A stretch of 34,897 nt of DNA from Patescibacteria group bacterium (GTDB lineage: Bacteria > Patescibacteriota > Minisyncoccia > JACROR01). The DNA lies in NCBI GenBank assembly GCA_038064095.1, contig JBBTTT010000059.1, forward strand, positions 1 through 34,897. The letters run 5' to 3'. The position numbers were made by a program, and so were the translations under genes. The notes under the pieces were generated by a model that did no database searches, had not been told where the DNA came from, and saw nothing but the letters and a program-made list of their open reading frames with translations. Numbering within the stretch: the first letter of the stretch is position 1; the number at the start of each line of letters is the position of its first letter. Below are positions 1 to 34,897 of this stretch, piece after piece.

Positions 1-55
1 CGAACCCAGTCTACCTGCTCCCAAAGCAGGCGTACCACCATCATACGCCAGCCCG
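1..55 (-). tRNA. tRNA-Pro(TGG), truncated by the window edge
   Basis: The reverse complement reads CCTGC-TTTGGGA-GCAGG (anticodon stem-loop, anticodon TGG, G37). CTGGG-TTCG, the start of the T arm, follows. The D arm GTAT/GTAC resembles that of tRNA-Pro(CGG) at 11014-11084. The rest of the T arm and the 3' acceptor lie outside the window. Confidence 0.6.
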
Positions 56-460
56 CTAAATATCTTCCGTAATCCTTATTTTAGCTTTTTTATTTTCTAA
101 ATCAACGAATACCGCCATAATGTTTATCTGCCATTGTTGTTCGTCCGGCGCGTGGATAAATCCTAAATAAGATTGTATTGCCCGATTGAGTCTTTTTATT
201 TTCCAATCGTCAACATTATTTTCCGGATCATAATCATTTTGGGAAGTTTCATATGAAACTGTTTCATATGAAACACTTTTTACTTCCACAAAATAAAGAA
301 TGTCATTTTTTTTGGCAATAATATCTATTTCACCCCATGGTTTTCTAAAATTTCTATCCAAAATTTTATATCCTTGTTTCACAAGATGTTTCACGGCAAT
401 ATTCTCTCCAATTTCTCCAATTTTTTGTTTTTCTGTTTTATTGTGTTTCACTTGAAACAT
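56..460 (-). CDS. yraN: YraN/UPF0102 family endonuclease-like protein
   Basis: Motifs GEIGENIAVKHLVKQGYKILDRNF...GEIDIIAKK...LYFVEVKS are typical of UPF0102 (Holliday-junction-resolvase-like fold). I start at the ATG at 458-460 (MFQVKHNK). The 38 upstream codons of the tracked ORF run through a repeat element and look non-coding. Confidence 0.8.
   Translation of the reverse strand: MFQVKHNKTEKQKIGEIGENIAVKHLVKQGYKILDRNFRKPWGEIDIIAKKNDILYFVEVKSVSYETVSYETSQNDYDPENNVDDWKIKRLNRAIQSYLGFIHAPDEQQWQINIMAVFVDLENKKAKIRITEDI
246..275. repeat. Tandem 15-bp duplication whose core is a 14-bp palindrome (GTTTCATATGAAAC), inside yraN
   Basis: gtttcatatgaaact/gtttcatatgaaaca is read directly and encodes VSYET-VSYET in the YraN protein. 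Each unit is self-complementary around CATATG. Confidence 0.9.
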
Positions 461-485
461 TCTTAAAATTTTATATCTTTCACTT

Positions 486-552
486 TGAATTACGAAATTG
501 TCGTTTTGAGACCGCCCGCAGGCGCTTTGCTCGGTGTTTTTTCGGCTAAAAT
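486..552. repeat. Diverged solo half-copy of the foldback element at 13648-13811
   Basis: tgaattacgaaat is identical to the terminus of the 13648-13811 element. GACCG-CCGCAGGCG-TTTGCT-GG-TTTTTT-GG-TAAAAT then follows in the same order, roughly 80 percent identity by eye to one arm. It lies just upstream of the yraN start. Confidence 0.7.
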
Positions 553-721
553 TATAAACAAGCCGATGAAACATTTTTTATTTTAACATTTTTATTAAAA
601 AATCTCATTTGATTGGCAAAAAATAAAAAGTATGCTATATTTTGATATTCCATAGCGAGATACTAGATACTATGGATGTTCTTTAAAATTATAAATTTAT
701 TTTATTGGGAGGTGGTTAATA

Positions 722-817
722 ATGTTAATAATGAAAGAAGATGAGCTAACTGACGCAATGACTAAAATATTTATTACAGTTTGCATCTTTTTATTTCTTA
801 TGGCGATAATACTATAA
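722..817 (+). CDS. Candidate 31-aa small membrane peptide (MLIMKEDELTDAMTKIFITVCIFLFLMAIIL)
   Basis: The ATG at 722 is preceded by a strong SD (GGGAGGTGG, 707-715) at 6-9 nt spacing. It has an acidic N-terminus and a hydrophobic C-terminal helix. It is too short for the ORF track and I see no homology evidence. Confidence 0.35.
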   Translation: MLIMKEDELTDAMTKIFITVCIFLFLMAIIL

Positions 818-939
818 ATTAATGCACAATAAAGACTTTTTAGCATCTAATAGACATTTGTCCAATAGAAAAATGTCCGATAAGCACATTTTATTCACAT
901 TATTTCCACTAATTTAGCTTGTTAAAAAGGAGGATGCGA

Positions 940-2049
940 ATGGAAAGAAAAATTGAAGTTCTTGGTTTTTACAATGGCCATCAATTATTAGATGGTGATG
1001 GTAAAAAAGCCGATTTGTTAAAAATAATTGAGCTTGCCGGAAGAACTTGTTATAAATCTTTTGATAAAATAACCGTTGATTCGGCAAAACAGTTTGTCCA
1101 TAAACTCTTGAGAGTTTATAAACATGAAAGCGTGATAGAACATTCTTGGTTTCCTTTATTTATAGACCTTACGGGATTGTTGTCTTGGGAAATTATTTTA
1201 GATATTTTGACTACGAATGGATTGTTTAAAGTTACAAAGAAAGAATCAGGGTGGCTGTTGAGCGGAAACGCAAGAATGTTTCGCGATTACATCCTAAAAA
1301 GTAAAAAAATATGGAAATATGACATCCGGGACAAGCTGAAAAATGAATATCCGGAACTTTTTCAGGATATTGATCATAACAATATGGATGGCGTTGTTGA
1401 GAATGACATTGAAAATGATTTTAAAACGCGCCGTCATATTAAAATATATCCTGATATTTCAGAATTCGCTTCACTTGATGAAAAATTAAAACACTGGTGG
1501 CTGGCGGTCCGCTTCAAAGGAGGATCACGGGCATTCACTCATCAACTAGTCAGGCATCGCCTTTGCGCGATTTCCCAGGAAAGCCAAAGATATTGCGACG
1601 AAGCTGGATTTTTTGACAATCAGTATTATGTAATTCCGGAATCCATCAAAGAATTAAAAAATACCAAATTGATGGATTTAATCGGGGACGGTGGTTTGGA
1701 AAATGATTTAACCTTGGAAGAATGGTATAAAACTAATTTGCTGCTTATGGACAGCTGGTACAGAAATCTGCAGAATTTTCTGAAAATGGCGAAAGAAAAA
1801 GGACTGGCAAAAATGAAAGTGAACGAAGACGCCAGATTTTTACTGCCCAACGCAGTTTGCAGCGAAATTGTTGTTTCCGCGAATCTTGAAGAATGGCGCC
1901 ATATCTTTAAAATGAGATGCGATCTTCACGCCCAGTGGGAAATCCGCGATTTTGCGATGATGGTTTTAAAAAAAGCCAAATCACTTTTCCCCGGCGTTTT
2001 TGACGATTTTTTAGAAAGCAAGGACGAAAAAAGCGCGTTTTCTATCTAA
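940..2049 (+). CDS. thyX: FAD-dependent thymidylate synthase ThyX, long form with an internal insertion
   Basis: It carries the ThyX signature SRAFTHQLVRHRLCAISQESQRY (RHR...S...SQRY) and the C-terminal NLEEWRHIFKMRCDLHAQWEIR motif. An AAGGAGG SD lies at 927-933, 6 nt before the ATG at 940. At 369 aa it is much longer than a typical ThyX of about 220-250 aa. Confidence 0.85.
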   Translation: MERKIEVLGFYNGHQLLDGDGKKADLLKIIELAGRTCYKSFDKITVDSAKQFVHKLLRVYKHESVIEHSWFPLFIDLTGLLSWEIILDILTTNGLFKVTKKESGWLLSGNARMFRDYILKSKKIWKYDIRDKLKNEYPELFQDIDHNNMDGVVENDIENDFKTRRHIKIYPDISEFASLDEKLKHWWLAVRFKGGSRAFTHQLVRHRLCAISQESQRYCDEAGFFDNQYYVIPESIKELKNTKLMDLIGDGGLENDLTLEEWYKTNLLLMDSWYRNLQNFLKMAKEKGLAKMKVNEDARFLLPNAVCSEIVVSANLEEWRHIFKMRCDLHAQWEIRDFAMMVLKKAKSLFPGVFDDFLESKDEKSAFSI

Positions 2050-2055
2050 CAAATT

Positions 2056-2083
2056 AAAAAACCCCGCCTAGGCGCGGGGTTTT
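2056..2083. terminator. Bidirectional intrinsic terminator between convergent thyX and the por operon
   Basis: The aaaaaa-CCCCGC-ctaggc-GCGGGG-tttt hairpin is flanked by an A-run and a T-run, so it reads as stem plus U-tract on both strands. Confidence 0.6.
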
Positions 2084-2092
2084 AAAATTAAA

Positions 2093-4201
2093 TTATTCTT
2101 GGAATAACTTGAAAAGTTTTTCCAGTTTTAACCAGTTTTTATCGGTATTTTTCTGAATACTGACAATGTCTTCTTCCTTAAGATGGCTGAATCGGCCTTG
2201 AATTTTCAAATACTGTTCCACAATCCTTTTCTTTGGCATCTCGCTGGCTTTATAATCCTCTCCGTTAAAAATTTCATAAAGCGGCCAAATTCTGGTTTCA
2301 ACGGCTAATCTCGCCACTTCAATAGTTTTTTCGGTAGAAAATTTCCAGCCCGGAGGACAAGAAGAGAAAACAAGAATGAATTTAAAGCCTTTTATTTCCT
2401 TTGCTTTTCTGATTTTTTCGAGCAAATCTTCGGGATAAGCGATTGAAGCGGTGGCCGCGTAAGGAATCTTGTGAGCAGCCATAATAGCCATAATGTCTTT
2501 TTTGGGCTGAGATTTTAAATCCGGCGTAGTGCTGCTCCACGCCCCAAAAGGAGTGGACGACGACCTCTGAACGCCGGTATTCATATAAGCCTCATTGTCA
2601 TAGCAGACAAAAATTATGTCATCGTTTCTTTCAGCGGCGCCGGACAAAGCCTGTAATCCAATGTCGTAAGTTCCGCCGTCGCCGGCAAAAGCCAGAACAT
2701 TCACGTCTTCTATCTCTAAAGCGTCAAAACCGGCCCGAGCGCCGGAAGCTTCAGCCGCGGCTTCCTCAAAACAAACATTCTGCAAAGGATAAAGAGAAGC
2801 ACAATTCGGAAATCTGCCGTTGACGACCGAACCGCAGCAAGCCGGTCTCAACTCAAATGTTCTTTTGCCCAATCCTTTTAAAATAAATCTGCTCGCTATC
2901 ATCATGCCGCATCCCTGGCAAGAAAATTCTCCGGCGGAAATATATTCTTCGCCGGGAATTTCTTTGAGAATGTTTTCTTTAGACGCGGAAATTTGAACAG
3001 CCGGATGTTTCGCGGGGTCAAAATTATTGCCGCCGCCGTTTGTTTCTTTAAGATCAATCCAGATCGGCTCCGGGTCAAACTCCGCCCGGACGGGGTCTTT
3101 TTTTGTCCTTTCAATAATTTCCAGGACCCGGCGCGGGCTAACATCTCTTCCGCCGAGACCGGCCGGAAAACTTAAAAGTTTAGGTTTTTGTTCGGCGTAA
3201 AACGCGCCCCTGATCTCTCGCCAGACAATCTTTTGCATATCCCGATCAATTACTGCGATAGTCTCAACTCCCCGAAGAGATTCCATTAATTCTTCTTTAG
3301 GAAACGGCTTGAACATTCTTATTCTGATCAAGCCCACTCCATCAAGATTTTCTATCGCGCTCTTGATTGTCCCCGCGACTGAACCTAAAGCGATAATAGC
3401 TATTTTGGCTTTTTCCATCTTATAAGTTTCAATCGCTTCATATTTTCTGCCAAAAATTTCCTGAAATTCAAAATGGGCTTTTTTAGCGGCCTCTTTTGCC
3501 TTTTTTTCAAGATTTTCCGTCAAAATATAACGGAATTCGGTCAAATAATCATCGCCAATGGAAGGCTCGTAAACCAATGGTTTTTCAAAATCAACGGGAT
3601 AAAGCGGTTTATAGCCGGGCAAAAAATTATCAACTGAATCCTGGGATGAAATTTCTATCGCTTCCGAAGCGTGGGAAAGGTAAAATCCGTCAAGATTCAC
3701 CATTACCGGCGAATAAATTTGCTCGGCGATTTTATAACCGATAATTATTGAATCAAAAACTTCTTGGGCGTCAGCCGCGTAAAATTGCAGCCAAGGAATG
3801 TCGCGAAGAGCCAAACTGTCTTCGTGAGAAGCTAAAATATTCCAAGAAGGACCCAATGTCCTGTTGACATTAACCAAAACCAGAGGCAGCCGCCTAAGAC
3901 CGGCTGAATATATTTGTTCAGCCATTAGCCAAAGGCCCTGCGAAGAGGTCGCGGTAAAAGCCCGGGCGCCGACTCTGGAAGCCGCCATTATTAAGGCCGC
4001 GGCCGAGGCTTCAGATTCAGTATGCTTATACACGGCTTTTAAATATCCTTTAGCGACAAAATCAGCTAATTTTTCCGCAACGGTAGTTTGGGGAGTAATG
4101 GGATAAGCCGAAATAACTTGAACTTTTGAACGAACCGCCCCCCAAGCCGCCGCCTCATTGGCATGCATTACTTTTCGGAATTTTTCCAAAATCTTTTCCA
4201 T
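2093..4201 (-). CDS. porA: 2-oxoacid (pyruvate):ferredoxin oxidoreductase, fused alpha (PorA) and beta (PorB, TPP-binding) subunits
   Basis: The N-terminal half MHANEAAAWGAVRSKVQVISAYPITPQT... is PorA-like. The C-terminal half has CQGCG...GDGGTYDIGLQALSGAAERNDDIIFVCYDNEAYMNTGVQRS (TPP-binding GDGG...N motif, PorB-like). The start is the ATG at 4199-4201 with a GGAGG 6 nt upstream, 1 nt after the upstream gene's stop. Confidence 0.9.
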   Translation of the reverse strand: MEKILEKFRKVMHANEAAAWGAVRSKVQVISAYPITPQTTVAEKLADFVAKGYLKAVYKHTESEASAAALIMAASRVGARAFTATSSQGLWLMAEQIYSAGLRRLPLVLVNVNRTLGPSWNILASHEDSLALRDIPWLQFYAADAQEVFDSIIIGYKIAEQIYSPVMVNLDGFYLSHASEAIEISSQDSVDNFLPGYKPLYPVDFEKPLVYEPSIGDDYLTEFRYILTENLEKKAKEAAKKAHFEFQEIFGRKYEAIETYKMEKAKIAIIALGSVAGTIKSAIENLDGVGLIRIRMFKPFPKEELMESLRGVETIAVIDRDMQKIVWREIRGAFYAEQKPKLLSFPAGLGGRDVSPRRVLEIIERTKKDPVRAEFDPEPIWIDLKETNGGGNNFDPAKHPAVQISASKENILKEIPGEEYISAGEFSCQGCGMMIASRFILKGLGKRTFELRPACCGSVVNGRFPNCASLYPLQNVCFEEAAAEASGARAGFDALEIEDVNVLAFAGDGGTYDIGLQALSGAAERNDDIIFVCYDNEAYMNTGVQRSSSTPFGAWSSTTPDLKSQPKKDIMAIMAAHKIPYAATASIAYPEDLLEKIRKAKEIKGFKFILVFSSCPPGWKFSTEKTIEVARLAVETRIWPLYEIFNGEDYKASEMPKKRIVEQYLKIQGRFSHLKEEDIVSIQKNTDKNWLKLEKLFKLFQE

Positions 4202-4202
4202 T

Positions 4203-6368
4203 TTATTCCTCCAATTTTTGGCTGATTGCCGATCTCGGACATTCTTGAGCGCAGATGCCGCAGCCCTTGCAATAGTCATAATTGATTTTCAGTTCTCCTT
4301 GTTTTTCGGAAACCGCCATATGAGGGCAGAATTTCCAGCAGTTTCCGCAAAAATCGCAAACGCCGCAGCTAAAACACCTTTTCGCTTCCGAACGCGACGC
4401 CGGTTCTCTTTTCTGATTTTTATTAAAATAAACCGGATTTAAATCGGAAAATTTAACTATTTGCGGATCTTTTGTTTCAAGAGGCGGTTCTCCCAAAAGA
4501 ATTTTCTCTATCTTCTCCGCGGCTTCTCTTCCTGAACCGATCGCCGCGGGAACCGTTCCCGCTTTTGTCTTTATATCTCCGCCCAAAAAAACTTTCCAAT
4601 CCTCCGATTCAACGAAAAACGAATTTTCCGCTTCTTCGCCGACCGCGACAATCAAATTGTCAAACTGCTCCAGAAAATTAGAACCTTCAATCGGTAAAGG
4701 GTTGTTTCTGCTTGATTCAGCTGATTTTCCGGGCTGATTTCTTTGACATTCAAGAAAATTTTGGCCGGATTTGCTGAAAATTCTGACCGGAGACAATAAT
4801 TCTCTGATTTCAATCCCTTCTTTTTCGGCTAAAATCACGTCTTCTTTGATTGCCGGCATTTCAATCTTGGTTCTTCGGTAAAAAATAGAGACCTCCGAAC
4901 CGAATCTTTTAGCGGTTCTGGCCGCGTCAATCGCCGTATTGCCGCCGCCGATAATCACAACCTTTTCCCCTAAAAAAGTTGAAGAAATTGCTTTATTGCC
5001 AAAATTGATGTTTTTAAGAAAATCCAAACCATAAAGGACATCGGGATTTTCCTCGCCTTCAATATTTAATTTTCTTGATTTTTGAAGGCCGGCCGCGAAA
5101 AAGACGGCGTCGTAATATCGTTTAATAGTTTCAAAAAATTTTTGGTCAACAAAAATGCCTTTGCAAACTTTAACTCCAAGATAGATAATGTTGTTGATTT
5201 CTTTTTCCAGAACATCTTTCGGCAAACGAAATTCCGGGATTCCGAATCGGAGCTGGCCGCCTAAAACAGGAAACTGTTCAAAAACAATAACCCGAAAATT
5301 TTTTCTGGCCAGTTGATAGGCGCAGGAAAGTCCGGCCGGGCCGGAACCTACGACGGCAATGTTAAAAGGTTTAAATTTTTTTTCTAAAACCGGCGGATGC
5401 CAACCGCGAGCCGAAGCCTCATCGCCCAAAAATTTCTCCAAATTCCTGATTGACACGGATTCGTCAAATTCATTTCGGTTGCAACTTTTCTCGCAAAAAG
5501 CCCGGCAAACCCGACCAGTAACGGCCGGGAAAGGATTTTTTTCCATCAATTTTTCCCAAGCCTGCCTGTTTTTTCCTTGTTTTAACAAAGAAAGCCAATA
5601 AGGAATATCATTTCCTAATGGGCAGGCATTTTGGCAGGGGGATGTTTTATTTTGGTAATAAGGCCTTATTTTTCTCCAGGCGCCGGTAAGATTCTTAGCG
5701 GTGCCGCTTAAAGAAATTACCGATCCGGGAAGTTCTTTAAAATCCTGAAAAATAATTCCGGCCGGCGGGATTTCCGTTTCCGTCAATTTGTCGGAAGCGG
5801 GAAATTCAATCATTTTAGCCCGCTCAAAAGATTCTTTCACGGCTTTAATGTTATTTCCTTTTTTTGGCAATTCGTCTGATTCTTCCGTTGCTTCAATAAT
5901 TGACTCAAGATTAAGAAGATTCGTGATTTTAGCAAAAACTCCCAACATAGCGGTCCCGACCGCCGGCAGAGCTTTCTGGCCCAAGCCGTATTTTTGGGTA
6001 ATAAAATCAACATCCGCGATTCCCGCCCGGCAACCCGCCAAACCGATCGGATATTTTAAATCTTGAACCGCGTTAAGAATAATTAATCCGCTCTCTCTTT
6101 TAAATCCTTCCAAAACGCGCGCCTGCTTAAAGCGAATCAGAGAAGCATCAAGAATTATAAGATAATCCGGAGCGTAAATTGCCGACCTTAAGATGATCGG
6201 ATTTTCGTCAACTCTCAAACCAACCAGAATCGGCGCCGATCTTCTTTCCGATTTGAATTCAGGCAAAACCAGGACATATTTCTTTTCTTTCCAAAAAGCA
6301 GAAGCTAAAATTCTGGCGGCGGTCAGCGCTCCCTGGCCGCCTCTTCCGTGAAATCTTATTTCTAACAT
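4203..6368 (-). CDS. Three-module fusion: PorG (gamma), GltD/SudA-like NAD(P)H-dependent FAD/Fe-S oxidoreductase, and PorD-like 2x[4Fe-4S] ferredoxin
   Basis: The N-terminus MLEIRFHGRGGQGALTAARILA is PorG-like. The middle has CQNACPLGNDIPYW...VTGRVCRAFCEKSCNR plus VAVVGSGPAGLSCAYQLARKNFRVIVFEQFPVLGGQLRFGIPEFRLPK (GltD-type Fe-S and dinucleotide folds) and a second GGGNTAIDAAR fold. The C-terminus has CFSCGVCDFCGNCWKFCP...YCKGCGICAQECP. The start is taken at the ATG at 6366-6368, with a GGAGG 10 nt upstream. Confidence 0.85.
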   Translation of the reverse strand: MLEIRFHGRGGQGALTAARILASAFWKEKKYVLVLPEFKSERRSAPILVGLRVDENPIILRSAIYAPDYLIILDASLIRFKQARVLEGFKRESGLIILNAVQDLKYPIGLAGCRAGIADVDFITQKYGLGQKALPAVGTAMLGVFAKITNLLNLESIIEATEESDELPKKGNNIKAVKESFERAKMIEFPASDKLTETEIPPAGIIFQDFKELPGSVISLSGTAKNLTGAWRKIRPYYQNKTSPCQNACPLGNDIPYWLSLLKQGKNRQAWEKLMEKNPFPAVTGRVCRAFCEKSCNRNEFDESVSIRNLEKFLGDEASARGWHPPVLEKKFKPFNIAVVGSGPAGLSCAYQLARKNFRVIVFEQFPVLGGQLRFGIPEFRLPKDVLEKEINNIIYLGVKVCKGIFVDQKFFETIKRYYDAVFFAAGLQKSRKLNIEGEENPDVLYGLDFLKNINFGNKAISSTFLGEKVVIIGGGNTAIDAARTAKRFGSEVSIFYRRTKIEMPAIKEDVILAEKEGIEIRELLSPVRIFSKSGQNFLECQRNQPGKSAESSRNNPLPIEGSNFLEQFDNLIVAVGEEAENSFFVESEDWKVFLGGDIKTKAGTVPAAIGSGREAAEKIEKILLGEPPLETKDPQIVKFSDLNPVYFNKNQKREPASRSEAKRCFSCGVCDFCGNCWKFCPHMAVSEKQGELKINYDYCKGCGICAQECPRSAISQKLEE

Positions 6369-6392
6369 CTCTTTTTTCCTCCATAAATATTG

Positions 6393-6409
6393 AGTTTTCA
6401 AAGAATCTT
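6393..6409 (-). promoter_or_regulatory. Conserved 17-nt box (minus strand AAGATTCTTTGAAAACT), copy 1, por operon leader
   Basis: It is identical to 8329-8345. It starts exactly 10 nt downstream of the predicted -10 hexamer, as copy 2 does. Confidence 0.55.
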
Positions 6410-6418
6410 TTTTTCTCT

Positions 6419-6447
6419 AAAATACCACCAATCAAAATTTTTAGCAA
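6419..6447 (-). promoter_or_regulatory. Sigma70-type promoter of the por operon
   Basis: The minus strand reads TTGCTA (6447-6442), a 17-nt spacer, then TGgTATTTT (extended -10, hexamer 6424-6419). It lies directly after the upstream terminator. Confidence 0.4.
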
Positions 6448-6448
6448 T

Positions 6449-6474
6449 AAAAAAAGACGCCGTTAAACGGCGCC
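6449..6474 (-). terminator. Intrinsic terminator after the lipoprotein gene
   Basis: The minus strand reads GGCGCCG-tttaa-CGGCGTC followed by a T7 run. Confidence 0.55.
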
Positions 6475-6502
6475 TCTAATCGGATGCTCTTTTCTTTTTT
6501 TA

Positions 6503-7123
6503 TTATTTAATCGGCGAATTCAATTTTATTTCGGGCGGCGAGAAAATGTCGCCAATAACTTTTCCAAAAGCCCTTTCACTTTCATGCTGTCTAATCAGTT
6601 GGTTGTTAATATTTATTCCGACAAGTATTTTATTTTTAAAAATCAGCACTAATTTTATATCACAGCCTACCCGGTAGGTGTCGCGGCTGTTAAAATAGGT
6701 GAACAGCCTGTCGGTGCGAATTTTTGAGTCCGCGGCTCTGCATTTAATCCCCTCGTATTGTTTCTTTCCCGCTGTCATATTCTCAATATTTTGAAAATCT
6801 ATCGCTAAATGCGTGTTAGCAAGGATAATATCCGAAGTTTCCAGCCAGCCAATTTTATCGCAGCTGTTTTTTGCTTCAGTGCTAAAGCCCAATTTCTTTA
6901 CTTCATCCAAACTCATGCCTTCTTTTAATTGATCAGCGGCTCGCAAAAATTCGTTAATGGCTTTGAAATCTCCCTGCAATACAAATTCAATATTTTCTTT
7001 TTGGGCCACCGGCACTTTTAACCATTCTTTTTCCGTCGGAAAACGGCTGGCGCAGCCGGCAATAATAATCAAGAAAATAATTAAAAGCAAAAGAACAACA
7101 TTCCAAATAATTTTTAACCTCAT
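6503..7123 (-). CDS. Hypothetical lipoprotein
   Basis: It has an N-terminal signal peptide with the lipobox LIIIAGC|AS. No recognisable family. It is co-directional with, and 58 nt downstream of, the thiolase gene. Confidence 0.7.
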   Translation of the reverse strand: MRLKIIWNVVLLLLIIFLIIIAGCASRFPTEKEWLKVPVAQKENIEFVLQGDFKAINEFLRAADQLKEGMSLDEVKKLGFSTEAKNSCDKIGWLETSDIILANTHLAIDFQNIENMTAGKKQYEGIKCRAADSKIRTDRLFTYFNSRDTYRVGCDIKLVLIFKNKILVGININNQLIRQHESERAFGKVIGDIFSPPEIKLNSPIK

Positions 7124-7181
7124 TCTTTTTTTCTCCTTCGCCCTTCCGCAGCTTTACGCGCGGAAAGACTTTTTTCTGATT

Positions 7182-8282
7182 TTACCGCCTTTCAATTATC
7201 AAAGACACAGCTTCTCCGCCGCCAAGACAGACCGAAGCCATGCCTCTTTTGACGTTGCGATCTCTCATCGCGGATAAAAGCGTCACTAAAATTCTCGCGC
7301 CCGAAGCGCCGATCGGATGGCCTAAAGCGATTGCTCCGCCCCTAATGTTCACTTTTGATTCATTTATTCCAAGTTCTTTTATTACCGCCGCGGTAGAAAC
7401 GGAAAAGGCCTCGTTAATTTCATGAAGATCAATGTCTTTTTCCTGAAGTTTTGCTTTTTTCAAGGTTTTAGGAATAGATAAAATCGGAGCAATCAATAAA
7501 TATTTGGGATCAATGCCGGCTGTTCCTTGAACAATAATGCTGGCCAAGGGTTTAATATCAAATTTTTCGGCTTTTTCTTCGGACATCAACAAAACAGCCG
7601 CCGCTCCGTCAGAAATTTTAGAAGCATTGCCGGCGGTTACCTGACCAGCTTTCTTAAAAACCGGCTTTAATCCGGCTAAAGCTTCAAAATTTGTCTCTCT
7701 CGGCACTTCATCTTTGTCAAAATCGCCAACCGGAATAATTTCTTCTTTAAACTTTCCTTCAGTAATCGCTCTCAAAGCTTTTTGATAAGAATTCAAAGCA
7801 AATTGGTCGGCTTCTTTTCTTGTTATGCCGTATTTTTCAGCCACTAGTTCGGCTAAAGACCCCATAGGACAATTATTAACTATATCCCAAAGCCCGTCGT
7901 TAATCATATCTCTATAAGAAGCCAAACTCATATTTTCCATCCCGCCGGCCACTATAATATCCGACTCACCGGAAACAATGCGGCTGTGAGCGAGCATTAT
8001 CGCCATCAGGCCGGAACCGCAGACTTTATTGATTGTCATAGCGCCGGTTTCAACCGCCAAGCCGGCCCGCAACATCGCCTGTCTTGCCGGATTCTGGCCC
8101 AAGCCAGCCGGCAAAACATTGCCCATAATGACTTCGTCAACAAAATTTTTATTTAAATTTGCCCTCTTCACTGTTTCGGCAATAACAATCGCGCCAAGTT
8201 CAGTTGCTTGAATCGCGCTAATCTTCCCCTGGAAATTTCCAATAGCGGTTCTGACCGCGCTGACAATCACTGTTTTTTTCAT
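7182..8282 (-). CDS. Acetyl-CoA C-acetyltransferase (thiolase II), compact 366-aa form
   Basis: MKKTVIVSAVRTAIGNFQG is a thiolase N-terminus. The catalytic motifs are present: NKVCGSGL (nucleophilic Cys), NEAF, GGAIALGHPIGASGARI (His) and VCLGGGEAV (second Cys). Several loops are shorter than in 392-aa thiolases. Confidence 0.9.
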   Translation of the reverse strand: MKKTVIVSAVRTAIGNFQGKISAIQATELGAIVIAETVKRANLNKNFVDEVIMGNVLPAGLGQNPARQAMLRAGLAVETGAMTINKVCGSGLMAIMLAHSRIVSGESDIIVAGGMENMSLASYRDMINDGLWDIVNNCPMGSLAELVAEKYGITRKEADQFALNSYQKALRAITEGKFKEEIIPVGDFDKDEVPRETNFEALAGLKPVFKKAGQVTAGNASKISDGAAAVLLMSEEKAEKFDIKPLASIIVQGTAGIDPKYLLIAPILSIPKTLKKAKLQEKDIDLHEINEAFSVSTAAVIKELGINESKVNIRGGAIALGHPIGASGARILVTLLSAMRDRNVKRGMASVCLGGGEAVSLIIERR

Positions 8283-8328
8283 TACAATTGCCTCCTCAAT
8301 TATTGAATTCTTCTTTATATTTTTTTAA

Positions 8329-8345
8329 GTTTTCAAAGAATCTTA
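8329..8345 (-). promoter_or_regulatory. Conserved 17-nt box, copy 2, thiolase operon leader
   Basis: It is identical to 6393-6409 and has the same 10-nt offset from the -10 hexamer. Confidence 0.55.
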
Positions 8346-8354
8346 TCTTCAAAA

Positions 8355-8384
8355 GTATACCATCAATTAAAAATTTTTGGCAAT
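8355..8384 (-). promoter_or_regulatory. Sigma70-type promoter of the thiolase-lipoprotein operon
   Basis: The minus strand reads TTGCCA (8384-8379), an 18-nt spacer, then TGgTATACT (hexamer 8360-8355). The spacer sequence also resembles the por promoter (ATACCAyCAATyAAAA-TTTT-GCAAT on the plus strand). Confidence 0.4.
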
Positions 8385-8409
8385 CTATTCACAATCCCAA
8401 TGACTTATC

Positions 8410-8437
8410 TTGTTTTCCCCTGATTATTGTTTAAAAT
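8410..8437 (+). promoter_or_regulatory. Candidate promoter of the tryptophanase-like gene, implying a leaderless mRNA
   Basis: TTGTTT, a 16-nt spacer, then TAAAAT. The -10 ends 7 nt before the ATG at 8445 and there is no SD. Confidence 0.35.
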
Positions 8438-8444
8438 AATAGCA

Positions 8445-9815
8445 ATGATGTTTTTTCCTCCTCCGTGGAAAATAAAAATGGTTGAGCCAACCCGCTTGAT
8501 CTCGCGGCCGGCCCGCGAAAAAGCCGTTAAAGCCGCGGGCTTTAACACTTTTTTGCTCAAATCACGCGATGTTTTTATTGATCTTTTGACCGATTCCGGA
8601 ACCTCGGCGATGTCAGACCAACAGTGGGCGGGTTTGATGATCGGAGACGAAGCTTACGCCGGATCGGAAAATTTTTATAATTTGAAAAAAGCCGTCAAAG
8701 ACATTTACGGCTTTCCTTATTTCGTGCCAACCCATCAGGGAAGAGGCGCGGAGCATCTGGCCGCGAAAGCGCTTGTCAAAGAAAGCCAATATGTTCTTTC
8801 CAATATGTATTTCACGACTTCGCGGGAGCATGTTGAGCGCCAAGGCGGCGTTTGGCGCGACTGCATTGTCAAAGAAGCTTATCATCCAAAAAATAAATAT
8901 CCTTTCAAAGGCAATTTTAATATCGCCAAAACAGCGACTTTTATCAAAAAATTCGGATCAAAACAAATTGCTTTTATCAGAGTTGAACCCGGCTGCAATA
9001 TGGCCGGAGGCCAGCCGGTTTCAATGAAAAATTTAAAAGCTCTGCGTTTTCTTGCCCGAAAACATAAAATTCTTCTGATGATGGATGCCACCCGGGCGCT
9101 TGAAAACGCTTATTTTATAAAAATCCGCGAATCGGGCTGGAGCGATCAGCCGGTAAAAATGATTCTGAAAACTATGACGAGTCTGGTTGACGGCGTTACC
9201 GTCAGTTCCAAAAAAGATAATTTGGTCAATATCGGCGGATTTTTGGCAACGCGCGACAAAAAATTATTTGAAGAAGCGCGGGCTTTGGTGGTGGTTTACG
9301 AAGGATTGCACACTTACGGCGGGATGGCCGGCCGCGATATGGAGGCGCTGGCCCGCGGCATCCGCGAGATGACGGATGACGAATATATCCGGCACAGGAT
9401 TGAGCAGGTAAGATGGTTCGGGGATTTGCTTAAAAATGCCGGCGTGCCGATTATTTTGCCGATCGGCGGACACGCGGTCTATCTTGACGCCAAAAGATTT
9501 TTACCCCACATTCCTTCGGCGCAATATCCGGCGCAGGCTTTGGCCGCGGCGATTTATGAAGAAAACGGGGTTCGTTCAATGGAGCGCGGCTCGGTTTCGG
9601 CAGGCCGCAATCCTAAAACCGGAAAAGAACACGGCTCAAGACTGGAGCTGGTGAGACTGACCGTGCCGCGCCGCGTCTATACCAATGATCATCTCGGTTT
9701 CGCGGTTGACGGCATTATCCGGCTTTTCAAAAAACGAAAAACCATCCGCGGCCTGAAAATGATTTATGAGCCGAAACAACTTCGTTTCTTCCAAGCCCGT
9801 TTCAGAAGAATATAA
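8445..9815 (+). CDS. tnaA: PLP-dependent beta-eliminating lyase (tryptophanase / tyrosine phenol-lyase family)
   Basis: DVFIDLLTDSGTSAMSDQQWAGLMIGDEAYAGSENFYNLKKAVKDIYGFPYFVPTHQGRGAEHL closely tracks the E. coli TnaA N-terminal region. The PLP-lysine motif is SSKKDNLVNIGG. TnaA and TPL cannot be told apart by eye. Confidence 0.85.
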   Translation: MMFFPPPWKIKMVEPTRLISRPAREKAVKAAGFNTFLLKSRDVFIDLLTDSGTSAMSDQQWAGLMIGDEAYAGSENFYNLKKAVKDIYGFPYFVPTHQGRGAEHLAAKALVKESQYVLSNMYFTTSREHVERQGGVWRDCIVKEAYHPKNKYPFKGNFNIAKTATFIKKFGSKQIAFIRVEPGCNMAGGQPVSMKNLKALRFLARKHKILLMMDATRALENAYFIKIRESGWSDQPVKMILKTMTSLVDGVTVSSKKDNLVNIGGFLATRDKKLFEEARALVVVYEGLHTYGGMAGRDMEALARGIREMTDDEYIRHRIEQVRWFGDLLKNAGVPIILPIGGHAVYLDAKRFLPHIPSAQYPAQALAAAIYEENGVRSMERGSVSAGRNPKTGKEHGSRLELVRLTVPRRVYTNDHLGFAVDGIIRLFKKRKTIRGLKMIYEPKQLRFFQARFRRI

Positions 9816-9837
9816 ATTAATTTATATTAATTTTTGT

Positions 9838-9881
9838 AAATTACCCCATTAACTCACGATCGTAGATATTTGGGGTAATTT
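9838..9881. terminator. Long hairpin between convergent genes (candidate bidirectional terminator)
   Basis: AAATTACCCCA and TGGGGTAATTT form an 11-bp perfect stem with a 22-nt loop containing CGATCG. Short T-runs follow on both strands. Confidence 0.45.
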
Positions 9882-9915
9882 TAAAAAAAGTTAAAATAAT
9901 TAAAATAAATTAAAT

Positions 9916-10926
9916 TTATTTTATTCTTCTTTGCAAAAATTCCAGAGTCTTGATTGCCGATTCGTCATCATCAGCCATCATTCCGAGAATTTCAAAAGTT
10001 GTTTTATCAAAGGATTCTTTTATCAATCTTGCCATCGGCAGCAAGCGGCCGGTAAAATGGGCTTTGGCAAAAACATCAAGTAAAACTTCGTCGGGAGAAG
10101 CAAATTTGTCCTTATTATTTTCATAAATTTTTGAAACAAGCAAATTTAAAACTTTTCTTTGCCAAAAATAGCTAAAATTCGCGTAAAATTCATCGTTAAA
10201 AGAAATAATTTCGTCAATTGGAATATCCGCCTTTTGAGAAATTTCTTCCTTTAATTCTTTCGCCTCTCCGCTTTCCGACTGTTTCTTTTTTTCTTTTAAA
10301 ATCGGATGTTCAATTAATTTTTTAAAATATCTTTTTTCCATCTCCGTTGTAACCGCTTCTTCCAATCCTCTGAAATGTTCATGTCCTTTATTTTCTTTAT
10401 CTTTTTTATTTGCCGAAAAAACAGCCAAACCGGCTCTGAAAGGGCTGACCGTTTCCATATCTTTTTCTCCCGTCTTTTCAACTTCCAAAGCGAAATGTCC
10501 TTTTAAATGGAACATTTCATGGAATATTATTGAGCCAAAATAGACCGGATCTGATTTAAAAACTTTCGCGTTAAGAAGAATAGCTCTTTCTTGATAGTGG
10601 GTTATCGCGCTGTAATTGCCGGCTATTTTATTGGATTTTTTGTATAATTCCGGAGGCAAAATGTGAATATTTTTCAAGGGAATGTCAAAAGACGGAACTC
10701 CCAATTTTTCCATTAAATCGTTCAATTCATTGTCAGCCGCGAAAATTAATTCTTTTTCTTGGGGAGTTTTTTCGTATTCCAAAGATTCCAGCTCTTTTCT
10801 CGCTTCTTCCGAAATATCCACTAAATGATCTTCGTAAAAATAACGGCGGAATCTTTCTTTAACCGACTCTTTTGTTTTTTCCGGCGCGGCGCCGACAATT
10901 TTTGGTTTTGGCTCAAATTTTTCCAT
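9916..10926 (-). CDS. Hypothetical HExxH (gluzincin-like) metalloprotease-domain protein
   Basis: It carries IIFHEMFHLKG (HExxH) and, about 50 aa downstream, GLEEAVTTEME as a possible third ligand. The start is taken at the ATG at 10924-10926. The tracked ORF's 48 extra N-terminal codons are two tRNA genes read in frame. Confidence 0.65.
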   Translation of the reverse strand: MEKFEPKPKIVGAAPEKTKESVKERFRRYFYEDHLVDISEEARKELESLEYEKTPQEKELIFAADNELNDLMEKLGVPSFDIPLKNIHILPPELYKKSNKIAGNYSAITHYQERAILLNAKVFKSDPVYFGSIIFHEMFHLKGHFALEVEKTGEKDMETVSPFRAGLAVFSANKKDKENKGHEHFRGLEEAVTTEMEKRYFKKLIEHPILKEKKKQSESGEAKELKEEISQKADIPIDEIISFNDEFYANFSYFWQRKVLNLLVSKIYENNKDKFASPDEVLLDVFAKAHFTGRLLPMARLIKESFDKTTFEILGMMADDDESAIKTLEFLQRRIK

Positions 10927-10934
10927 AGAATAAA

Positions 10935-11008
10935 TGGTGGACCTAGGGAGAATCGAACTCCCGTCTCCACAATGCGAATGTGGCGTCGTACCACTAGACC
11001 ATAGGCCC
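10935..11008 (-). tRNA. tRNA-Ala(CGC), CCA encoded
   Basis: The cloverleaf folded by hand has acceptor GGGCCTA/TAGGTCC with G3:U70, anticodon arm CCACA-TTCGCAT-TGTGG and T arm GGGAG-TTCGATT-CTCCC. The 3' end is ACCA. Confidence 0.8.
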
Positions 11009-11013
11009 AACTG

Positions 11014-11084
11014 TCGGAGCGCCGAGAATCGAACTCGGGTCTCACCCTCCCGAAGGGTGTATACTACCACTATACTACGCTCCG
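11014..11084 (-). tRNA. tRNA-Pro(CGG), no encoded CCA
   Basis: Acceptor CGGAGCG/CGCTCCG, anticodon arm CACCC-TTCGGGA-GGGTG (G37), T arm CCGAG-TTCGATT-CTCGG and discriminator A, followed by CAG rather than CCA. Confidence 0.75.
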
Positions 11085-11114
11085 ATAAATTTTAGTGCGA
11101 GGCAAAAACCTGTA

Positions 11115-12572
11115 TCATTTTACATAATACTTTTCTCTTATTTCTCCCACTTCTTCTTCTTCAATCGTCATGCTTTTTTTCTTGGCTTCTTTGCCTAATT
11201 TTTCCAGCTCTTTATTAGGCAAAATCGCCAATTCCTTGGCTTTTTTCTCCAAATATTCCGCGGTATTAAATTTTGGATCATTTAAAACATCTTCCAACAA
11301 GATATTCAAAATATGGCCTATTTTGGGGCCGGGTTCAAGGCCGGTTATTTCCATCAGCCGATTGCCGTTTACTTTAAGCATTTTAACGGAAATGGGATCG
11401 CGAAGCGCTTGTTCAACCATTGCCTGATATTTTCTAAGGCGAAACGGCCGTTCTTTGGGCCGGCCCATCCCCACCCGGTCGCAAAAACGCACTTTCATCA
11501 AGTCCCAAATATTTTCCGGGCCGACATTTCTCACCAAGCGGCGCACCGCGGAAAGGGTAATCACATCGGTATCTGAAAAAAATAAATGATAGCGGACGAG
11601 CTTAGAAACCGTTTCCGTGAATTTTTTGGAAAATTTAAGGCGGGAGAGGATTTCTTTCGTCATTCTGCCTCCGATCACGTCATGGCTGTAAAAAGTGGAG
11701 TCCGGGCCTTCGCCGCGTTTGGCGCGCGGTTTCCCCACATCATGCAAAAGCGCGGCCATTCTGACTTCCAAACTGTAATTATTCTTCACCGCGTGCTCCA
11801 ACGAACGCAAATTATGCTCCCAAACCTTAAAAACATGATCTTTATTTTGCGTTACGCCCCAGCCCTCTTCAAGTTCCGGCAAAACATGCTTAAGAATGCC
11901 GGTTTCCCGCATTATTTCCAGCCCTTTTTGCGGCTGATCGGACATTATTATTTTAACAAGTTCGTCCTTAACGCGCTCTTTGGCAATAATTTCCAATAAC
12001 GGAGATTTTTCTTTGATTGCCTGAATGGTTTTTTCTTCAATTTTAAAATCAAGCTCCGCGGCCAAACGCGCGGCCCGCATAATCCGCAAAGCGTCTTCTT
12101 CAAAACGCTTCGTTGGCTCACCCACGGCCCGAATAACGGCTTTTTTTAAATCTTCCTGCCCTCTAAAAAGATCAATCAGCTCGCCGGACTCCCAATCCAA
12201 AGCCATCGCGTTTACGGTAAAATCGCGGCGGCTCAAGTCGTCTTCCAATTTTTTGGTGAATTTTACTTCATCGGGATGACGTTTGTCGGAATATTTTGAC
12301 TCCAGACGAAAAGGCGTAATTTCCACGACTTTTAACGTTTCATCTTCGGAATCGGTTATCGCGCTGACCGTGCCGAACTGGTTCTCATAAAAACTTTTTT
12401 CGTAAAGTTTTTCAATTTCTTCCGGCCGGGCATTGGTGGTAATATCCCAGTCTTTCGGTTTTTTGCCCGACAAAAGATCGCGCACGCACCCGCCCACCAA
12501 ATAGGCCTCATACCCCGCGTTTTTTAGAGCGCCATAAACCCTTTTTATCTCTTTGGGAATTTTATGTTTCAT
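11115..12572 (-). CDS. cca: CCA-adding tRNA nucleotidyltransferase with HD domain
   Basis: It has the polymerase-beta head motif YLVGGCVRDLLSGKKPKDWDITT, then RRDFTVNAMA and the HD motif LLHDVGKP. The start is the ATG at 12570-12572 (MKHKIPKEI). The upstream codons of the tracked ORF are tRNA-Arg read in frame. Confidence 0.85.
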   Translation of the reverse strand: MKHKIPKEIKRVYGALKNAGYEAYLVGGCVRDLLSGKKPKDWDITTNARPEEIEKLYEKSFYENQFGTVSAITDSEDETLKVVEITPFRLESKYSDKRHPDEVKFTKKLEDDLSRRDFTVNAMALDWESGELIDLFRGQEDLKKAVIRAVGEPTKRFEEDALRIMRAARLAAELDFKIEEKTIQAIKEKSPLLEIIAKERVKDELVKIIMSDQPQKGLEIMRETGILKHVLPELEEGWGVTQNKDHVFKVWEHNLRSLEHAVKNNYSLEVRMAALLHDVGKPRAKRGEGPDSTFYSHDVIGGRMTKEILSRLKFSKKFTETVSKLVRYHLFFSDTDVITLSAVRRLVRNVGPENIWDLMKVRFCDRVGMGRPKERPFRLRKYQAMVEQALRDPISVKMLKVNGNRLMEITGLEPGPKIGHILNILLEDVLNDPKFNTAEYLEKKAKELAILPNKELEKLGKEAKKKSMTIEEEEVGEIREKYYVK

Positions 12573-12574
12573 TA

Positions 12575-12646
12575 CGCTCTCGGAGGGATTCGAACCCCCA
12601 ACAACTGGTCCGAAGCCAGTCGTGATATCCATTTCACCACGAGAGC
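12575..12646 (-). tRNA. tRNA-Arg(TCG), no encoded CCA
   Basis: Acceptor GCTCTCG/CGAGAGC, D arm GTGA/TCAC, anticodon arm ACTGG-CTTCGGA-CCAGT and T arm GGGGG-TTCGAAT-CCCTC. The discriminator G is followed by TA and then the cca ATG. Confidence 0.75.
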
Positions 12647-12675
12647 AAGTTATTTTTAATTTTAGTGTATTTTCT

Positions 12676-12704
12676 TTGAAAAACAAGTCTAAAAATAGTA
12701 TATT
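12676..12704 (+). promoter_or_regulatory. Near-consensus promoter for tRNA-Arg(CCG)
   Basis: TTGAAA, a 17-nt spacer, then TATATT. The -10 hexamer ends at 12704, 30 nt upstream of the tRNA 5' end. Confidence 0.45.
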
Positions 12705-12734
12705 TTAATAATAATGGATTACGCGTCTTTTATT

Positions 12735-12809
12735 CTCCCCGTAGTTTAATGGACAGAACATAGGTTTCCGGAACCTAAAATGGGGGTTCGATTCCTCCCG
12801 GGGGGACCA
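12735..12809 (+). tRNA. tRNA-Arg(CCG), CCA encoded
   Basis: Acceptor CTCCCCG/CGGGGGG, D arm GTTT/GAAC, anticodon arm TAGGT-TTCCGGA-ACCTA and T arm GGGGG-TTCGATT-CCTCC. The 3' end is ACCA. Confidence 0.75.
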
Positions 12810-12888
12810 GCGAAGAGTTGATGTTATCAAACTTCAAAAATTGAAGAGAGTTGAAATTCACTAAATGGCGCGTTATTCTTAATTTATT

Positions 12889-13641
12889 ATGCGAAACAAC
12901 GACTCAAGATTAAAAAATATTTTTATCGTTATTTTTCTCGGCTTTCTGATGTTAATTATTATTTATTCGCTTTTCTGGGGGCCGGCCGGAAAACTAACCG
13001 ATTCTTTGATGCCGATAAGAACAATTTTGGTTTCCGGCGAAGGCAAAGCAATCATTGAACCGAATACCGCCAGAATTTCATTTTCGGTTTTCTCCGAAGG
13101 GGCTAATCCGGAAATTTTAATCAAAGACAACATCAAAAAAATGAACGCTGCCGTTGATTTCATAAAATCAAAAGACATTGACGTTAAAGACATTAAAACA
13201 ACCCAATATGATTTGCGGCCGGTTTCCGAATACAATGAAGAAAAAAAGCGTTCTTTCATCAGCGGTTATCAAATGACTCAAACGGTTTCGGTAAAAATAC
13301 GCGATTTAACAAAACTGGCGGAAATCCTCGGCGGCTTGCCCGAACTGGGCATTAATCAGATTGATTCCGTCGCGTTTGAAATAGACGATCCGGAAAAATA
13401 TTTAACCGAAGCCAGAAATCAAGCCTTTGCCAAAGCCAGACAAAAAGCCGAAGAAATGGCGAAGGCGAATAACGTAAAACTTGATAAAATAATAAATTTC
13501 TCGGAATACCAAAACGGGGGACCGGCGCCTTATTATTACGGCGGTTTGGAAAGAACCGAATCTTTTAAAATAACCCCCTCTCTCCAGCCCGGAACTCAAG
13601 AAATAACGGTTTCGGCGAACATCACTTATCAGATAAAATAA
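12889..13641 (+). CDS. SIMPL/DUF541 (YggE-like) periplasmic or membrane-anchored protein
   Basis: An N-terminal TM anchor, then the typical SIMPL pattern: ...ISFSV...A...NA..M..V...IK...I...DIKT..Y.L.P.Y....GYQ..Q.V.V.IRD... and a C-terminal GTQEITVSANITYQI. Confidence 0.8.
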   Translation: MRNNDSRLKNIFIVIFLGFLMLIIIYSLFWGPAGKLTDSLMPIRTILVSGEGKAIIEPNTARISFSVFSEGANPEILIKDNIKKMNAAVDFIKSKDIDVKDIKTTQYDLRPVSEYNEEKKRSFISGYQMTQTVSVKIRDLTKLAEILGGLPELGINQIDSVAFEIDDPEKYLTEARNQAFAKARQKAEEMAKANNVKLDKIINFSEYQNGGPAPYYYGGLERTESFKITPSLQPGTQEITVSANITYQIK

Positions 13642-13647
13642 TCTTTT

Positions 13648-13811
13648 TGAATTACGAAATGACCATTTTCGCGACCCGCAAGCCGCTCCCGCGACGGCTT
13701 GCTCTATCCTCGGCGATTTGCTTTTTTGGTTCGCTTCGCGGACATTTTAACCAAAAAAGCGCCAAGCAAATCGCCTGCGGACGGTCGCGAAAATGGTCAT
13801 TTCGTAATTCA
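13648..13811. repeat. 164-bp foldback element with 29-bp perfect terminal inverted repeats and internal sub-hairpins (MITE-like element or structured RNA)
   Basis: TGAATTACGAAATGACCATTTTCGCGACC (13648-13676) is the exact reverse complement of 13783-13811. Inner pairings are GGCGATTTGCTT (13712-23) with AAGCAAATCGCC (13764-75), TTTTTTGGTT with AACCAAAAAA, and a side hairpin AAGCCG/CGGCTT (13680-13700). It fills the spacer between two + strand genes. Confidence 0.85.
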
Positions 13812-13818
13812 TATTCTT

Positions 13819-14508
13819 ATGAAAATTTCTCTCTTTGCTAAAGACGGCGTAAAAATCAGCGCCAATCTTTATCCCGCAGCAAAGCAAGCACGCTACGGGG
13901 CAAGTTCCGTTGAAAAACCGATCGGCTGGCTGGTTTTAATCCATATGATGCCCGCGACAAAAGAATCATGGCAGAATTTCGCGGAAAAAGCGCAAAATGA
14001 AAAATATGAAAGCATCGCCGTTGATTTGCGGGGACATGGCGAATCCAAAGGCGGGCCTGACGGATTTATTCATTTTACCGACGAAGAACATCAAAAAAGC
14101 ATTTTTGACGTCCAAGCCACGGTTGATTATTTGATAAATTCGCGCGGGGCGGCTCCCGCTAAAATTTTTCTGATCGGCGCGTCCATTGGGGCGAACCTCT
14201 CATTGGAATATCTGGCAGAAAATCCAAAATTTCCAGCCGCGGTTTCGCTTTCCGCGGGCTTAAATTATCGGGGAATTAAAACAGAACCATTGATTAAAAA
14301 TTTTCAAGCCGGCCAAAAAATCTTTTTTGTCAGTGCGAAAGACAACGGCGATAATGCCAAAGAAAACCAAAAACTTTATGAATTAACGCCGAATTATGTG
14401 AATAAAAAAATCAAAATTTTTAACACCGGAGGCCACGGCACCGATCTTTTAAAAAATAATCCAAATCTGGAAAATTTAATTTTTGAATTTTTGAAATCCT
14501 CCGCGTGA
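13819..14508 (+). CDS. Alpha/beta-fold hydrolase
   Basis: It has the HG oxyanion region (LVLIHMMP), the nucleophile elbow GASIGAN (GxSxG) and a C-terminal GGHGTDLL (His). The start is the ATG at 13819. The tracked ORF's upstream 40 codons lie in the foldback element. Confidence 0.75.
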   Translation: MKISLFAKDGVKISANLYPAAKQARYGASSVEKPIGWLVLIHMMPATKESWQNFAEKAQNEKYESIAVDLRGHGESKGGPDGFIHFTDEEHQKSIFDVQATVDYLINSRGAAPAKIFLIGASIGANLSLEYLAENPKFPAAVSLSAGLNYRGIKTEPLIKNFQAGQKIFFVSAKDNGDNAKENQKLYELTPNYVNKKIKIFNTGGHGTDLLKNNPNLENLIFEFLKSSA

Positions 14509-14519
14509 TTCTTAAACTC

Positions 14520-15503
14520 TTATTTCTTTCTCCTTTTTCCGTGAAAAGCGGAATGGATTTCGCGAAGTTGTTTATCGGTGACATGAGTGTAAACTTGAGT
14601 CGTGGCGATATTGGCGTGGCCCAAAAGAGCCTGCACCGAACGCAAATCCGCGCCGTTGGACAACAAATCAGTGGCAAAAACATGCCGCAAAATATGGGGA
14701 GTGACTTTTCGGGAAATCCCGGCAGCAATGGCGCAATGCCGGACTAAACGCTCCACCGAGCGCGGAGTAAGGCGGGCCTCCGCCTCGCCGAAGTGGCTAC
14801 GGCCACGCAGGCGGGATTTCTCGGAAAGAGCGTCTTTTTTTTTGCCGCCCTCAACGCTCGCTCGCCGAAAATTTATGAAAAGAGCTTCTTCCAAATCGCC
14901 GCGCTTTTCCAAATAATTTTTAAGCGCCTGCCGCGCCCGGTCGGATAAAAACACCACCCGCACTTTTTCGCCCTTGCCGCGCACGGAAAATTCGCCTTTC
15001 GCCAAATTGATGGAATCTTTATTTAATCCGCAAAGCTCGGAAACCCGCAAGCCCGTGGAAAACAAAAGCTCTAAAATCGCTTTGTCGCGCAATCCTTTAA
15101 GCGAATCAACGACCGGCGATTCCAAAAGTCGCTCCAGTTCATTTTCATCAATTAAGTCCAGCTCCCGGCTGCCGGTTTTTGCCAATTCAATCCGTTCGGC
15201 CGGCAACGTCTCAATTCCGCGTTTAACCAGATATTTCAAAAAAACGCGCAAGCCGATCAAATAATAATTTTGAGTCTTCTTTTTTATCTCGCCCTCCGCG
15301 ACTTTTTGTCTGTTAAGCCAAAGACGATAACGGCGCACTAAATCATCGCTGATTTCCCGCGGCTCGTTGATTTTAGAAAAATTCAGAAAGCGCTTGAGAT
15401 AACGATCGTAATTTTCCACGGTCTTTAAACTCCGGCCTTTTTCAATTTCCAGATATTCCAAAAATTCTTTACGCAGAGATTGAATCCCGTCAAAAGTTTT
15501 CAT
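14520..15503 (-). CDS. xerC: Tyrosine recombinase XerC/XerD family, with a roughly 28-aa internal insert
   Basis: The N-terminal SAM-like domain has YLEIEKGRSLKTVENYDRYLKRF. The catalytic domain has GLRVSEL (Arg I), TPHILRHVFATDLLSNGADLRSVQALLGHANIATTQVYTHV (HxxR, His, Tyr). Confidence 0.9.
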   Translation of the reverse strand: MKTFDGIQSLRKEFLEYLEIEKGRSLKTVENYDRYLKRFLNFSKINEPREISDDLVRRYRLWLNRQKVAEGEIKKKTQNYYLIGLRVFLKYLVKRGIETLPAERIELAKTGSRELDLIDENELERLLESPVVDSLKGLRDKAILELLFSTGLRVSELCGLNKDSINLAKGEFSVRGKGEKVRVVFLSDRARQALKNYLEKRGDLEEALFINFRRASVEGGKKKDALSEKSRLRGRSHFGEAEARLTPRSVERLVRHCAIAAGISRKVTPHILRHVFATDLLSNGADLRSVQALLGHANIATTQVYTHVTDKQLREIHSAFHGKRRKK

Positions 15504-15551
15504 ATGGATTATATTTATACTACCTCATCTCCAAATGTCGCACAATTTTTC

Positions 15552-15580
15552 TTGCGTTAACAAAAAAAATGTGCTAATAT
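15552..15580 (+). promoter_or_regulatory. Promoter of the rpsO operon (near-leaderless)
   Basis: TTGCGT, a 17-nt spacer, then TAATAT. The -10 ends 9 nt before the rpsO ATG and no SD is present. Confidence 0.5.
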
Positions 15581-15589
15581 TAAAAAATA

Positions 15590-15865
15590 ATGTTAGCAGT
15601 CAAAGAAAAACAAAAAATTATTGAAAAAATCCGAACGCACGAAAAAGACACCGGTTCTTCGGCCGTGCAAATCGCCATTTTGACCGAAGAAATCAAACGG
15701 CTGACCAGCCACCTAAAAATCCATCAAAAAGACAACCATTCTCGGCGCGGCTTGTTAAAAATGGTGGCTAAACGAAAATCTCTTTTGGATTACTTGGCCG
15801 ATGACAATCCCAGAAGCTATCATACGGTGGTGAGAAAATTAGGACTCAAGAAAAAAGCAAAATGA
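15590..15865 (+). CDS. rpsO: 30S ribosomal protein S15
   Basis: DTGSSAVQIAILTEEIKRLTSHLKIHQKDNHSRRGLLKMVAKRKSLLDYL matches the S15 consensus. Confidence 0.95.
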   Translation: MLAVKEKQKIIEKIRTHEKDTGSSAVQIAILTEEIKRLTSHLKIHQKDNHSRRGLLKMVAKRKSLLDYLADDNPRSYHTVVRKLGLKKKAK

Positions 15866-16371
15866 GCATCGCCCAGCATAAAAACCAGCGCGTCGCGATT
15901 TTTTTTGACGTCCAAAATCTCTATCATTCCGCGCGCAGCCGCTACGGGGCGCGGGTTAATTTCAAGGAACTCCTCAAAAGCGCCATTGCCAATCGCCAGC
16001 TGATCCGGGCCTTTGCTTACGTCATCAGCACAAAAACCGGCGAAGAAAAACCATTTTTTGAAGCCCTAACCAAATTAGGCATTGAAACAAGGGTAAAACC
16101 TCTTCAAGAATTTTACGGCGGGCTTAAAAAAGCGGATTGGGACGTAGGATTGGCAATTGACGCGGTGAAAACTCTCCAAGCCGTTGATACCATCGTCTTG
16201 GCGAGCGGCGACGGCGATTTTATCCCGTTGGTGGAATACGCGAAAAATCAGGGGCGGCGCGTGGAAGTAATCGCTTTCGGAAAATCTTCTTCCGCAGCTC
16301 TAAAAGAAGCGGCGGACGAATTCATTGACCTTGACGATAACAAAAAATACCTGATAAAAAGAAATAATTAA
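15862..16371 (+). CDS. NYN/LabA-like (PIN-fold) predicted ribonuclease
   Basis: VAIFFDVQNLYHSA and ASGDGDFIPLVEYAKNQGRRVEVIAF are the acidic NYN motifs. Its start overlaps the rpsO stop (ATGA) and its stop is 1 nt before the pnp ATG. Confidence 0.85.
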   Translation: MSIAQHKNQRVAIFFDVQNLYHSARSRYGARVNFKELLKSAIANRQLIRAFAYVISTKTGEEKPFFEALTKLGIETRVKPLQEFYGGLKKADWDVGLAIDAVKTLQAVDTIVLASGDGDFIPLVEYAKNQGRRVEVIAFGKSSSAALKEAADEFIDLDDNKKYLIKRNN

Positions 16372-16372
16372 T

Positions 16373-18505
16373 ATGAAAAAAAAGAAATTTTCCTGCGAAT
16401 TCGCGGGCCAGCCGCTGGAAGCGGAGTTTTCCGATTTAACCGAACAAGCCAACGGCTCGGCGCTTGTCCGATACGGCGAAACAGTGGTTTTGGCCACGGC
16501 CGTGATTTCCGGCGCGCCAAAAGAACATCTGGATTATTTTCCTTTAACCGTTGATTACGAAGAAAAATTTTACGCGGTCGGAGAAATTCTCGGTTCGCGC
16601 TTTCTCCGCCGGGAAAGCCGATCTTCGGATAACGCTATTTTAATGGGCCGCTTAATTGACCGGACCATCCGGCCGCTCTTTGACCAAAAAATCAGAAACG
16701 AAGTGCAAGTAATCGTCTTGGTGCTTTCTTACGACGAAAAAAACGCGCCGGACGTGCCGGCAATTATCGCCGCTTCCTTGGCGCTCGGGGTTTCCGATAT
16801 TCCTTGGAACGGGCCGATCGCCGGAATAAGAACGATTAAAGAAAGCGATCAATACATTTTAAATCCCACAACCGACCAAAGAGAAAAAGCGTCGCTGGAA
16901 ACTTTAATCTGCGGAAAGGACGGAAAAATCAATATGATAGAAGCGGAAGCCAAAGAAGCGCCGGAAAAAGACGCCATCAAAGGATTTCAACTGGCGCTCA
17001 AAGAAATTGAAAAAATAAACGGCTGGCAAAAAGAAATTATCAAGGAAATCGGCCGGGAAAAAATTATGCCAAAAATGGCAAAAGAGCCGGAAGGCTTGCG
17101 CGATCTTTTCAAAAAACACATTAAGCCGCGGCTGGAAGATTATGTTTTTATTGAAGAAAAAACCGGCCGCACCACGCGGCTGATGGAACTCAAAAAAGAA
17201 TGGATAGAATCCGCCAAAGAGCGGTTCGGCGACGAAGGAATTGAACTAAGCGATGAAATTTACGAAGAAGAAATCAACGAAATAATCCATCGGAACATTC
17301 TAGAAAACGATAAACGGCCTGATTTCCGCAAACTGGACCAGATGCGGCCGCTCTACGCCGAAGCGGGAATTTTGCCGCGCGTTCACGGCTCCGGTCTTTT
17401 TTATCGCGGCCAAACGCATGTTCTCTCGGCCGTCACTCTCGGCTCCCCTCGAGACCACAGGCTGATTGAAGGAATGGAAATAAAAGAACAAAAGCATTTT
17501 ATGCACCAGTATAATTTTTGGCCTTTTTGTTCGGGAGAAATCAAGCCTTTGCGGGGGCCGGGGCGCCGGGAAATCGGCCACGGCGCGCTCGCGGAAAAAG
17601 CGCTGGCCGCGGTCATTCCGGAAAAAGAAAAATTCCCCTATACGATTCGCGTGGTTTCCGAAACAATGTCTTCAAACGGCTCCACTTCCATGGCTTCGGT
17701 CTGCGCGTCCACTCTGGCTTTGATGGATGCCGGCGTTCCCATTAAAAAACCCGTGGCCGGCATCGCGATGGGATTAATAATGAAAGACGAACACAATTAT
17801 AAAATTCTTACCGACATCCAAGGGCCCGAAGACCATCATGGCGATATGGATTTTAAGGCCGCCGGAACCAAAGAGGGATTAACAGCCATTCAAATGGATG
17901 TTAAAATAGAAGGAGTAACCGTGGAAATTCTTGAAAAGACGCTAAACCAGGCTAAAAAGGCGCGGGAAGAAATTCTAAAAGTAATGCTGAAAGCCATCGC
18001 CGAACCGCGGCCCAATCTTTCCCCTTTTGCTCCCAAAATTCTGGTCTGCCGCATTAATCCAGAAAAAATCGGCACTTTAATCGGCCCGGGAGGAAAAACC
18101 GTCAACAGCATCAGAACGGCTTCGGCCGCGGAAATAGACATTGAAGAAGACGGCATGGTTTTTGTCACCGGCAAAACCAAAGAGTCGGCCGAAAAAGCCC
18201 TTTCTCTGGTGGAACTTATCACCAAAGAGTTCAAGCCCGGGGATCTGGCGGCCGGAAAAGTAAGCCGGATTTTTGAATTCGGCGCGATGGTGGAAATCGC
18301 TCCGAACCAGGAAGGATTAATCCATATTTCCAAGCTCGCCCCTTACCGCGTCAACAAAGTAACGGATGTCGTGAATATCGGCGATGAAGTAAAAGTTAAA
18401 ATTATAGACATTGACGAAAAAGGACGCGTTAATTTAGCGCTTCAAAACAATGATTCCGGAAACAAACATTCCTCAAAAAACCCCCACCAACAAAGAAACA
18501 GATAA
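16373..18505 (+). CDS. pnp: Polyribonucleotide nucleotidyltransferase (PNPase)
   Basis: It has two RNase PH-like domains (for example RREIGHGALAEKAL and DHHGDMDFKAAGT), then KH (IGPGGKTVNSI) and S1 (GKVSRIFEFGAMVEI) domains. Confidence 0.95.
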   Translation: MKKKKFSCEFAGQPLEAEFSDLTEQANGSALVRYGETVVLATAVISGAPKEHLDYFPLTVDYEEKFYAVGEILGSRFLRRESRSSDNAILMGRLIDRTIRPLFDQKIRNEVQVIVLVLSYDEKNAPDVPAIIAASLALGVSDIPWNGPIAGIRTIKESDQYILNPTTDQREKASLETLICGKDGKINMIEAEAKEAPEKDAIKGFQLALKEIEKINGWQKEIIKEIGREKIMPKMAKEPEGLRDLFKKHIKPRLEDYVFIEEKTGRTTRLMELKKEWIESAKERFGDEGIELSDEIYEEEINEIIHRNILENDKRPDFRKLDQMRPLYAEAGILPRVHGSGLFYRGQTHVLSAVTLGSPRDHRLIEGMEIKEQKHFMHQYNFWPFCSGEIKPLRGPGRREIGHGALAEKALAAVIPEKEKFPYTIRVVSETMSSNGSTSMASVCASTLALMDAGVPIKKPVAGIAMGLIMKDEHNYKILTDIQGPEDHHGDMDFKAAGTKEGLTAIQMDVKIEGVTVEILEKTLNQAKKAREEILKVMLKAIAEPRPNLSPFAPKILVCRINPEKIGTLIGPGGKTVNSIRTASAAEIDIEEDGMVFVTGKTKESAEKALSLVELITKEFKPGDLAAGKVSRIFEFGAMVEIAPNQEGLIHISKLAPYRVNKVTDVVNIGDEVKVKIIDIDEKGRVNLALQNNDSGNKHSSKNPHQQRNR

Positions 18506-19364
18506 AAAATCGGTTTTCGATCTTCCCGCGATCAGAACTTACAAAACGGACATCGCGGACTATACTAAAAAAGAAGGAGCGTCTTATTTAGACATCATCA
18601 GCCAGGCGGCGCGCCTGAAAAAAAACCATGACGCGCTTCATCAGGAAGAAAAAATAAATCTTTCCCTTAAAAACTCTCTTTTGATCGGGGGTATTGCCGT
18701 TGCCGTTCTCGGGCTGGGCATCGGCGCTTATTTTTACTTGAACGCCGATCAAAAACAAACCGAGCAGTCGGCGGCGCGGGCGCCTCAACCTTTAATCCGC
18801 GCTGATGTTGAAAAAATAATAATTTATCAAAGCGGCGAAAGTAATTTTCTAAAAGAAACAATCCAAAAAAGACTGAAAGTTCCTCAATTAAGCGCTTATT
18901 TCACTTATTTGCCGATAAAAGAGGAAACAGCCGGCCGGACAAAATTTTTAAACGGTTCCGAATTTTTTCAAGCCGCGAAAATAAACATTCCTCTTGAAAT
19001 AAACATTAATCTGATCGCGCCTTTTACTTTAGGCATCGTAGACACCTTGGGACAAAACGAAATTCTGCTCCTTTCCCGCCTTAAAGATTTTGAAAGAACT
19101 TTTGCCGCGCTCCTGCTTTGGGAAAAAGAAATGCTGGAGGATTTAAAACCGCTTCTGCCGGCTGAAAAAAATTTGACCGCGGAAGAAAATGTCTTTAAAG
19201 ACAAGGTGATTGAAAACAACGACGCCAGAATTATTTATAATCTTGAAAATAAACCGATTTTAGCCTATACTATATTCAATAAAAACATTTTAGCGATTGC
19301 TTCTTCCGAAACCGCTCTGGAAGCGGCTTTGGAAAAACTCATTATTTCGCCGCCGATATTTTAA
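18450..19364 (+). CDS. Hypothetical single-pass membrane protein
   Basis: A long ORF with one TM helix (LLIGGIAVAVLGLGIGAYFYL) and no recognisable family. The ATG at 18450 overlaps the pnp 3' end by 56 nt, so the true start is uncertain. Confidence 0.5.
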   Translation: MIPETNIPQKTPTNKETDKKSVFDLPAIRTYKTDIADYTKKEGASYLDIISQAARLKKNHDALHQEEKINLSLKNSLLIGGIAVAVLGLGIGAYFYLNADQKQTEQSAARAPQPLIRADVEKIIIYQSGESNFLKETIQKRLKVPQLSAYFTYLPIKEETAGRTKFLNGSEFFQAAKINIPLEININLIAPFTLGIVDTLGQNEILLLSRLKDFERTFAALLLWEKEMLEDLKPLLPAEKNLTAEENVFKDKVIENNDARIIYNLENKPILAYTIFNKNILAIASSETALEAALEKLIISPPIF

Positions 19365-19401
19365 TCAACGATAATTTCGTAATTTAAGACAAAATAATCT
19401 T

Positions 19402-19761
19402 ATGATTTCCAATTTAGATTTTTATAAAAACAAACTGGAAGAAGAAAAAACGCGGCTGGAGCGCGAGCTGGAAACCGTGGGCCGCCGAAACCCCAAAAAT
19501 CCCGAGGATTGGGAGCCGACCGAAAAAGATTTGAATCTGCAAAGCTCGGATCCCAACGAAATGGCCGATAAATTTGAAGAACTTGACACGCGCGTGGGTA
19601 TTGAAACAACCCTGGAAGAAGAGCTGAACAGCATTAAGAAAGCCTTAAAACGGATAAAAGACGGCGGTTTTGGAAAATGCGAAATCTGCAAAAAACCGAT
19701 AGATGAAAATCGGCTTAAGGCCAATCCCGCGGCCGCGGCTTGCTTAAAACACGCCTTATAA
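19402..19761 (+). CDS. DksA/TraR-family C4 zinc-finger protein
   Basis: It has a coiled-coil N-terminal part and a C-terminal GKCEICKKPIDENRLKANPAAAACLKH (CxxC-17-C...H-type DksA finger). Confidence 0.8.
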   Translation: MISNLDFYKNKLEEEKTRLERELETVGRRNPKNPEDWEPTEKDLNLQSSDPNEMADKFEELDTRVGIETTLEEELNSIKKALKRIKDGGFGKCEICKKPIDENRLKANPAAAACLKHAL

Positions 19762-21312
19762 ATGTCCTCCGACTCCAATAAAGCCGTAAAACTGCATTCC
19801 GCGCAAGTGATCGGCCTTAAAGGTTCAATTATTGACGTAGAAGTTGACGCCTATCAAGGACAGCGCAAACTTTCCATCGTCGGCTTGCCGGATAAAGCGG
19901 TAGAAGAATCTTTGGAGCGCGTTTCCTCGGCCATTAAGAATACGGGTAAAAATTCTCCTCAAAAAAGAAGCCAACGGGTGACGATTTCTTTGGCGCCGGC
20001 TGATCTGAAAAAAGAAGGGCCGGTTTTTGATTTAGCCATCGCCTTAGGCTATCTCTTGGCTTCAAAACAGGCAAAATTCAACCCTCAAGGAAAAATTTTT
20101 TTAGGCGAACTTTCTTTGGACGGCGGCTTAAGGCCGATCAAAGGAGTTTTGCCTTTGACCGCAGAAGTAAAAAAAGCGGGGTTTAAAGAAATTTATCTGC
20201 CTAAAGGCAACGGCCGGGAAGCAGCGCTGATAGAAGGTGTGAATATTTATGAAGCAAGCAGTTTAAGCGACATCTTGCAGCACCTCAACGAAGAAGTGCT
20301 CATCCCAGCCTGCCCTAAAACAAAAATAATTCCAGCCCTTAACCAAGAAAACAAAGAAAATTTGAATTTTTCCGATATCCGGGGACAAGAAGCCGCCAAA
20401 AGAGGTTTGGAAATCGCCGCGGCCGGAGGACACAACCTGCTGATGGTTGGCCCGCCGGGAACCGGAAAAACCATGCTTGCCAAAGCTTTTCCCTCAATTC
20501 TTCCGCCTTTGACTTTTGAAGAAACATTGGAAGTAACCGCGATTCACAGCGTCGCCGGCAATCTTAAAAATCCTTATTTGGCCAGCCGGCCGTTCCGCAA
20601 TCCTCACCATACTTCTTCATACGTAGCTTTAGTCGGCGGAGGAGCCTGGCCCCGGCCCGGAGAAATCACCATGGCGCATCGCGGGGTCCTGTTTCTGGAC
20701 GAATTTCCGGAATTTGACCGCCGGGTAATAGAATCCCTGCGCCAGCCCATGGAAGAAGGCAGCATTGTCGTGGCGCGCGCCAAAGATACCATTCAGTTTC
20801 CCGCGCGTTTTACGCTTATTTGCGCGATGAATCCCTGCCCTTGCGGGAATTTGGGATCAAAAACAAAAATGTGCCTTTGCGGCCCGTCCGCGCTTTTCCG
20901 ATACAAAAGAAAAATCTCCGGACCCATTGCCGACCGCCTGGACCTTTGGCTGGATGTGCCGCAAATTGAACATGAAGAATTGGCGCCTCAAAAAACCAAA
21001 GGGGTACGTTCGGAAGAAATTATCAGGCGGGTGATCAAGGCCCGTGAAATTCAAAAAGAACGTTTTAAAAACAGAAAAATCATCGCTAACAGTGAAATGA
21101 CGGTAAAAGATTTGGAAGAATTGGCGCCGCTTTCCGCCAACTGCCGCAACACGTTAAATTTGGCCGCGAAGAATATGGACCTTTCGCCCCGCGCCTACCA
21201 TCGGGTAATAAAAATAGCCCGCACCATCGCGGACCTCGGCCAAGAAGAGAAAATTCAAGAAAACCACATTCTGGAAGCCATCCAATACCGGCCAAAACAA
21301 ACGGAAATATAA
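19762..21312 (+). CDS. comM: YifB/ComM family Mg-chelatase-like AAA+ ATPase
   Basis: It has an N-terminal Lon-like domain (IVGLPDKAVEESLERV), Walker A LLMVGPPGTGKTML, Walker B VLFLDEF and the Cys-rich insert CPCGNLGSKTKMCLC. The ATG directly abuts the upstream stop. Confidence 0.9.
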   Translation: MSSDSNKAVKLHSAQVIGLKGSIIDVEVDAYQGQRKLSIVGLPDKAVEESLERVSSAIKNTGKNSPQKRSQRVTISLAPADLKKEGPVFDLAIALGYLLASKQAKFNPQGKIFLGELSLDGGLRPIKGVLPLTAEVKKAGFKEIYLPKGNGREAALIEGVNIYEASSLSDILQHLNEEVLIPACPKTKIIPALNQENKENLNFSDIRGQEAAKRGLEIAAAGGHNLLMVGPPGTGKTMLAKAFPSILPPLTFEETLEVTAIHSVAGNLKNPYLASRPFRNPHHTSSYVALVGGGAWPRPGEITMAHRGVLFLDEFPEFDRRVIESLRQPMEEGSIVVARAKDTIQFPARFTLICAMNPCPCGNLGSKTKMCLCGPSALFRYKRKISGPIADRLDLWLDVPQIEHEELAPQKTKGVRSEEIIRRVIKAREIQKERFKNRKIIANSEMTVKDLEELAPLSANCRNTLNLAAKNMDLSPRAYHRVIKIARTIADLGQEEKIQENHILEAIQYRPKQTEI

Positions 21313-21352
21313 AATTAGAAGGTTTTAGAAGGTTGAACCTTCTGGAAAATAT

Positions 21353-22399
21353 TTAAAAAGGATTTCTCGGGCCGCCTCTGATTTCAAAATGAACGTGCGG
21401 GCCGCTGGATTTTCCGCTGGAGCCGACATAGCCGATAATTTGCCCTTGCGCCACGTGCCAGCCGCTAAAAACGATACTCTTGCTCAAATGAGAATATAAA
21501 GTCTGGGTGCCATTCGGATGCGCGATAACGATATAAGTGCCATAGCCGCCGTTCCAGCCTTGGCTTTTAGAAATAATCACGTCGCCGGAAGCTGACGCCA
21601 AAACCGGCGTACCCCAAGGCGCCGCCAAATCAACCGCGTTATAGCCATGAAGACCCTGGGAGCGGCGGCCGCCGTTGATCGGCCTTAAATAATATCCGGC
21701 GTATTCCTTGGAGCCGGCGCTGGGATATTGCTGAAAATCGTACTTCGGCAAATCATATTCGCCGTTTGGCACTACTATTTCCATTCCCGTTTCAAGCTCG
21801 TTTTCTCTCGTCAAACCGTTAAATTCCATAATTTCGTCAGCATCTGCCTTCAATTCTTTGGCGATTTTTAAAAACGTGTCTCCTTTTTTTACGGTGTATT
21901 TTACTCCGTTAACCGGCAAAATAATCAAAGTTTGACCAGGCTTTATCATATCGCCGCGCTTGATTTCATCGTTAGCCCAGATAATCGTGTTAACGCTGAC
22001 GTCAAAAAGCTTCGCGATTTGGGAAAGGGTGTCTTTTTCCCGAACCACGTAAATGCTTATCTGTTCTGATTTTTTCTGTTCTTCCAAAACGTCGGCTAAA
22101 CTGCCGAGAGGCCCGACGACCGGCGAAAGCGCGGCATTTTCAACGATGTTTATCTCTCCGCCGCCGATTCCGGCCAAAAGATTTTCGTTTGTCGGCGCGT
22201 TAAGCAGGGGAATGGTTTGAACATTTGCGGCGGCCGCGGGCTGAATTATTTCCTGTTTTTGAAAAATTTTATCCAAAAAAGAAAACCAGCCCGCCTGGGC
22301 GGATTGAACGTTAAAAAAACCGAACGATAAAACAATACCGGCAAAAATCAGCGGCGTTTTAACGGAATAAACAAAAAAACGCCCGGTTTTTAACAACAA
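21353..22399 (-). CDS. Secreted peptidoglycan hydrolase: LysM repeats plus M23 metallopeptidase domain
   Basis: There are two LysM-like repeats (YVVREKDTLSQIAKLFDVSVNTIIWAN and YTVKKGDTFLKIAKELKADADEIMEFN). The M23 motifs are HGYNAVDLAA and GSSGKSSGPHVHFEIR. The start is a TTG at the top of the ORF and is uncertain. Confidence 0.85.
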   Translation of the reverse strand: MLLKTGRFFVYSVKTPLIFAGIVLSFGFFNVQSAQAGWFSFLDKIFQKQEIIQPAAAANVQTIPLLNAPTNENLLAGIGGGEINIVENAALSPVVGPLGSLADVLEEQKKSEQISIYVVREKDTLSQIAKLFDVSVNTIIWANDEIKRGDMIKPGQTLIILPVNGVKYTVKKGDTFLKIAKELKADADEIMEFNGLTRENELETGMEIVVPNGEYDLPKYDFQQYPSAGSKEYAGYYLRPINGGRRSQGLHGYNAVDLAAPWGTPVLASASGDVIISKSQGWNGGYGTYIVIAHPNGTQTLYSHLSKSIVFSGWHVAQGQIIGYVGSSGKSSGPHVHFEIRGGPRNPF

Positions 22400-22646
22400 G
22401 TCAAAAATAACGAATATTTTTCTCTTTCTCTTAAGATAAGAGTTGGAGTTTAGAAAGTTGTTTAAAATAAATTAAAATCAAATGTTTTTCTAATCAACCA
22501 GCTATAATCTCTTCATAAAAGATAGAAAATAGCTATATTTTCGGCCTTTTCTTATCTATTTTCATATCCTAACCGATTTTAAAGAAAAAAACAATCCTCG
22601 GCTAAGAATTTGTGGATAACGGGAATAACTGCTATTGTTGCCAATA

Positions 22647-24656
22647 ATGCCGAAGAATACTCCAAAAAAAGAACCGTCAACGCCGATGAAAGGCGATTTT
22701 CCAACAGAACAGGTTGTCAAAGAACTGAACGAACGGCAAAAACAAGCGGTCTTGCACCAAGTTGGACCGCTTTTAATCTTAGCAGGCGCCGGCTCGGGAA
22801 AAACCAAAGTGATCGCCCATCGCATAGCCAACCTGATCAAAAACGGCGTCCAGCCGGAACAAATTCTGGCGATTACCTTTACCAACAAAGCGGCCGCTGA
22901 AATGCGCGAACGCATCATCAGGCTTCTCAACCCCAAAGGACGCCCCGAACTTCCTTTTATCAGCACCTTTCATTCTTTGGGCGTTTTTATTTTAAGAGAA
23001 AGCAGCAAGTCCTTGGGAATCAGCCGCAATTTTTCAATTTTTGACGAAGAAGATTCGCTAAGCCTTATCAAAGAATGCCTGAAAAAACTCTCTTTTGATC
23101 CGAAACAATTTCAACCCGCCAGAATTCAGGCGATAATTTCCAAAAACAAAAGCGAACTGGAAGAATTGAAAGAAGTCAGAGCAAAAGCGGACCGCTCGCC
23201 TTTTTTAAAAGCCGCGGCCGCGGTTTTTGAAAAATACGAAGAGGAGCTCGGCAAACACCGCGCGCTTGATTTTGACGACCTTATCGCCAAAACCGTTTCT
23301 CTTTTCAGCCGTTTCCCCGAAATTCTTAAGCAATACCAGGAAAAATGGCAATATATTCATATTGACGAATACCAGGACACCAATCACGCCCAGTATTGTT
23401 TAGCCAAACTCCTCGCCCGCACTGGCCAAAATATCTGCTGCGTGGGAGACGTTGATCAGGCGATTTACCAATGGCGGGGCGCGGATTTCCGCAATATCCT
23501 GAATTTTGAAAAAGACTGGCCTCAAGCCGCGGTTATCACGCTTGAAGAAAATTACCGCTCCACTCAAAACATTCTGGACGCCGCCAACGCGGTTATTTCC
23601 AAAAACCAGCTGCGAAAGCCGAAAAATTTGATTGGCCGCCAAGGCGCGGGTGAAAAAATAAAATTTTTTGCCGCGGCCAATGAACTGGAAGAAGCGGATT
23701 TTATCGCCCGCGCCAGCCAGAATCTGATCAGCCAAAAAATTCCGCCTCAAAAAATCGCCGTTCTTTTCCGCGCCAATTTTCAATCGCGCGTCCTGGAAGA
23801 AGCCTTTTCCCGCCGGCAAATTCCTTATCAGCTGATCGGCGTCAGATTTTATCAAAGAAAAGAAGTTAAAGACATTCTCGCTTATCTGCGCGCCGCCCTA
23901 AATCCTGAAAATCTTTTCAGCGTTAAAAGAATCATTAATGTTCCCGGCCGCGGAATCGGCAAAACATTGGCCGCTAAATATCTTGCTGCCGCGTCAGACG
24001 CGGCTGGCACAATAACAGCCCCGAAGCCCAATTTTAAGATTAAAGAAACCGGTCTTATTAAAAATTTTGAAAGCATTCTGGCTGGAATAAAAAAACAAGC
24101 GCTTGAAAATTCCGCTTCTCAAGCAATCCGCGCCTGCCTTGAAATAAGCGGCTATCGCGATTTTCTGAACGACAGCACCGAAGAAGGTTTGGCGCGGCTG
24201 GCTAACATTGAAGAACTGGCGAGTTCAGCTACAAAATATGACGGTTTCAAACCGCCCCAGGGAATAGAACGGCTTTTGGACGACGCCGCCTTGATGGCGG
24301 AACAGGACGCCATCAAAGACCGAAGCCAAAGCGTTAAATTGATGACGGTCCACAGCGCCAAAGGCCTGGAATTTGACGCGGTTTTCGTCAGCGGCCTGGA
24401 AGACGGCCTTTTTCCCCATTTTCTTTTGTCCGGCAAAGACCAGTTTCAAAAAGAAGAAGAACGCCGGCTTTTTTACGTGGCGCTGACCCGCGCCCGGGAA
24501 AATCTCTTTTTATCCTGCGCTTTTTTCCGCACCATCTTCGGCGCCAAGCAAGCGAATAAACCGTCTAAATTCTTGGAAGATATCCCAAAGGATCTGCTGG
24601 AATCGGTTAATCCAGAGGAAGAAACTTTGGAAAGCATTGATATTAAAGAATTATAA
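22647..24656 (+). CDS. pcrA: UvrD/PcrA superfamily-1 DNA helicase
   Basis: The motifs are LILAGAGSGKTKVIAHRIANLI (Walker A), ILAITFTNKAAAEMRERI, HIDEYQDTN, TVHSAKGLEFDAVFV and RRLFYVALTRAREN. The start is taken at the ATG at 22647. Confidence 0.9.
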   Translation: MPKNTPKKEPSTPMKGDFPTEQVVKELNERQKQAVLHQVGPLLILAGAGSGKTKVIAHRIANLIKNGVQPEQILAITFTNKAAAEMRERIIRLLNPKGRPELPFISTFHSLGVFILRESSKSLGISRNFSIFDEEDSLSLIKECLKKLSFDPKQFQPARIQAIISKNKSELEELKEVRAKADRSPFLKAAAAVFEKYEEELGKHRALDFDDLIAKTVSLFSRFPEILKQYQEKWQYIHIDEYQDTNHAQYCLAKLLARTGQNICCVGDVDQAIYQWRGADFRNILNFEKDWPQAAVITLEENYRSTQNILDAANAVISKNQLRKPKNLIGRQGAGEKIKFFAAANELEEADFIARASQNLISQKIPPQKIAVLFRANFQSRVLEEAFSRRQIPYQLIGVRFYQRKEVKDILAYLRAALNPENLFSVKRIINVPGRGIGKTLAAKYLAAASDAAGTITAPKPNFKIKETGLIKNFESILAGIKKQALENSASQAIRACLEISGYRDFLNDSTEEGLARLANIEELASSATKYDGFKPPQGIERLLDDAALMAEQDAIKDRSQSVKLMTVHSAKGLEFDAVFVSGLEDGLFPHFLLSGKDQFQKEEERRLFYVALTRARENLFLSCAFFRTIFGAKQANKPSKFLEDIPKDLLESVNPEEETLESIDIKEL

Positions 24657-24675
24657 AATTTTGCAATTCAATATA

Positions 24676-25512
24676 ATGACAAAATTAGGCCAGCATTTCT
24701 TAAAATCCGAATCCATTGCCCGAAAAATCGTTGAAACCGCCGGTCTCGCGCCGGACGATCTTGTTTTGGAAATCGGCCCGGGCAAGGGCATCCTGACCGT
24801 TGAACTTCTCAAACGCGCCAAAAAAGTAGTGGCCGTAGAAAAAGACGGTTATTTGGTTGAATTTCTGAAGAAAAAATTTTCCTCCGAGCGCCGCGCCTCT
24901 AAATTGAAAATTATTCACGGGGATGCCTTAAAACTTAATCCTGAAAAACTAATGGAACCAAAAACCAATAAAGCTGATTACAAAATCGTTGCCAATCTTC
25001 CTTATTACATCACTTCGCGTTTTCTGCGCTTATTTTTAACTTCAAAATATCCGCCCAAAGAAATGACTTTAATGGTCCAAAAAGAAGTTGCCCAAAGAAT
25101 CGTCAGCCGACCGCCGAAAACAAACCTGCTGGCTCTTTCCGTCCAAATTTTCGGCCGGCCGAAAATCGCTTTTAAAGTTTCAAAGCAATATTTTTCTCCG
25201 GCGCCGAAAGTGGATTCCGCGGTTATTGCCATTACCGATATCTCCCGCGATTTTTTCATCAAAAACAACATTGAAGAAAAAGAATTTTTTACGCTCGTTA
25301 AAGCCGGTTTTTCTCAAAAACGCAAATTTTTAATCAATAATCTCGCTAATCCCATAAGTGAGACCTATGTAAAATACATAGGTCTCACTTATGGGAAAAA
25401 AGAATGGCGGGAAACTTTTAAAAAATGCGGGATTCCGGAAAAATCCCGGCCGGAAAATCTTTCACTGGAAAACTGGGTTTGTCTTTATAAAAAAAACGGG
25501 GAATGTAAATAA
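24676..25512 (+). CDS. rsmA: 16S rRNA (adenine1518/1519-N6)-dimethyltransferase RsmA/KsgA
   Basis: The motifs are LGQHFL, VLEIGPGKGILT (SAM-binding), IVANLPYYITS and FSQKRKFLINNL. The start is taken at the ATG at 24676 (MTKLGQHFL). Confidence 0.9.
   Translation: MTKLGQHFLKSESIARKIVETAGLAPDDLVLEIGPGKGILTVELLKRAKKVVAVEKDGYLVEFLKKKFSSERRASKLKIIHGDALKLNPEKLMEPKTNKADYKIVANLPYYITSRFLRLFLTSKYPPKEMTLMVQKEVAQRIVSRPPKTNLLALSVQIFGRPKIAFKVSKQYFSPAPKVDSAVIAITDISRDFFIKNNIEEKEFFTLVKAGFSQKRKFLINNLANPISETYVKYIGLTYGKKEWRETFKKCGIPEKSRPENLSLENWVCLYKKNGECK
25351..25395. repeat. Perfect 45-bp palindrome (21-bp stem, 3-nt loop) embedded in frame in rsmA
   Basis: CCCATAAGTGAGACCTATGTA-aaa-TACATAGGTCTCACTTATGGG was read directly. 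It is 15 codons long and encodes PISETYVKYIGLTYG in the variable linker of the RsmA C-terminal domain. Confidence 0.9.
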
Positions 25513-25521
25513 TTCCCCGTT
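25489..25521 (-). terminator. Intrinsic terminator for the minus-strand lipoprotein gene, overlapping the last rsmA codons
   Basis: AACGGGGAAT and ATTCCCCGTT form a 10-bp stem with a 7-nt loop. On the minus strand a T-run follows it. Confidence 0.55.
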
Positions 25522-25550
25522 AAACTCGGCAGGCCGCGAAGCCCCCAAGT

Positions 25551-26243
25551 TTATAAATTCAATTTCCACCCGACCCGCGTATTGCCGATCTGGTAATCCG
25601 TGGGATCGCTGTTTATGGAGAGATGACGGGTGTACGGCCGGCCCTCCGCGCTCTTGAAAACCAACTGGCCGGTGTAAGAATAGACGTTAAACCTATACTG
25701 GTTGAGCGGCAATTTAATGAACAAAACATTGATCCGTTCATAGACATTGCCGTTTTCCGTTCGGCCGGCGGTCTCAAACATAATTTCCTTCGTTTCTCCG
25801 TTTTCTCTAAAACGCAAAGTTACGCTCTGCATGAACGGCGACTCAAAATGAATCGCCTCCAAACCGTCCACTCTAAGCCAACGGGAAGAAAGTTTTTCCC
25901 ACACCCACTTATTTTTTCCTTTATCCCATATTTTTATCCAGCCCGGCGTGAAAACTTCTGCCTGACCATTATACGGGACCCAGATATTTCCTTCTCCCAA
26001 AACGAAAATCTCCGCGTCCTTGCTGACGCCGCGATTATCATTAATAAGCGCTCCCAATCGGGCGTCCTTATTCCGATGAACAAAACCTCCCGGCGAAGTT
26101 TCTAACGGCCCGTTATTTCTAAGATCGTTCGCCAGATTGGCAAGCACCGCCGGCCCGCCTTTTAACGCGAACGTGGAGCCGGAACAACCGCTTAAAACTA
26201 ATAAAACTAAAAAGAAAACTGGTATTACCGTTATTCTTTTCAT
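25551..26243 (-). CDS. Hypothetical lipoprotein
   Basis: It has a signal peptide with the lipobox LVLSGC|SG and no recognisable family. It is divergent from the T4SS-like operon. Confidence 0.7.
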   Translation of the reverse strand: MKRITVIPVFFLVLLVLSGCSGSTFALKGGPAVLANLANDLRNNGPLETSPGGFVHRNKDARLGALINDNRGVSKDAEIFVLGEGNIWVPYNGQAEVFTPGWIKIWDKGKNKWVWEKLSSRWLRVDGLEAIHFESPFMQSVTLRFRENGETKEIMFETAGRTENGNVYERINVLFIKLPLNQYRFNVYSYTGQLVFKSAEGRPYTRHLSINSDPTDYQIGNTRVGWKLNL

Positions 26244-26421
26244 TTTTCATCCTCCTTTTTATTTTTATTTATTTCTCAAAAAACAATCCGCTTAATTTTT
26301 TATATTATATCAAATAATACAAAATTGTCAATGATGTGGATAAAAAAATAGAAAGAATAGGAAAAAAAGTGTTAAAATAAAAATACAGAAACTGACCGCA
26401 AATTTTAATTTTGCCGGTATT

Positions 26422-27384
26422 TTGAACTATCAAATATATTTGCCAAGCAAAAAATTGATCTATTTAATCGCCGGCATAGGCGGAGCGGCGTTATTGCTGT
26501 TTAACTGGCCGATTATTAAATCAGATTCAAGATTCAATCCGCTGGCCGGCGGACAAGATTCAAAAAATCAAAAACTGACGCAAGAGGCGCAACAGGAAGC
26601 GCGAAAAGACAGCGATCAGGATGGCTTAAAAGATTGGGAAGAAACGCTCTGGAAAACCGATCCGCAAAATCCGGACAGCGACAATGACGGAACGCCGGAT
26701 GGCGAAGAAATAAAACAAAACCGCGATCCCAGCAAACCCGGCCCGGACGACAAACTACCCGACTTGGGAGTCCGACTCCCAAGTGAGATTGCGGGCCCAA
26801 ATCCCCAAGATTACGGCGCGACAAATTTAACCGGCCAAATCGCCAAAACTCTCGGTTTTCAGGCTTTCAGCGGCGCGAAAAATAAAGATTTCACCGTGCC
26901 GGCCGATTCGGAACTGCTAGACGCCGCCACGGAAAACACCATAACCGGCTTCACCGCTTCATTTTATCCGCGAATTTCCGAAAACGAACTGATAATCGTT
27001 GAAAACAACGAAAAAAATATCACGGAATATCTCCGGCTGTTCAGCGAGATAATGGCGAAAAATCTCCTGCCAACCCAATCGCAGGAAGAAGTTTTTCTCC
27101 AAGCCGTCCAAGATAAAAATTTTTCCGGCAGCGAAATTTGGATAAATTATTTTCAAGAAACAACAAAAAAACTGAAAACCGCGCCAACGCCGAAAATCGC
27201 CGCGGCTAATCATCAACGAATCATTGAACTGCTGCTCGCTAAAATAAAAGTGCTGGAAAATCTGAAAGAAATTGAGCGCGATCCCCTGAAAACGATGATT
27301 GCCTTCCAGGAACACGAAAAAATCAACGAAGAAATCATGCAAACAATGAAAAATTTTGAAAATTTGTTCAATGCCAGCCAGTAA
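26422..27384 (+). CDS. Membrane-anchored protein with thrombospondin type-3-like Ca-binding repeats
   Basis: It has an N-terminal TM anchor (LIYLIAGIGGAALLLFNW), then DSDQDGLKDWEE...TDPQNPDSDNDGTPDGEE (DxDxDG repeats) and a helical C-terminal domain. The start is a TTG and is uncertain. It is the first gene of the co-directional operon. Confidence 0.6.
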   Translation: MNYQIYLPSKKLIYLIAGIGGAALLLFNWPIIKSDSRFNPLAGGQDSKNQKLTQEAQQEARKDSDQDGLKDWEETLWKTDPQNPDSDNDGTPDGEEIKQNRDPSKPGPDDKLPDLGVRLPSEIAGPNPQDYGATNLTGQIAKTLGFQAFSGAKNKDFTVPADSELLDAATENTITGFTASFYPRISENELIIVENNEKNITEYLRLFSEIMAKNLLPTQSQEEVFLQAVQDKNFSGSEIWINYFQETTKKLKTAPTPKIAAANHQRIIELLLAKIKVLENLKEIERDPLKTMIAFQEHEKINEEIMQTMKNFENLFNASQ

Positions 27385-27400
27385 AAGCGTAAAACGCAAA

Positions 27401-30400
27401 ATGCAAAATAATAATCCAAAACTAAAAACACGAAAAACGATTTTGGGAATCCTGCTGCTGCTGATTTTGTTTTCATCGGTTTCTTTTTATCCGACCAAAG
27501 CGGAAGCTGGTTTGCCTGTCATTGACTGGGTAGCAATTGGAGCCGCAATCGCCGAATTTGCCAAAGATGCGTCGGAAAAAACTATTGATATTTTAACAGC
27601 AGTGTTCCGTAAAATGATTCTGGATATAATCGTGAATGAAATAATCGCCTGGATTTCCGGCGAAGGCACTTCGGCTTTTGACACCGGTGATTGGGGGCAA
27701 TTCTTTGACGAAGCGGCCCAGCAAGCCGGCGGCAAAGCATTGGAAGAAATAACCGGCGCCGGAGTGATGACCCAGCTTTGCGACGCTGATTGGGCCGGAC
27801 AAGTCAGAATCAACCTTCAGCCTCTTAAAAAATTCGGACAAAAAGCCCGCTGCACCTTGCGAGACATCGGCGTGAACTACGATAATTTTATAGAAAATTT
27901 TGAAAACGGCGGCTGGGCCGCCTGGATTAAAATTTCCGAGTCTCAAAATAATCCTTACGGCTATTTTCTGTCCGCAGTGAATGAAAAACTGGCGAAAGAA
28001 ACGCAAAAAAAATTAGGCCTGGAAAAAGAACTGACCGCTTCCGGCGGATTTTTAAGCGATGAGGTTTGCATTAAAGAAGTCTGTGAAGCAGAAAAAAATA
28101 ACGGAATATGTCCTGTTGGTTTTGATGATAAAAACGGAGTTTGTGAAATGACTATATTCTATACATCCAATGAAAATAGAAAAGAAGCGGATTCAGGCAA
28201 GGGCTGTAAATGCGTAAAAACGGAAACCCGCACCCCGGGCAAGATTATGGCGGACTCTTTAAGCAGAACCATTTTCAAGGATTATGATTGGCTGCAGAAA
28301 AATTCGGAATGGTATAATTACGCGGTGGCGATCGGCAACGCGGTTGTCAACCGGCTGACCAAAGAGGGAGTCAGGGCCATAAAAGCCGCGGTCAGGCCCG
28401 GCCAGCCCACTTCTGTTTCCATGGGTATAACCAGTAAAGCGGATTACACGGCGCCGACAACCTTAATTAAAATTCTCAATCCCTGGCGCGCGAAATTGAC
28501 AAGCAGTGAGCCCGGCGACACCTACTATACTCTTGACGGCTCCAAGCCCCGCCTCCGCGCTTCGCCGAAATATGAAGGCGGAGAACTGACCATCGTCAGC
28601 TCCACGGCGCTGAACGCGGCGCCGGCCCAATTAAAATGGCTAAGCGTGGACGATAATTTTAACGCCGAAGATGTCCGCAGTTTGCCGGCTTTCCTGCGCA
28701 GTCCTTTTGATTACAACAAATTAACCGAATATTTAGACAATCAAAACGTCAATGTTCCCGACAGCTTGAAAGAAGCGCTGATGAAATTCTTTGAACAGGA
28801 AGAAAACGGGGAACAAGCCGCGAAAATCAGCAAAGAAACCTTTATCCCCAAGGATATCCGCAATGCTTTGAAAGATTATCTGGGAATAGAAGATTTAAGA
28901 ATTGAACTTGGCAAAATTCCTCTTCTTTCTTCGGAAAGGCGGCTGGCCTTAGATAATATTTTAGCGACTTACGACAATTTAAATCCCGCGGACGACGGGA
29001 AACTGACTGATCTCATCGCGGTTCTGGCTGAAATAAAAAGCGCGGGAATCAGCGCGTTTGCTGACGTTGAAAACAACGCCGTAGACATCAGAAACCGGCG
29101 GGATAATCTGAAATCAACGCTAACCACTCTTAATGGCGTGATCGCCGCGCTTGAAACGTGTTCCAAAGCTCAAAAAGCGGCCACCCCGCAGGAAGGAGAA
29201 ACCGCCGAAGATTTCCAGTTCAGAATCGTCGCTGAATTCAATACTTGCCAAAATCAAGCTCAAACCGGCCTCGGCAATCTCACTCTGGCTAATCTCTCGT
29301 CCGCTTTGGCGAGCGATCCGCTCTTCAACGAACTTAAAGAAAAAACAGATAAAATAATTCTGGAAAATTCTTTGTTCGCGGTTGATCCGACGCCCGGCAA
29401 TTGGACCGGCCCTTCAGCCGCGCTCGCGCCAGCTGACCCTGAACATGTGGTAATTCTTTCGTTTGATCCTTCAAAAACCGGAAATTACAAATCCGGAGCG
29501 ATTTTTTACAAACAAGCGTCTTGGCTAACAGGGGATGGACGAGGTCGCGCTCTTACCCTTTTTTCTTCTCAAAAAAACGGTTTTTATTATAAACAAGCTC
29601 TTGATACGCCGCCGAACATCGGCACGCAAATCTGGTATGGGGCGATTGATGCAAACAACAATTGGACAAAAGAAGAAGCAGCTCCGGAATTTAGCATGTC
29701 AGACGCGCCTTCTCTCGCCAAACTTCCAGCGATCACCGATTTTGTCAAGCCGATCGCGGACATCAGAACCCCTATAGTAAAAGACGGCGAATATTTTATT
29801 TTAAACCCCTTGCTGTCGATTGATAATGACCGCACTCCGCGAATTACCGGCTATGAATGGAATTTTATTGACAATGGCACGACAACTTCGCAATACGAAT
29901 GGGAATCTTTTGATCTAAACCGCGACGGAATTTTTGAAACCCAACAATGCCTTTATAATTTTTTAGCAGGCGCAGAACAAGTTATAACCGGTCCTGGCTC
30001 TCAACAAAATTATTATAAAGTGGCTGGCAGCAACCAAGAAGTCTATAGCTTAAGCTTAAGAAAAGAATATTATGACGCGGCTCACAGCTCGCCTTATCCG
30101 GCTCCAAATACAACGCTGTTAAACTTAAACCTGCAGCCGACCTGCGTAAAATTAGCGGAAGCATCGCAAACTAAATATTATTTAGAAACTTACGAAAACA
30201 ACCAACGAAAATCTTCTGAAGAAATAACTCAAACCGTTTACAATCAAAAATTGAATTCATTAAGTACAAATGAAACAAAAGATAAATTTGACGTCAACAT
30301 CGCTTCCAATTCTTACAAAAGGATTTATATTGCCACTAATCTAATCAACACCGGCGATTATGAAGACATGAAAATTGTTGACGCCAACAACGGCATTATC

Positions 30401-30502
30401 AAAGTAAAATTCACGGCCGACAGCGGGCCGATTACCATCGGCTTAAGAGTGACCGACGATGAAGGCCTTACCGCCGTTGATTCCGTTGTGATAAATCCTT
30501 AA
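27401..30502 (+). CDS. Large (about 1,033 aa) secreted multidomain adhesin-like protein
   Basis: Its signal peptide ends ...FYPTKAEA|GLPVIDW. It contains a Cys-rich module (CIKEVCEAEKNNGICPVGFDDKNGVCE...GKGCKCV). It also has a YYTLDGSKPRLRASPKYEGGELTI motif (chitobiase/FN3-associated type) and a PKD/Ig-like C-terminal end (ITIGLRVTDDEGLTAVDSVVINP). The ATG at 27371 is an alternative start. Confidence 0.7.
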   Translation: MQNNNPKLKTRKTILGILLLLILFSSVSFYPTKAEAGLPVIDWVAIGAAIAEFAKDASEKTIDILTAVFRKMILDIIVNEIIAWISGEGTSAFDTGDWGQFFDEAAQQAGGKALEEITGAGVMTQLCDADWAGQVRINLQPLKKFGQKARCTLRDIGVNYDNFIENFENGGWAAWIKISESQNNPYGYFLSAVNEKLAKETQKKLGLEKELTASGGFLSDEVCIKEVCEAEKNNGICPVGFDDKNGVCEMTIFYTSNENRKEADSGKGCKCVKTETRTPGKIMADSLSRTIFKDYDWLQKNSEWYNYAVAIGNAVVNRLTKEGVRAIKAAVRPGQPTSVSMGITSKADYTAPTTLIKILNPWRAKLTSSEPGDTYYTLDGSKPRLRASPKYEGGELTIVSSTALNAAPAQLKWLSVDDNFNAEDVRSLPAFLRSPFDYNKLTEYLDNQNVNVPDSLKEALMKFFEQEENGEQAAKISKETFIPKDIRNALKDYLGIEDLRIELGKIPLLSSERRLALDNILATYDNLNPADDGKLTDLIAVLAEIKSAGISAFADVENNAVDIRNRRDNLKSTLTTLNGVIAALETCSKAQKAATPQEGETAEDFQFRIVAEFNTCQNQAQTGLGNLTLANLSSALASDPLFNELKEKTDKIILENSLFAVDPTPGNWTGPSAALAPADPEHVVILSFDPSKTGNYKSGAIFYKQASWLTGDGRGRALTLFSSQKNGFYYKQALDTPPNIGTQIWYGAIDANNNWTKEEAAPEFSMSDAPSLAKLPAITDFVKPIADIRTPIVKDGEYFILNPLLSIDNDRTPRITGYEWNFIDNGTTTSQYEWESFDLNRDGIFETQQCLYNFLAGAEQVITGPGSQQNYYKVAGSNQEVYSLSLRKEYYDAAHSSPYPAPNTTLLNLNLQPTCVKLAEASQTKYYLETYENNQRKSSEEITQTVYNQKLNSLSTNETKDKFDVNIASNSYKRIYIATNLINTGDYEDMKIVDANNGIIKVKFTADSGPITIGLRVTDDEGLTAVDSVVINP

Positions 30503-30505
30503 TTT

Positions 30506-32317
30506 ATGGAAAATCCCAAACAATACAAAAAATATATATTGATCGCGCTTGTTGCCTTGACGATCGCTTTGGGGCCGTTTACGGCGAAAACAGCGTTGGC
30601 TTGGCTTCCGAGTCTTTTCCCTTCTATTGAAGATTTAGCCGCTACTTTTGGCAATCTAATCCTTTGGCTGGTTTCCTGGGGCTTATGGCTGACCGCGAAT
30701 CTTTTTGAATATACTCTTAAGCTGACTTTGAAAAACAGCACTTTTGCCAATCTTAGCGTTATTAATCTCGGCTGGAGCATTGTCCGGGACGTGGTTAATC
30801 TCTTTTTTATTTTCATTCTTCTTTACATCGCCATCGGCGCGATTCTTCGCTTGGCCGGCCATGATGCCAAAAAACTCCTGGTTAATCTGATTTTAGCGGC
30901 TCTTTTGATCAACTTCAGCTTAGTGATAACCAAAGTTATCATTGACGCTTCCAATATCCTGGCTTTGGAATTTTACGCGAAAATTAGCGGAGAGAATAAA
31001 AGCGTGACTCAAACTCTGATGAACGGCTTGCACTTAACGTCTATTTATAACAAGGAAGCACTAAAAACTCGGGACGCGCCAGACCCAGAAAAAGCTGGCT
31101 TTGCCAATATTATTTTGGGCACCTTGGGCGGCTCGGCTCTGATTTTGGTGACGGCCTTTGTTTTTTTAGCGGCCACTTTTCTTTTTATCGCCCGAACAAT
31201 CGTGCTTTGGTTTTTAATGATTCTTTCGCCGCTGGCTTTCGGAGCGATGATTTTACCCCAAACCAAAAAACACGCTGACCGCTGGTGGCAAGAACTGACC
31301 TGCCAGTGCCTGCTGGCGCCGGCTTTTATGTTTATGATTTATTTGGTTGTGATGATAATTAAAAATAGTGATTTTAATAGTGCAATCAGCGGTATTACCG
31401 GCCAAGAAACAACCGATAATTTTGCCGCGGCCTTTACGAGCGGCGTAGAAAGCAGTTTAGGCGTTATCCTTAATTTCGTTCTTTTAATCGGCTTGATGAT
31501 CGGCTCCTTGATTGTTTCCAAAAATCTGGCTTGCGCCGGCGGCGCGGAAGCGATGAGAGCCGCTAATTGGACCAAAGGAAAAGTCCAAGGATACGCCAAA
31601 AGCTACGCGAAGAGAGGCGCCGGCGCCGCAGCTGAAGGAGCGATGAAAGGATTAAAAGCGGAAGAAGAAAAAGGAGGTTTTAGAGGGGGTTTTGCCCGCA
31701 CTTTCAAAGCAATCCCGGGCGTGGGCCGCGGTTTGGCCGCGCTTTCCGCGGGCCGGGAAGAAGAACTTGCCGCCAAACGGAAACAATACGCGCAGCAATA
31801 CAAGGGCTACAGCGAAGCCGGCTTGCAAACAATGCTGGAAACGCCGGCTATTGCCCCGGAAAAAAGAAAAGTTATTGAAAGCATCCAAAAAGAAAGGCAA
31901 ATGAAAAAAGAAGCCGAGGTCGGAGAAAAAGCGGCTTACAAAGAAATCGTCGGCGGCGAAGAAACAATAAAAGATAAAGTAACAGGCGAACCAATAAAAA
32001 TAACAACAACCGGCAAACTTGGCGAAATAGACGACCAATTAAAGAAAATAACGGGAGGAAAAAGCAAAGACGCCAGCAGTTATCTGGATAATCTTGAAGC
32101 GCAACTAGAAAACCTAAGAGGAAGCGCTTCGCCCGACGCCTCAACAAAACGGGAAGGAATTATTTTCCAGCGGGGAAAAATTAACAAATTAATGAAAGAA
32201 AAAGAAAAACTGGAAGCAAGAAAAGAAAAACTAGAAGAAAAACAGCAAAGTCAAACAAAAGAAAAGAAACTTGAAGAAAGATTGGGAAAAATTGAAACAG
32301 AAAAACCTAAAACTTGA
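30506..32317 (+). CDS. Polytopic membrane protein, VirB6/TrbL-like, with a long K/E-rich coiled-coil tail
   Basis: About 8-9 hydrophobic helices span residues 1-350 (for example FANIILGTLGGSALILVTAFVFLAATFLFIARTIVLWFLMILSPLAFGAMIL). A roughly 250-aa charged C-terminus follows. The topology and its position next to VirB3/VirB4 homologues fit VirB6/TrbL. Confidence 0.65.
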   Translation: MENPKQYKKYILIALVALTIALGPFTAKTALAWLPSLFPSIEDLAATFGNLILWLVSWGLWLTANLFEYTLKLTLKNSTFANLSVINLGWSIVRDVVNLFFIFILLYIAIGAILRLAGHDAKKLLVNLILAALLINFSLVITKVIIDASNILALEFYAKISGENKSVTQTLMNGLHLTSIYNKEALKTRDAPDPEKAGFANIILGTLGGSALILVTAFVFLAATFLFIARTIVLWFLMILSPLAFGAMILPQTKKHADRWWQELTCQCLLAPAFMFMIYLVVMIIKNSDFNSAISGITGQETTDNFAAAFTSGVESSLGVILNFVLLIGLMIGSLIVSKNLACAGGAEAMRAANWTKGKVQGYAKSYAKRGAGAAAEGAMKGLKAEEEKGGFRGGFARTFKAIPGVGRGLAALSAGREEELAAKRKQYAQQYKGYSEAGLQTMLETPAIAPEKRKVIESIQKERQMKKEAEVGEKAAYKEIVGGEETIKDKVTGEPIKITTTGKLGEIDDQLKKITGGKSKDASSYLDNLEAQLENLRGSASPDASTKREGIIFQRGKINKLMKEKEKLEARKEKLEEKQQSQTKEKKLEERLGKIETEKPKT

Positions 32318-32322
32318 ATTTT

Positions 32323-32916
32323 ATGAAATCTTACACCAGAGAAGAATTAGAAGAAAAATACAAACATCTTCCGCCAGAAATAGAGGAAGCGATTTTCAAC
32401 GTTGGTCTGGATAAAACCTTGGAAGAAATCGGAAAGAAATACAAACTCCGGATAGACCAACTTGGAATTCTGGCCAATGAAACCCGCCTGGTGATGCTGG
32501 GCCTGACTCATCCCAAAGATTTTATCAATAATCTGGCGGAACGGCTGGAATTAAACGAAGAAACCGCCAAAAACATCGCCCAGGAAATAAATCAACGGAT
32601 TTTTCATGAAATCAGGGAAGAATTGAAAAAAATGCACAGCATCAACGAAGCCGCTGATTCAAAATTAAAAACGCTGAACCAAAAGTTTAAAATTCAAGAT
32701 TTAAAGAAGAAATTAATTGAACCGACGCGAGTAATTGAACCGCCGCCGACTGAACCGGCGGAAAAACCGAAAATTCCGGCCACGCCGTTTGAATACAAAC
32801 TAAAAAACGAAGAAGCGGTCCGGGCGCCGCTTGAAGAAATTAAAATTCCAGCCGAACAAAAACCGCCGGATAAAAAATATTCCGCGGGAGATCCGTACCG
32901 CGAACCATTGGAATAA
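32323..32916 (+). CDS. Hypothetical protein: helical N-domain plus Pro/Lys/Glu-rich tail ending in DPYREPLE
   Basis: The ORF is tightly packed in the operon. The start is taken at the ATG at 32323, 6 nt after the upstream stop. No recognised family. Confidence 0.55.
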   Translation: MKSYTREELEEKYKHLPPEIEEAIFNVGLDKTLEEIGKKYKLRIDQLGILANETRLVMLGLTHPKDFINNLAERLELNEETAKNIAQEINQRIFHEIREELKKMHSINEAADSKLKTLNQKFKIQDLKKKLIEPTRVIEPPPTEPAEKPKIPATPFEYKLKNEEAVRAPLEEIKIPAEQKPPDKKYSAGDPYREPLE

Positions 32917-32925
32917 TTTAAGCAT

Positions 32926-33342
32926 ATGCAGTATCAAATTCCGCAATTTACCGAGGTTGAAGACAAAATTTTCGGACCGCTGACTTTCAAGCAGTTCATT
33001 TATGTTTTGGGCGGCGCGGCCTCCGGTTTTATCTTTTGGAGCCTTCTGCCCAAGTGGCTGGCTGTTCTTTTGGGCGTTCCGGTCGGCGGTTTTTTTCTGG
33101 GGCTGGCCTTTTTAAAAATAAACGGCCAGCCCCTGCTTAAAATCCTGACCAGCGCCATAAGTTTTTCCGCCGGTAATCGGCTTTATATTTGGAAAAAAAC
33201 AGAAAAAAAACCGTTAGAAAAGAAAGAAAAAGAAGAGGGGGCGCCCGCGGAAAAAGAAACCCTGGCCCTGCCCAAGCTGACGGAAAGCAAATTAAAAGAA
33301 TTGGCGTGGAGTCTGGACATCCGCCAAAAATTAAGACGCTAA
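32926..33342 (+). CDS. PrgI-family (VirB3-like) small membrane protein
   Basis: The N-terminus YQIPQFTEVEDKIFGPLTFKQFIYVLGG followed by two TM helices is the PrgI-family signature. It lies immediately upstream of the VirB4 homologue, the conserved VirB3-VirB4 order. Confidence 0.7.
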   Translation: MQYQIPQFTEVEDKIFGPLTFKQFIYVLGGAASGFIFWSLLPKWLAVLLGVPVGGFFLGLAFLKINGQPLLKILTSAISFSAGNRLYIWKKTEKKPLEKKEKEEGAPAEKETLALPKLTESKLKELAWSLDIRQKLRR

Positions 33343-33348
33343 GAAATT

Positions 33349-33984
33349 ATGATCTCAAAACCCAGCCAGCAATTAATCCCCATTTCGGAAATCCGCGAAG
33401 ACGTCGTCATTCTGAAAGACGGCTCTTTAAGAATGATTTTAATGGCCTCTTCCATCAATTTTTCCCTTAAGTCCCAAAATGAACAAAAGGCGATTATTGA
33501 TCAATACCAGTATTTCCTGAATACTTTGGATTTTTCCGTCCAATTTTTTGTTCATTCCGCTTCTTTTAATATCAATCCCTATCTCGCGATGATAAAAGAA
33601 AAAGAAAAAGCGCAAACCAACGAGCTTTTAAAAATCCAAACGCGGGAATACGCGGAATTCGTCAAGAATTTCATTGAAACGAACAAAATAATGTCAAAAA
33701 CTTTTTATGCCGCCGTTCCTTACGCGCCCGCGGCCGCCCCCACGGCCGGCGGCTTGCTGGAAAGCTTCAAAAGTTTAATCGGTCAAAAAGAAAAAATTTC
33801 GGAATCGGAAGAAAAATTTTTGGAATATAAAAACCAGCTTTGGCAAAGAATGGACGCGGTCGCTGGAGGATTGGCGCGCTGCGGCGTGCATACCGCGCCG
33901 CTGAAAACCGAGGAATTGATTGAATTATTCTATCAGCTTTACAACCCCGGCGAAACCGAGGAAGGAATAGCGGCAAAAACATAA
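33349..33984 (+). CDS. VirB4-family N-terminal segment (stand-alone ORF or the 5' part of a frameshifted virB4)
   Basis: LIPISEIREDVVILKDGSLRMILMASSINFSLKSQNEQKAIIDQYQYFLNTLDFSVQFFVHS matches the extreme N-terminus of Gram-positive VirB4 homologues as I remember them (Tn916 Orf16/ConE type: IP..I.DG.I....INF.L.S..EQ..I...F..FLN). The ORF stops 2 nt before the next ATG, which is in another frame. Confidence 0.6.
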   Translation: MISKPSQQLIPISEIREDVVILKDGSLRMILMASSINFSLKSQNEQKAIIDQYQYFLNTLDFSVQFFVHSASFNINPYLAMIKEKEKAQTNELLKIQTREYAEFVKNFIETNKIMSKTFYAAVPYAPAAAPTAGGLLESFKSLIGQKEKISESEEKFLEYKNQLWQRMDAVAGGLARCGVHTAPLKTEELIELFYQLYNPGETEEGIAAKT

Positions 33985-33986
33985 TT

Positions 33987-34897
33987 ATGGCCTTATTTGA
34001 TTTTTTCAAACTAAAAAAGAAAGAAAAAGAAGAAGAAAAAATTCTGCCGGTTTTTCCCGCGGAAATTTACGAAGCCGGCGCTCTGGATTTGAAAGACGTC
34101 ATCGCGCCTTCGGCTTTTGAAATAAATTCAAATTTCATAAAAATCGGCAATAAAATCGCCAAAACCATTTTCGTCTATTCCTACCCCCGCTATCTTTCGC
34201 AGGAATGGTTTTCGCCGATTATAAACCTGGACCAAATTTTCAATGTTTCCGTTTTTATCCATCCCATCAACACCGAAACGGTCCTGAAACAAATGCAGAA
34301 AAAAGTGGCGGAAGTCCAGTCGCAAATCAGCATACGCGAAGAAAAAGGGCTGGTGCGCGACCCGATTTTGGACACCTCCCTGATGGACCTGGAAAATCTG
34401 CGCGACAAACTCCAGCAAGCCCAGGAAAAACTTTTCAGCGTGGGAATTTACCTGACCATTTACGGCGACACGCTTCAGGAAACAAACCAAAATGAAGCGG
34501 AAATCCGCCATATTTTAAACGCCAAACTGATCCAGACCAAACCCGCCCTCTTCCAGCAGCAAGAAGGATTTGACAGCGTTTTACCGTACGTCACCGATAA
34601 ACTTCAAATCAATAACCGCTTTAATTCAGAACCCCTGTCTTCAATTTTTCCTTTTGTTTCTTTTGACCTTACTTCGGATAGAGGCATTCTTTACGGCGTG
34701 AACCGCCACAACAACTCGCTGATTCTTTTTGACCGCTTCAGTTTGGAAAATTACAATTCGGTTATTTTCGCCAAAGCCGGCGCCGGCAAATCCTACACCA
34801 CCAAATTGGAAATTCTTCGCTCTTTGATGTTCGGCATAGACGTGATGATTATTGACCCGGAAAGAGAATACGAATATCTGGCGGAAACCGTGGACGG
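33987..34897 (+). CDS. virB4: VirB4/TrbE-family T4SS ATPase, 3' end beyond the window
   Basis: I translated this by hand because the open-ended frame is absent from the ORF track. It reads MALFDFF...DLKDVIAPSAFEINSNFIKIGNKIAKTIFVYSYPRYLSQEWFSPIINL...VSVFIHPI...GILYGVNRHNNSLILFDRFSLENYNSVIFAKAGAGKSYTTKLEILRSLMFGIDVMIIDPEREY. It includes a Walker A motif (GAGKSYT) and the IDPEREY motif. Confidence 0.85.
   Translation, partial: MALFDFFKLKKKEKEEEKILPVFPAEIYEAGALDLKDVIAPSAFEINSNFIKIGNKIAKTIFVYSYPRYLSQEWFSPIINLDQIFNVSVFIHPINTETVLKQMQKKVAEVQSQISIREEKGLVRDPILDTSLMDLENLRDKLQQAQEKLFSVGIYLTIYGDTLQETNQNEAEIRHILNAKLIQTKPALFQQQEGFDSVLPYVTDKLQINNRFNSEPLSSIFPFVSFDLTSDRGILYGVNRHNNSLILFDRFSLENYNSVIFAKAGAGKSYTTKLEILRSLMFGIDVMIIDPEREYEYLAETVD

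What the first reader, a model, noticed from the sequence alone, without database searches (positions are those of the whole stretch)
2093..6368. 2-oxoacid oxidoreductase with a GltD-type NAD(P)H module wired between PorG and PorD
The usual four Por subunits are collapsed into two genes. One is a PorA-PorB fusion. The other inserts a complete glutamate-synthase-small-subunit/SudA-like flavoprotein between the gamma domain and the delta ferredoxin domain. That insert has two Cys clusters, a GSGPAG FAD fold and a GGGNTAID NAD(P) fold. This architecture suggests electrons from pyruvate or another 2-oxoacid pass within one complex to NAD(P)+ rather than to free ferredoxin. That would be a solution analogous to, but unrelated to, eukaryotic pyruvate:NADP+ oxidoreductase, and useful in a genome with few redox carriers.
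Basis: partly seen in the sequence, partly recalled or inferred. Interest (0 to 1): 0.6.

Follow-up and report, generated by a model that had tools for sequence, protein, structure and literature searches.

The report
Two-gene NADP-linked 2-oxoacid oxidoreductase
A tiny bacterial genome packs a pyruvate-type 2-oxoacid oxidoreductase into two genes with a built-in NADPH/FAD iron-sulfur module, so it probably passes electrons straight to NADP+ without free ferredoxin; a related enzyme was characterised in 2003, but this layout, widespread in uncultured bacteria, has never been tested.

Summary
On the minus strand, 4203-6368 encodes PorG + GltD/NfnB-like flavoprotein + PorD (721 aa), and 2093-4201 encodes PorA-PorB (702 aa). 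The two genes are translationally coupled between their own promoter region and a terminator.

Two refinements:
- The flavoprotein sits inside PorD, after its N-terminal TGxWR arm, rather than between gamma and delta.
- It is the circularly permuted "insertable" GltD type also seen in StnC and Bfu-type NfnA. Its EAxRCxxC half-motif lies after the flavin domain.

Fifteen invariant Cys plus one Glu fit four [4Fe-4S] clusters. The FAD, NADPH (GGGNTAID...YRR) and TPP motifs are intact.

Most likely function: a non-bifurcating 2-oxoacid (probably pyruvate):NADP+ oxidoreductase. Supporting genome context:
- This is the only OFOR in the 526-kb genome.
- There is no NfnA.
- There is no FeFe hydrogenase.
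- There is one small ferredoxin.

It is not unique. The delta-GltD gene occupies the delta slot of por operons in Planctomycetota, Acidobacteriota, Chloroflexota, Patescibacteria and others, and gamma fusion arose repeatedly. A homologous flavoprotein accompanies the NADP+-specific 2-oxoglutarate oxidoreductase type of Azoarcus/Aromatoleum. I rate it a new variant of a known kind, biochemically untested.

The parts
6419..6427 (-). Putative extended -10 element (TGgTATTTT) of the por operon promoter
   Evidence: Read directly from the sequence. It lies downstream of the terminator of the preceding gene. Not tested. The consensus scan did not list it.
6378..6382 (-). Shine-Dalgarno GGAGG of gene 1
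   Evidence: Sequence read. It ends 9 nt before the ATG at 6368.
4203..6368 (-). Gene 1: PorG, PorD N-arm, permuted GltD/NfnB-like flavoprotein and PorD ferredoxin core (721 aa plus stop)
   Evidence: (P0003 is 100% identical and 721 aa). AlphaFold2 model: mean pLDDT 85.4.
5787..6368 (-). Gamma (PorG/PorC, domain III) part with the GRGGQG CoA-site motif
   Evidence: Pfam POR 7.7e-22. TIGR02175 PorC_KorC 143 bits, above its cut-off of 81. PDB 9bt4_E PorC E 3e-27.
5682..5792 (-). Flexible gamma-delta linker (about 37 residues)
   Evidence: AlphaFold2 pLDDT below 50 for residues 193-229 of the 721-aa protein. Unconserved and variable in length in alignment A1.
5628..5726 (-). N-terminal arm of the delta subunit (…NLTGAWRKIRP…), upstream of the insert
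   Evidence: This peptide matches positions 5-39 of 85 in PorD_Arch (E 4.7e-4) and VorD PRK09623. The same holds for two relatives. A [TS]GxW motif lies upstream of C-x3-CP in 118 of 120 homologues, 17 residues upstream in most of them.
5403..5648 (-). Fe-S subdomain of the GltD-like module: C245-x3-C249-P, GRVC288-x3-C292-x3-C296, and Glu311 in LEKF (721-aa numbering)
   Evidence: Pfam Fer4_20 3e-19, covering profile positions 28-112 only. These Cys and Glu are invariant in 47 sequences. The aligned positions in StnC and NfnA ligate the proximal cluster, which there is 3 Cys plus Lys, and plus Glu in NfnB.
4452..5363 (-). FAD and NAD(P)H dinucleotide-binding domains: GSGPAG, GIPEFRLP, GGGNTAIDAARTA, YRR, GGD
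   Evidence: Pfam Pyr_redox_2 3.9e-23. Residue-by-residue alignments to NfnA, StnC and NfnB. Foldseek TM 0.75-0.76 to NfnL, NfnB and GltD, normalised by the target.
4359..4388 (-). Permuted half-motif E-A-K-R-C665-F-S-C668-G-V, inferred to complete the distal GltD-type cluster
   Evidence: E, R, C, C and G are invariant in 47 sequences. Among GltD-like modules in the fetched loci, an upstream CxxC and a downstream ExxRCxxC are almost mutually exclusive: 21 canonical, 37 permuted, 1 with both; Fisher p = 1.4e-9. The ligand role is an inference.
4206..4358 (-). Delta ferredoxin core with two CxxCxxCxxxCP motifs (C671..C681 and C700..C710)
   Evidence: Fer4/Fer4_9. PorD_Arch positions 30-84, E 1.3e-19. 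TIGR02179 61.1 bits, above its cut-off of 60.05. PDB 9bt4_G PorD.
2093..4201 (-). Gene 2: PorA-PorB fusion (702 aa plus stop), translationally coupled to gene 1
   Evidence: (P0123 is 100% identical and 702 aa).
3044..4201 (-). Alpha part (domains I and II) with the YPITP motif
   Evidence: POR_N 3e-61 and PFOR_II 3e-19. PorA_Arch 364 bits and VOR alpha 316 bits, both below their equivalog cut-offs. YPITP is at residues 59-63 of the ORF.
2966..3043 (-). Alpha-beta joining segment (…ETNGGGNNFDPAKHP…)
   Evidence: It lies between the PorA and PorB profile matches. In the same-genus relative the two genes are separate, with 2 nt between them.
2096..2965 (-). Beta part: TPP site (GDGG…NEAYMN) and Cys for the proximal [4Fe-4S] (CQGC, CC, SSCPPGW)
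   Evidence: TPP_enzyme_C 2e-20. PRK11864 377 bits and PorB 355 bits, against a cut-off of 405. Motifs located. The Cys-ligand assignment follows known PFOR structures and is an inference.
2058..2083 (-). Intrinsic terminator-like hairpin plus T-run closing the two-gene operon
   Evidence: 10-bp stem with 6 GC pairs, starting 10 nt after the stop codon.

Best explanation
The two genes encode one 2-oxoacid oxidoreductase of the POR/VOR clade whose delta subunit carries a built-in NADPH:FAD iron-sulfur module.

Proposed working:
- The 2-oxoacid, most likely pyruvate, is decarboxylated on TPP at the alpha/beta site, with CoA bound by the gamma domain.
- The two electrons leave one at a time through the beta [4Fe-4S] and the two delta [4Fe-4S] clusters.
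- They then cross the two GltD-type [4Fe-4S] clusters. The distal one is built from C245, C296, C665 and C668. The proximal one is built from C249, C288, C292 and Glu311.
- They collect on FAD, which reduces NADP+ by hydride transfer.
- Net reaction: 2-oxoacid + CoA + NADP+ -> acyl-CoA + CO2 + NADPH. No free ferredoxin is needed and there is no electron bifurcation.

Shown here:
- The domain order, the conservation of all cofactor motifs, the homology and the fold.
- The position of the gene in the delta slot of por operons in many phyla.
- The absence of NfnA, of a FeFe hydrogenase and of any other OFOR in this genome.

Inferred:
- The direction of electron flow.
- The ligand assignment of the split cluster.
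- NADP+ rather than NAD+ as acceptor.
- Pyruvate as substrate.
For: Architecture
- Domain architecture and motifs.
- The delta subunit is split by the insert. Its N-arm matches PorD/VorD profile positions 5-39 and its C-part matches positions 30-84.
- 15 invariant Cys plus 1 invariant Glu give 16 ligands, enough for four [4Fe-4S] clusters.
- C668 and C671 are 2 residues apart yet belong to adjacent motifs, which ties the GltD chain to the delta chain (sequence).

Homology and fold
- Best sequence and fold matches are Csac and Tsi NfnA and StnC, at E 1e-64 to 1e-87 and Foldseek E about 1e-42.
- In those proteins this module takes NADPH and feeds an Fe-S chain without bifurcating (PMC10482914, PMC11829005, PMC12018979).
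- The YRR motif after GGGNTAID is shared with those NADPH-binding relatives.
- Stand-alone Fer4_20 + Pyr_redox_2 proteins are Fd:NADP+ reductases (PMC12221290).

Precedent and operon context
- The homologous flavoprotein P0243 is 27% identical over residues 236-719 with the same motif order. It heads a three-gene OFOR operon in Aromatoleum aromaticum EbN1.
- That matches the three-subunit NADP+-specific KGOR of Azoarcus evansii. KGOR-alpha is listed as a GltD-family member in PMC10134865. The enzyme's properties are from my memory of pmid 14526024.
- The gene occupies the delta slot between porG and porA/B in at least 12 lineages.

This genome
- One OFOR.
- No NfnA/PyrK Fe-S domain.
- No FeFe hydrogenase.
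- Only two ORFs carry CxxCxxCxxxC, this protein and a 73-aa ferredoxin.
- A tyrosine phenol-lyase/tryptophanase, which produces pyruvate, lies 2 kb away.
- Thermodynamics (established knowledge): about -500 mV for acetyl-CoA + CO2/pyruvate against -320 mV for NADP+, so the reaction runs downhill.
Against: - There is no biochemical datum for any member with this layout.
- Scores to POR and VOR equivalogs are all below their cut-offs and similar to each other. The same-genus relative has a Leu/Phe/Trp-type amino-acid dehydrogenase next to porB. The substrate could therefore be a branched-chain or aromatic 2-oxoacid.
- The genome does encode one small ferredoxin, so ferredoxin reduction may persist alongside.
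- NADP+ versus NAD+ rests on homology only.
- I could not check the ligands of the distal cluster in coordinates.
- The Fe content I recall for KGOR (about 24 Fe per dimer) would be lower than five clusters per protomer.
Confidence: 0.7

Rival explanations
1. The same enzyme, but its physiological substrate is not pyruvate. It would act as a branched-chain (VOR-like) or aromatic 2-oxoacid:NADP+ oxidoreductase in amino-acid fermentation.
For: - The beta part scores slightly higher to the VOR-beta subfamily PRK11864 (377 bits) than to PorB (355 bits). All equivalog cut-offs are missed.
- The syntenic relative carries a 360-aa ELFV dehydrogenase next to porB. Its closest profile is tryptophan dehydrogenase, E 5e-51.
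- An earlier scan note on a homologue proposed branched-chain substrates.
Against: - The alpha part scores best to archaeal PorA (364 against 316 bits).
- In this window the neighbouring lyase is a tyrosine phenol-lyase/tryptophanase that releases pyruvate, and the ELFV gene is absent from the locus.
- The relative's alpha, beta and gamma parts are only 31-48% identical to those here, so its context need not transfer.
Confidence: 0.3
2. The enzyme is a flavin-based electron-bifurcating or confurcating enzyme. In this reading the NfnB-like FAD couples the low-potential electrons of the 2-oxoacid with a second donor or acceptor (ferredoxin, NADH), as in NfnAB.
For: - The module is homologous to the bifurcating NfnB/NfnL, with TM 0.75-0.76.
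- The Arg of the GIPEFRLP motif is conserved.
- The proximal cluster has the NfnB-type Glu rather than the StnC-type Lys.
Against: - No NfnA/PyrK-type partner exists anywhere in the 94%-complete genome, and there is none in the operon.
- The module belongs to the permuted class, whose solved members (StnC, Bfu-type NfnA) are non-bifurcating.
- NfnB-like proteins without NfnA behave as simple FNORs.
- Oxidation of the 2-oxoacid by NADP+ needs no coupling.
Confidence: 0.07
3. The reverse direction: an NADPH-driven pyruvate (2-oxoacid) synthase that fixes CO2 onto acyl-CoA.
For: OFORs are reversible (review PMC13768988). In GltS, DPD and StnC, GltD-type modules normally pass electrons from NADPH into Fe-S chains.
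Against: - The reaction is uphill by about 180 mV without bifurcation (established potentials).
- The genome is a 526-kb heterotroph with amino-acid lyase and thiolase neighbours.
- There is no partner for energy coupling.
Confidence: 0.04
4. The flavoprotein is not on the catalytic path. Instead it would act as an NADPH-dependent repair, activation or oxygen-protection device, keeping the OFOR clusters reduced or scavenging O2, while ferredoxin remains the acceptor.
For: - One ferredoxin gene exists.
- The family occurs in aerobes and facultative lineages such as Planctomycetota, Acidobacteriota and Methylovirgula.
- Other PFORs have dedicated O2-protection domains.
Against: - The insert replaces the normal start of delta and is stitched residue-to-residue to delta's first cluster motif.
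- In Kor-type enzymes the homologue supplies the only ferredoxin domain.
- KGOR reduces NADP+ catalytically (from my memory of pmid 14526024).
Confidence: 0.05

Closest known systems
2-oxoglutarate:NADP+ oxidoreductase (KGOR) of Azoarcus evansii (Ebenau-Jehle, Boll & Fuchs 2003, pmid 14526024) and the homologous three-gene operon on Aromatoleum aromaticum EbN1 plasmid 2
   Same: - An OFOR that uses a GltD-family FAD/Fe-S protein ending in a 2x[4Fe-4S] ferredoxin domain to reduce NADP+.
- The EbN1 flavoprotein aligns with residues 236-719 here at 27% identity (E 2e-53).
- The motif order is the same: C-x3-CP, GRVC..C..C, FAD site, NADPH site, EAxRCxxC, two dicluster motifs.
   Different: - The catalytic core is the two-subunit Kor type (622-aa alpha and 351-aa beta), not Por/Vor.
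- The flavoprotein is a separate subunit, lacks the delta N-arm and is not fused to gamma.
- It has LKR (Lys type) where this protein has LEK (Glu type).
- The substrate is 2-oxoglutarate.
- I could not read the paper here. Its data are from my memory plus the citation in PMC10134865.
StnC / NfnA of Bfu-type NfnABC transhydrogenases (PDB 8OH5_C, 9BOV_A, 9N5U_A)
   Same: - These are the best sequence and fold matches.
- They have the same permuted GltD-like module spliced into an Fe-S host protein.
- The FAD is non-bifurcating, and NADPH feeds a chain of [4Fe-4S] clusters.
   Different: - The host is a NuoG/Fdh-like subunit of a bifurcating complex.
- The proximal cluster has a Lys ligand.
- No TPP chemistry is involved.
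NfnB/NfnL of NfnAB (4YLF_B, 5JCA_L), GltD (2VDC_G, 6S6S), and Cac_0764-type Fd:NADP+ reductases
   Same: - Same fold, with TM 0.75-0.76.
- A Glu ligand on the proximal cluster.
- NADPH/FAD motifs including YRR.
- The stand-alone forms catalyse Fd -> NADP+.
   Different: - The canonical forms carry the full EAxRCxxC…PCxxxCP motif at the N-terminus and nothing after the flavin domain.
- NfnB needs NfnA, which is absent here.
Canonical four-subunit POR/VOR (PorABCD; e.g. Methanosarcina acetivorans PFOR, PDB 9BT4)
   Same: The alpha, beta, gamma and delta domains and their motifs are all present: YPITP, GDG…N, GRGGQG, and two CxxCxxCxxxCP.
   Different: - There are two genes instead of four.
- Delta is interrupted by a roughly 430-residue flavoprotein.
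- The predicted acceptor is NADP+ rather than ferredoxin.
Pyruvate:NADP+ oxidoreductase (PNO) of Euglena gracilis and Cryptosporidium parvum
   Same: The net reaction and the logic are the same: a PFOR fused to an NADP+-reducing flavoprotein (established knowledge).
   Different: PNO uses a cytochrome-P450-reductase-type FMN/FAD domain on a single-chain PFOR. No such domain is detected here. The two are independent inventions.
Phenylglyoxylate:NAD+ oxidoreductase PadEFGHI (Azoarcus/Thauera)
   Same: A Por-type OFOR with an extra FAD subunit that reduces a pyridine nucleotide. The PadE, PadG and PadI profiles match the gamma, alpha and beta parts here at E 1e-30 to 1e-68.
   Different: The FAD subunit PadH is a different flavoprotein class. 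Its profile NF045765 does not hit this locus. The acceptor is NAD+ and there are five separate subunits.

Membership tests
2-oxoacid:ferredoxin oxidoreductase superfamily, POR/VOR clade | Alpha: POR_N plus PFOR_II domains with the YPITP motif | tested here: met
   (3e-61 and 3e-19). (YPITP at ORF residues 59-63).
2-oxoacid:ferredoxin oxidoreductase superfamily, POR/VOR clade | Beta: TPP-binding domain with the GDG…N motif, plus Cys for the proximal [4Fe-4S] | tested here: met
   (TPP_enzyme_C 2e-20). (GDGG-x-NEAYMN; Cys 454, 457, 481/482, 641). The ligand assignment is inferred.
2-oxoacid:ferredoxin oxidoreductase superfamily, POR/VOR clade | Gamma (domain III) and delta (2x[4Fe-4S]) modules of the pyruvate/2-ketoisovalerate family | tested here: met
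   TIGR02175 143.4 bits (cut-off 81.1) and TIGR02179 61.1 bits (cut-off 60.05).
Pyruvate synthase PorA/PorB or VOR equivalogs (substrate-level assignment) | Score above the curated equivalog cut-off | tested here: not met
   PorA_Arch 364 against 550, PorB 355 against 405, VOR alpha 316 against 646, PRK11864 377.5 against 405. The substrate is therefore not assignable by profile.
GltD/NfnB-like NAD(P)H:FAD Fe-S flavoprotein | Fer4_20 Fe-S subdomain plus an adrenodoxin-reductase-like FAD/NAD(P)H domain with GxGxxG and GxGxxA | tested here: met
   Fold TM 0.75-0.76 to NfnL, NfnB and GltD.
GltD/NfnB-like NAD(P)H:FAD Fe-S flavoprotein | Canonical N-terminal motif EAxRCxxC-x4-C-x3-CP | tested here: not met
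   Only C-x3-CP is found on the N side, and Pfam covers profile positions 28-112 only. EAKRCFSC lies after the flavin domain. This is the permuted class.
NCBIfam NF009410 (PRK12771, 'NAD(P)-binding protein') | Whole-protein score of at least 516 bits | tested here: not met
   This protein scores 459 bits. The por-linked relative P0104 (585 bits) and the nifJ-linked P0244 (753 bits) pass. The EbN1 protein does not (389 bits).
NfnAB electron-bifurcating transhydrogenase | An NfnA (PyrK-like, [2Fe-2S]/FAD) partner encoded upstream | tested here: not met
   No DHODB_Fe-S_bind domain in the whole genome. The operon holds only two genes.
Azoarcus-type 2-oxoglutarate:NADP+ oxidoreductase (KGOR) | A homologous GltD-like flavoprotein with a C-terminal dicluster, in an OFOR operon | tested here: met
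   (E 2e-53, same motif order).
Azoarcus-type 2-oxoglutarate:NADP+ oxidoreductase (KGOR) | Kor-type two-subunit catalytic core, and specificity for 2-oxoglutarate | tested here: not met
   The core here is Por/Vor type. Kor profiles score far lower, for example PRK09627 at 85 bits and TIGR03710 at 127 bits.
Azoarcus-type 2-oxoglutarate:NADP+ oxidoreductase (KGOR) | 2-oxoacid- and CoA-dependent NADP+ reduction | not testable with these tools
   This needs an enzyme assay.
Eukaryotic pyruvate:NADP+ oxidoreductase (PNO) | A C-terminal NADPH-cytochrome-P450-reductase-type FMN/FAD domain | tested here: not met
   No flavodoxin or FAD_binding_1 hit in either protein.
Phenylglyoxylate:NAD+ oxidoreductase | A PadH-type FAD subunit | tested here: not met
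   NF045765 finds only an NDH-2-like ORF on contig C51 and not this locus.

The most novel reading that the evidence does not exclude
The delta-embedded, circularly permuted GltD module may be a portable 'NADPH plug' that lineages keep while swapping the catalytic core around it. Here gamma, alpha and beta are only 31-48% identical to those of the same-genus relative, while the plug and the flanking genes are 58-87% identical.

This cell lacks a type II FAS condensing enzyme, acetate kinase, ACD and LDH. It does have thiolases and a full FadB/FadE/FadD set. In such a cell the enzyme could be the main NADPH and acetyl-CoA source driving reverse beta-oxidation. That would make acyl chains from amino-acid-derived pyruvate, giving a FAS-independent lipid supply in a Patescibacteria-like symbiont.
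Probability: 0.08. Interest if true: 0.8.

Novelty: new variant of a known kind. Interest (0 to 1): 0.45.

Why it matters
If the enzyme reduces NADP+ directly, genome-based metabolic models are mislabelling this step. Models of many uncultured bacteria (Planctomycetota, Acidobacteriota, Chloroflexota, Desulfobacterota-like lineages, Patescibacteria) currently book it as 'pyruvate:ferredoxin oxidoreductase' or 'glutamate synthase small subunit'. That gives them the wrong electron carrier, and therefore wrong predictions for hydrogen production, energy conservation and NADPH supply.

The two-gene version is also the most compact natural design of a ferredoxin-free pyruvate -> acetyl-CoA + NADPH converter, which makes it attractive for pathway engineering.

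The permuted GltD module, shared with StnC and Bfu-type NfnA, shows how one NADPH port was made insertable into unrelated Fe-S enzymes.

Tried and rejected
1. I scanned the C-terminal junction peptide against Pfam to see whether it matches Fer4_20 positions 1-27. Only ferredoxin families hit. The permutation argument therefore rests on motif statistics and homologues, not on a profile match.
2. Searching with the single protein in genome contigs found nothing useful. The alignment-based scan worked.
3. Chlorobium ferrooxidans looked like a cultured member. It turned out to be a different Fer2_4-GltD protein outside any por operon.
4. The five-subunit Hydrogenobacter/Nitrospira POR epsilon subunit and the Methanococcus PorE polyferredoxin were considered as relatives and dropped. 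The 2026 review describes them as unrelated small or polyferredoxin proteins.
5. PadF was assumed to be the FAD subunit of phenylglyoxylate dehydrogenase. It is the roughly 100-aa subunit. PadH is the flavoprotein and does not match.
6. The KGOR paper (PMC225024) is not held, and other citing papers gave no details.
7. Full-text searches for this domain combination found no description of it.
8. The Thr-for-Cys change in 'VTGRVC' was considered as a lost ligand and rejected. The same position is Ile or Leu in StnC and NfnA, and it is not among the ligands reported for their proximal cluster.
9. The predicted structure gives no coordinates, so inter-cluster distances could not be measured.

Full report
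WHAT IS THERE

The window is contig C59 of a 526-kb, 77-contig genome that is 93.8% complete with 0.09% contamination. It is bacterial, and its nearest named relative proteins come from 'Candidatus Niyogibacteria' (Patescibacteria).

Two minus-strand genes fill 2093-6368.
- Gene 1 starts at ATG 6368, with GGAGG at 6382-6378, and ends at TAA 4205-4203.
- Gene 2 starts at ATG 4201, one base after that stop. A GGAGGA lies inside the end of gene 1.
- A hairpin plus T-run at 6477-6453 ends the upstream gene, and another at 2083-2058 closes the pair.
- The two genes are therefore a self-contained, translationally coupled operon.
- Databases hold the two products at exactly these lengths, 721 and 702 aa, on 8 and 7 contigs.

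DOMAINS

Gene 2 is PorA (POR_N, PFOR_II, YPITP) fused to PorB (TPP domain, GDGG…NEAYMN, Cys for the proximal cluster).

Gene 1 runs in this order:
- PorG (POR domain, GRGGQG; TIGR02175 above its cut-off).
- A Fer4_20 Fe-S subdomain.
- A Pyr_redox_2 FAD/NAD(P)H domain, with GSGPAG, GIPEFRLP, GGGNTAIDAARTA, YRR and GGD.
- A PorD-type dicluster (TIGR02179 above its cut-off).

TWO REFINEMENTS

First, the flavoprotein is inserted into delta, not placed between gamma and delta.
- The peptide just before the insert (…NLTGAWRKIRPYYQNK…) matches the N-terminal arm of the PorD/VorD profiles (positions 5-39 of 85).
- The C-terminal part matches positions 30-84.
- Stand-alone relatives of 520-600 aa begin with the same arm.
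- 118 of 120 homologues have [TS]GxW upstream of the C-x3-CP motif, 17 residues upstream in most of them.
- AlphaFold2 (mean pLDDT 85.4) models residues 230-720 as one confident unit. PorG is tethered by a 37-residue segment with pLDDT below 50.

Second, the module is a circularly permuted GltD type.
- Canonical NfnB/GltD proteins carry EAxRCxxC-x4-C-x3-CP at their N-terminus. Here only C-x3-CP is upstream, and E-A-K-R-C-F-S-C-G follows the flavin domain. It runs straight into delta's first CxxCxxCxxxCP.
- I sorted 68 distinct GltD-like modules from the fetched loci. 21 had the upstream CxxC only, 37 had the downstream ExxRCxxC only, 1 had both and 9 had neither (Fisher p = 1.4e-9).
- Of the 120 por-type homologues, none of the 113 in which the motif could be scored was canonical. 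111 had the downstream half-motif, 2 had neither, and 7 could not be scored.
- The same downstream RCxxCG is visible in the solved StnC and Bfu-type NfnA chains.
- In 47 fused homologues that are 36-82% identical, exactly 15 Cys and one Glu (in LEKF) are invariant. That gives sixteen ligands, the number needed for four [4Fe-4S] clusters.
- By alignment with Csac NfnA, whose proximal cluster is ligated by Cys108, Cys147, Cys151 and Lys170, the proximal cluster here uses C249, C288, C292 and Glu311. Glu is the NfnB/GltS-type ligand.
- I infer that the distal cluster uses C245, C296, C665 and C668. This ligand assignment is an inference.

HOW IT MOST LIKELY WORKS

The best sequence and fold matches of the insert are Csac and Tsi NfnA and Sporomusa StnC.
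- phmmer E-values run from 1e-64 to 1e-87, and Foldseek E is about 1e-42 over roughly 600 aligned columns.
- Canonical NfnL/NfnB, Xfn, GltD and DPD follow, with TM 0.75-0.76.

In StnC and NfnA this module binds NADPH, and its FAD does not bifurcate. Electrons move one by one through its two clusters into the host's Fe-S chain (PMC10482914, PMC11829005, PMC12018979). Stand-alone Fer4_20 + Pyr_redox_2 proteins are plain ferredoxin:NADP+ reductases (PMC12221290).

Run in the thermodynamically favourable direction, the fusion should carry electrons along this path: TPP, beta cluster, two delta clusters, two GltD clusters, FAD, NADP+.

The YRR motif after GGGNTAID is shared with all the NADPH-binding relatives. 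NADP+ is therefore favoured over NAD+, by homology only.

GENOME CONTEXT

- This is the only OFOR in the genome.
- There is no NfnA/PyrK Fe-S domain and no FeFe hydrogenase.
- Only two ORFs in the genome carry a CxxCxxCxxxC motif. One is this protein and the other is a 73-aa ferredoxin on contig C20.
- By inference, that leaves no room for Rnf, NuoI-type or Hdr-type ferredoxin consumers.
- A cell with nothing to do with low-potential ferredoxin gains from sending the electrons to NADP+.
- The neighbours are a conserved unknown 206-aa ORF, a thiolase and, divergently, a tyrosine phenol-lyase/tryptophanase (TIGR02618 678 bits; PRK13238 620 bits). The lyase releases pyruvate.
- Pyruvate is therefore my preferred substrate. 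However, POR and VOR profiles score alike and all fall below their cut-offs.
- The same-genus relative has a Leu/Phe/Trp-type dehydrogenase beside porB. A branched-chain or aromatic 2-oxoacid remains a serious alternative.

DISTRIBUTION AND EVOLUTION

The delta-GltD gene sits in the delta slot of por operons in many lineages:
- Phycisphaerae
- Terriglobales
- Acidiferrales
- Sulfotelmatobacter
- Thermoanaerobaculia
- Fraserbacteria
- 'delta proteobacteria'
- Solirubrobacterales
- Nitrospinaceae
- Chloroflexota
- this Patescibacteria clade

All the members I found with this por-operon layout are from MAGs or metagenome assemblies.

Every gene arrangement occurs:
- four genes;
- gamma | GltD-delta | alpha-beta;
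- gamma-GltD-delta | alpha | beta;
- the two-gene form.

On a tree of 120 modules the gamma fusion changes state at least 9 times, 7 of them forced by well-supported branches. Alpha-beta fusions of about 700 aa are also common, including in Lloydbacteria, Bathyarchaeia and Thermococcus.

Within the window's phylum the enzyme is rare. It was found in 2 of 301 sampled genomes and in 2 of 4 in the order.

Comparison with the syntenic same-genus relative shows a mosaic:
- Flanking genes are 63-87% identical.
- The GltD module is 68% identical and the delta core 58%.
- PorG is only 31% identical, PorA 37% and PorB 48%.

The catalytic core was therefore exchanged around a retained adaptor.

WHAT IS KNOWN

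A 2026 review of PFOR diversity lists one-, two-, four- and five-subunit forms and no flavoprotein-containing form. Full-text searches found no description of this layout.

An earlier scan note pointed to the NADP+-specific 2-oxoglutarate oxidoreductase of Azoarcus evansii.
- PMC10134865 lists its alpha subunit as a GltD-family member.
- I could not read the original paper.
- I recall three subunits of 63, 62 and 37 kDa, FAD, TPP and Fe-S, and NADP+ specificity.

Aromatoleum aromaticum EbN1 plasmid 2 carries the matching operon: a 595-aa 'FAD-dependent oxidoreductase', a 622-aa OFOR alpha and a 351-aa beta.
- Its flavoprotein has the same permuted motif order plus a C-terminal dicluster.
- It aligns with residues 236-719 here (27% identity, E 2e-53).

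PRK12771-family proteins also sit directly upstream of single-chain nifJ in Methylovirgula and Phenylobacterium plasmids.

The phenylglyoxylate:NAD+ enzyme uses an unrelated flavoprotein, PadH, which does not match. The eukaryotic PNO uses a P450-reductase domain that is absent here.

VERDICT

- The feature is real and intact.
My confidence is about 0.7 for direct pyridine-nucleotide reduction, lower for NADP+ specifically and for pyruvate.
- It is a new variant of a known kind. The principle was shown in 2003 for a Kor-type enzyme, and the sequence family is in the databases under vague names.
- The Por-type, delta-embedded and here two-gene form has not been characterised.
- Interest is moderate.

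Noticed in passing
Own genome contig C51:9000-28500 (locus L094): A 526-kb genome carries a complete beta-oxidation-type gene set: a 424-aa thiolase, a 637-aa FadB-like hydratase/dehydrogenase, a 621-aa acyl-CoA synthetase and a 738-aa FadE-type acyl-CoA dehydrogenase. Nearby are an NDH-2-like flavoprotein, a DAO-type and a GlcD-like FAD oxidase, and a PlsC-like acyltransferase. The genome lacks Ketoacyl-synt_C (FabF/B), acetate kinase, CoA_binding_2 (ACD) and Ldh_1_N. The fate of acetyl-CoA and of reducing equivalents is unexplained.
   Followed up: partly
window 2093-6368 compared with L003:5432-9603: Mosaic orthology with the syntenic same-genus relative. The flanking genes (CCA enzyme 87%, UPF0102 81%, thiolase 72%, ThyX 70%, orf206 63%) and the GltD module (68%) are similar. 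PorG (31%), PorA (37%) and PorB (48%) are not. This looks like an in-place replacement of the catalytic core around a retained delta-GltD adaptor.
   Followed up: partly
L091 (Methylovirgula sp. HY1 plasmid) and L092 (Phenylobacterium zucineum plasmid): In cultured Alphaproteobacteria, a PRK12771 protein (GltD-like plus dicluster, 753 bits) lies immediately upstream of single-chain nifJ (PFOR) and of a 'dihydroorotate dehydrogenase-like' gene. This may be a third way of coupling a PFOR to NADPH.
   Followed up: no
window 6503-7123 (-): A 206-aa ORF between the thiolase and the por operon has no Pfam or NCBIfam match. It is conserved (63% identity) at the same position in the same-genus relative, and a 201-aa gene that runs into the contig end lies directly upstream of the por genes in a third genome.
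   Followed up: no
window 8427-9815 (+): A tyrosine phenol-lyase/tryptophanase-family gene (TIGR02618 678 bits, just under its cut-off of 720.7) is divergently placed next to the thiolase-por cluster. It would supply pyruvate from Tyr or Trp.
   Followed up: partly
window 919-2049 (+): The ThyX ORF is 376 aa, but the Thy1 profile matches only residues 191-358 (profile positions 55-190). This suggests an N-terminal extension or an insertion. The relative's ThyX is 363 aa and 70% identical.
   Followed up: no
window 9916-11070 and 11115-12686 (-): The mechanical ORFs overlap tRNA genes: tRNA-Ala 10935-11008 and tRNA-Pro 11013-11084, and tRNA-Arg 12574-12647. The true genes must therefore start further in. 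The 384-aa ORF has no family match.
   Followed up: no
Own genome contig C20:116-352 (-): This is the only small ferredoxin-like gene in the genome (73 aa, CIGCGSCEAICP…CCP, single-cluster type). It sits on a 2.6-kb contig.
   Followed up: partly

Follow-up and report, generated by a model that had tools for sequence, protein, structure and literature searches.

An intergenic foldback in a Patescibacteria genome is very probably a decayed MITE with IS982-family ends

A 164-bp hairpin that separates two genes of a Patescibacteria group bacterium is, judging from sequence comparisons, very probably an IS982-derived MITE, that is, a decayed copy of a non-autonomous DNA transposon with the ends of IS982-family insertion sequences. 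This identification follows from target-site duplications found in the family, from termini identical to those of an IS982-family insertion sequence (IS), and from the co-occurrence of transposase and terminus among genomes. A preliminary description of this DNA had listed a MITE-like mobile foldback first among its candidates, and the same three observations bear out that choice. The hairpin lies at 13648-13811 of the window, by which we mean the whole stretch analysed (34,897 nucleotides, contig JBBTTT010000059.1). While the type of element is ordinary, the family is previously unnoted in this host group, and no papers on MITEs in Patescibacteria or Saccharibacteria were found in the literature searched.

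The element is a strongly folded, branched hairpin. Its inverted arms (13648-13676 and 13783-13811) are 29 nt long and 100% complementary, with 106 nt between them, and the interior holds two more perfect 12-nt inverted pairs (13712-13723/13764-13775 and 13720-13731/13749-13760). The two strands have predicted MFEs of -91.3 kcal/mol (+ strand) and -98.2 kcal/mol (- strand), compared with averages of -44 and -50 for dinucleotide shuffles (z = -11.8 and -11.7, respectively); none of 200 shuffles folds as well. In the predicted fold, the branched hairpin carries a side hairpin at 13678-13702 and a CGC-UUC-GCG tip. The foldback with perfect 29-bp termini, its two further paired segments, its side hairpin and its tip are thus all as first described. 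The parts of the element are as follows.

13645-13814, unstranded: full-length MITE copy between the SIMPL and alpha/beta-hydrolase genes, comprising the 164-bp core (13648-13811) and degenerate outer triplets TTT/TAT.
13648-13676, + strand: left terminal inverted repeat (TIR) TGAATTACGAAATGACCATTTTCGCGACC, whose first 13 nt are the family terminus, common to the IS982-type TIR.
13678-13702, unstranded: short G+C-rich internal side hairpin (GCAAGCCG...CGGCTTGC), present in the MFE structures, with the same layout in the elements of genome G012.
13712-13775, unstranded: long internal hairpin (GGCGATTTGCTTTTTTGGTT ... AACCAAAAAAGC..AAGCAAATCGCC), which carries the CGC-TTC-GCG tip.
13783-13811, - strand: right TIR, the perfect complement of the left, ending 7 nt before the hydrolase ATG (13819).

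The same architecture recurs in another genome. Over its full length, the element can be aligned with elements of 161-162 bp in G012 (~70% identity), and both share a three-way layout of a long terminal stem, one long hairpin and one short G+C-rich hairpin. The outer triplets read TTT on the left and TAT on the right (ATA on the - strand), compared with CTT...AAG in the family consensus. There is no clean target-site repeat at the element, the best being the degenerate pair TAATCTT/TATTCTT.

The preliminary description had the element filling the spacer between its neighbours, and it does take up 164 of the 177 nt from the stop codon of the SIMPL-family gene (12889-13641) to the ATG of the alpha/beta-hydrolase gene (13819-14508). 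The two genes are co-directional, and the element contains no promoter-like site. It falls under ~300 bp and has no transposase gene; apart from a spurious 64-aa frame and a TTG extension of the adjoining gene, it contains no ORF. An exact copy of the hydrolase was found in seven assemblies of the same population, all seven with an identical element at the locus. No empty site was found, as these seven assemblies are all filled and same-family relatives are not syntenic at the SIMPL-hydrolase junction. One gene away, convergent with the hydrolase gene, the window encodes a tyrosine recombinase of 327 aa (14520-15503, - strand), which looks like an ordinary Xer-type enzyme by its domains and for which we found no link to the repeats.

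The reading frames had been described as spurious in-frame extensions, yielding ACGRS peptides, at both the element and a half copy of it upstream of yraN. Both peptides exist, and the one at yraN does belong to a spurious N-terminal extension of that gene. The other lies in the free-standing 64-aa ORF that runs across the element (13647-13841); the in-frame TTG extension of the hydrolase (13699) encodes a different peptide. For annotation, this means that these repeats yield spurious ORFs and false N-terminal extensions, here of yraN and the hydrolase.

The element belongs to a dispersed family within its own genome. The genome that holds the window (G000; 525 kb, 77 contigs, 43% G+C) contains 12 exact occurrences of the 13-mer terminus TTGAATTACGAAA, whereas 0.04 are expected from base composition, an excess of ~300-fold. 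Further genomic copies, which the preliminary description had proposed to look for, are therefore present. They make up about 10 family loci: the 164-mer and nine more, namely the half copy, three mini-palindromes, one tiny palindrome (contig C18) and four solo termini (contigs C10, C19 and C66, and window 19374-19389, the latter with mismatches). Every locus is intergenic, in gaps of 10-180 nt, and the flanking genes are unrelated to one another. The mini-palindromes (contigs C31, C49 and C77) are 31-33 bp long and consist of two termini, as 13-bp arms, around a loop of 5-7 nt; the one on C77 is flanked on both sides by the 7-bp duplication TTTTACA. Two of the further loci lie within the window.

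483-553, + strand: truncated half copy, with a perfect 16-nt consensus terminus CTTTGAATTACGAAAT (483-498) and ~55 nt of subterminal sequence; its outer end faces the UPF0102/YraN start codon (minus strand).
19374-19389, - strand: probable solo terminus remnant TCTTAAATTACGAAAT, of lower confidence, differing from the 16-mer at 3 positions; similarity to the copy at 483 extends through the following 8 nt, TATCGTTG.

The half copy had been placed at 486-552, just upstream of yraN, and this is upheld by its alignment with the arm ending at 13811 (81% identity over 68 nt, E = 2.3e-11 within the genome; the gapped alignment stops at ~553). It lies 26 nt upstream of the UPF0102/YraN start, and its subterminal part is a near-identical match to “end A” of the G012 elements. 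The remnant at 19374-19389 lies in a 37-nt gap, 12 nt upstream of the following gene's start; as 3-mismatch matches to the 16-mer occur ~1.6 times per window by chance, it is supported solely by its extended similarity.

At five solo termini (C10:1931, C19:8756, C66:2457, and window 483-498 and 19374-19389), the retained end faces the start codon of the adjacent gene at a distance of 8-27 nt, and the inner side has given way to unrelated sequence or to the end of the upstream gene. With regard to the assembly itself, most contig ends of this genome overlap another contig end by exactly 55 nt, the assembly k-mer. Much of its fragmentation into 77 contigs is graph branching and not missing sequence.

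An ordinary intrinsic terminator of the SIMPL gene, or a chance palindrome with an accidental similarity at 486-552, has almost no probability as an explanation of the element. A strong hairpin directly after a stop codon is what a terminator would look like; however, the base of the stem is A+T-rich and is followed by no proper T-run, and a terminator scan makes no call at the element. The real bidirectional terminators of this genome also differ (AAAAATCCCGCC...GGCGGGATTTTT). Neither a terminator nor chance fits a terminus that is over-represented ~300-fold and common to other genomes. The original view of a dispersed repeat family, and not a simple terminator, is thus borne out by the count in this genome and by the presence of the terminus in 68 of 401 genomes of the class.

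The same genome has many other perfect palindromes, 34-55 bp long, among them those at window 25350-25396 and at C19:9967-10004, C74:8827-8860, C6:6326-6380, C4:2844-2877 and C76:397-432. Several of these are classic bidirectional terminators (A-run, CCCGCC stem, T-run). The one at 25350-25396, a 47-bp palindrome in rsmA, is unrelated in sequence to the MITE family.

Family members carry the signature of transposition. Genome G041, a Patescibacteria MAG (isolate H52-bin123_1) of 500 kb, has 88 termini and ~45 elements of ~146 bp, which start with CTTTGAATTACGAAA and end with TTTCGTAATTCAAAG; many of its contigs end inside an element copy. Exact flanking direct repeats of 6-8 bp were found in 15 of 25 elements examined (e.g., AAAATTTA, TATATTTA, TATATCAA and TAAATATA). 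As a control, left and right flanks of different elements were paired, and such a repeat appeared in 11 of 600 pairs, which argues against sequence composition as the source of the repeats. These repeats, together with TTTTACA on C77, are target-site duplications, as left by a cut-and-insert reaction of the DDE type.

The target-site duplications also bear on the REP-type element that the preliminary description had listed as a candidate. Under this explanation, the family would be an extragenic palindrome (REP/REPIN) mobilised as a single-stranded hairpin by a domesticated Y1 (RAYT) transposase. The family is indeed palindromic, intergenic and multi-copy, it includes short palindromes of 31-33 bp, and Y1 transposase genes do occur in several related genomes. 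However, the Y1 domain (PF01797) has no matches in either G000 or G041, the latter with ~45 copies, and is present in the non-carriers G002 and G003. Furthermore, the family has 6-8-bp target duplications, while REP/RAYT and IS200/IS605 elements are not known to make any, and its termini equal those of a DDE-type IS982 element. We thus regard a REP/REPIN origin as highly improbable. The IS200/IS605-type transposase suggested at the outset as a possible source is likewise of the wrong family, since the transposase that matches is of the IS982 type.

Proteins of ~190-270 aa with a Y1 domain (PF01797) are encoded by three to six genes per genome in G002, G003, G012, G028 and G042 (e.g., loci L187-L194). 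Separately, tyrosine-recombinase core sites or integron attC sites were considered for the mini-palindromes, and were dropped because the spacer is variable, duplications are present and the family is linked to IS982.

The termini of the family are those of an IS982-family insertion sequence. By tracing a pair of termini 1 kb apart, we identified a 1005-bp element on contig C71 of genome G333, with a perfect 22-bp TIR (CTTTGAATTACGAAATTATTCA) and a single ORF of 286 aa. The encoded protein matches the “IS982 family transposase” profile NF033520 with 139.2 bits (cut-off 130) and PF13612 (DDE_Tnp_1_3) with 101.7 bits (cut-off 27; 5e-29). The 16-nt family consensus CTTTGAATTACGAAAT is the start of this 22-bp TIR. 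Homologues of the transposase are numerous, mostly on contigs of ~1.0-1.4 kb, and the same inverted termini stand ~1.0 kb apart at thirteen further transposase loci. This holds for 11 of the 11 loci fetched, which represent four distinct homologous transposases (57-74% identical) from independent samples. A 985-bp copy of the IS in G372 has the same termini and a 7-bp duplication, TAGTTTA. The parental elements identified are ~1.0 kb long, with one DDE transposase of 267-286 aa and 22-bp TIRs. The similarity of the 164-bp element to the IS is limited to the outer 16 nt, and the interiors are dissimilar. A 537-bp element in G400 (contig C64; L240:71-607) has the family termini and retains a fragment of an IS982-type transposase; it is plausible that this internally deleted copy is an intermediate step from IS to MITE.

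Transposase and terminus co-occur among genomes. The transposase was detected in seven of the 401 genomes of the class, and all seven also have the terminus. It was not found in the genome that holds the window, nor in the MAGs with the heaviest load of copies (G041, G330 and G012, as well as G198, which has only a degraded fragment with stop codons), and 61 of the 68 carriers of the terminus are without it. Long-range TIR pairs were sought in G000, G012, G028 and G041 and none were found, which indicates that no autonomous copy has been binned there, and a self-BLAST of G000 revealed no multi-copy IS. Contigs of 1 kb that carry a multi-copy IS are commonly lost from MAG bins, and absence of the transposase is thus weak evidence. 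The elements in carriers in which no transposase was detected look orphaned. As these are most of the carriers, the source of the enzyme is in question: copies may have been lost, they may lie on unbinned contigs, or the elements may be passing through.

An IS256-family “Zn-variant” transposase (NF048019, 3e-81) adjoins family copies on one contig (L170) and was tried as the parent. It was rejected, as its homologues have different TIRs (GGTCTAATGG...GAGCAGTCTG) and it is absent from G000, G012 and G028.

The same contig (CAYJQQ010000125.1) was binned as Gammaproteobacteria and looks like a Patescibacteria contig. Its IS256-family “Zn-binding variant” IS (2648-3669) has TIRs of its own (GGGTTAATACCC..GAGCAGTCTG / CAGACTGCTT..CATTAGACC) and sits amid several MITE copies, adjoining a UvrD/PcrA-type helicase that was identified by reading the sequence. 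The transposase frame needs 8 A's directly after the ATG, where the contig has 7. At 289-328 and 2413-2452, a terminal module of ~28 nt (TGAATTACGA..TTTAGACC) occurs twice in tandem at the same element end; these may be duplicated transposase-binding sites or nested insertions.

The distribution of the family is patchy and centered on Patescibacteria. Of 40 relatives scanned for the 13-mer, those in the same genus and family lack it, and two genomes of other families hold it in multiple copies. Across the 401-genome sample, it is found in 17% of genomes, spread over many families, and ~40 of the 68 carriers are multi-copy, with highest counts of 61 and 52 termini; a reversed pattern, scanned as a control, gave 0-1 hits per genome. 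When a longer terminal pattern was scanned against one genome per species, it was recovered in MAGs labelled Saccharibacteria and “Patescibacteria group”, as well as in one 3.7-kb contig binned as Gammaproteobacteria. The same scan gave six single matches in unrelated taxa, about the number expected by chance, and paired or multiple termini occur on Patescibacteria-type contigs only. Viral contigs scanned with a 14-mer were uninformative, with only single, chance-type hits among the matches listed. Samples named Hain_H51 and Hain_H32 are the source of the window's population, and the name of the G041 MAG (H52-bin123_1) suggests that both are from the same groundwater site or aquifer.

One occurrence of the 13-mer, at L025:480-560 (contig C5 of G028), makes up the loop in an unrelated hairpin with G+C-rich arms (GGGGTGAGG-TTGAATTACGAAA-CCTCATCCCC); this may be either a remnant or a match by chance.

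From these observations, we propose the following history. An IS982-type transposase would bind the ~16-bp termini and move the element, by cut and paste or by copying, to AT-rich sites between genes, where 7-8 bp would be duplicated. The copy in the window would be an old insertion that is no longer mobile: no transposase was found in its genome, its outer triplets have drifted from CTT/AAG, and it has no clean duplication. The half copy, the mini-palindromes of 31-33 bp and the solo termini would be deletion derivatives of such insertions. Because it lies between two co-directional genes and has no promoter-like site inside, the 164-bp element is probably co-transcribed, giving a long RNA hairpin whose base would stand 7 nt upstream of the start codon of the hydrolase; an effect on this gene, if any, would be a by-product. 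None of this changes the mechanism of MITEs as it is known.

A pure “TIRs only” model, however, does not require that the arms co-vary, which they do. In an alignment of 18 G041 copies (A1), 16 of 49 predicted pairs have changed on both sides and still pair, and the arms of different subfamilies are distinguished by complementary 5-7-nt blocks (e.g., GTAAAG/CTTTAC versus ACAGGC/GCCTGT). Such block differences indicate that renewal or selection acts on the palindrome deep inside the termini. As other foldback MITEs do, these elements remain palindromic far past the ends to which transposase would bind. The paired changes fall in a few subfamilies and thus represent few events.

This co-variation is also the starting point for a further reading, in which the foldback, as RNA, or a cruciform, as DNA, has been exapted and is now kept for a function on top of its MITE origin. 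It may serve as an intercistronic signal for RNA processing or stability, as a translational brake on the downstream gene, or as a protein-binding site. If true, exaptation would explain the paired arm substitutions, the survival of elements beyond their transposase, and remnants that keep the start-codon end. Elements do survive in very strongly reduced genomes without a detected transposase, all five solo termini in the window's genome keep the end that faces the next start codon (8-27 nt), and the right arm of the 164-bp element stops 7 nt before the hydrolase ATG. Set against this, the orientation of five out of five solo termini gives a p of only ~0.06, and co-variation confined to a few subfamilies amounts to few events. 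The flanked genes are mutually unrelated, and interiors differ wholly between genomes, such that only the transposase-type termini are conserved. The preliminary description had also raised a structured small RNA, and no Rfam family was matched at gathering score, the best hit being leuA-Halobacteria (RF03001; 30.2 bits versus a threshold of 47.9; Rfam 15). On balance, we consider exaptation unlikely.

Patescibacteria are usually regarded as having streamlined genomes, against which a MITE family at ~45 copies in 500 kb is noteworthy. The family is found in 17% of the sampled class genomes, is absent from the genus and family of the window's own genome, and occurs in two MAGs whose names point to the same site. 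Taken together, these features make it a marker that can be used to follow horizontal DNA traffic among these episymbionts.

Comparable known systems include the Correia elements of Neisseria and ERIC/RUP-type MITEs, which are intergenic foldbacks of 100-160 bp whose TIRs are conserved and whose target duplications are short. These are co-transcribed with their neighbours and occur in full-length and internally deleted size classes; Correia elements make a TA duplication and are known to undergo RNase III processing or to have promoter activity. The family described here resembles them in foldback form, TIRs, duplications, intergenic sites and size classes, although the sequences are unrelated and the length of the duplication differs. 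Like REP/REPIN elements, it is a multi-copy set of short palindromes outside genes, some of them in inverted pairs; unlike the REP/REPIN-RAYT system, it lacks a RAYT in the carriers G000 and G041, has target duplications, and shares its termini with a DDE IS. The IS982 family is described as making duplications of 3-9 bp. The parental elements conform to this family (NF033520; PF13612) in their length of ~1.0 kb, DDE transposase, TIRs and 7-bp duplication, the clade with the CTTTGAATTACGAAA terminus being assigned to IS982 by profile scores rather than against named ISfinder entries. Unlike an IS982 IS, the element in the window encodes nothing and shares the outer 16 nt only.

A precedent is provided by MITECca01 and MITECca02 of the Cardinium endosymbiont of Oedothorax gibbosus, which are ~240 bp long and derived from ISCca4, an IS982-family element with intact parental copies in the same genome (PMC9769881). 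Likened by description and not by sequence, both cases involve short non-coding elements whose inverted repeats match an IS982-family IS and which are multi-copy in a reduced genome. Both also include internally deleted intermediates, here represented by G400. Unlike in Cardinium, 61 of 68 carrier genomes here, that of the window among them, show no transposase. The elements also differ in form from the Cardinium MITEs, in that they are 31-167 bp long, are near-complete foldbacks with branched interiors, and are hosted by Patescibacteria.

Follow-up and report, generated by a model that had tools for sequence, protein, structure and literature searches.

The rsmA gene in the window (the whole stretch of 34,897 nucleotides that was analysed) carries a perfect palindrome, which we interpret as a REP doublet, i.e., a minimal REPIN-like element made of two inverted 21-nt repeats and tolerated in a variable linker of the encoded protein; we put the probability of this reading at about 0.8. 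Our confidence is high as to the membership of the palindrome in a family of REP doublets and moderate as to its arrival through the action of a transposase. In-frame REP doublets are known as a kind from other bacteria, but are apparently undescribed in this host group, and the present one is unusually small and resides in rsmA. Full-text searches, together with a term search within PMC6006769, retrieved no paper in which REP/RAYT elements are connected with Patescibacteria or with the candidate phyla radiation.

The palindrome in rsmA

The host gene encodes the 16S rRNA adenine dimethyltransferase RsmA (KsgA); an in-frame TTG further upstream, at 24637, would yield a protein of 291 aa (coordinates of all features are given in Table 1). 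The protein matches PF00398 with E 1.5e-56 (191.9 bits), and its closest solved structures are those of KsgA from B. subtilis (6ifs/7v2l, E 3e-40). The stretch 25351-25395 reads CCCATAAGTGAGACCTATGTA-AAA-TACATAGGTCTCACTTATGGG and encodes PISETYVKYIGLTYG, which corresponds to residues 226-240. The first-pass annotation had described it as a perfect 45-bp palindrome of 15 codons lying in frame within the gene; this description is exact, and complementarity even extends by one base on each side, so that the arms measure 22 bp.

The minimum-energy fold turns the palindrome into a long hairpin in RNA and DNA alike, with -52.4 kcal/mol (z = -12.6) for the RNA of a 111-nt context and -23.8 kcal/mol (z = -14.9) for the DNA of a 57-nt context, and in neither case was any of 200 shuffles as good. 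The palindrome is thus far outside chance expectation. No perfect hairpin in the genome (525,692 bp in 77 contigs) is longer, and most of the other top hairpins consist of an A run, a GC-rich stem and a T run, which is the shape of a terminator. The element can be read through without a stop codon in just two of six frames, one per strand. The insert probably survived because it comprises a whole number of codons and because it sits in each strand's only stop-free frame. Translational bypass of the hairpin was also considered and is unnecessary, as the reading frame is open.

Table 1 Positions of rsmA, the palindrome and related hairpin elements
Feature	Sequence	Position	Strand	Remarks
rsmA/ksgA, 16S rRNA adenine dimethyltransferase	window	24676..25512	+	278 aa from ATG; PF00398 RrnaAD
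rsmA palindrome, REP doublet (REPIN-like long hairpin)	window	25350..25396	.	22-bp perfect arms, 3-nt spacer
Left REP unit of palindrome	window	25351..25371	+	CCCATAAGT-GAG-ACCTATGTA
AAA spacer of palindrome	window	25372..25374	.	loop of long hairpin
Right REP unit of palindrome	window	25375..25395	-	exact reverse complement of left unit
Single family copy	G000 (genome of the window), C35	4706-4726		found by looser search
Single family copy	G000, C51	1228-1248		19/21 positions match rsmA arm; whole-genome search
Single family copy	G000, C68	7835-7855		found by looser search
Inverted doublets	G002, C6	5132-5173 and 5877-5916		CCCATAAGTCTCACTTATGTA followed by TACATAAGTGAGACTTATGGG; flank ORF 5216-5869 (217 aa)
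In-frame doublet in prepilin peptidase	L147, Parcubacteria CG10_big_fil_rev_8_21_14_0_10_38_31	1734-1776		PF06750 + PF01478
Hairpin of a different REP family, in frame in rsmA linker of P0006	L161, ENA ERZ4903125	~1039-1063		AACTTGGAGGC-TTA-GCCTCCAAGTT

Comparison with homologues identifies the palindrome as an insertion. The four nearest RsmA orthologues (72-78% identity) have a linker of 11 residues, NNL-(GAELP/GAESS/ETQSP/GIQLP)-(S/N)KEK(W/R)(R/Q), versus 22 residues here, NNL-ANPI-S-ETYVKYIGLTYG-KKEWR, and the inserted residues are shared by none of the 119 homologues compared. Ordinary coding constraint is therefore ruled out as the origin, in agreement with the first-pass annotation, which had favoured an insertion. 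No other part of the RsmA family varies as much in length as the linker: counted from NNL to FKKCG, it comprises 0-25 residues in 120 homologues, with a mode of 6, and 24 residues in this protein.

Equally long linkers, of 25 and 24 residues, were seen in the homologues P0007 (L160) and P0025 (L162). No perfect stem of at least 6 bp was detected in the DNA of either, and the linker therefore grows by other routes too.

In the AlphaFold2 model of the protein (mean pLDDT 92.5) the insert is placed between two confident helices of the C-domain and forms the least confident part of the molecule, the two 10-residue blocks around it (residues 221-240) having pLDDT values of 82 and 68 as compared with 95-98 in the neighbouring blocks. 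The model predicts that the RrnaAD methyltransferase fold is intact despite the insert.

The net gain in comparison with the closest orthologues is 33 nt and not 45, and the left foot of the palindrome, CCC ATA AGT, resembles the ancestral CCA AGT of the orthologues. For these two reasons a simple cut-and-insert of a 45-nt unit does not follow from the length comparison. The first-pass annotation had noted that deletion of the palindrome keeps the frame and gives a linker as short as that of E. coli. Its removal, which joins ...GCTAAT to AAAAAAGAATGG, does keep the frame and leaves NNL-AN-KKEWR, but this product is four residues shorter than the linker of the nearest orthologues, so an exact excision is doubtful.

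Support across independent assemblies

The identical 278-aa RsmA is recorded on 11 contigs, of which six were examined: three from ENA assemblies of Hainich groundwater and three from Logan assemblies of different runs. All six contain the identical 47-mer in mid-contig, with flanks continuing normally and the frame kept. The flanks differ by 0-2 SNPs across up to 6.8 kb, and the contigs sampled with the palindrome represent a single near-clonal population, among which no empty-site rsmA allele at high identity was found. The palindrome is real and confirmed at the assembly level.

Artefacts are known to take the form of perfect palindromes with a short loop, and a palindromic chimera produced by the assembler or in library preparation was weighed for this reason. 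We give it next to no probability, since the element recurs letter for letter in six contigs that differ in sample, year and assembler, and since its arms belong to a repeat family that is present in other genomes.

A family of hairpin repeats

The search for other copies of the arm proposed in the first-pass annotation, when run on the whole genome, yielded three single units. The family consensus is a 21-nt hairpin, TACATAAGT-GAG-ACTTATGTA, in which a 9-bp stem closes a 3-nt loop. The three single copies each have one mismatch from it, and about 1e-5 such matches are expected by chance. The left unit of the rsmA palindrome differs from the consensus at three positions; both arms are identical, including these three departures from the single-unit consensus of the genome. 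As each arm is a unit of the 21-nt hairpin family, the palindrome is an inverted doublet, and the family in this genome is tiny, with three single units and one doublet.

All three single copies occupy short spacers that separate co-directional genes, namely metG-tatD, a DD-carboxypeptidase-like gene and mraY, and mreB-holB. The upstream DD-carboxypeptidase-like ORF takes its TGA stop from the unit on C51, and 7 nt separate the end of this unit from the start codon of mraY.

An exact scan of genome contigs for variants of the arm gave no match outside the genome of the window. Exact copies of the consensus were found, among 40 related genomes searched, in two genomes of the sister genus, G002, which comes from the same Hainich well H32, and G003, a Niyogibacteria MAG (NC_groundwater). 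Hairpins of the form CATARGT-NNN-ACYTATG number 5 in the genome of the window (G000), 0 in its congener (G001), 7 in G002, 19 in G003 and 17 in G012, the control with a reversed pattern giving 0-1. The core 17-mer is multi-copy in only two Patescibacteria genomes among 185,579 species. About 37 of 40 family copies in relatives are extragenic, whereas the rsmA copy is intragenic. Single units of G002 and G003 read CTAC...GTAG with the tag base-paired, whereas the copies of G000 end in TGTA followed by T/A, not G. Stem position 5/13 keeps Watson-Crick pairing in 79 of 85 distinct units, switching between A-T and G-C, and the outer CC/GG ends are able to pair only across a doublet. The hairpin family is common to Candidatus Niyogibacteria-like Parcubacteria, a family of groundwater Patescibacteria; the genome of the window is placed in this lineage by the names of the organisms from which its nearest proteins and related genomes come.

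The same genome contains a second family of hairpin repeats, TTGAATTACGAAA-N5-7-TTTCGTAATTCAA, with TGAATTACGAA in 14 copies genome-wide. Its sites lie at 486-496 and 13648-13811 in the window and at C31:10011-10039, C49:2833-2859 and C77:1178-1204 of G000, and its copies include the 29-nt arms of a 164-bp foldback of the window as well as three compact hairpins on other contigs. The gene for a Xer recombinase (window 14701-14870) has an in-frame insert containing a hairpin; short-word BLAST detected no other copy of this insert in the genome, which places it in neither repeat family.

Doublets and in-frame insertions in other organisms

A search with the doublet pattern identified the same build in 12 metagenome contigs and five genome contigs, the latter belonging to a Parcubacteria CG10 MAG, Candidatus Lloydbacteria and G002. 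The outer ends are CC/GG or TA, the inner ends TGTA/TACA, and the spacer has 0-3 nt of A/T (AAA/TTT, AA/TT or A/T, for example, in other Parcubacteria). The Lloydbacteria doublet shares the hybrid stem of the rsmA copy, with AAGT in the outer and ACCT in the inner part, and doublets outside rsmA are perfect in noncoding DNA as well. Because the same build recurs in 17 contigs and flanks a transposase gene in G002, the doublet is a propagated unit.

Two further hairpins lie in frame within protein-coding genes. The doublet in a prepilin peptidase gene of a Parcubacteria genome, found also in three metagenome contigs (L135, L139 and L143), reads ...PIGETYV(L/I)HRSHLW..., and its centre base is A or T depending on the contig. 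Its first arm and the rsmA copy share one reading frame, PI(G/S)ETYV, and the orthologue in G009 (78% identical) is six residues shorter at this site. The other hairpin, which encodes part of KTWRLSLQVEK, lies in the rsmA linker of P0006, from a related species (65-68% identical); close variants of it cluster around Y1 transposase matches in G003:C2 and G004:C25. The rsmA linker appears to have been struck independently by two repeat families, and the prepilin peptidase represents a third event. Each of the three genes gained less than the length of its element, and each hairpin has a foot that resembles ancestral codons. Chance, insertion accompanied by a deletion, a target guided by similarity, and template switching in situ could each lie behind this pattern and cannot be told apart here.

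These features bear on an origin in situ, according to which a REP unit or REP-like sequence of the linker became a perfect doublet by intrastrand template switching (foldback) in replication and no ready-made doublet moved. The identity of the arms down to their three shared departures from the consensus would agree with such an event, and so would the net gain of 33 nt, the left foot resembling ancestral codons and the partial ancestral overlap that recurs in prepilin peptidase and the rsmA of P0006. However, the recurrence of the doublet build, its position next to the G002 transposase gene and the hybrid stem shared with the Lloydbacteria contig argue against it, and the ancestral resemblance, which amounts to 6-14 nt of loops that have diverged, may be fortuitous. 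We regard an origin in situ as unlikely. A unique local foldback, which the first-pass annotation had listed among its explanations, is not favoured either, as doublets of this build are found in other organisms too.

Association with Y1 transposase genes

The ORF flanked by inverted doublets in G002 has a counterpart in G003:C21, where the same doublet layout surrounds an ORF of 224 aa. The flanked ORFs score 29.8-34.2 bits against PF01797 Y1_Tnp (IS200-like; cut-off 23), and their best NCBIfam model is NF047646, the REP-associated tyrosine transposase, with 36-43 bits, which is far below the cut-off of 80. The motifs H-x-H and Y-I-x-x-N-P are invariant in an alignment of 11 such ORFs. The best solved match to the profile of these 11 ORFs is TnpA-REP from E. 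coli (4er8, E 0.002), with HUH and Y-x-x-x-NP motifs aligned, ranking ahead of 2xm3, 2xma and 2xo6, which are named only 'transposase'; 4er8 was reached by the profile alone, as a PDB search with the single sequence of the G002 transposase gave no match. By family model and by structure, REP-associated (RAYT) tyrosine transposases of the Y1/HUH class are thus the best match of the genes in G002 and G003, which single units as well as doublets of the hairpin directly adjoin. The suggestion that the palindrome may be a target of a nuclease or recombinase can be upheld in the sense that its repeat unit is of a type flanking Y1/HUH transposase genes.

Matches to the Y1 transposase family (1-8 per genome) occur in eight of 13 genomes of the class. 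At most inspected Y1 loci (L089-L106) a 3-nt-loop hairpin family of its own adjoins the gene, often on both sides. RAYTs are usually described as single-copy genes. The family is multi-copy in genomes of ~0.6-1.0 Mb, with eight matches in G009, six in G003, six in G012 and three in G002.

Neither tblastn (E > 0.3) nor the PF01797 HMM detected a Y1 transposase gene in the genome of the window or its congener; the former assembly is 93.8% complete in 77 contigs, and a Y1 gene could sit in the missing ~6%. Since neither genome has a detectable Y1 gene, the rsmA copy is most likely a stranded, non-autonomous element and not an active one.

Presence and absence of units between congeners

The sites of the three single units could be located in the congener, where their flanks are 78-82% identical. 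The mreB-holB spacer of the congener is without the 28 nt that hold the repeat (flanks 82% identical), and the other two spacers hold unrelated palindromic elements instead of the REP units. These differences make the REP units variably present insertions and not conserved regulatory motifs. A conserved operator or regulatory motif was rejected as an explanation of the single units, given their absence from the orthologous sites of the congener and the copies of relatives flanking transposase genes.

The replacement elements lie at G001:C1 ~52,000 and G001:C3 ~49,600-49,800 (L128 and L129). The one before mraY is a 19-bp imperfect hairpin, and the one between metG and tatD is an insert of ~150 nt bounded by inverted repeats of ~21 nt (AATACTCCCAAATTGCTTTT...).

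The hairpin might also have a function at rsmA, either by forming a structure in the mRNA that reduces or times expression (a 22-bp substrate of the RNase III type, or a pause of the ribosome) or by providing RsmA with a new surface. Such a role would fit the flawless stem, to be compared with one mismatch in each of the three intergenic single units, the very stable RNA stem, and the identity of the protein on 11/11 contigs and of the DNA in 6/6 examined. Fixation in a near-clonal sample says little, however, and doublets elsewhere are perfect in noncoding DNA too. An unrelated REP in the same linker of another species and the range of 0-25 residues among homologues point to tolerance, and the insert coincides with the least confident part of the AlphaFold2 model. 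We therefore consider a functional hairpin very improbable.

Proposed route of insertion and its implications

By analogy with IS200/IS605 and TnpA-REP (PMC3479197, PMC6006769), a REP doublet would have been moved by a Y1 enzyme that recognises the hairpin on single-stranded DNA, cuts at its foot and rejoins it elsewhere; the movement of hairpins in this way would need no terminal duplications. In this model a doublet, or a single unit that became one, would have landed in the linker of the C-terminal domain of RsmA, where it would add a short, poorly ordered loop and leave the methyltransferase fold intact. Membership in the family, the link to transposase genes in relatives, the absence from orthologues and the differences between congeners are shown, and from these we infer mobilisation by the transposase, the neutrality of the insert and the timing of its arrival.

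In a broader scenario, Patescibacteria with active multi-copy Y1/hairpin systems would repeatedly remodel the surface loops of essential proteins, as 21-nt units and 45-nt doublets enter foot-like coding targets or grow by template switching. We offer this tentatively and rate it as rather doubtful.

The REP doublet accounts for a striking oddity of sequence in an ordinary housekeeping gene. Hairpin repeats of the REP/RAYT type persist even in genomes of ~0.5-0.7 Mb, from which selfish DNA is assumed to have been lost, and the sister genomes have several transposase genes, each with a hairpin family of its own. For annotation, in-frame hairpins should be treated as repeat insertions and not as lineage-specific features of proteins. 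The recurrent insertions into the rsmA linker represent a small natural experiment on the tolerance of an essential ribosome-biogenesis enzyme to insertion.

Comparison with known systems

Quasipalindrome correction, or foldback by template switching, makes perfect inverted repeats locally and could explain a net gain smaller than the element, but it gives no account of a unit common to several genomes or of the association with a transposase.

Rickettsia palindromic elements, to which the palindrome had been likened in the first-pass annotation, are the right kind of analogy: they, too, are repeats of palindromic form that lie in frame within the genes of conserved proteins, to which they add peptide segments at the surface. 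They differ in having Rickettsia as hosts and in showing no sequence relationship with the present element, which resembles them in function alone. The RPE-1 elements also far exceed the rsmA element in length. RPE-4 and RPE-6 have been equated with REPs of the CGTC type (PMC3733652). The latter have no associated transposase, unlike the family of the rsmA element, which flanks Y1 genes in relatives.

For Proteobacteria, REP doublets are well documented as mobile units, along with the transposases that belong to them (PMC3116915, PMC3337134). The REPIN/RAYT systems of Pseudomonas fluorescens and E. coli TnpA-REP (PMC3116915, PMC3337134, PMC3479197) share with the present case the architecture of two inverted short palindromic units forming one long hairpin, units of relatives that flank a Y1/HUH gene, single units situated mostly between co-directional genes, and co-variation of paired positions. 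In contrast to them, the rsmA element, at 45-47 nt and with a spacer of 3 nt, is far smaller and has AT-rich stems, and there are 5-19 units per genome here instead of hundreds. Relatives have 3-8 transposase matches and not one, and the genome of the window has none. Finally, the rsmA copy is inside a gene, whereas REPs are extragenic, with intragenic ones as documented exceptions.

The closest parallel to the in-frame position is provided by these exceptions. REP units are described as having, at one of their ends, a conserved GTAG or CGTC tag that stays unpaired, and intragenic REP dimers have been found to encode 20-30 residues, with REP ends supplying stop codons (PMC3733652). The intragenic GTAG/CGTC dimers of Di Nocera et al. 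2013 (PMC3733652) include those of 'O. terrae', with spacers of 1-2 bp, and inserts in uvrA. In comparison with these, the rsmA insert is shorter (15 aa vs 20-30), has no evident unpaired tag, and occurs in another phylum and in another target, rsmA. Like the rsmA doublet, the intragenic dimers are wholly contained in the ORFs of known proteins, where they presumably form part of loops or linkers, and their supply of stop codons is matched by the copy on C51.

Follow-up and report, generated by a model that had tools for sequence, protein, structure and literature searches.

Chromosomal type IV secretion systems (T4SSs) without a relaxase have already been published (Wang 2023, PMC10633639; Quinonero-Coronel 2025, PMC12102498; 2025 FEMS review, PMC12857230). 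According to the T4SS sections of PMC12102498, a Patescibacteria-clade T4SS with TrsD, PrgI, VirB6 and VirB2-like pilins is present in 2417 of 3035 Patescibacteria genomes, mostly without a relaxase and near dnaA/dnaN/rnpA/ksgA; no PrgB-type adhesin was found, as far as those sections report. S. epibionticum cannot grow epibiotically without a homologous cluster in which no coupling protein or relaxase is recognisable (Wang et al. 2023, PMC10633639), and cryo-EM of a cultured member revealed tubular structures, possibly T4SS pili.

We analysed a 34,897-nucleotide stretch of a Patescibacteria genome (the window), together with the continuation of its contig (L001, overlapping the window by 11.5 kb with 2 mismatches). 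The operon at the 3' end of the window is a typical copy of the pilin-bearing T4SS located next to the origin in most ultra-small Patescibacteria. Since this type of T4SS was described in 2023-2025, the finding of the first-pass annotation is correct and not new; the little that is left as new comprises the unannotated N-terminal domain of gene 02 (~5,000 clusters, beside virB6) and the helical domain of gene 04 with its DPYREP motif. The organism is a member of the Paceibacteria/Parcubacteria, near Ca. Niyogibacteria, and does not belong to the Saccharibacteria, whose T4SS-like genes the first-pass annotation mentioned.

Operon architecture and core subunits

Seven ORFs occupy positions 26422-34897 in one direction, with intergenic gaps of 16, 3, 5, 9, 6 and 2 nt (Table 1), and our ORF calls agree with the places and the 2-16 nt spacing first described. 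The window end cuts the operon: four further genes (08-11) follow on the same contig, encoding a small protein with two transmembrane (TM) helices, a secreted Ig-like protein, a VirB2-like pilin (gene 10) and a TolB-like propeller. The complete operon has 11 genes over ~12.6 kb of the chromosome, the window covering its 5' two-thirds, and the system, only seven of whose genes lie in the window, is therefore not minimal as had been proposed. The housekeeping neighbours noted earlier extend over the 26 kb upstream and continue after the operon with jag/khpB, yidC and rnpA, then dnaA and dnaN, the dnaA start lying ~1.9 kb from the last operon gene. The promoter-like sites of the upstream intergenic region are consensus matches only, including a perfect TTGACA-16-TATAAT pointing to the divergent lipoprotein gene.

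Table 1 Features of the operon and its surroundings (window positions unless L001, the contig continuation, is given)
Feature	Position	Strand	Description
M23/LysM peptidase	21353..22399	-	LysM-LysM-M23 peptidoglycan peptidase; Pfam M23 96 bits, LysM 83 bits
Divergent lipoprotein	25551..26243	-	lipobox LSGC
Divergent intergenic region	26244..26421	.	promoter-like sites on both strands; consensus matches only
Promoter-like site	26331-26304	-	TTGACA-16-TATAAT; consensus match only
Promoter-like site	26349-26378 (L001 3001-3030)	+	consensus match only
Promoter-like site	26411-26440 (L001 3063-3092)	+	consensus match only
Gene 01	26422..27384	+	320 aa, membrane-anchored, two TSP3-type calcium-binding repeats
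Gene 02	27401..30502	+	1,033 aa, secreted; no family match for N-terminal domain
Gene 03	30506..32317	+	603 aa, extended VirB6/TrbL-like polytopic membrane protein
Gene 04	32323..32916	+	197 aa, cytoplasmic, C-terminal DPYREP motif
Gene 05	32926..33342	+	138 aa, small membrane protein, PrgI/VirB3-like
Gene 06	33349..33984	+	211 aa, TrsD-like, VirB4 N-terminal domain as its own ORF
Gene 07, windowed part	33987..34897	+	VirB4 ATPase, 303+ aa up to window end, Walker A AKAGAGKS
Gene 07, full length	L001:10639-12459		606 aa
Gene 10	L001:13869-14531		VirB2-like pilin, beyond the window end

HMM searches at curated thresholds bore out the VirB6/TrbL, PrgI/VirB3 and VirB4 assignments of the first-pass annotation. 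Gene 03 scored 28.0 bits against PF04610 (TrbL/VirB6; gathering score 25.9, a margin of 2 bits), its orthologues carry a precomputed TrbL_3 annotation, and hhalign matched it to R388 TrwI over a conserved Trp region (E=5e-4, probability 30%). Its TM profile indicates 6-7 helices, and the tail (~340-603; ~260 aa) is hydrophilic, Lys/Glu-rich and matches coiled-coil proteins, consistently with the coiled coil recognised at first. Gene 05, with 43.5 bits against PF12666 (PrgI; gathering score 27) and a hydrophobic hairpin at residues 35-63, was found in 85 of the 87 loci, immediately 5' of the TrsD gene; by analogy with other T4SSs, its product would anchor VirB4 to the membrane.

VirB4 itself is encoded by two ORFs, a conserved natural split (TrsD + VirB4) and no disruption: gene 06 is separate in 86 of 87 loci, and the T4SS sections of Quinonero-Coronel et al. 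2025 (PMC12102498) report the identical arrangement. Gene 06 matched the NCBIfam models VirB4_plasma (positions 103-230), conju_CD1110 (2-120) and TrsD/TraD (20-123) with E-values of 1e-7 to 7e-6, under the whole-protein cut-offs, and has a precomputed PF26593 TraC-like annotation. The windowed part of gene 07 covers positions 184-463 of VirB4 CD1110, and the full-length protein reached 375.8 bits with the conju_CD1110 model NF045971 (cut-off 325) and 88.8 with P-loop_TraG. Its family affinity is with MPF-FATA, the best models being CD1110 and Mbov_0397. At least 594 related VirB4 loci occur in GTDB species genomes; the best 80 of them show 67-84% identity, and every record there that names a lineage is from Patescibacteria. 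The gene 10 pilin (PF18895, 35.2 bits vs 26.6) has a signal peptide and two TM helices, and its similarity to the Mycoplasma ICE Mbov_0395 family is weak. No VirB8-like or VirB1-like gene was identifiable inside the operon.

Accessory proteins and upstream neighbours

Gene 01, which opens the block in loci L005, L006, L007 and L090, scored 24.8 bits against TSP3_bac, marginally below the gathering score of 25, yet the aspartates of its DxDxDG motifs are invariant in 24 orthologues (D63, D65, D67, G68, D85, D87, D89 and D93 being invariant or near-invariant). The protein has one N-terminal TM helix (residues 13-31) and an extracellular helical C-terminal domain.

Gene 02, for which an alternative longer TTG start is possible at 27356, encodes a signal peptide, an N-terminal domain of ~335 aa with four conserved cysteines, a CHB_HEX_C/Fn3_assoc domain and a C-terminus that ends in a PKD-like domain and differs between lineages; across the family, the C-terminal modules are lectin-like, PKD or toxin-like. 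It lies invariably directly 5' of virB6 in the loci compared. The N-terminal domain had no match in Pfam, NCBIfam or PDB sequences, and a search with its profile over 1.84 billion representatives recovered 5013 clusters (E<=1e-3). The AF2 prediction was of poor quality (pLDDT 54). Two known T4SS roles were considered for this protein and found no support in sequence or profile comparisons: that of a VirB5/TrbJ pilus-tip protein (hhalign probability of 0.1% vs R388 TrwJ, no PDB-sequence match) and that of a VirB1-type lytic transglycosylase (0.3% vs the R388 VirB1-like protein). Pfam searches gave no hydrolase domain in gene 02, and among 72 distant relatives a single one showed a weak DUF4141 match (E=0.0014). 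Of the extracellular proteins, gene 02 is the likeliest candidate for a host-binding component.

Gene 04 combines a six-helix N-terminal domain (1-105), a disordered Pro/Lys/Glu linker and, at its extreme C-terminus, the DPYREP motif; no TM helix was predicted. Its 85 homologues are all unnamed Patescibacteria proteins. Of 67 orthologues, 58 carry the motif, which is absent from the loci's other gene families. AF2 modelled residues 1-100 with pLDDT >90, and the best Foldseek match of the model in the PDB was no better than E=0.7. The protein is likely an adaptor or docking subunit. A more ambitious proposal, which we put forward with considerable reserve, is that the gene 02 N-terminal domain is a new universal extracellular T4SS subunit (e.g. 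a pilus-tip/base adaptor) whose variable C-terminal modules set host specificity, DPYREP of gene 04 being a new VirB4/VirB6 docking signal.

Outside the operon, the M23/LysM peptidase gene lies 4 kb upstream, and the order comM - M23/LysM - pcrA - rsmA - T4SS recurs in L005, L007 and L089. M23/LysM proteins are among the VirB1-like hits associated with virB4 in Paceibacteria, according to the T4SS sections of PMC12102498, and this peptidase may replace VirB1 functionally. The divergent lipoprotein, earlier suspected of being an accessory component, is linked to the block only loosely: its orthologues were found in only three loci, and it adjoins the block in L005, stands two genes off in L006 and is missing in L007.

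Conjugative element or chromosomal machine

Within 26422-34897 we found no relaxase, VirD4, integrase or hydrolase, so that the claim of a missing DNA-transfer module stands for the operon as seen; it is qualified by its surroundings, where the M23/LysM peptidase and, 11 kb upstream among rpsO, pnp and a hydrolase gene, a XerC/D-type tyrosine recombinase are encoded. Over ~45 kb of the 109 kb contig, ORFs of at least about 90 aa included no relaxase, T4CP or mobile-element integrase, and the sole P-loop_TraG/AAA_10 match in the window and L001 was VirB4 itself, with no VirD4/TcpA-type coupling protein. As VirD4-like genes are common elsewhere in Patescibacteria genomes (PMC12102498), a T4CP further off, or a relaxase of unrecognised type, may nevertheless be present. 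The relaxase, coupling protein and integrase with att repeats that the first-pass annotation had named beforehand as marks of an ordinary ICE just downstream were searched for in this ~45 kb and were absent.

In dozens of Paceibacteria (Parcubacteria) species the 11 genes stand in one conserved order; 01-11 is the arrangement met most often when loci from different species are compared, and L006 has it as well despite different flanks. The neighbourhood comparison thus confirmed conservation as a unit, the unit being the 11 genes and not the incomplete seven-gene block first delimited. Compared with housekeeping genes, the block has a GC of 0.442 vs 0.439, a GC3 of 0.475 vs 0.459 and a codon-use correlation of r=0.955. 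Envelope-exposed and accessory proteins have changed much more quickly than VirB4, with 62-70% vs 94% identity in the nearest relative. Given that the genes stay together in many species and resemble housekeeping genes in composition, the data support a vertically inherited chromosomal machine and no ICE, as was first suggested.

It is highly improbable that the region is an ICE or its decayed remnant, with relaxase, coupling protein and integrase lying beyond the sequence seen. The core genes do descend from monoderm conjugation, with a VirB4 of the CD1110 and Mycoplasma-ICE families, and the adjacent pcrA encodes a helicase that some Gram-positive ICEs use; moreover, the T4SS sections of PMC12102498 report relaxases in a minority of Patescibacteria. 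However, housekeeping genes stand on both sides, the downstream side being the origin region, no att-like flanking direct repeats exceeded chance, no tRNA gene adjoins the operon as a target (the nearest is 13.6 kb off), and composition is that of the host genes. In many species the block also has this location, and its divergence follows theirs; the upstream tyrosine recombinase, which could speak for an ICE, has XerC/D architecture and housekeeping company.

Proposed function and comparison with known systems

The operon is very probably a Patescibacteria-clade T4SS, an MPF-FATA conjugation derivative that has lost its DNA-processing module and would serve host contact and macromolecule transfer. 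The DNA itself shows which genes are present, in what order, how conserved they are, where in the chromosome they lie and that no relaxase or T4CP is nearby, while homology and the literature suggest pilus formation and the host-contact role; what the accessory genes 01, 02, 04, 08, 09 and 11 may do is suggested, besides, by topology, weak fold hints and gene position. VirB4 (TrsD plus ATPase body) would dock at the membrane via PrgI/VirB3 and the extended VirB6 channel protein and would power extraction and polymerisation of the gene 10 pilin into a pilus or tube across the thin envelope. The extracellular part of this machine for host-cell contact and macromolecule transfer without conjugation would be built from secreted or anchored accessory proteins: gene 01 with its TSP3 repeats, the large gene 02 product, the Ig-like protein and the TolB-like propeller.

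Two other functions were weighed against this host-contact role. The machine might take up DNA or RNA, as a ComB/Ced-like importer or as a pilus conduit drawing host nucleic acids into a nucleotide-auxotrophic cell, which we regard as rather unlikely. The window's synteny is conserved with comM, pcrA, a DksA/TraR zinc-finger gene and PNPase, but this may be mere housekeeping clustering near the origin, and no nucleic-acid-binding component was found among the operon genes. The T4SS sections of PMC12102498 mention T4CP-less systems and place the T4SS of the ABY1 class beside comF, recG and radA, whereas in S. epibionticum competence needs comEC and type IV pili, and deletion of comEC stops transformation and leaves cells viable while the T4SS is essential (PMC12857230). 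A 2026 preprint describes host-RNA uptake, possible T4SS pili and a monophyletic VirB4 + PNPase in the phylum, and itself leaves the uptake mechanism unresolved. Somewhat less likely again is an export function, in which protein effectors or toxins would be delivered into the host bacterium or onto its surface, as by Ptl, Brucella VirB or the bacteria-killing T4SS of Xanthomonas. In place of DNA transfer, Wang et al. suggest that proteins may be exported (PMC10633639), T4CP-less effector systems exist according to the T4SS sections of PMC12102498, and one distant gene 02 relative carries a pretoxin-HINT domain; but neither in the operon nor in the genes around it was an effector or immunity gene recognised, and gene 02 bears a Sec signal peptide and therefore does not need the T4SS channel. 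The conserved C-terminal peptide of gene 04 could be a recognition signal, yet the universal presence and fixed position of this gene point to a structural subunit rather than cargo.

With Bordetella Ptl and Brucella VirB, the operon shares a non-conjugative nature and the lack of a VirD4-type coupling protein; those systems, however, are diderm MPF-T machines with VirB7, VirB9, VirB10, VirB11 and known protein cargo, none of which was found here. Compared with Gram-positive MPF-FATA T4SSs (pCF10 prgH-prgL, pGO1/pSK41 trs, C. difficile CTn2 CD1110 and Mycoplasma ICE Mbov_0395-0397), it has in common a CD1110/Mbov_0397-type VirB4, a pGO1-like TrsD ORF, PrgI, a VirB6 analogue and no outer-membrane core proteins. 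Unlike the conjugative MPF-FATA systems, it comes with no relaxase (on which recognition of an oriT depends) and no T4CP in the ~45 kb read, with none of their functions for replication or integration and with no identifiable VirB8-/VirB1-like gene, and it possesses a VirB2-like pilin, is fixed in the chromosome and is vertically inherited.

The closest match is the Patescibacteria-clade T4SS, relative to which several features differ. One pilin gene, whose product has a Cys-rich extension at its C-terminus, is found here where the S. epibionticum cluster (SEML1_0006-0019) has an array of six. The TSP3, chitobiase and TolB domains, present here in gene 01, gene 02 and the propeller, are unmentioned in the main text of PMC12102498, and the DPYREP and Ig-like proteins are unnamed in its sections on T4SS. 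Shared with that clade are the MPF-FATA-descended VirB4, the separate TrsD ORF, PrgI/VirB3, VirB6 and the VirB2-like pilin, the lack of a nearby relaxase or T4CP, the chromosomal site by dnaA, dnaN, rnpA and ksgA (rsmA) and, as reported for Paceibacteria, an M23/LysM candidate hydrolase close by.

An operon that runs past the window end

All seven co-directional ORFs that the first-pass annotation had placed at 26422-34897 were present there, separated by gaps of 16, 3, 5, 9, 6, and 2 nt, and its VirB3/4/6 assignments held in HMM searches, the PrgI, TrbL/VirB6, and conju_CD1110 thresholds all being reached. The hydrophilic tail of the VirB6-like protein, read there as a coiled coil, indeed matched coiled-coil chains. 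The TSP3 match of gene 01 scored 24.8 bits (Pfam/NCBIfam, gathering score 25), and the repeat aspartates were invariant in 24 orthologues. Since 86 of 87 loci encode TrsD and VirB4 in separate ORFs, the VirB4 homologue in two ORFs represents a conserved split and not damage.

The continuation was read from L001, a 109-kb Hainich groundwater contig that differs from the window at two bases over an 11.5-kb overlap. On this contig four genes follow gene 07, with gaps of 2, 4, 28, 9, and 4 nt from gene 06 on; past gene 11, jag/khpB, yidC, and rnpA lie on the opposite strand, followed by dnaA and dnaN. With these continuation genes downstream of gene 06, the operon therefore comprises 11 genes in about 12.6 kb and ends ~1.9 kb from dnaA.

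Genes of the operon (positions in the window unless marked L001, the contig carrying its continuation)
Gene	Position	Features
01	26422-27384	single N-terminal TM helix and TSP3 repeats
02	27401-30502	signal peptide; CHB_HEX_C/Fn3_assoc domain at residues 365-407 (Pfam/NCBIfam)
03	30506-32317	TrbL/VirB6, 28.0 bits (gathering score 25.9); 6-7 TM helices
04	32323-32916	no Pfam or NCBIfam match
05	32926-33342	PrgI/VirB3-like; PrgI 43.5 bits (threshold 27)
06	33349-33984	matches first ~120 positions of three VirB4 models and the TrsD/TraD family
07	33987-window end	matches VirB4 CD1110 positions 184-463; Walker A motif; full length on L001 606 aa, conju_CD1110 375.8 bits (cut-off 325)
08	L001	123 aa, 2-TM protein
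09	L001	secreted beta-rich protein, 331 aa; weak Ig-like matches (E=0.007)
10	L001:13869-14531	putative pilin, 220 aa; PF18895 35.2 bits (threshold 26.6); signal peptide and two TM helices
11	L001	TM-anchored, 390 aa; family profile matches TolB beta-propellers (E=3e-6)

The putative assignment of gene 10 as a VirB2-like pilin comes from a single source, the Pfam family PF18895; a likeness to R388 TrwL was also considered and dropped, hhalign showing no similarity. Its two TM helices are followed by a Cys-rich C-terminal extension of ~90 aa with about 10 cysteines, and the ORFs matched to it range widely in length among species (about 100-590 aa).

Chromosomal setting and conservation

In the 26 kb upstream, we scanned ORFs from about 90 aa upward, excluding shadows of longer ORFs. 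They encode thyX, pyruvate:ferredoxin oxidoreductase subunits, a thiolase, a beta-eliminating lyase, the CCA-adding enzyme, a SIMPL protein, a hydrolase, a XerC/D-type recombinase, rpsO, a NYN protein, PNPase, a DksA/TraR zinc-finger protein, comM, a LysM-M23 peptidase, pcrA, and rsmA, together with three further ORFs without a family. The housekeeping neighbourhood first noted from rsmA and pcrA extends to other genes on that side and to jag/khpB-yidC-rnpA and dnaA-dnaN downstream. Relaxase and VirD4/TcpA coupling-protein families were unmatched among the scanned ORFs of the ~45 kb read, from 26 kb upstream into the continuation on L001, in keeping with the DNA-transfer module having been reported missing. 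Direct repeats bracketing the block did not rise above chance-level 20-27-mers at ~70% identity, the four tRNAs were all at least 13 kb away (nearest 13.6 kb), and an Rfam search around the block added nothing. The composition of the block is that of its host (GC 0.442 versus 0.439 in housekeeping genes, GC3 0.475 versus 0.459, codon use r=0.955).

Gene order was conserved as well. The gene 02 homologues in three other genomes (Ca. Niyogibacteria, a Parcubacteria bacterium, and Ca. Pacebacteria) lie in an identical 11-gene order with matching gene sizes, in one case between unrelated flanks (UbiA on one side, PaaX on the other). A scan with the VirB4 alignment, in which each GTDB species was represented by one genome, turned up at least 594 related loci. 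The top 80 of these show 67-84% VirB4 identity and belong, where named, to Kaiser-, Taylor-, Niyogi-, Terry-, Wolfe-, Campbell-, Nomura-, and Zambryskibacteria or to unnamed Paceibacteria/Patescibacteria; many TPA records among the loci bear a generic "Saccharibacteria" label. Family HMMs showed the seven-gene block kept within the commonest order, 01-02-03-04-05-06-07-08-09-10-11, while a second frequent variant has genes 10 and 11 swapped and two TSP3-type genes. VirB4 evolves slowest (its identity to four relatives is 94, 84, 72, and 71%), and genes 01, 02, 03, and 04 and the pilin fastest (62-70%, dropping to 31-46%).

Thus, relaxase, coupling protein, and att repeats being missing from the ~45 kb read, composition host-like, and order conserved, the locus very probably belongs to the Patescibacteria T4SS rather than to the conjugative elements, in line with the first-pass annotation, to which it looked more like a chromosomal machine built on a VirB3/4/6 core.

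Several features were observed around the block. The order PNPase, 304-aa protein without a family, DksA/TraR zinc-finger protein, comM, LysM-M23 peptidase, pcrA, rsmA (16373-25512) recurs in two relatives' loci (L005, from Niyogibacteria, and L007) and in that of a distant gene 02 member (L089), as far as each fetched stretch extends; its linkage with the T4SS block may be functional or mere near-origin clustering, and a 2026 preprint on host-RNA feeding singles out PNPase and VirB4. Within rsmA (24676-25512), a perfect palindrome of 22 nt + 3 nt + 22 nt (TCCCATAAGTGAGACCTATGTA AAA TACATAGGTCTCACTTATGGGA, 25350-25396), single-copy in the window, coincides with an 11-18 aa insertion missing from the L005 and L007 orthologues, and may be an in-frame insertion of a palindromic element like the Rickettsia RPEs. 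The divergent lipoprotein gene (25551-26243), whose linkage was too inconsistent across loci for a constant component of the block, is faced by a perfect sigma-70 consensus (26304-26331, minus strand: TTGACA, 16 nt, TG-extended TATAAT), the sole 12/12 match in 15.6 kb, and a consensus match only. In the Niyogibacteria relative, a PF05635 gene ("23S rRNA intervening sequence protein" family, 121 aa, L005:9562-9927) breaks the otherwise conserved operon by separating the TSP3 gene from gene 02. Three of the four tRNA genes (at 10935-11084 and 12574-12647) fall within mechanically listed ORFs, Ala and Pro within 9916-11070 and Arg-TCG within 11115-12686; the true starts of these ORFs are probably further in. 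The Pfam domain of the CCA enzyme starts at residue 61 of its ORF.

Two conserved components, gene 02 and gene 04

Members of the gene 02 family have in common an N-terminal domain of ~335 aa that contains four conserved cysteines and motifs including NGGW, SESQNNPYG, GFLSDKVC, and WETRTPGK. Next come one or two copies of CHB_HEX_C and then a C-terminus that varies, often PKD-like at its end; the C-terminal modules found were CHB_HEX_C, PKD, Big_1, and one pretoxin-HINT. Among 1.84 billion representatives, the N-terminal profile matched 5013 clusters at E<=1e-3 and 3849 at E<=1e-10, and the three distant members looked up all have rsmA or the TSP3 gene on one side and virB6 on the other. Searches of Pfam, NCBIfam, and PDB sequences with this domain yielded no relative. 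AF2 modelling of residues 1-450 from a 21-sequence alignment was poor (pLDDT 54, pTM 0.27), the CHB_HEX_C domain alone being usable. A VirB5/TrbJ-like N-terminus, prompted by "GLPVID" after the signal peptide, found no PDB-sequence or hhalign support, and the motif is not kept across the family; domain searches and hhalign likewise did not support a VirB1-like hydrolase.

The start regions of gene 02 (27391-27428) and the pilin gene (L001:13859-13896) have in common a 38-nt repeat of 89% identity, which takes in AAAACGCAAA upstream and the opening codons (MQNNNPKLK and MQNNNEKLK). The shared repeat favours a start of gene 02 at the 27401 ATG, and hints at shared translational control or past gene conversion.

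For gene 04, AF2 confidently predicted an N-terminal six-helix domain, for which Foldseek against PDB gave a best E of 0.7 and a profile search against PDB sequences was empty. The peptide DPYREP is carried at the extreme C-terminus in 58 of 67 orthologues and is absent from the other gene families of the loci. With its folded domain, disordered linker, and invariant terminal peptide, the protein is a candidate docking subunit.

Proposed working and published systems

In S. epibionticum, the T4SS SEML1_0006-0019 is essential and includes pilins, without a recognisable coupling protein or relaxase, and a non-conjugative role was proposed (Wang et al. 2023, PMC10633639). Quinonero-Coronel et al. 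2025 (PMC12102498) report this T4SS in 2417 of 3035 Patescibacteria genomes (about 80%), with a monophyletic VirB4 clade nested in MPF-FATA and TrsD, PrgI/VirB3, VirB6, and VirB2-like pilins near virB4; relaxases occur there in only 103 genomes, and T4CP homologues are mostly distant from virB4. According to the same study, the Paceibacteria neighbours are dnaA, dnaN, rnpA, ksgA, and rpmH, and VirB1-like proteins containing M23/LysM associate with virB4 in this group.

Judging from homology and these studies, a VirB4/TrsD motor would sit on PrgI and VirB6 and polymerise the pilin, and the machine with its secreted accessory proteins would contact the host. As to cargo and direction, a 2025 FEMS review (PMC12857230) speculates on uptake from the host through a pilus conduit, and a 2026 preprint describes, for a cultured member, host-RNA uptake and structures that may be T4SS pili; we consider nucleic-acid import unlikely, and effector export unlikelier still, the other readings being adhesion or some other role.

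No other T4SS is known to be essential to the growth of the cell that carries it, and this class is the leading candidate for how reduced Patescibacteria cells tap their hosts. What novelty is left in this locus comes down to two conserved components that have no assignment, the N-terminal domain of gene 02 and the DPYREP protein, which we flag as targets for structural and genetic work on host recognition; in practice, the locus is of use as a reference operon for Paceibacteria, clean and complete, whose 11 genes form a defined parts list. Within the phylum the finding is ordinary, and it is already explained in print: because the missing DNA-transfer module, the origin-proximal site, and the pilin are all published, the locus adds no new principle, and the window agrees with the published Patescibacteria T4SS point by point, the rsmA (ksgA) neighbour included.
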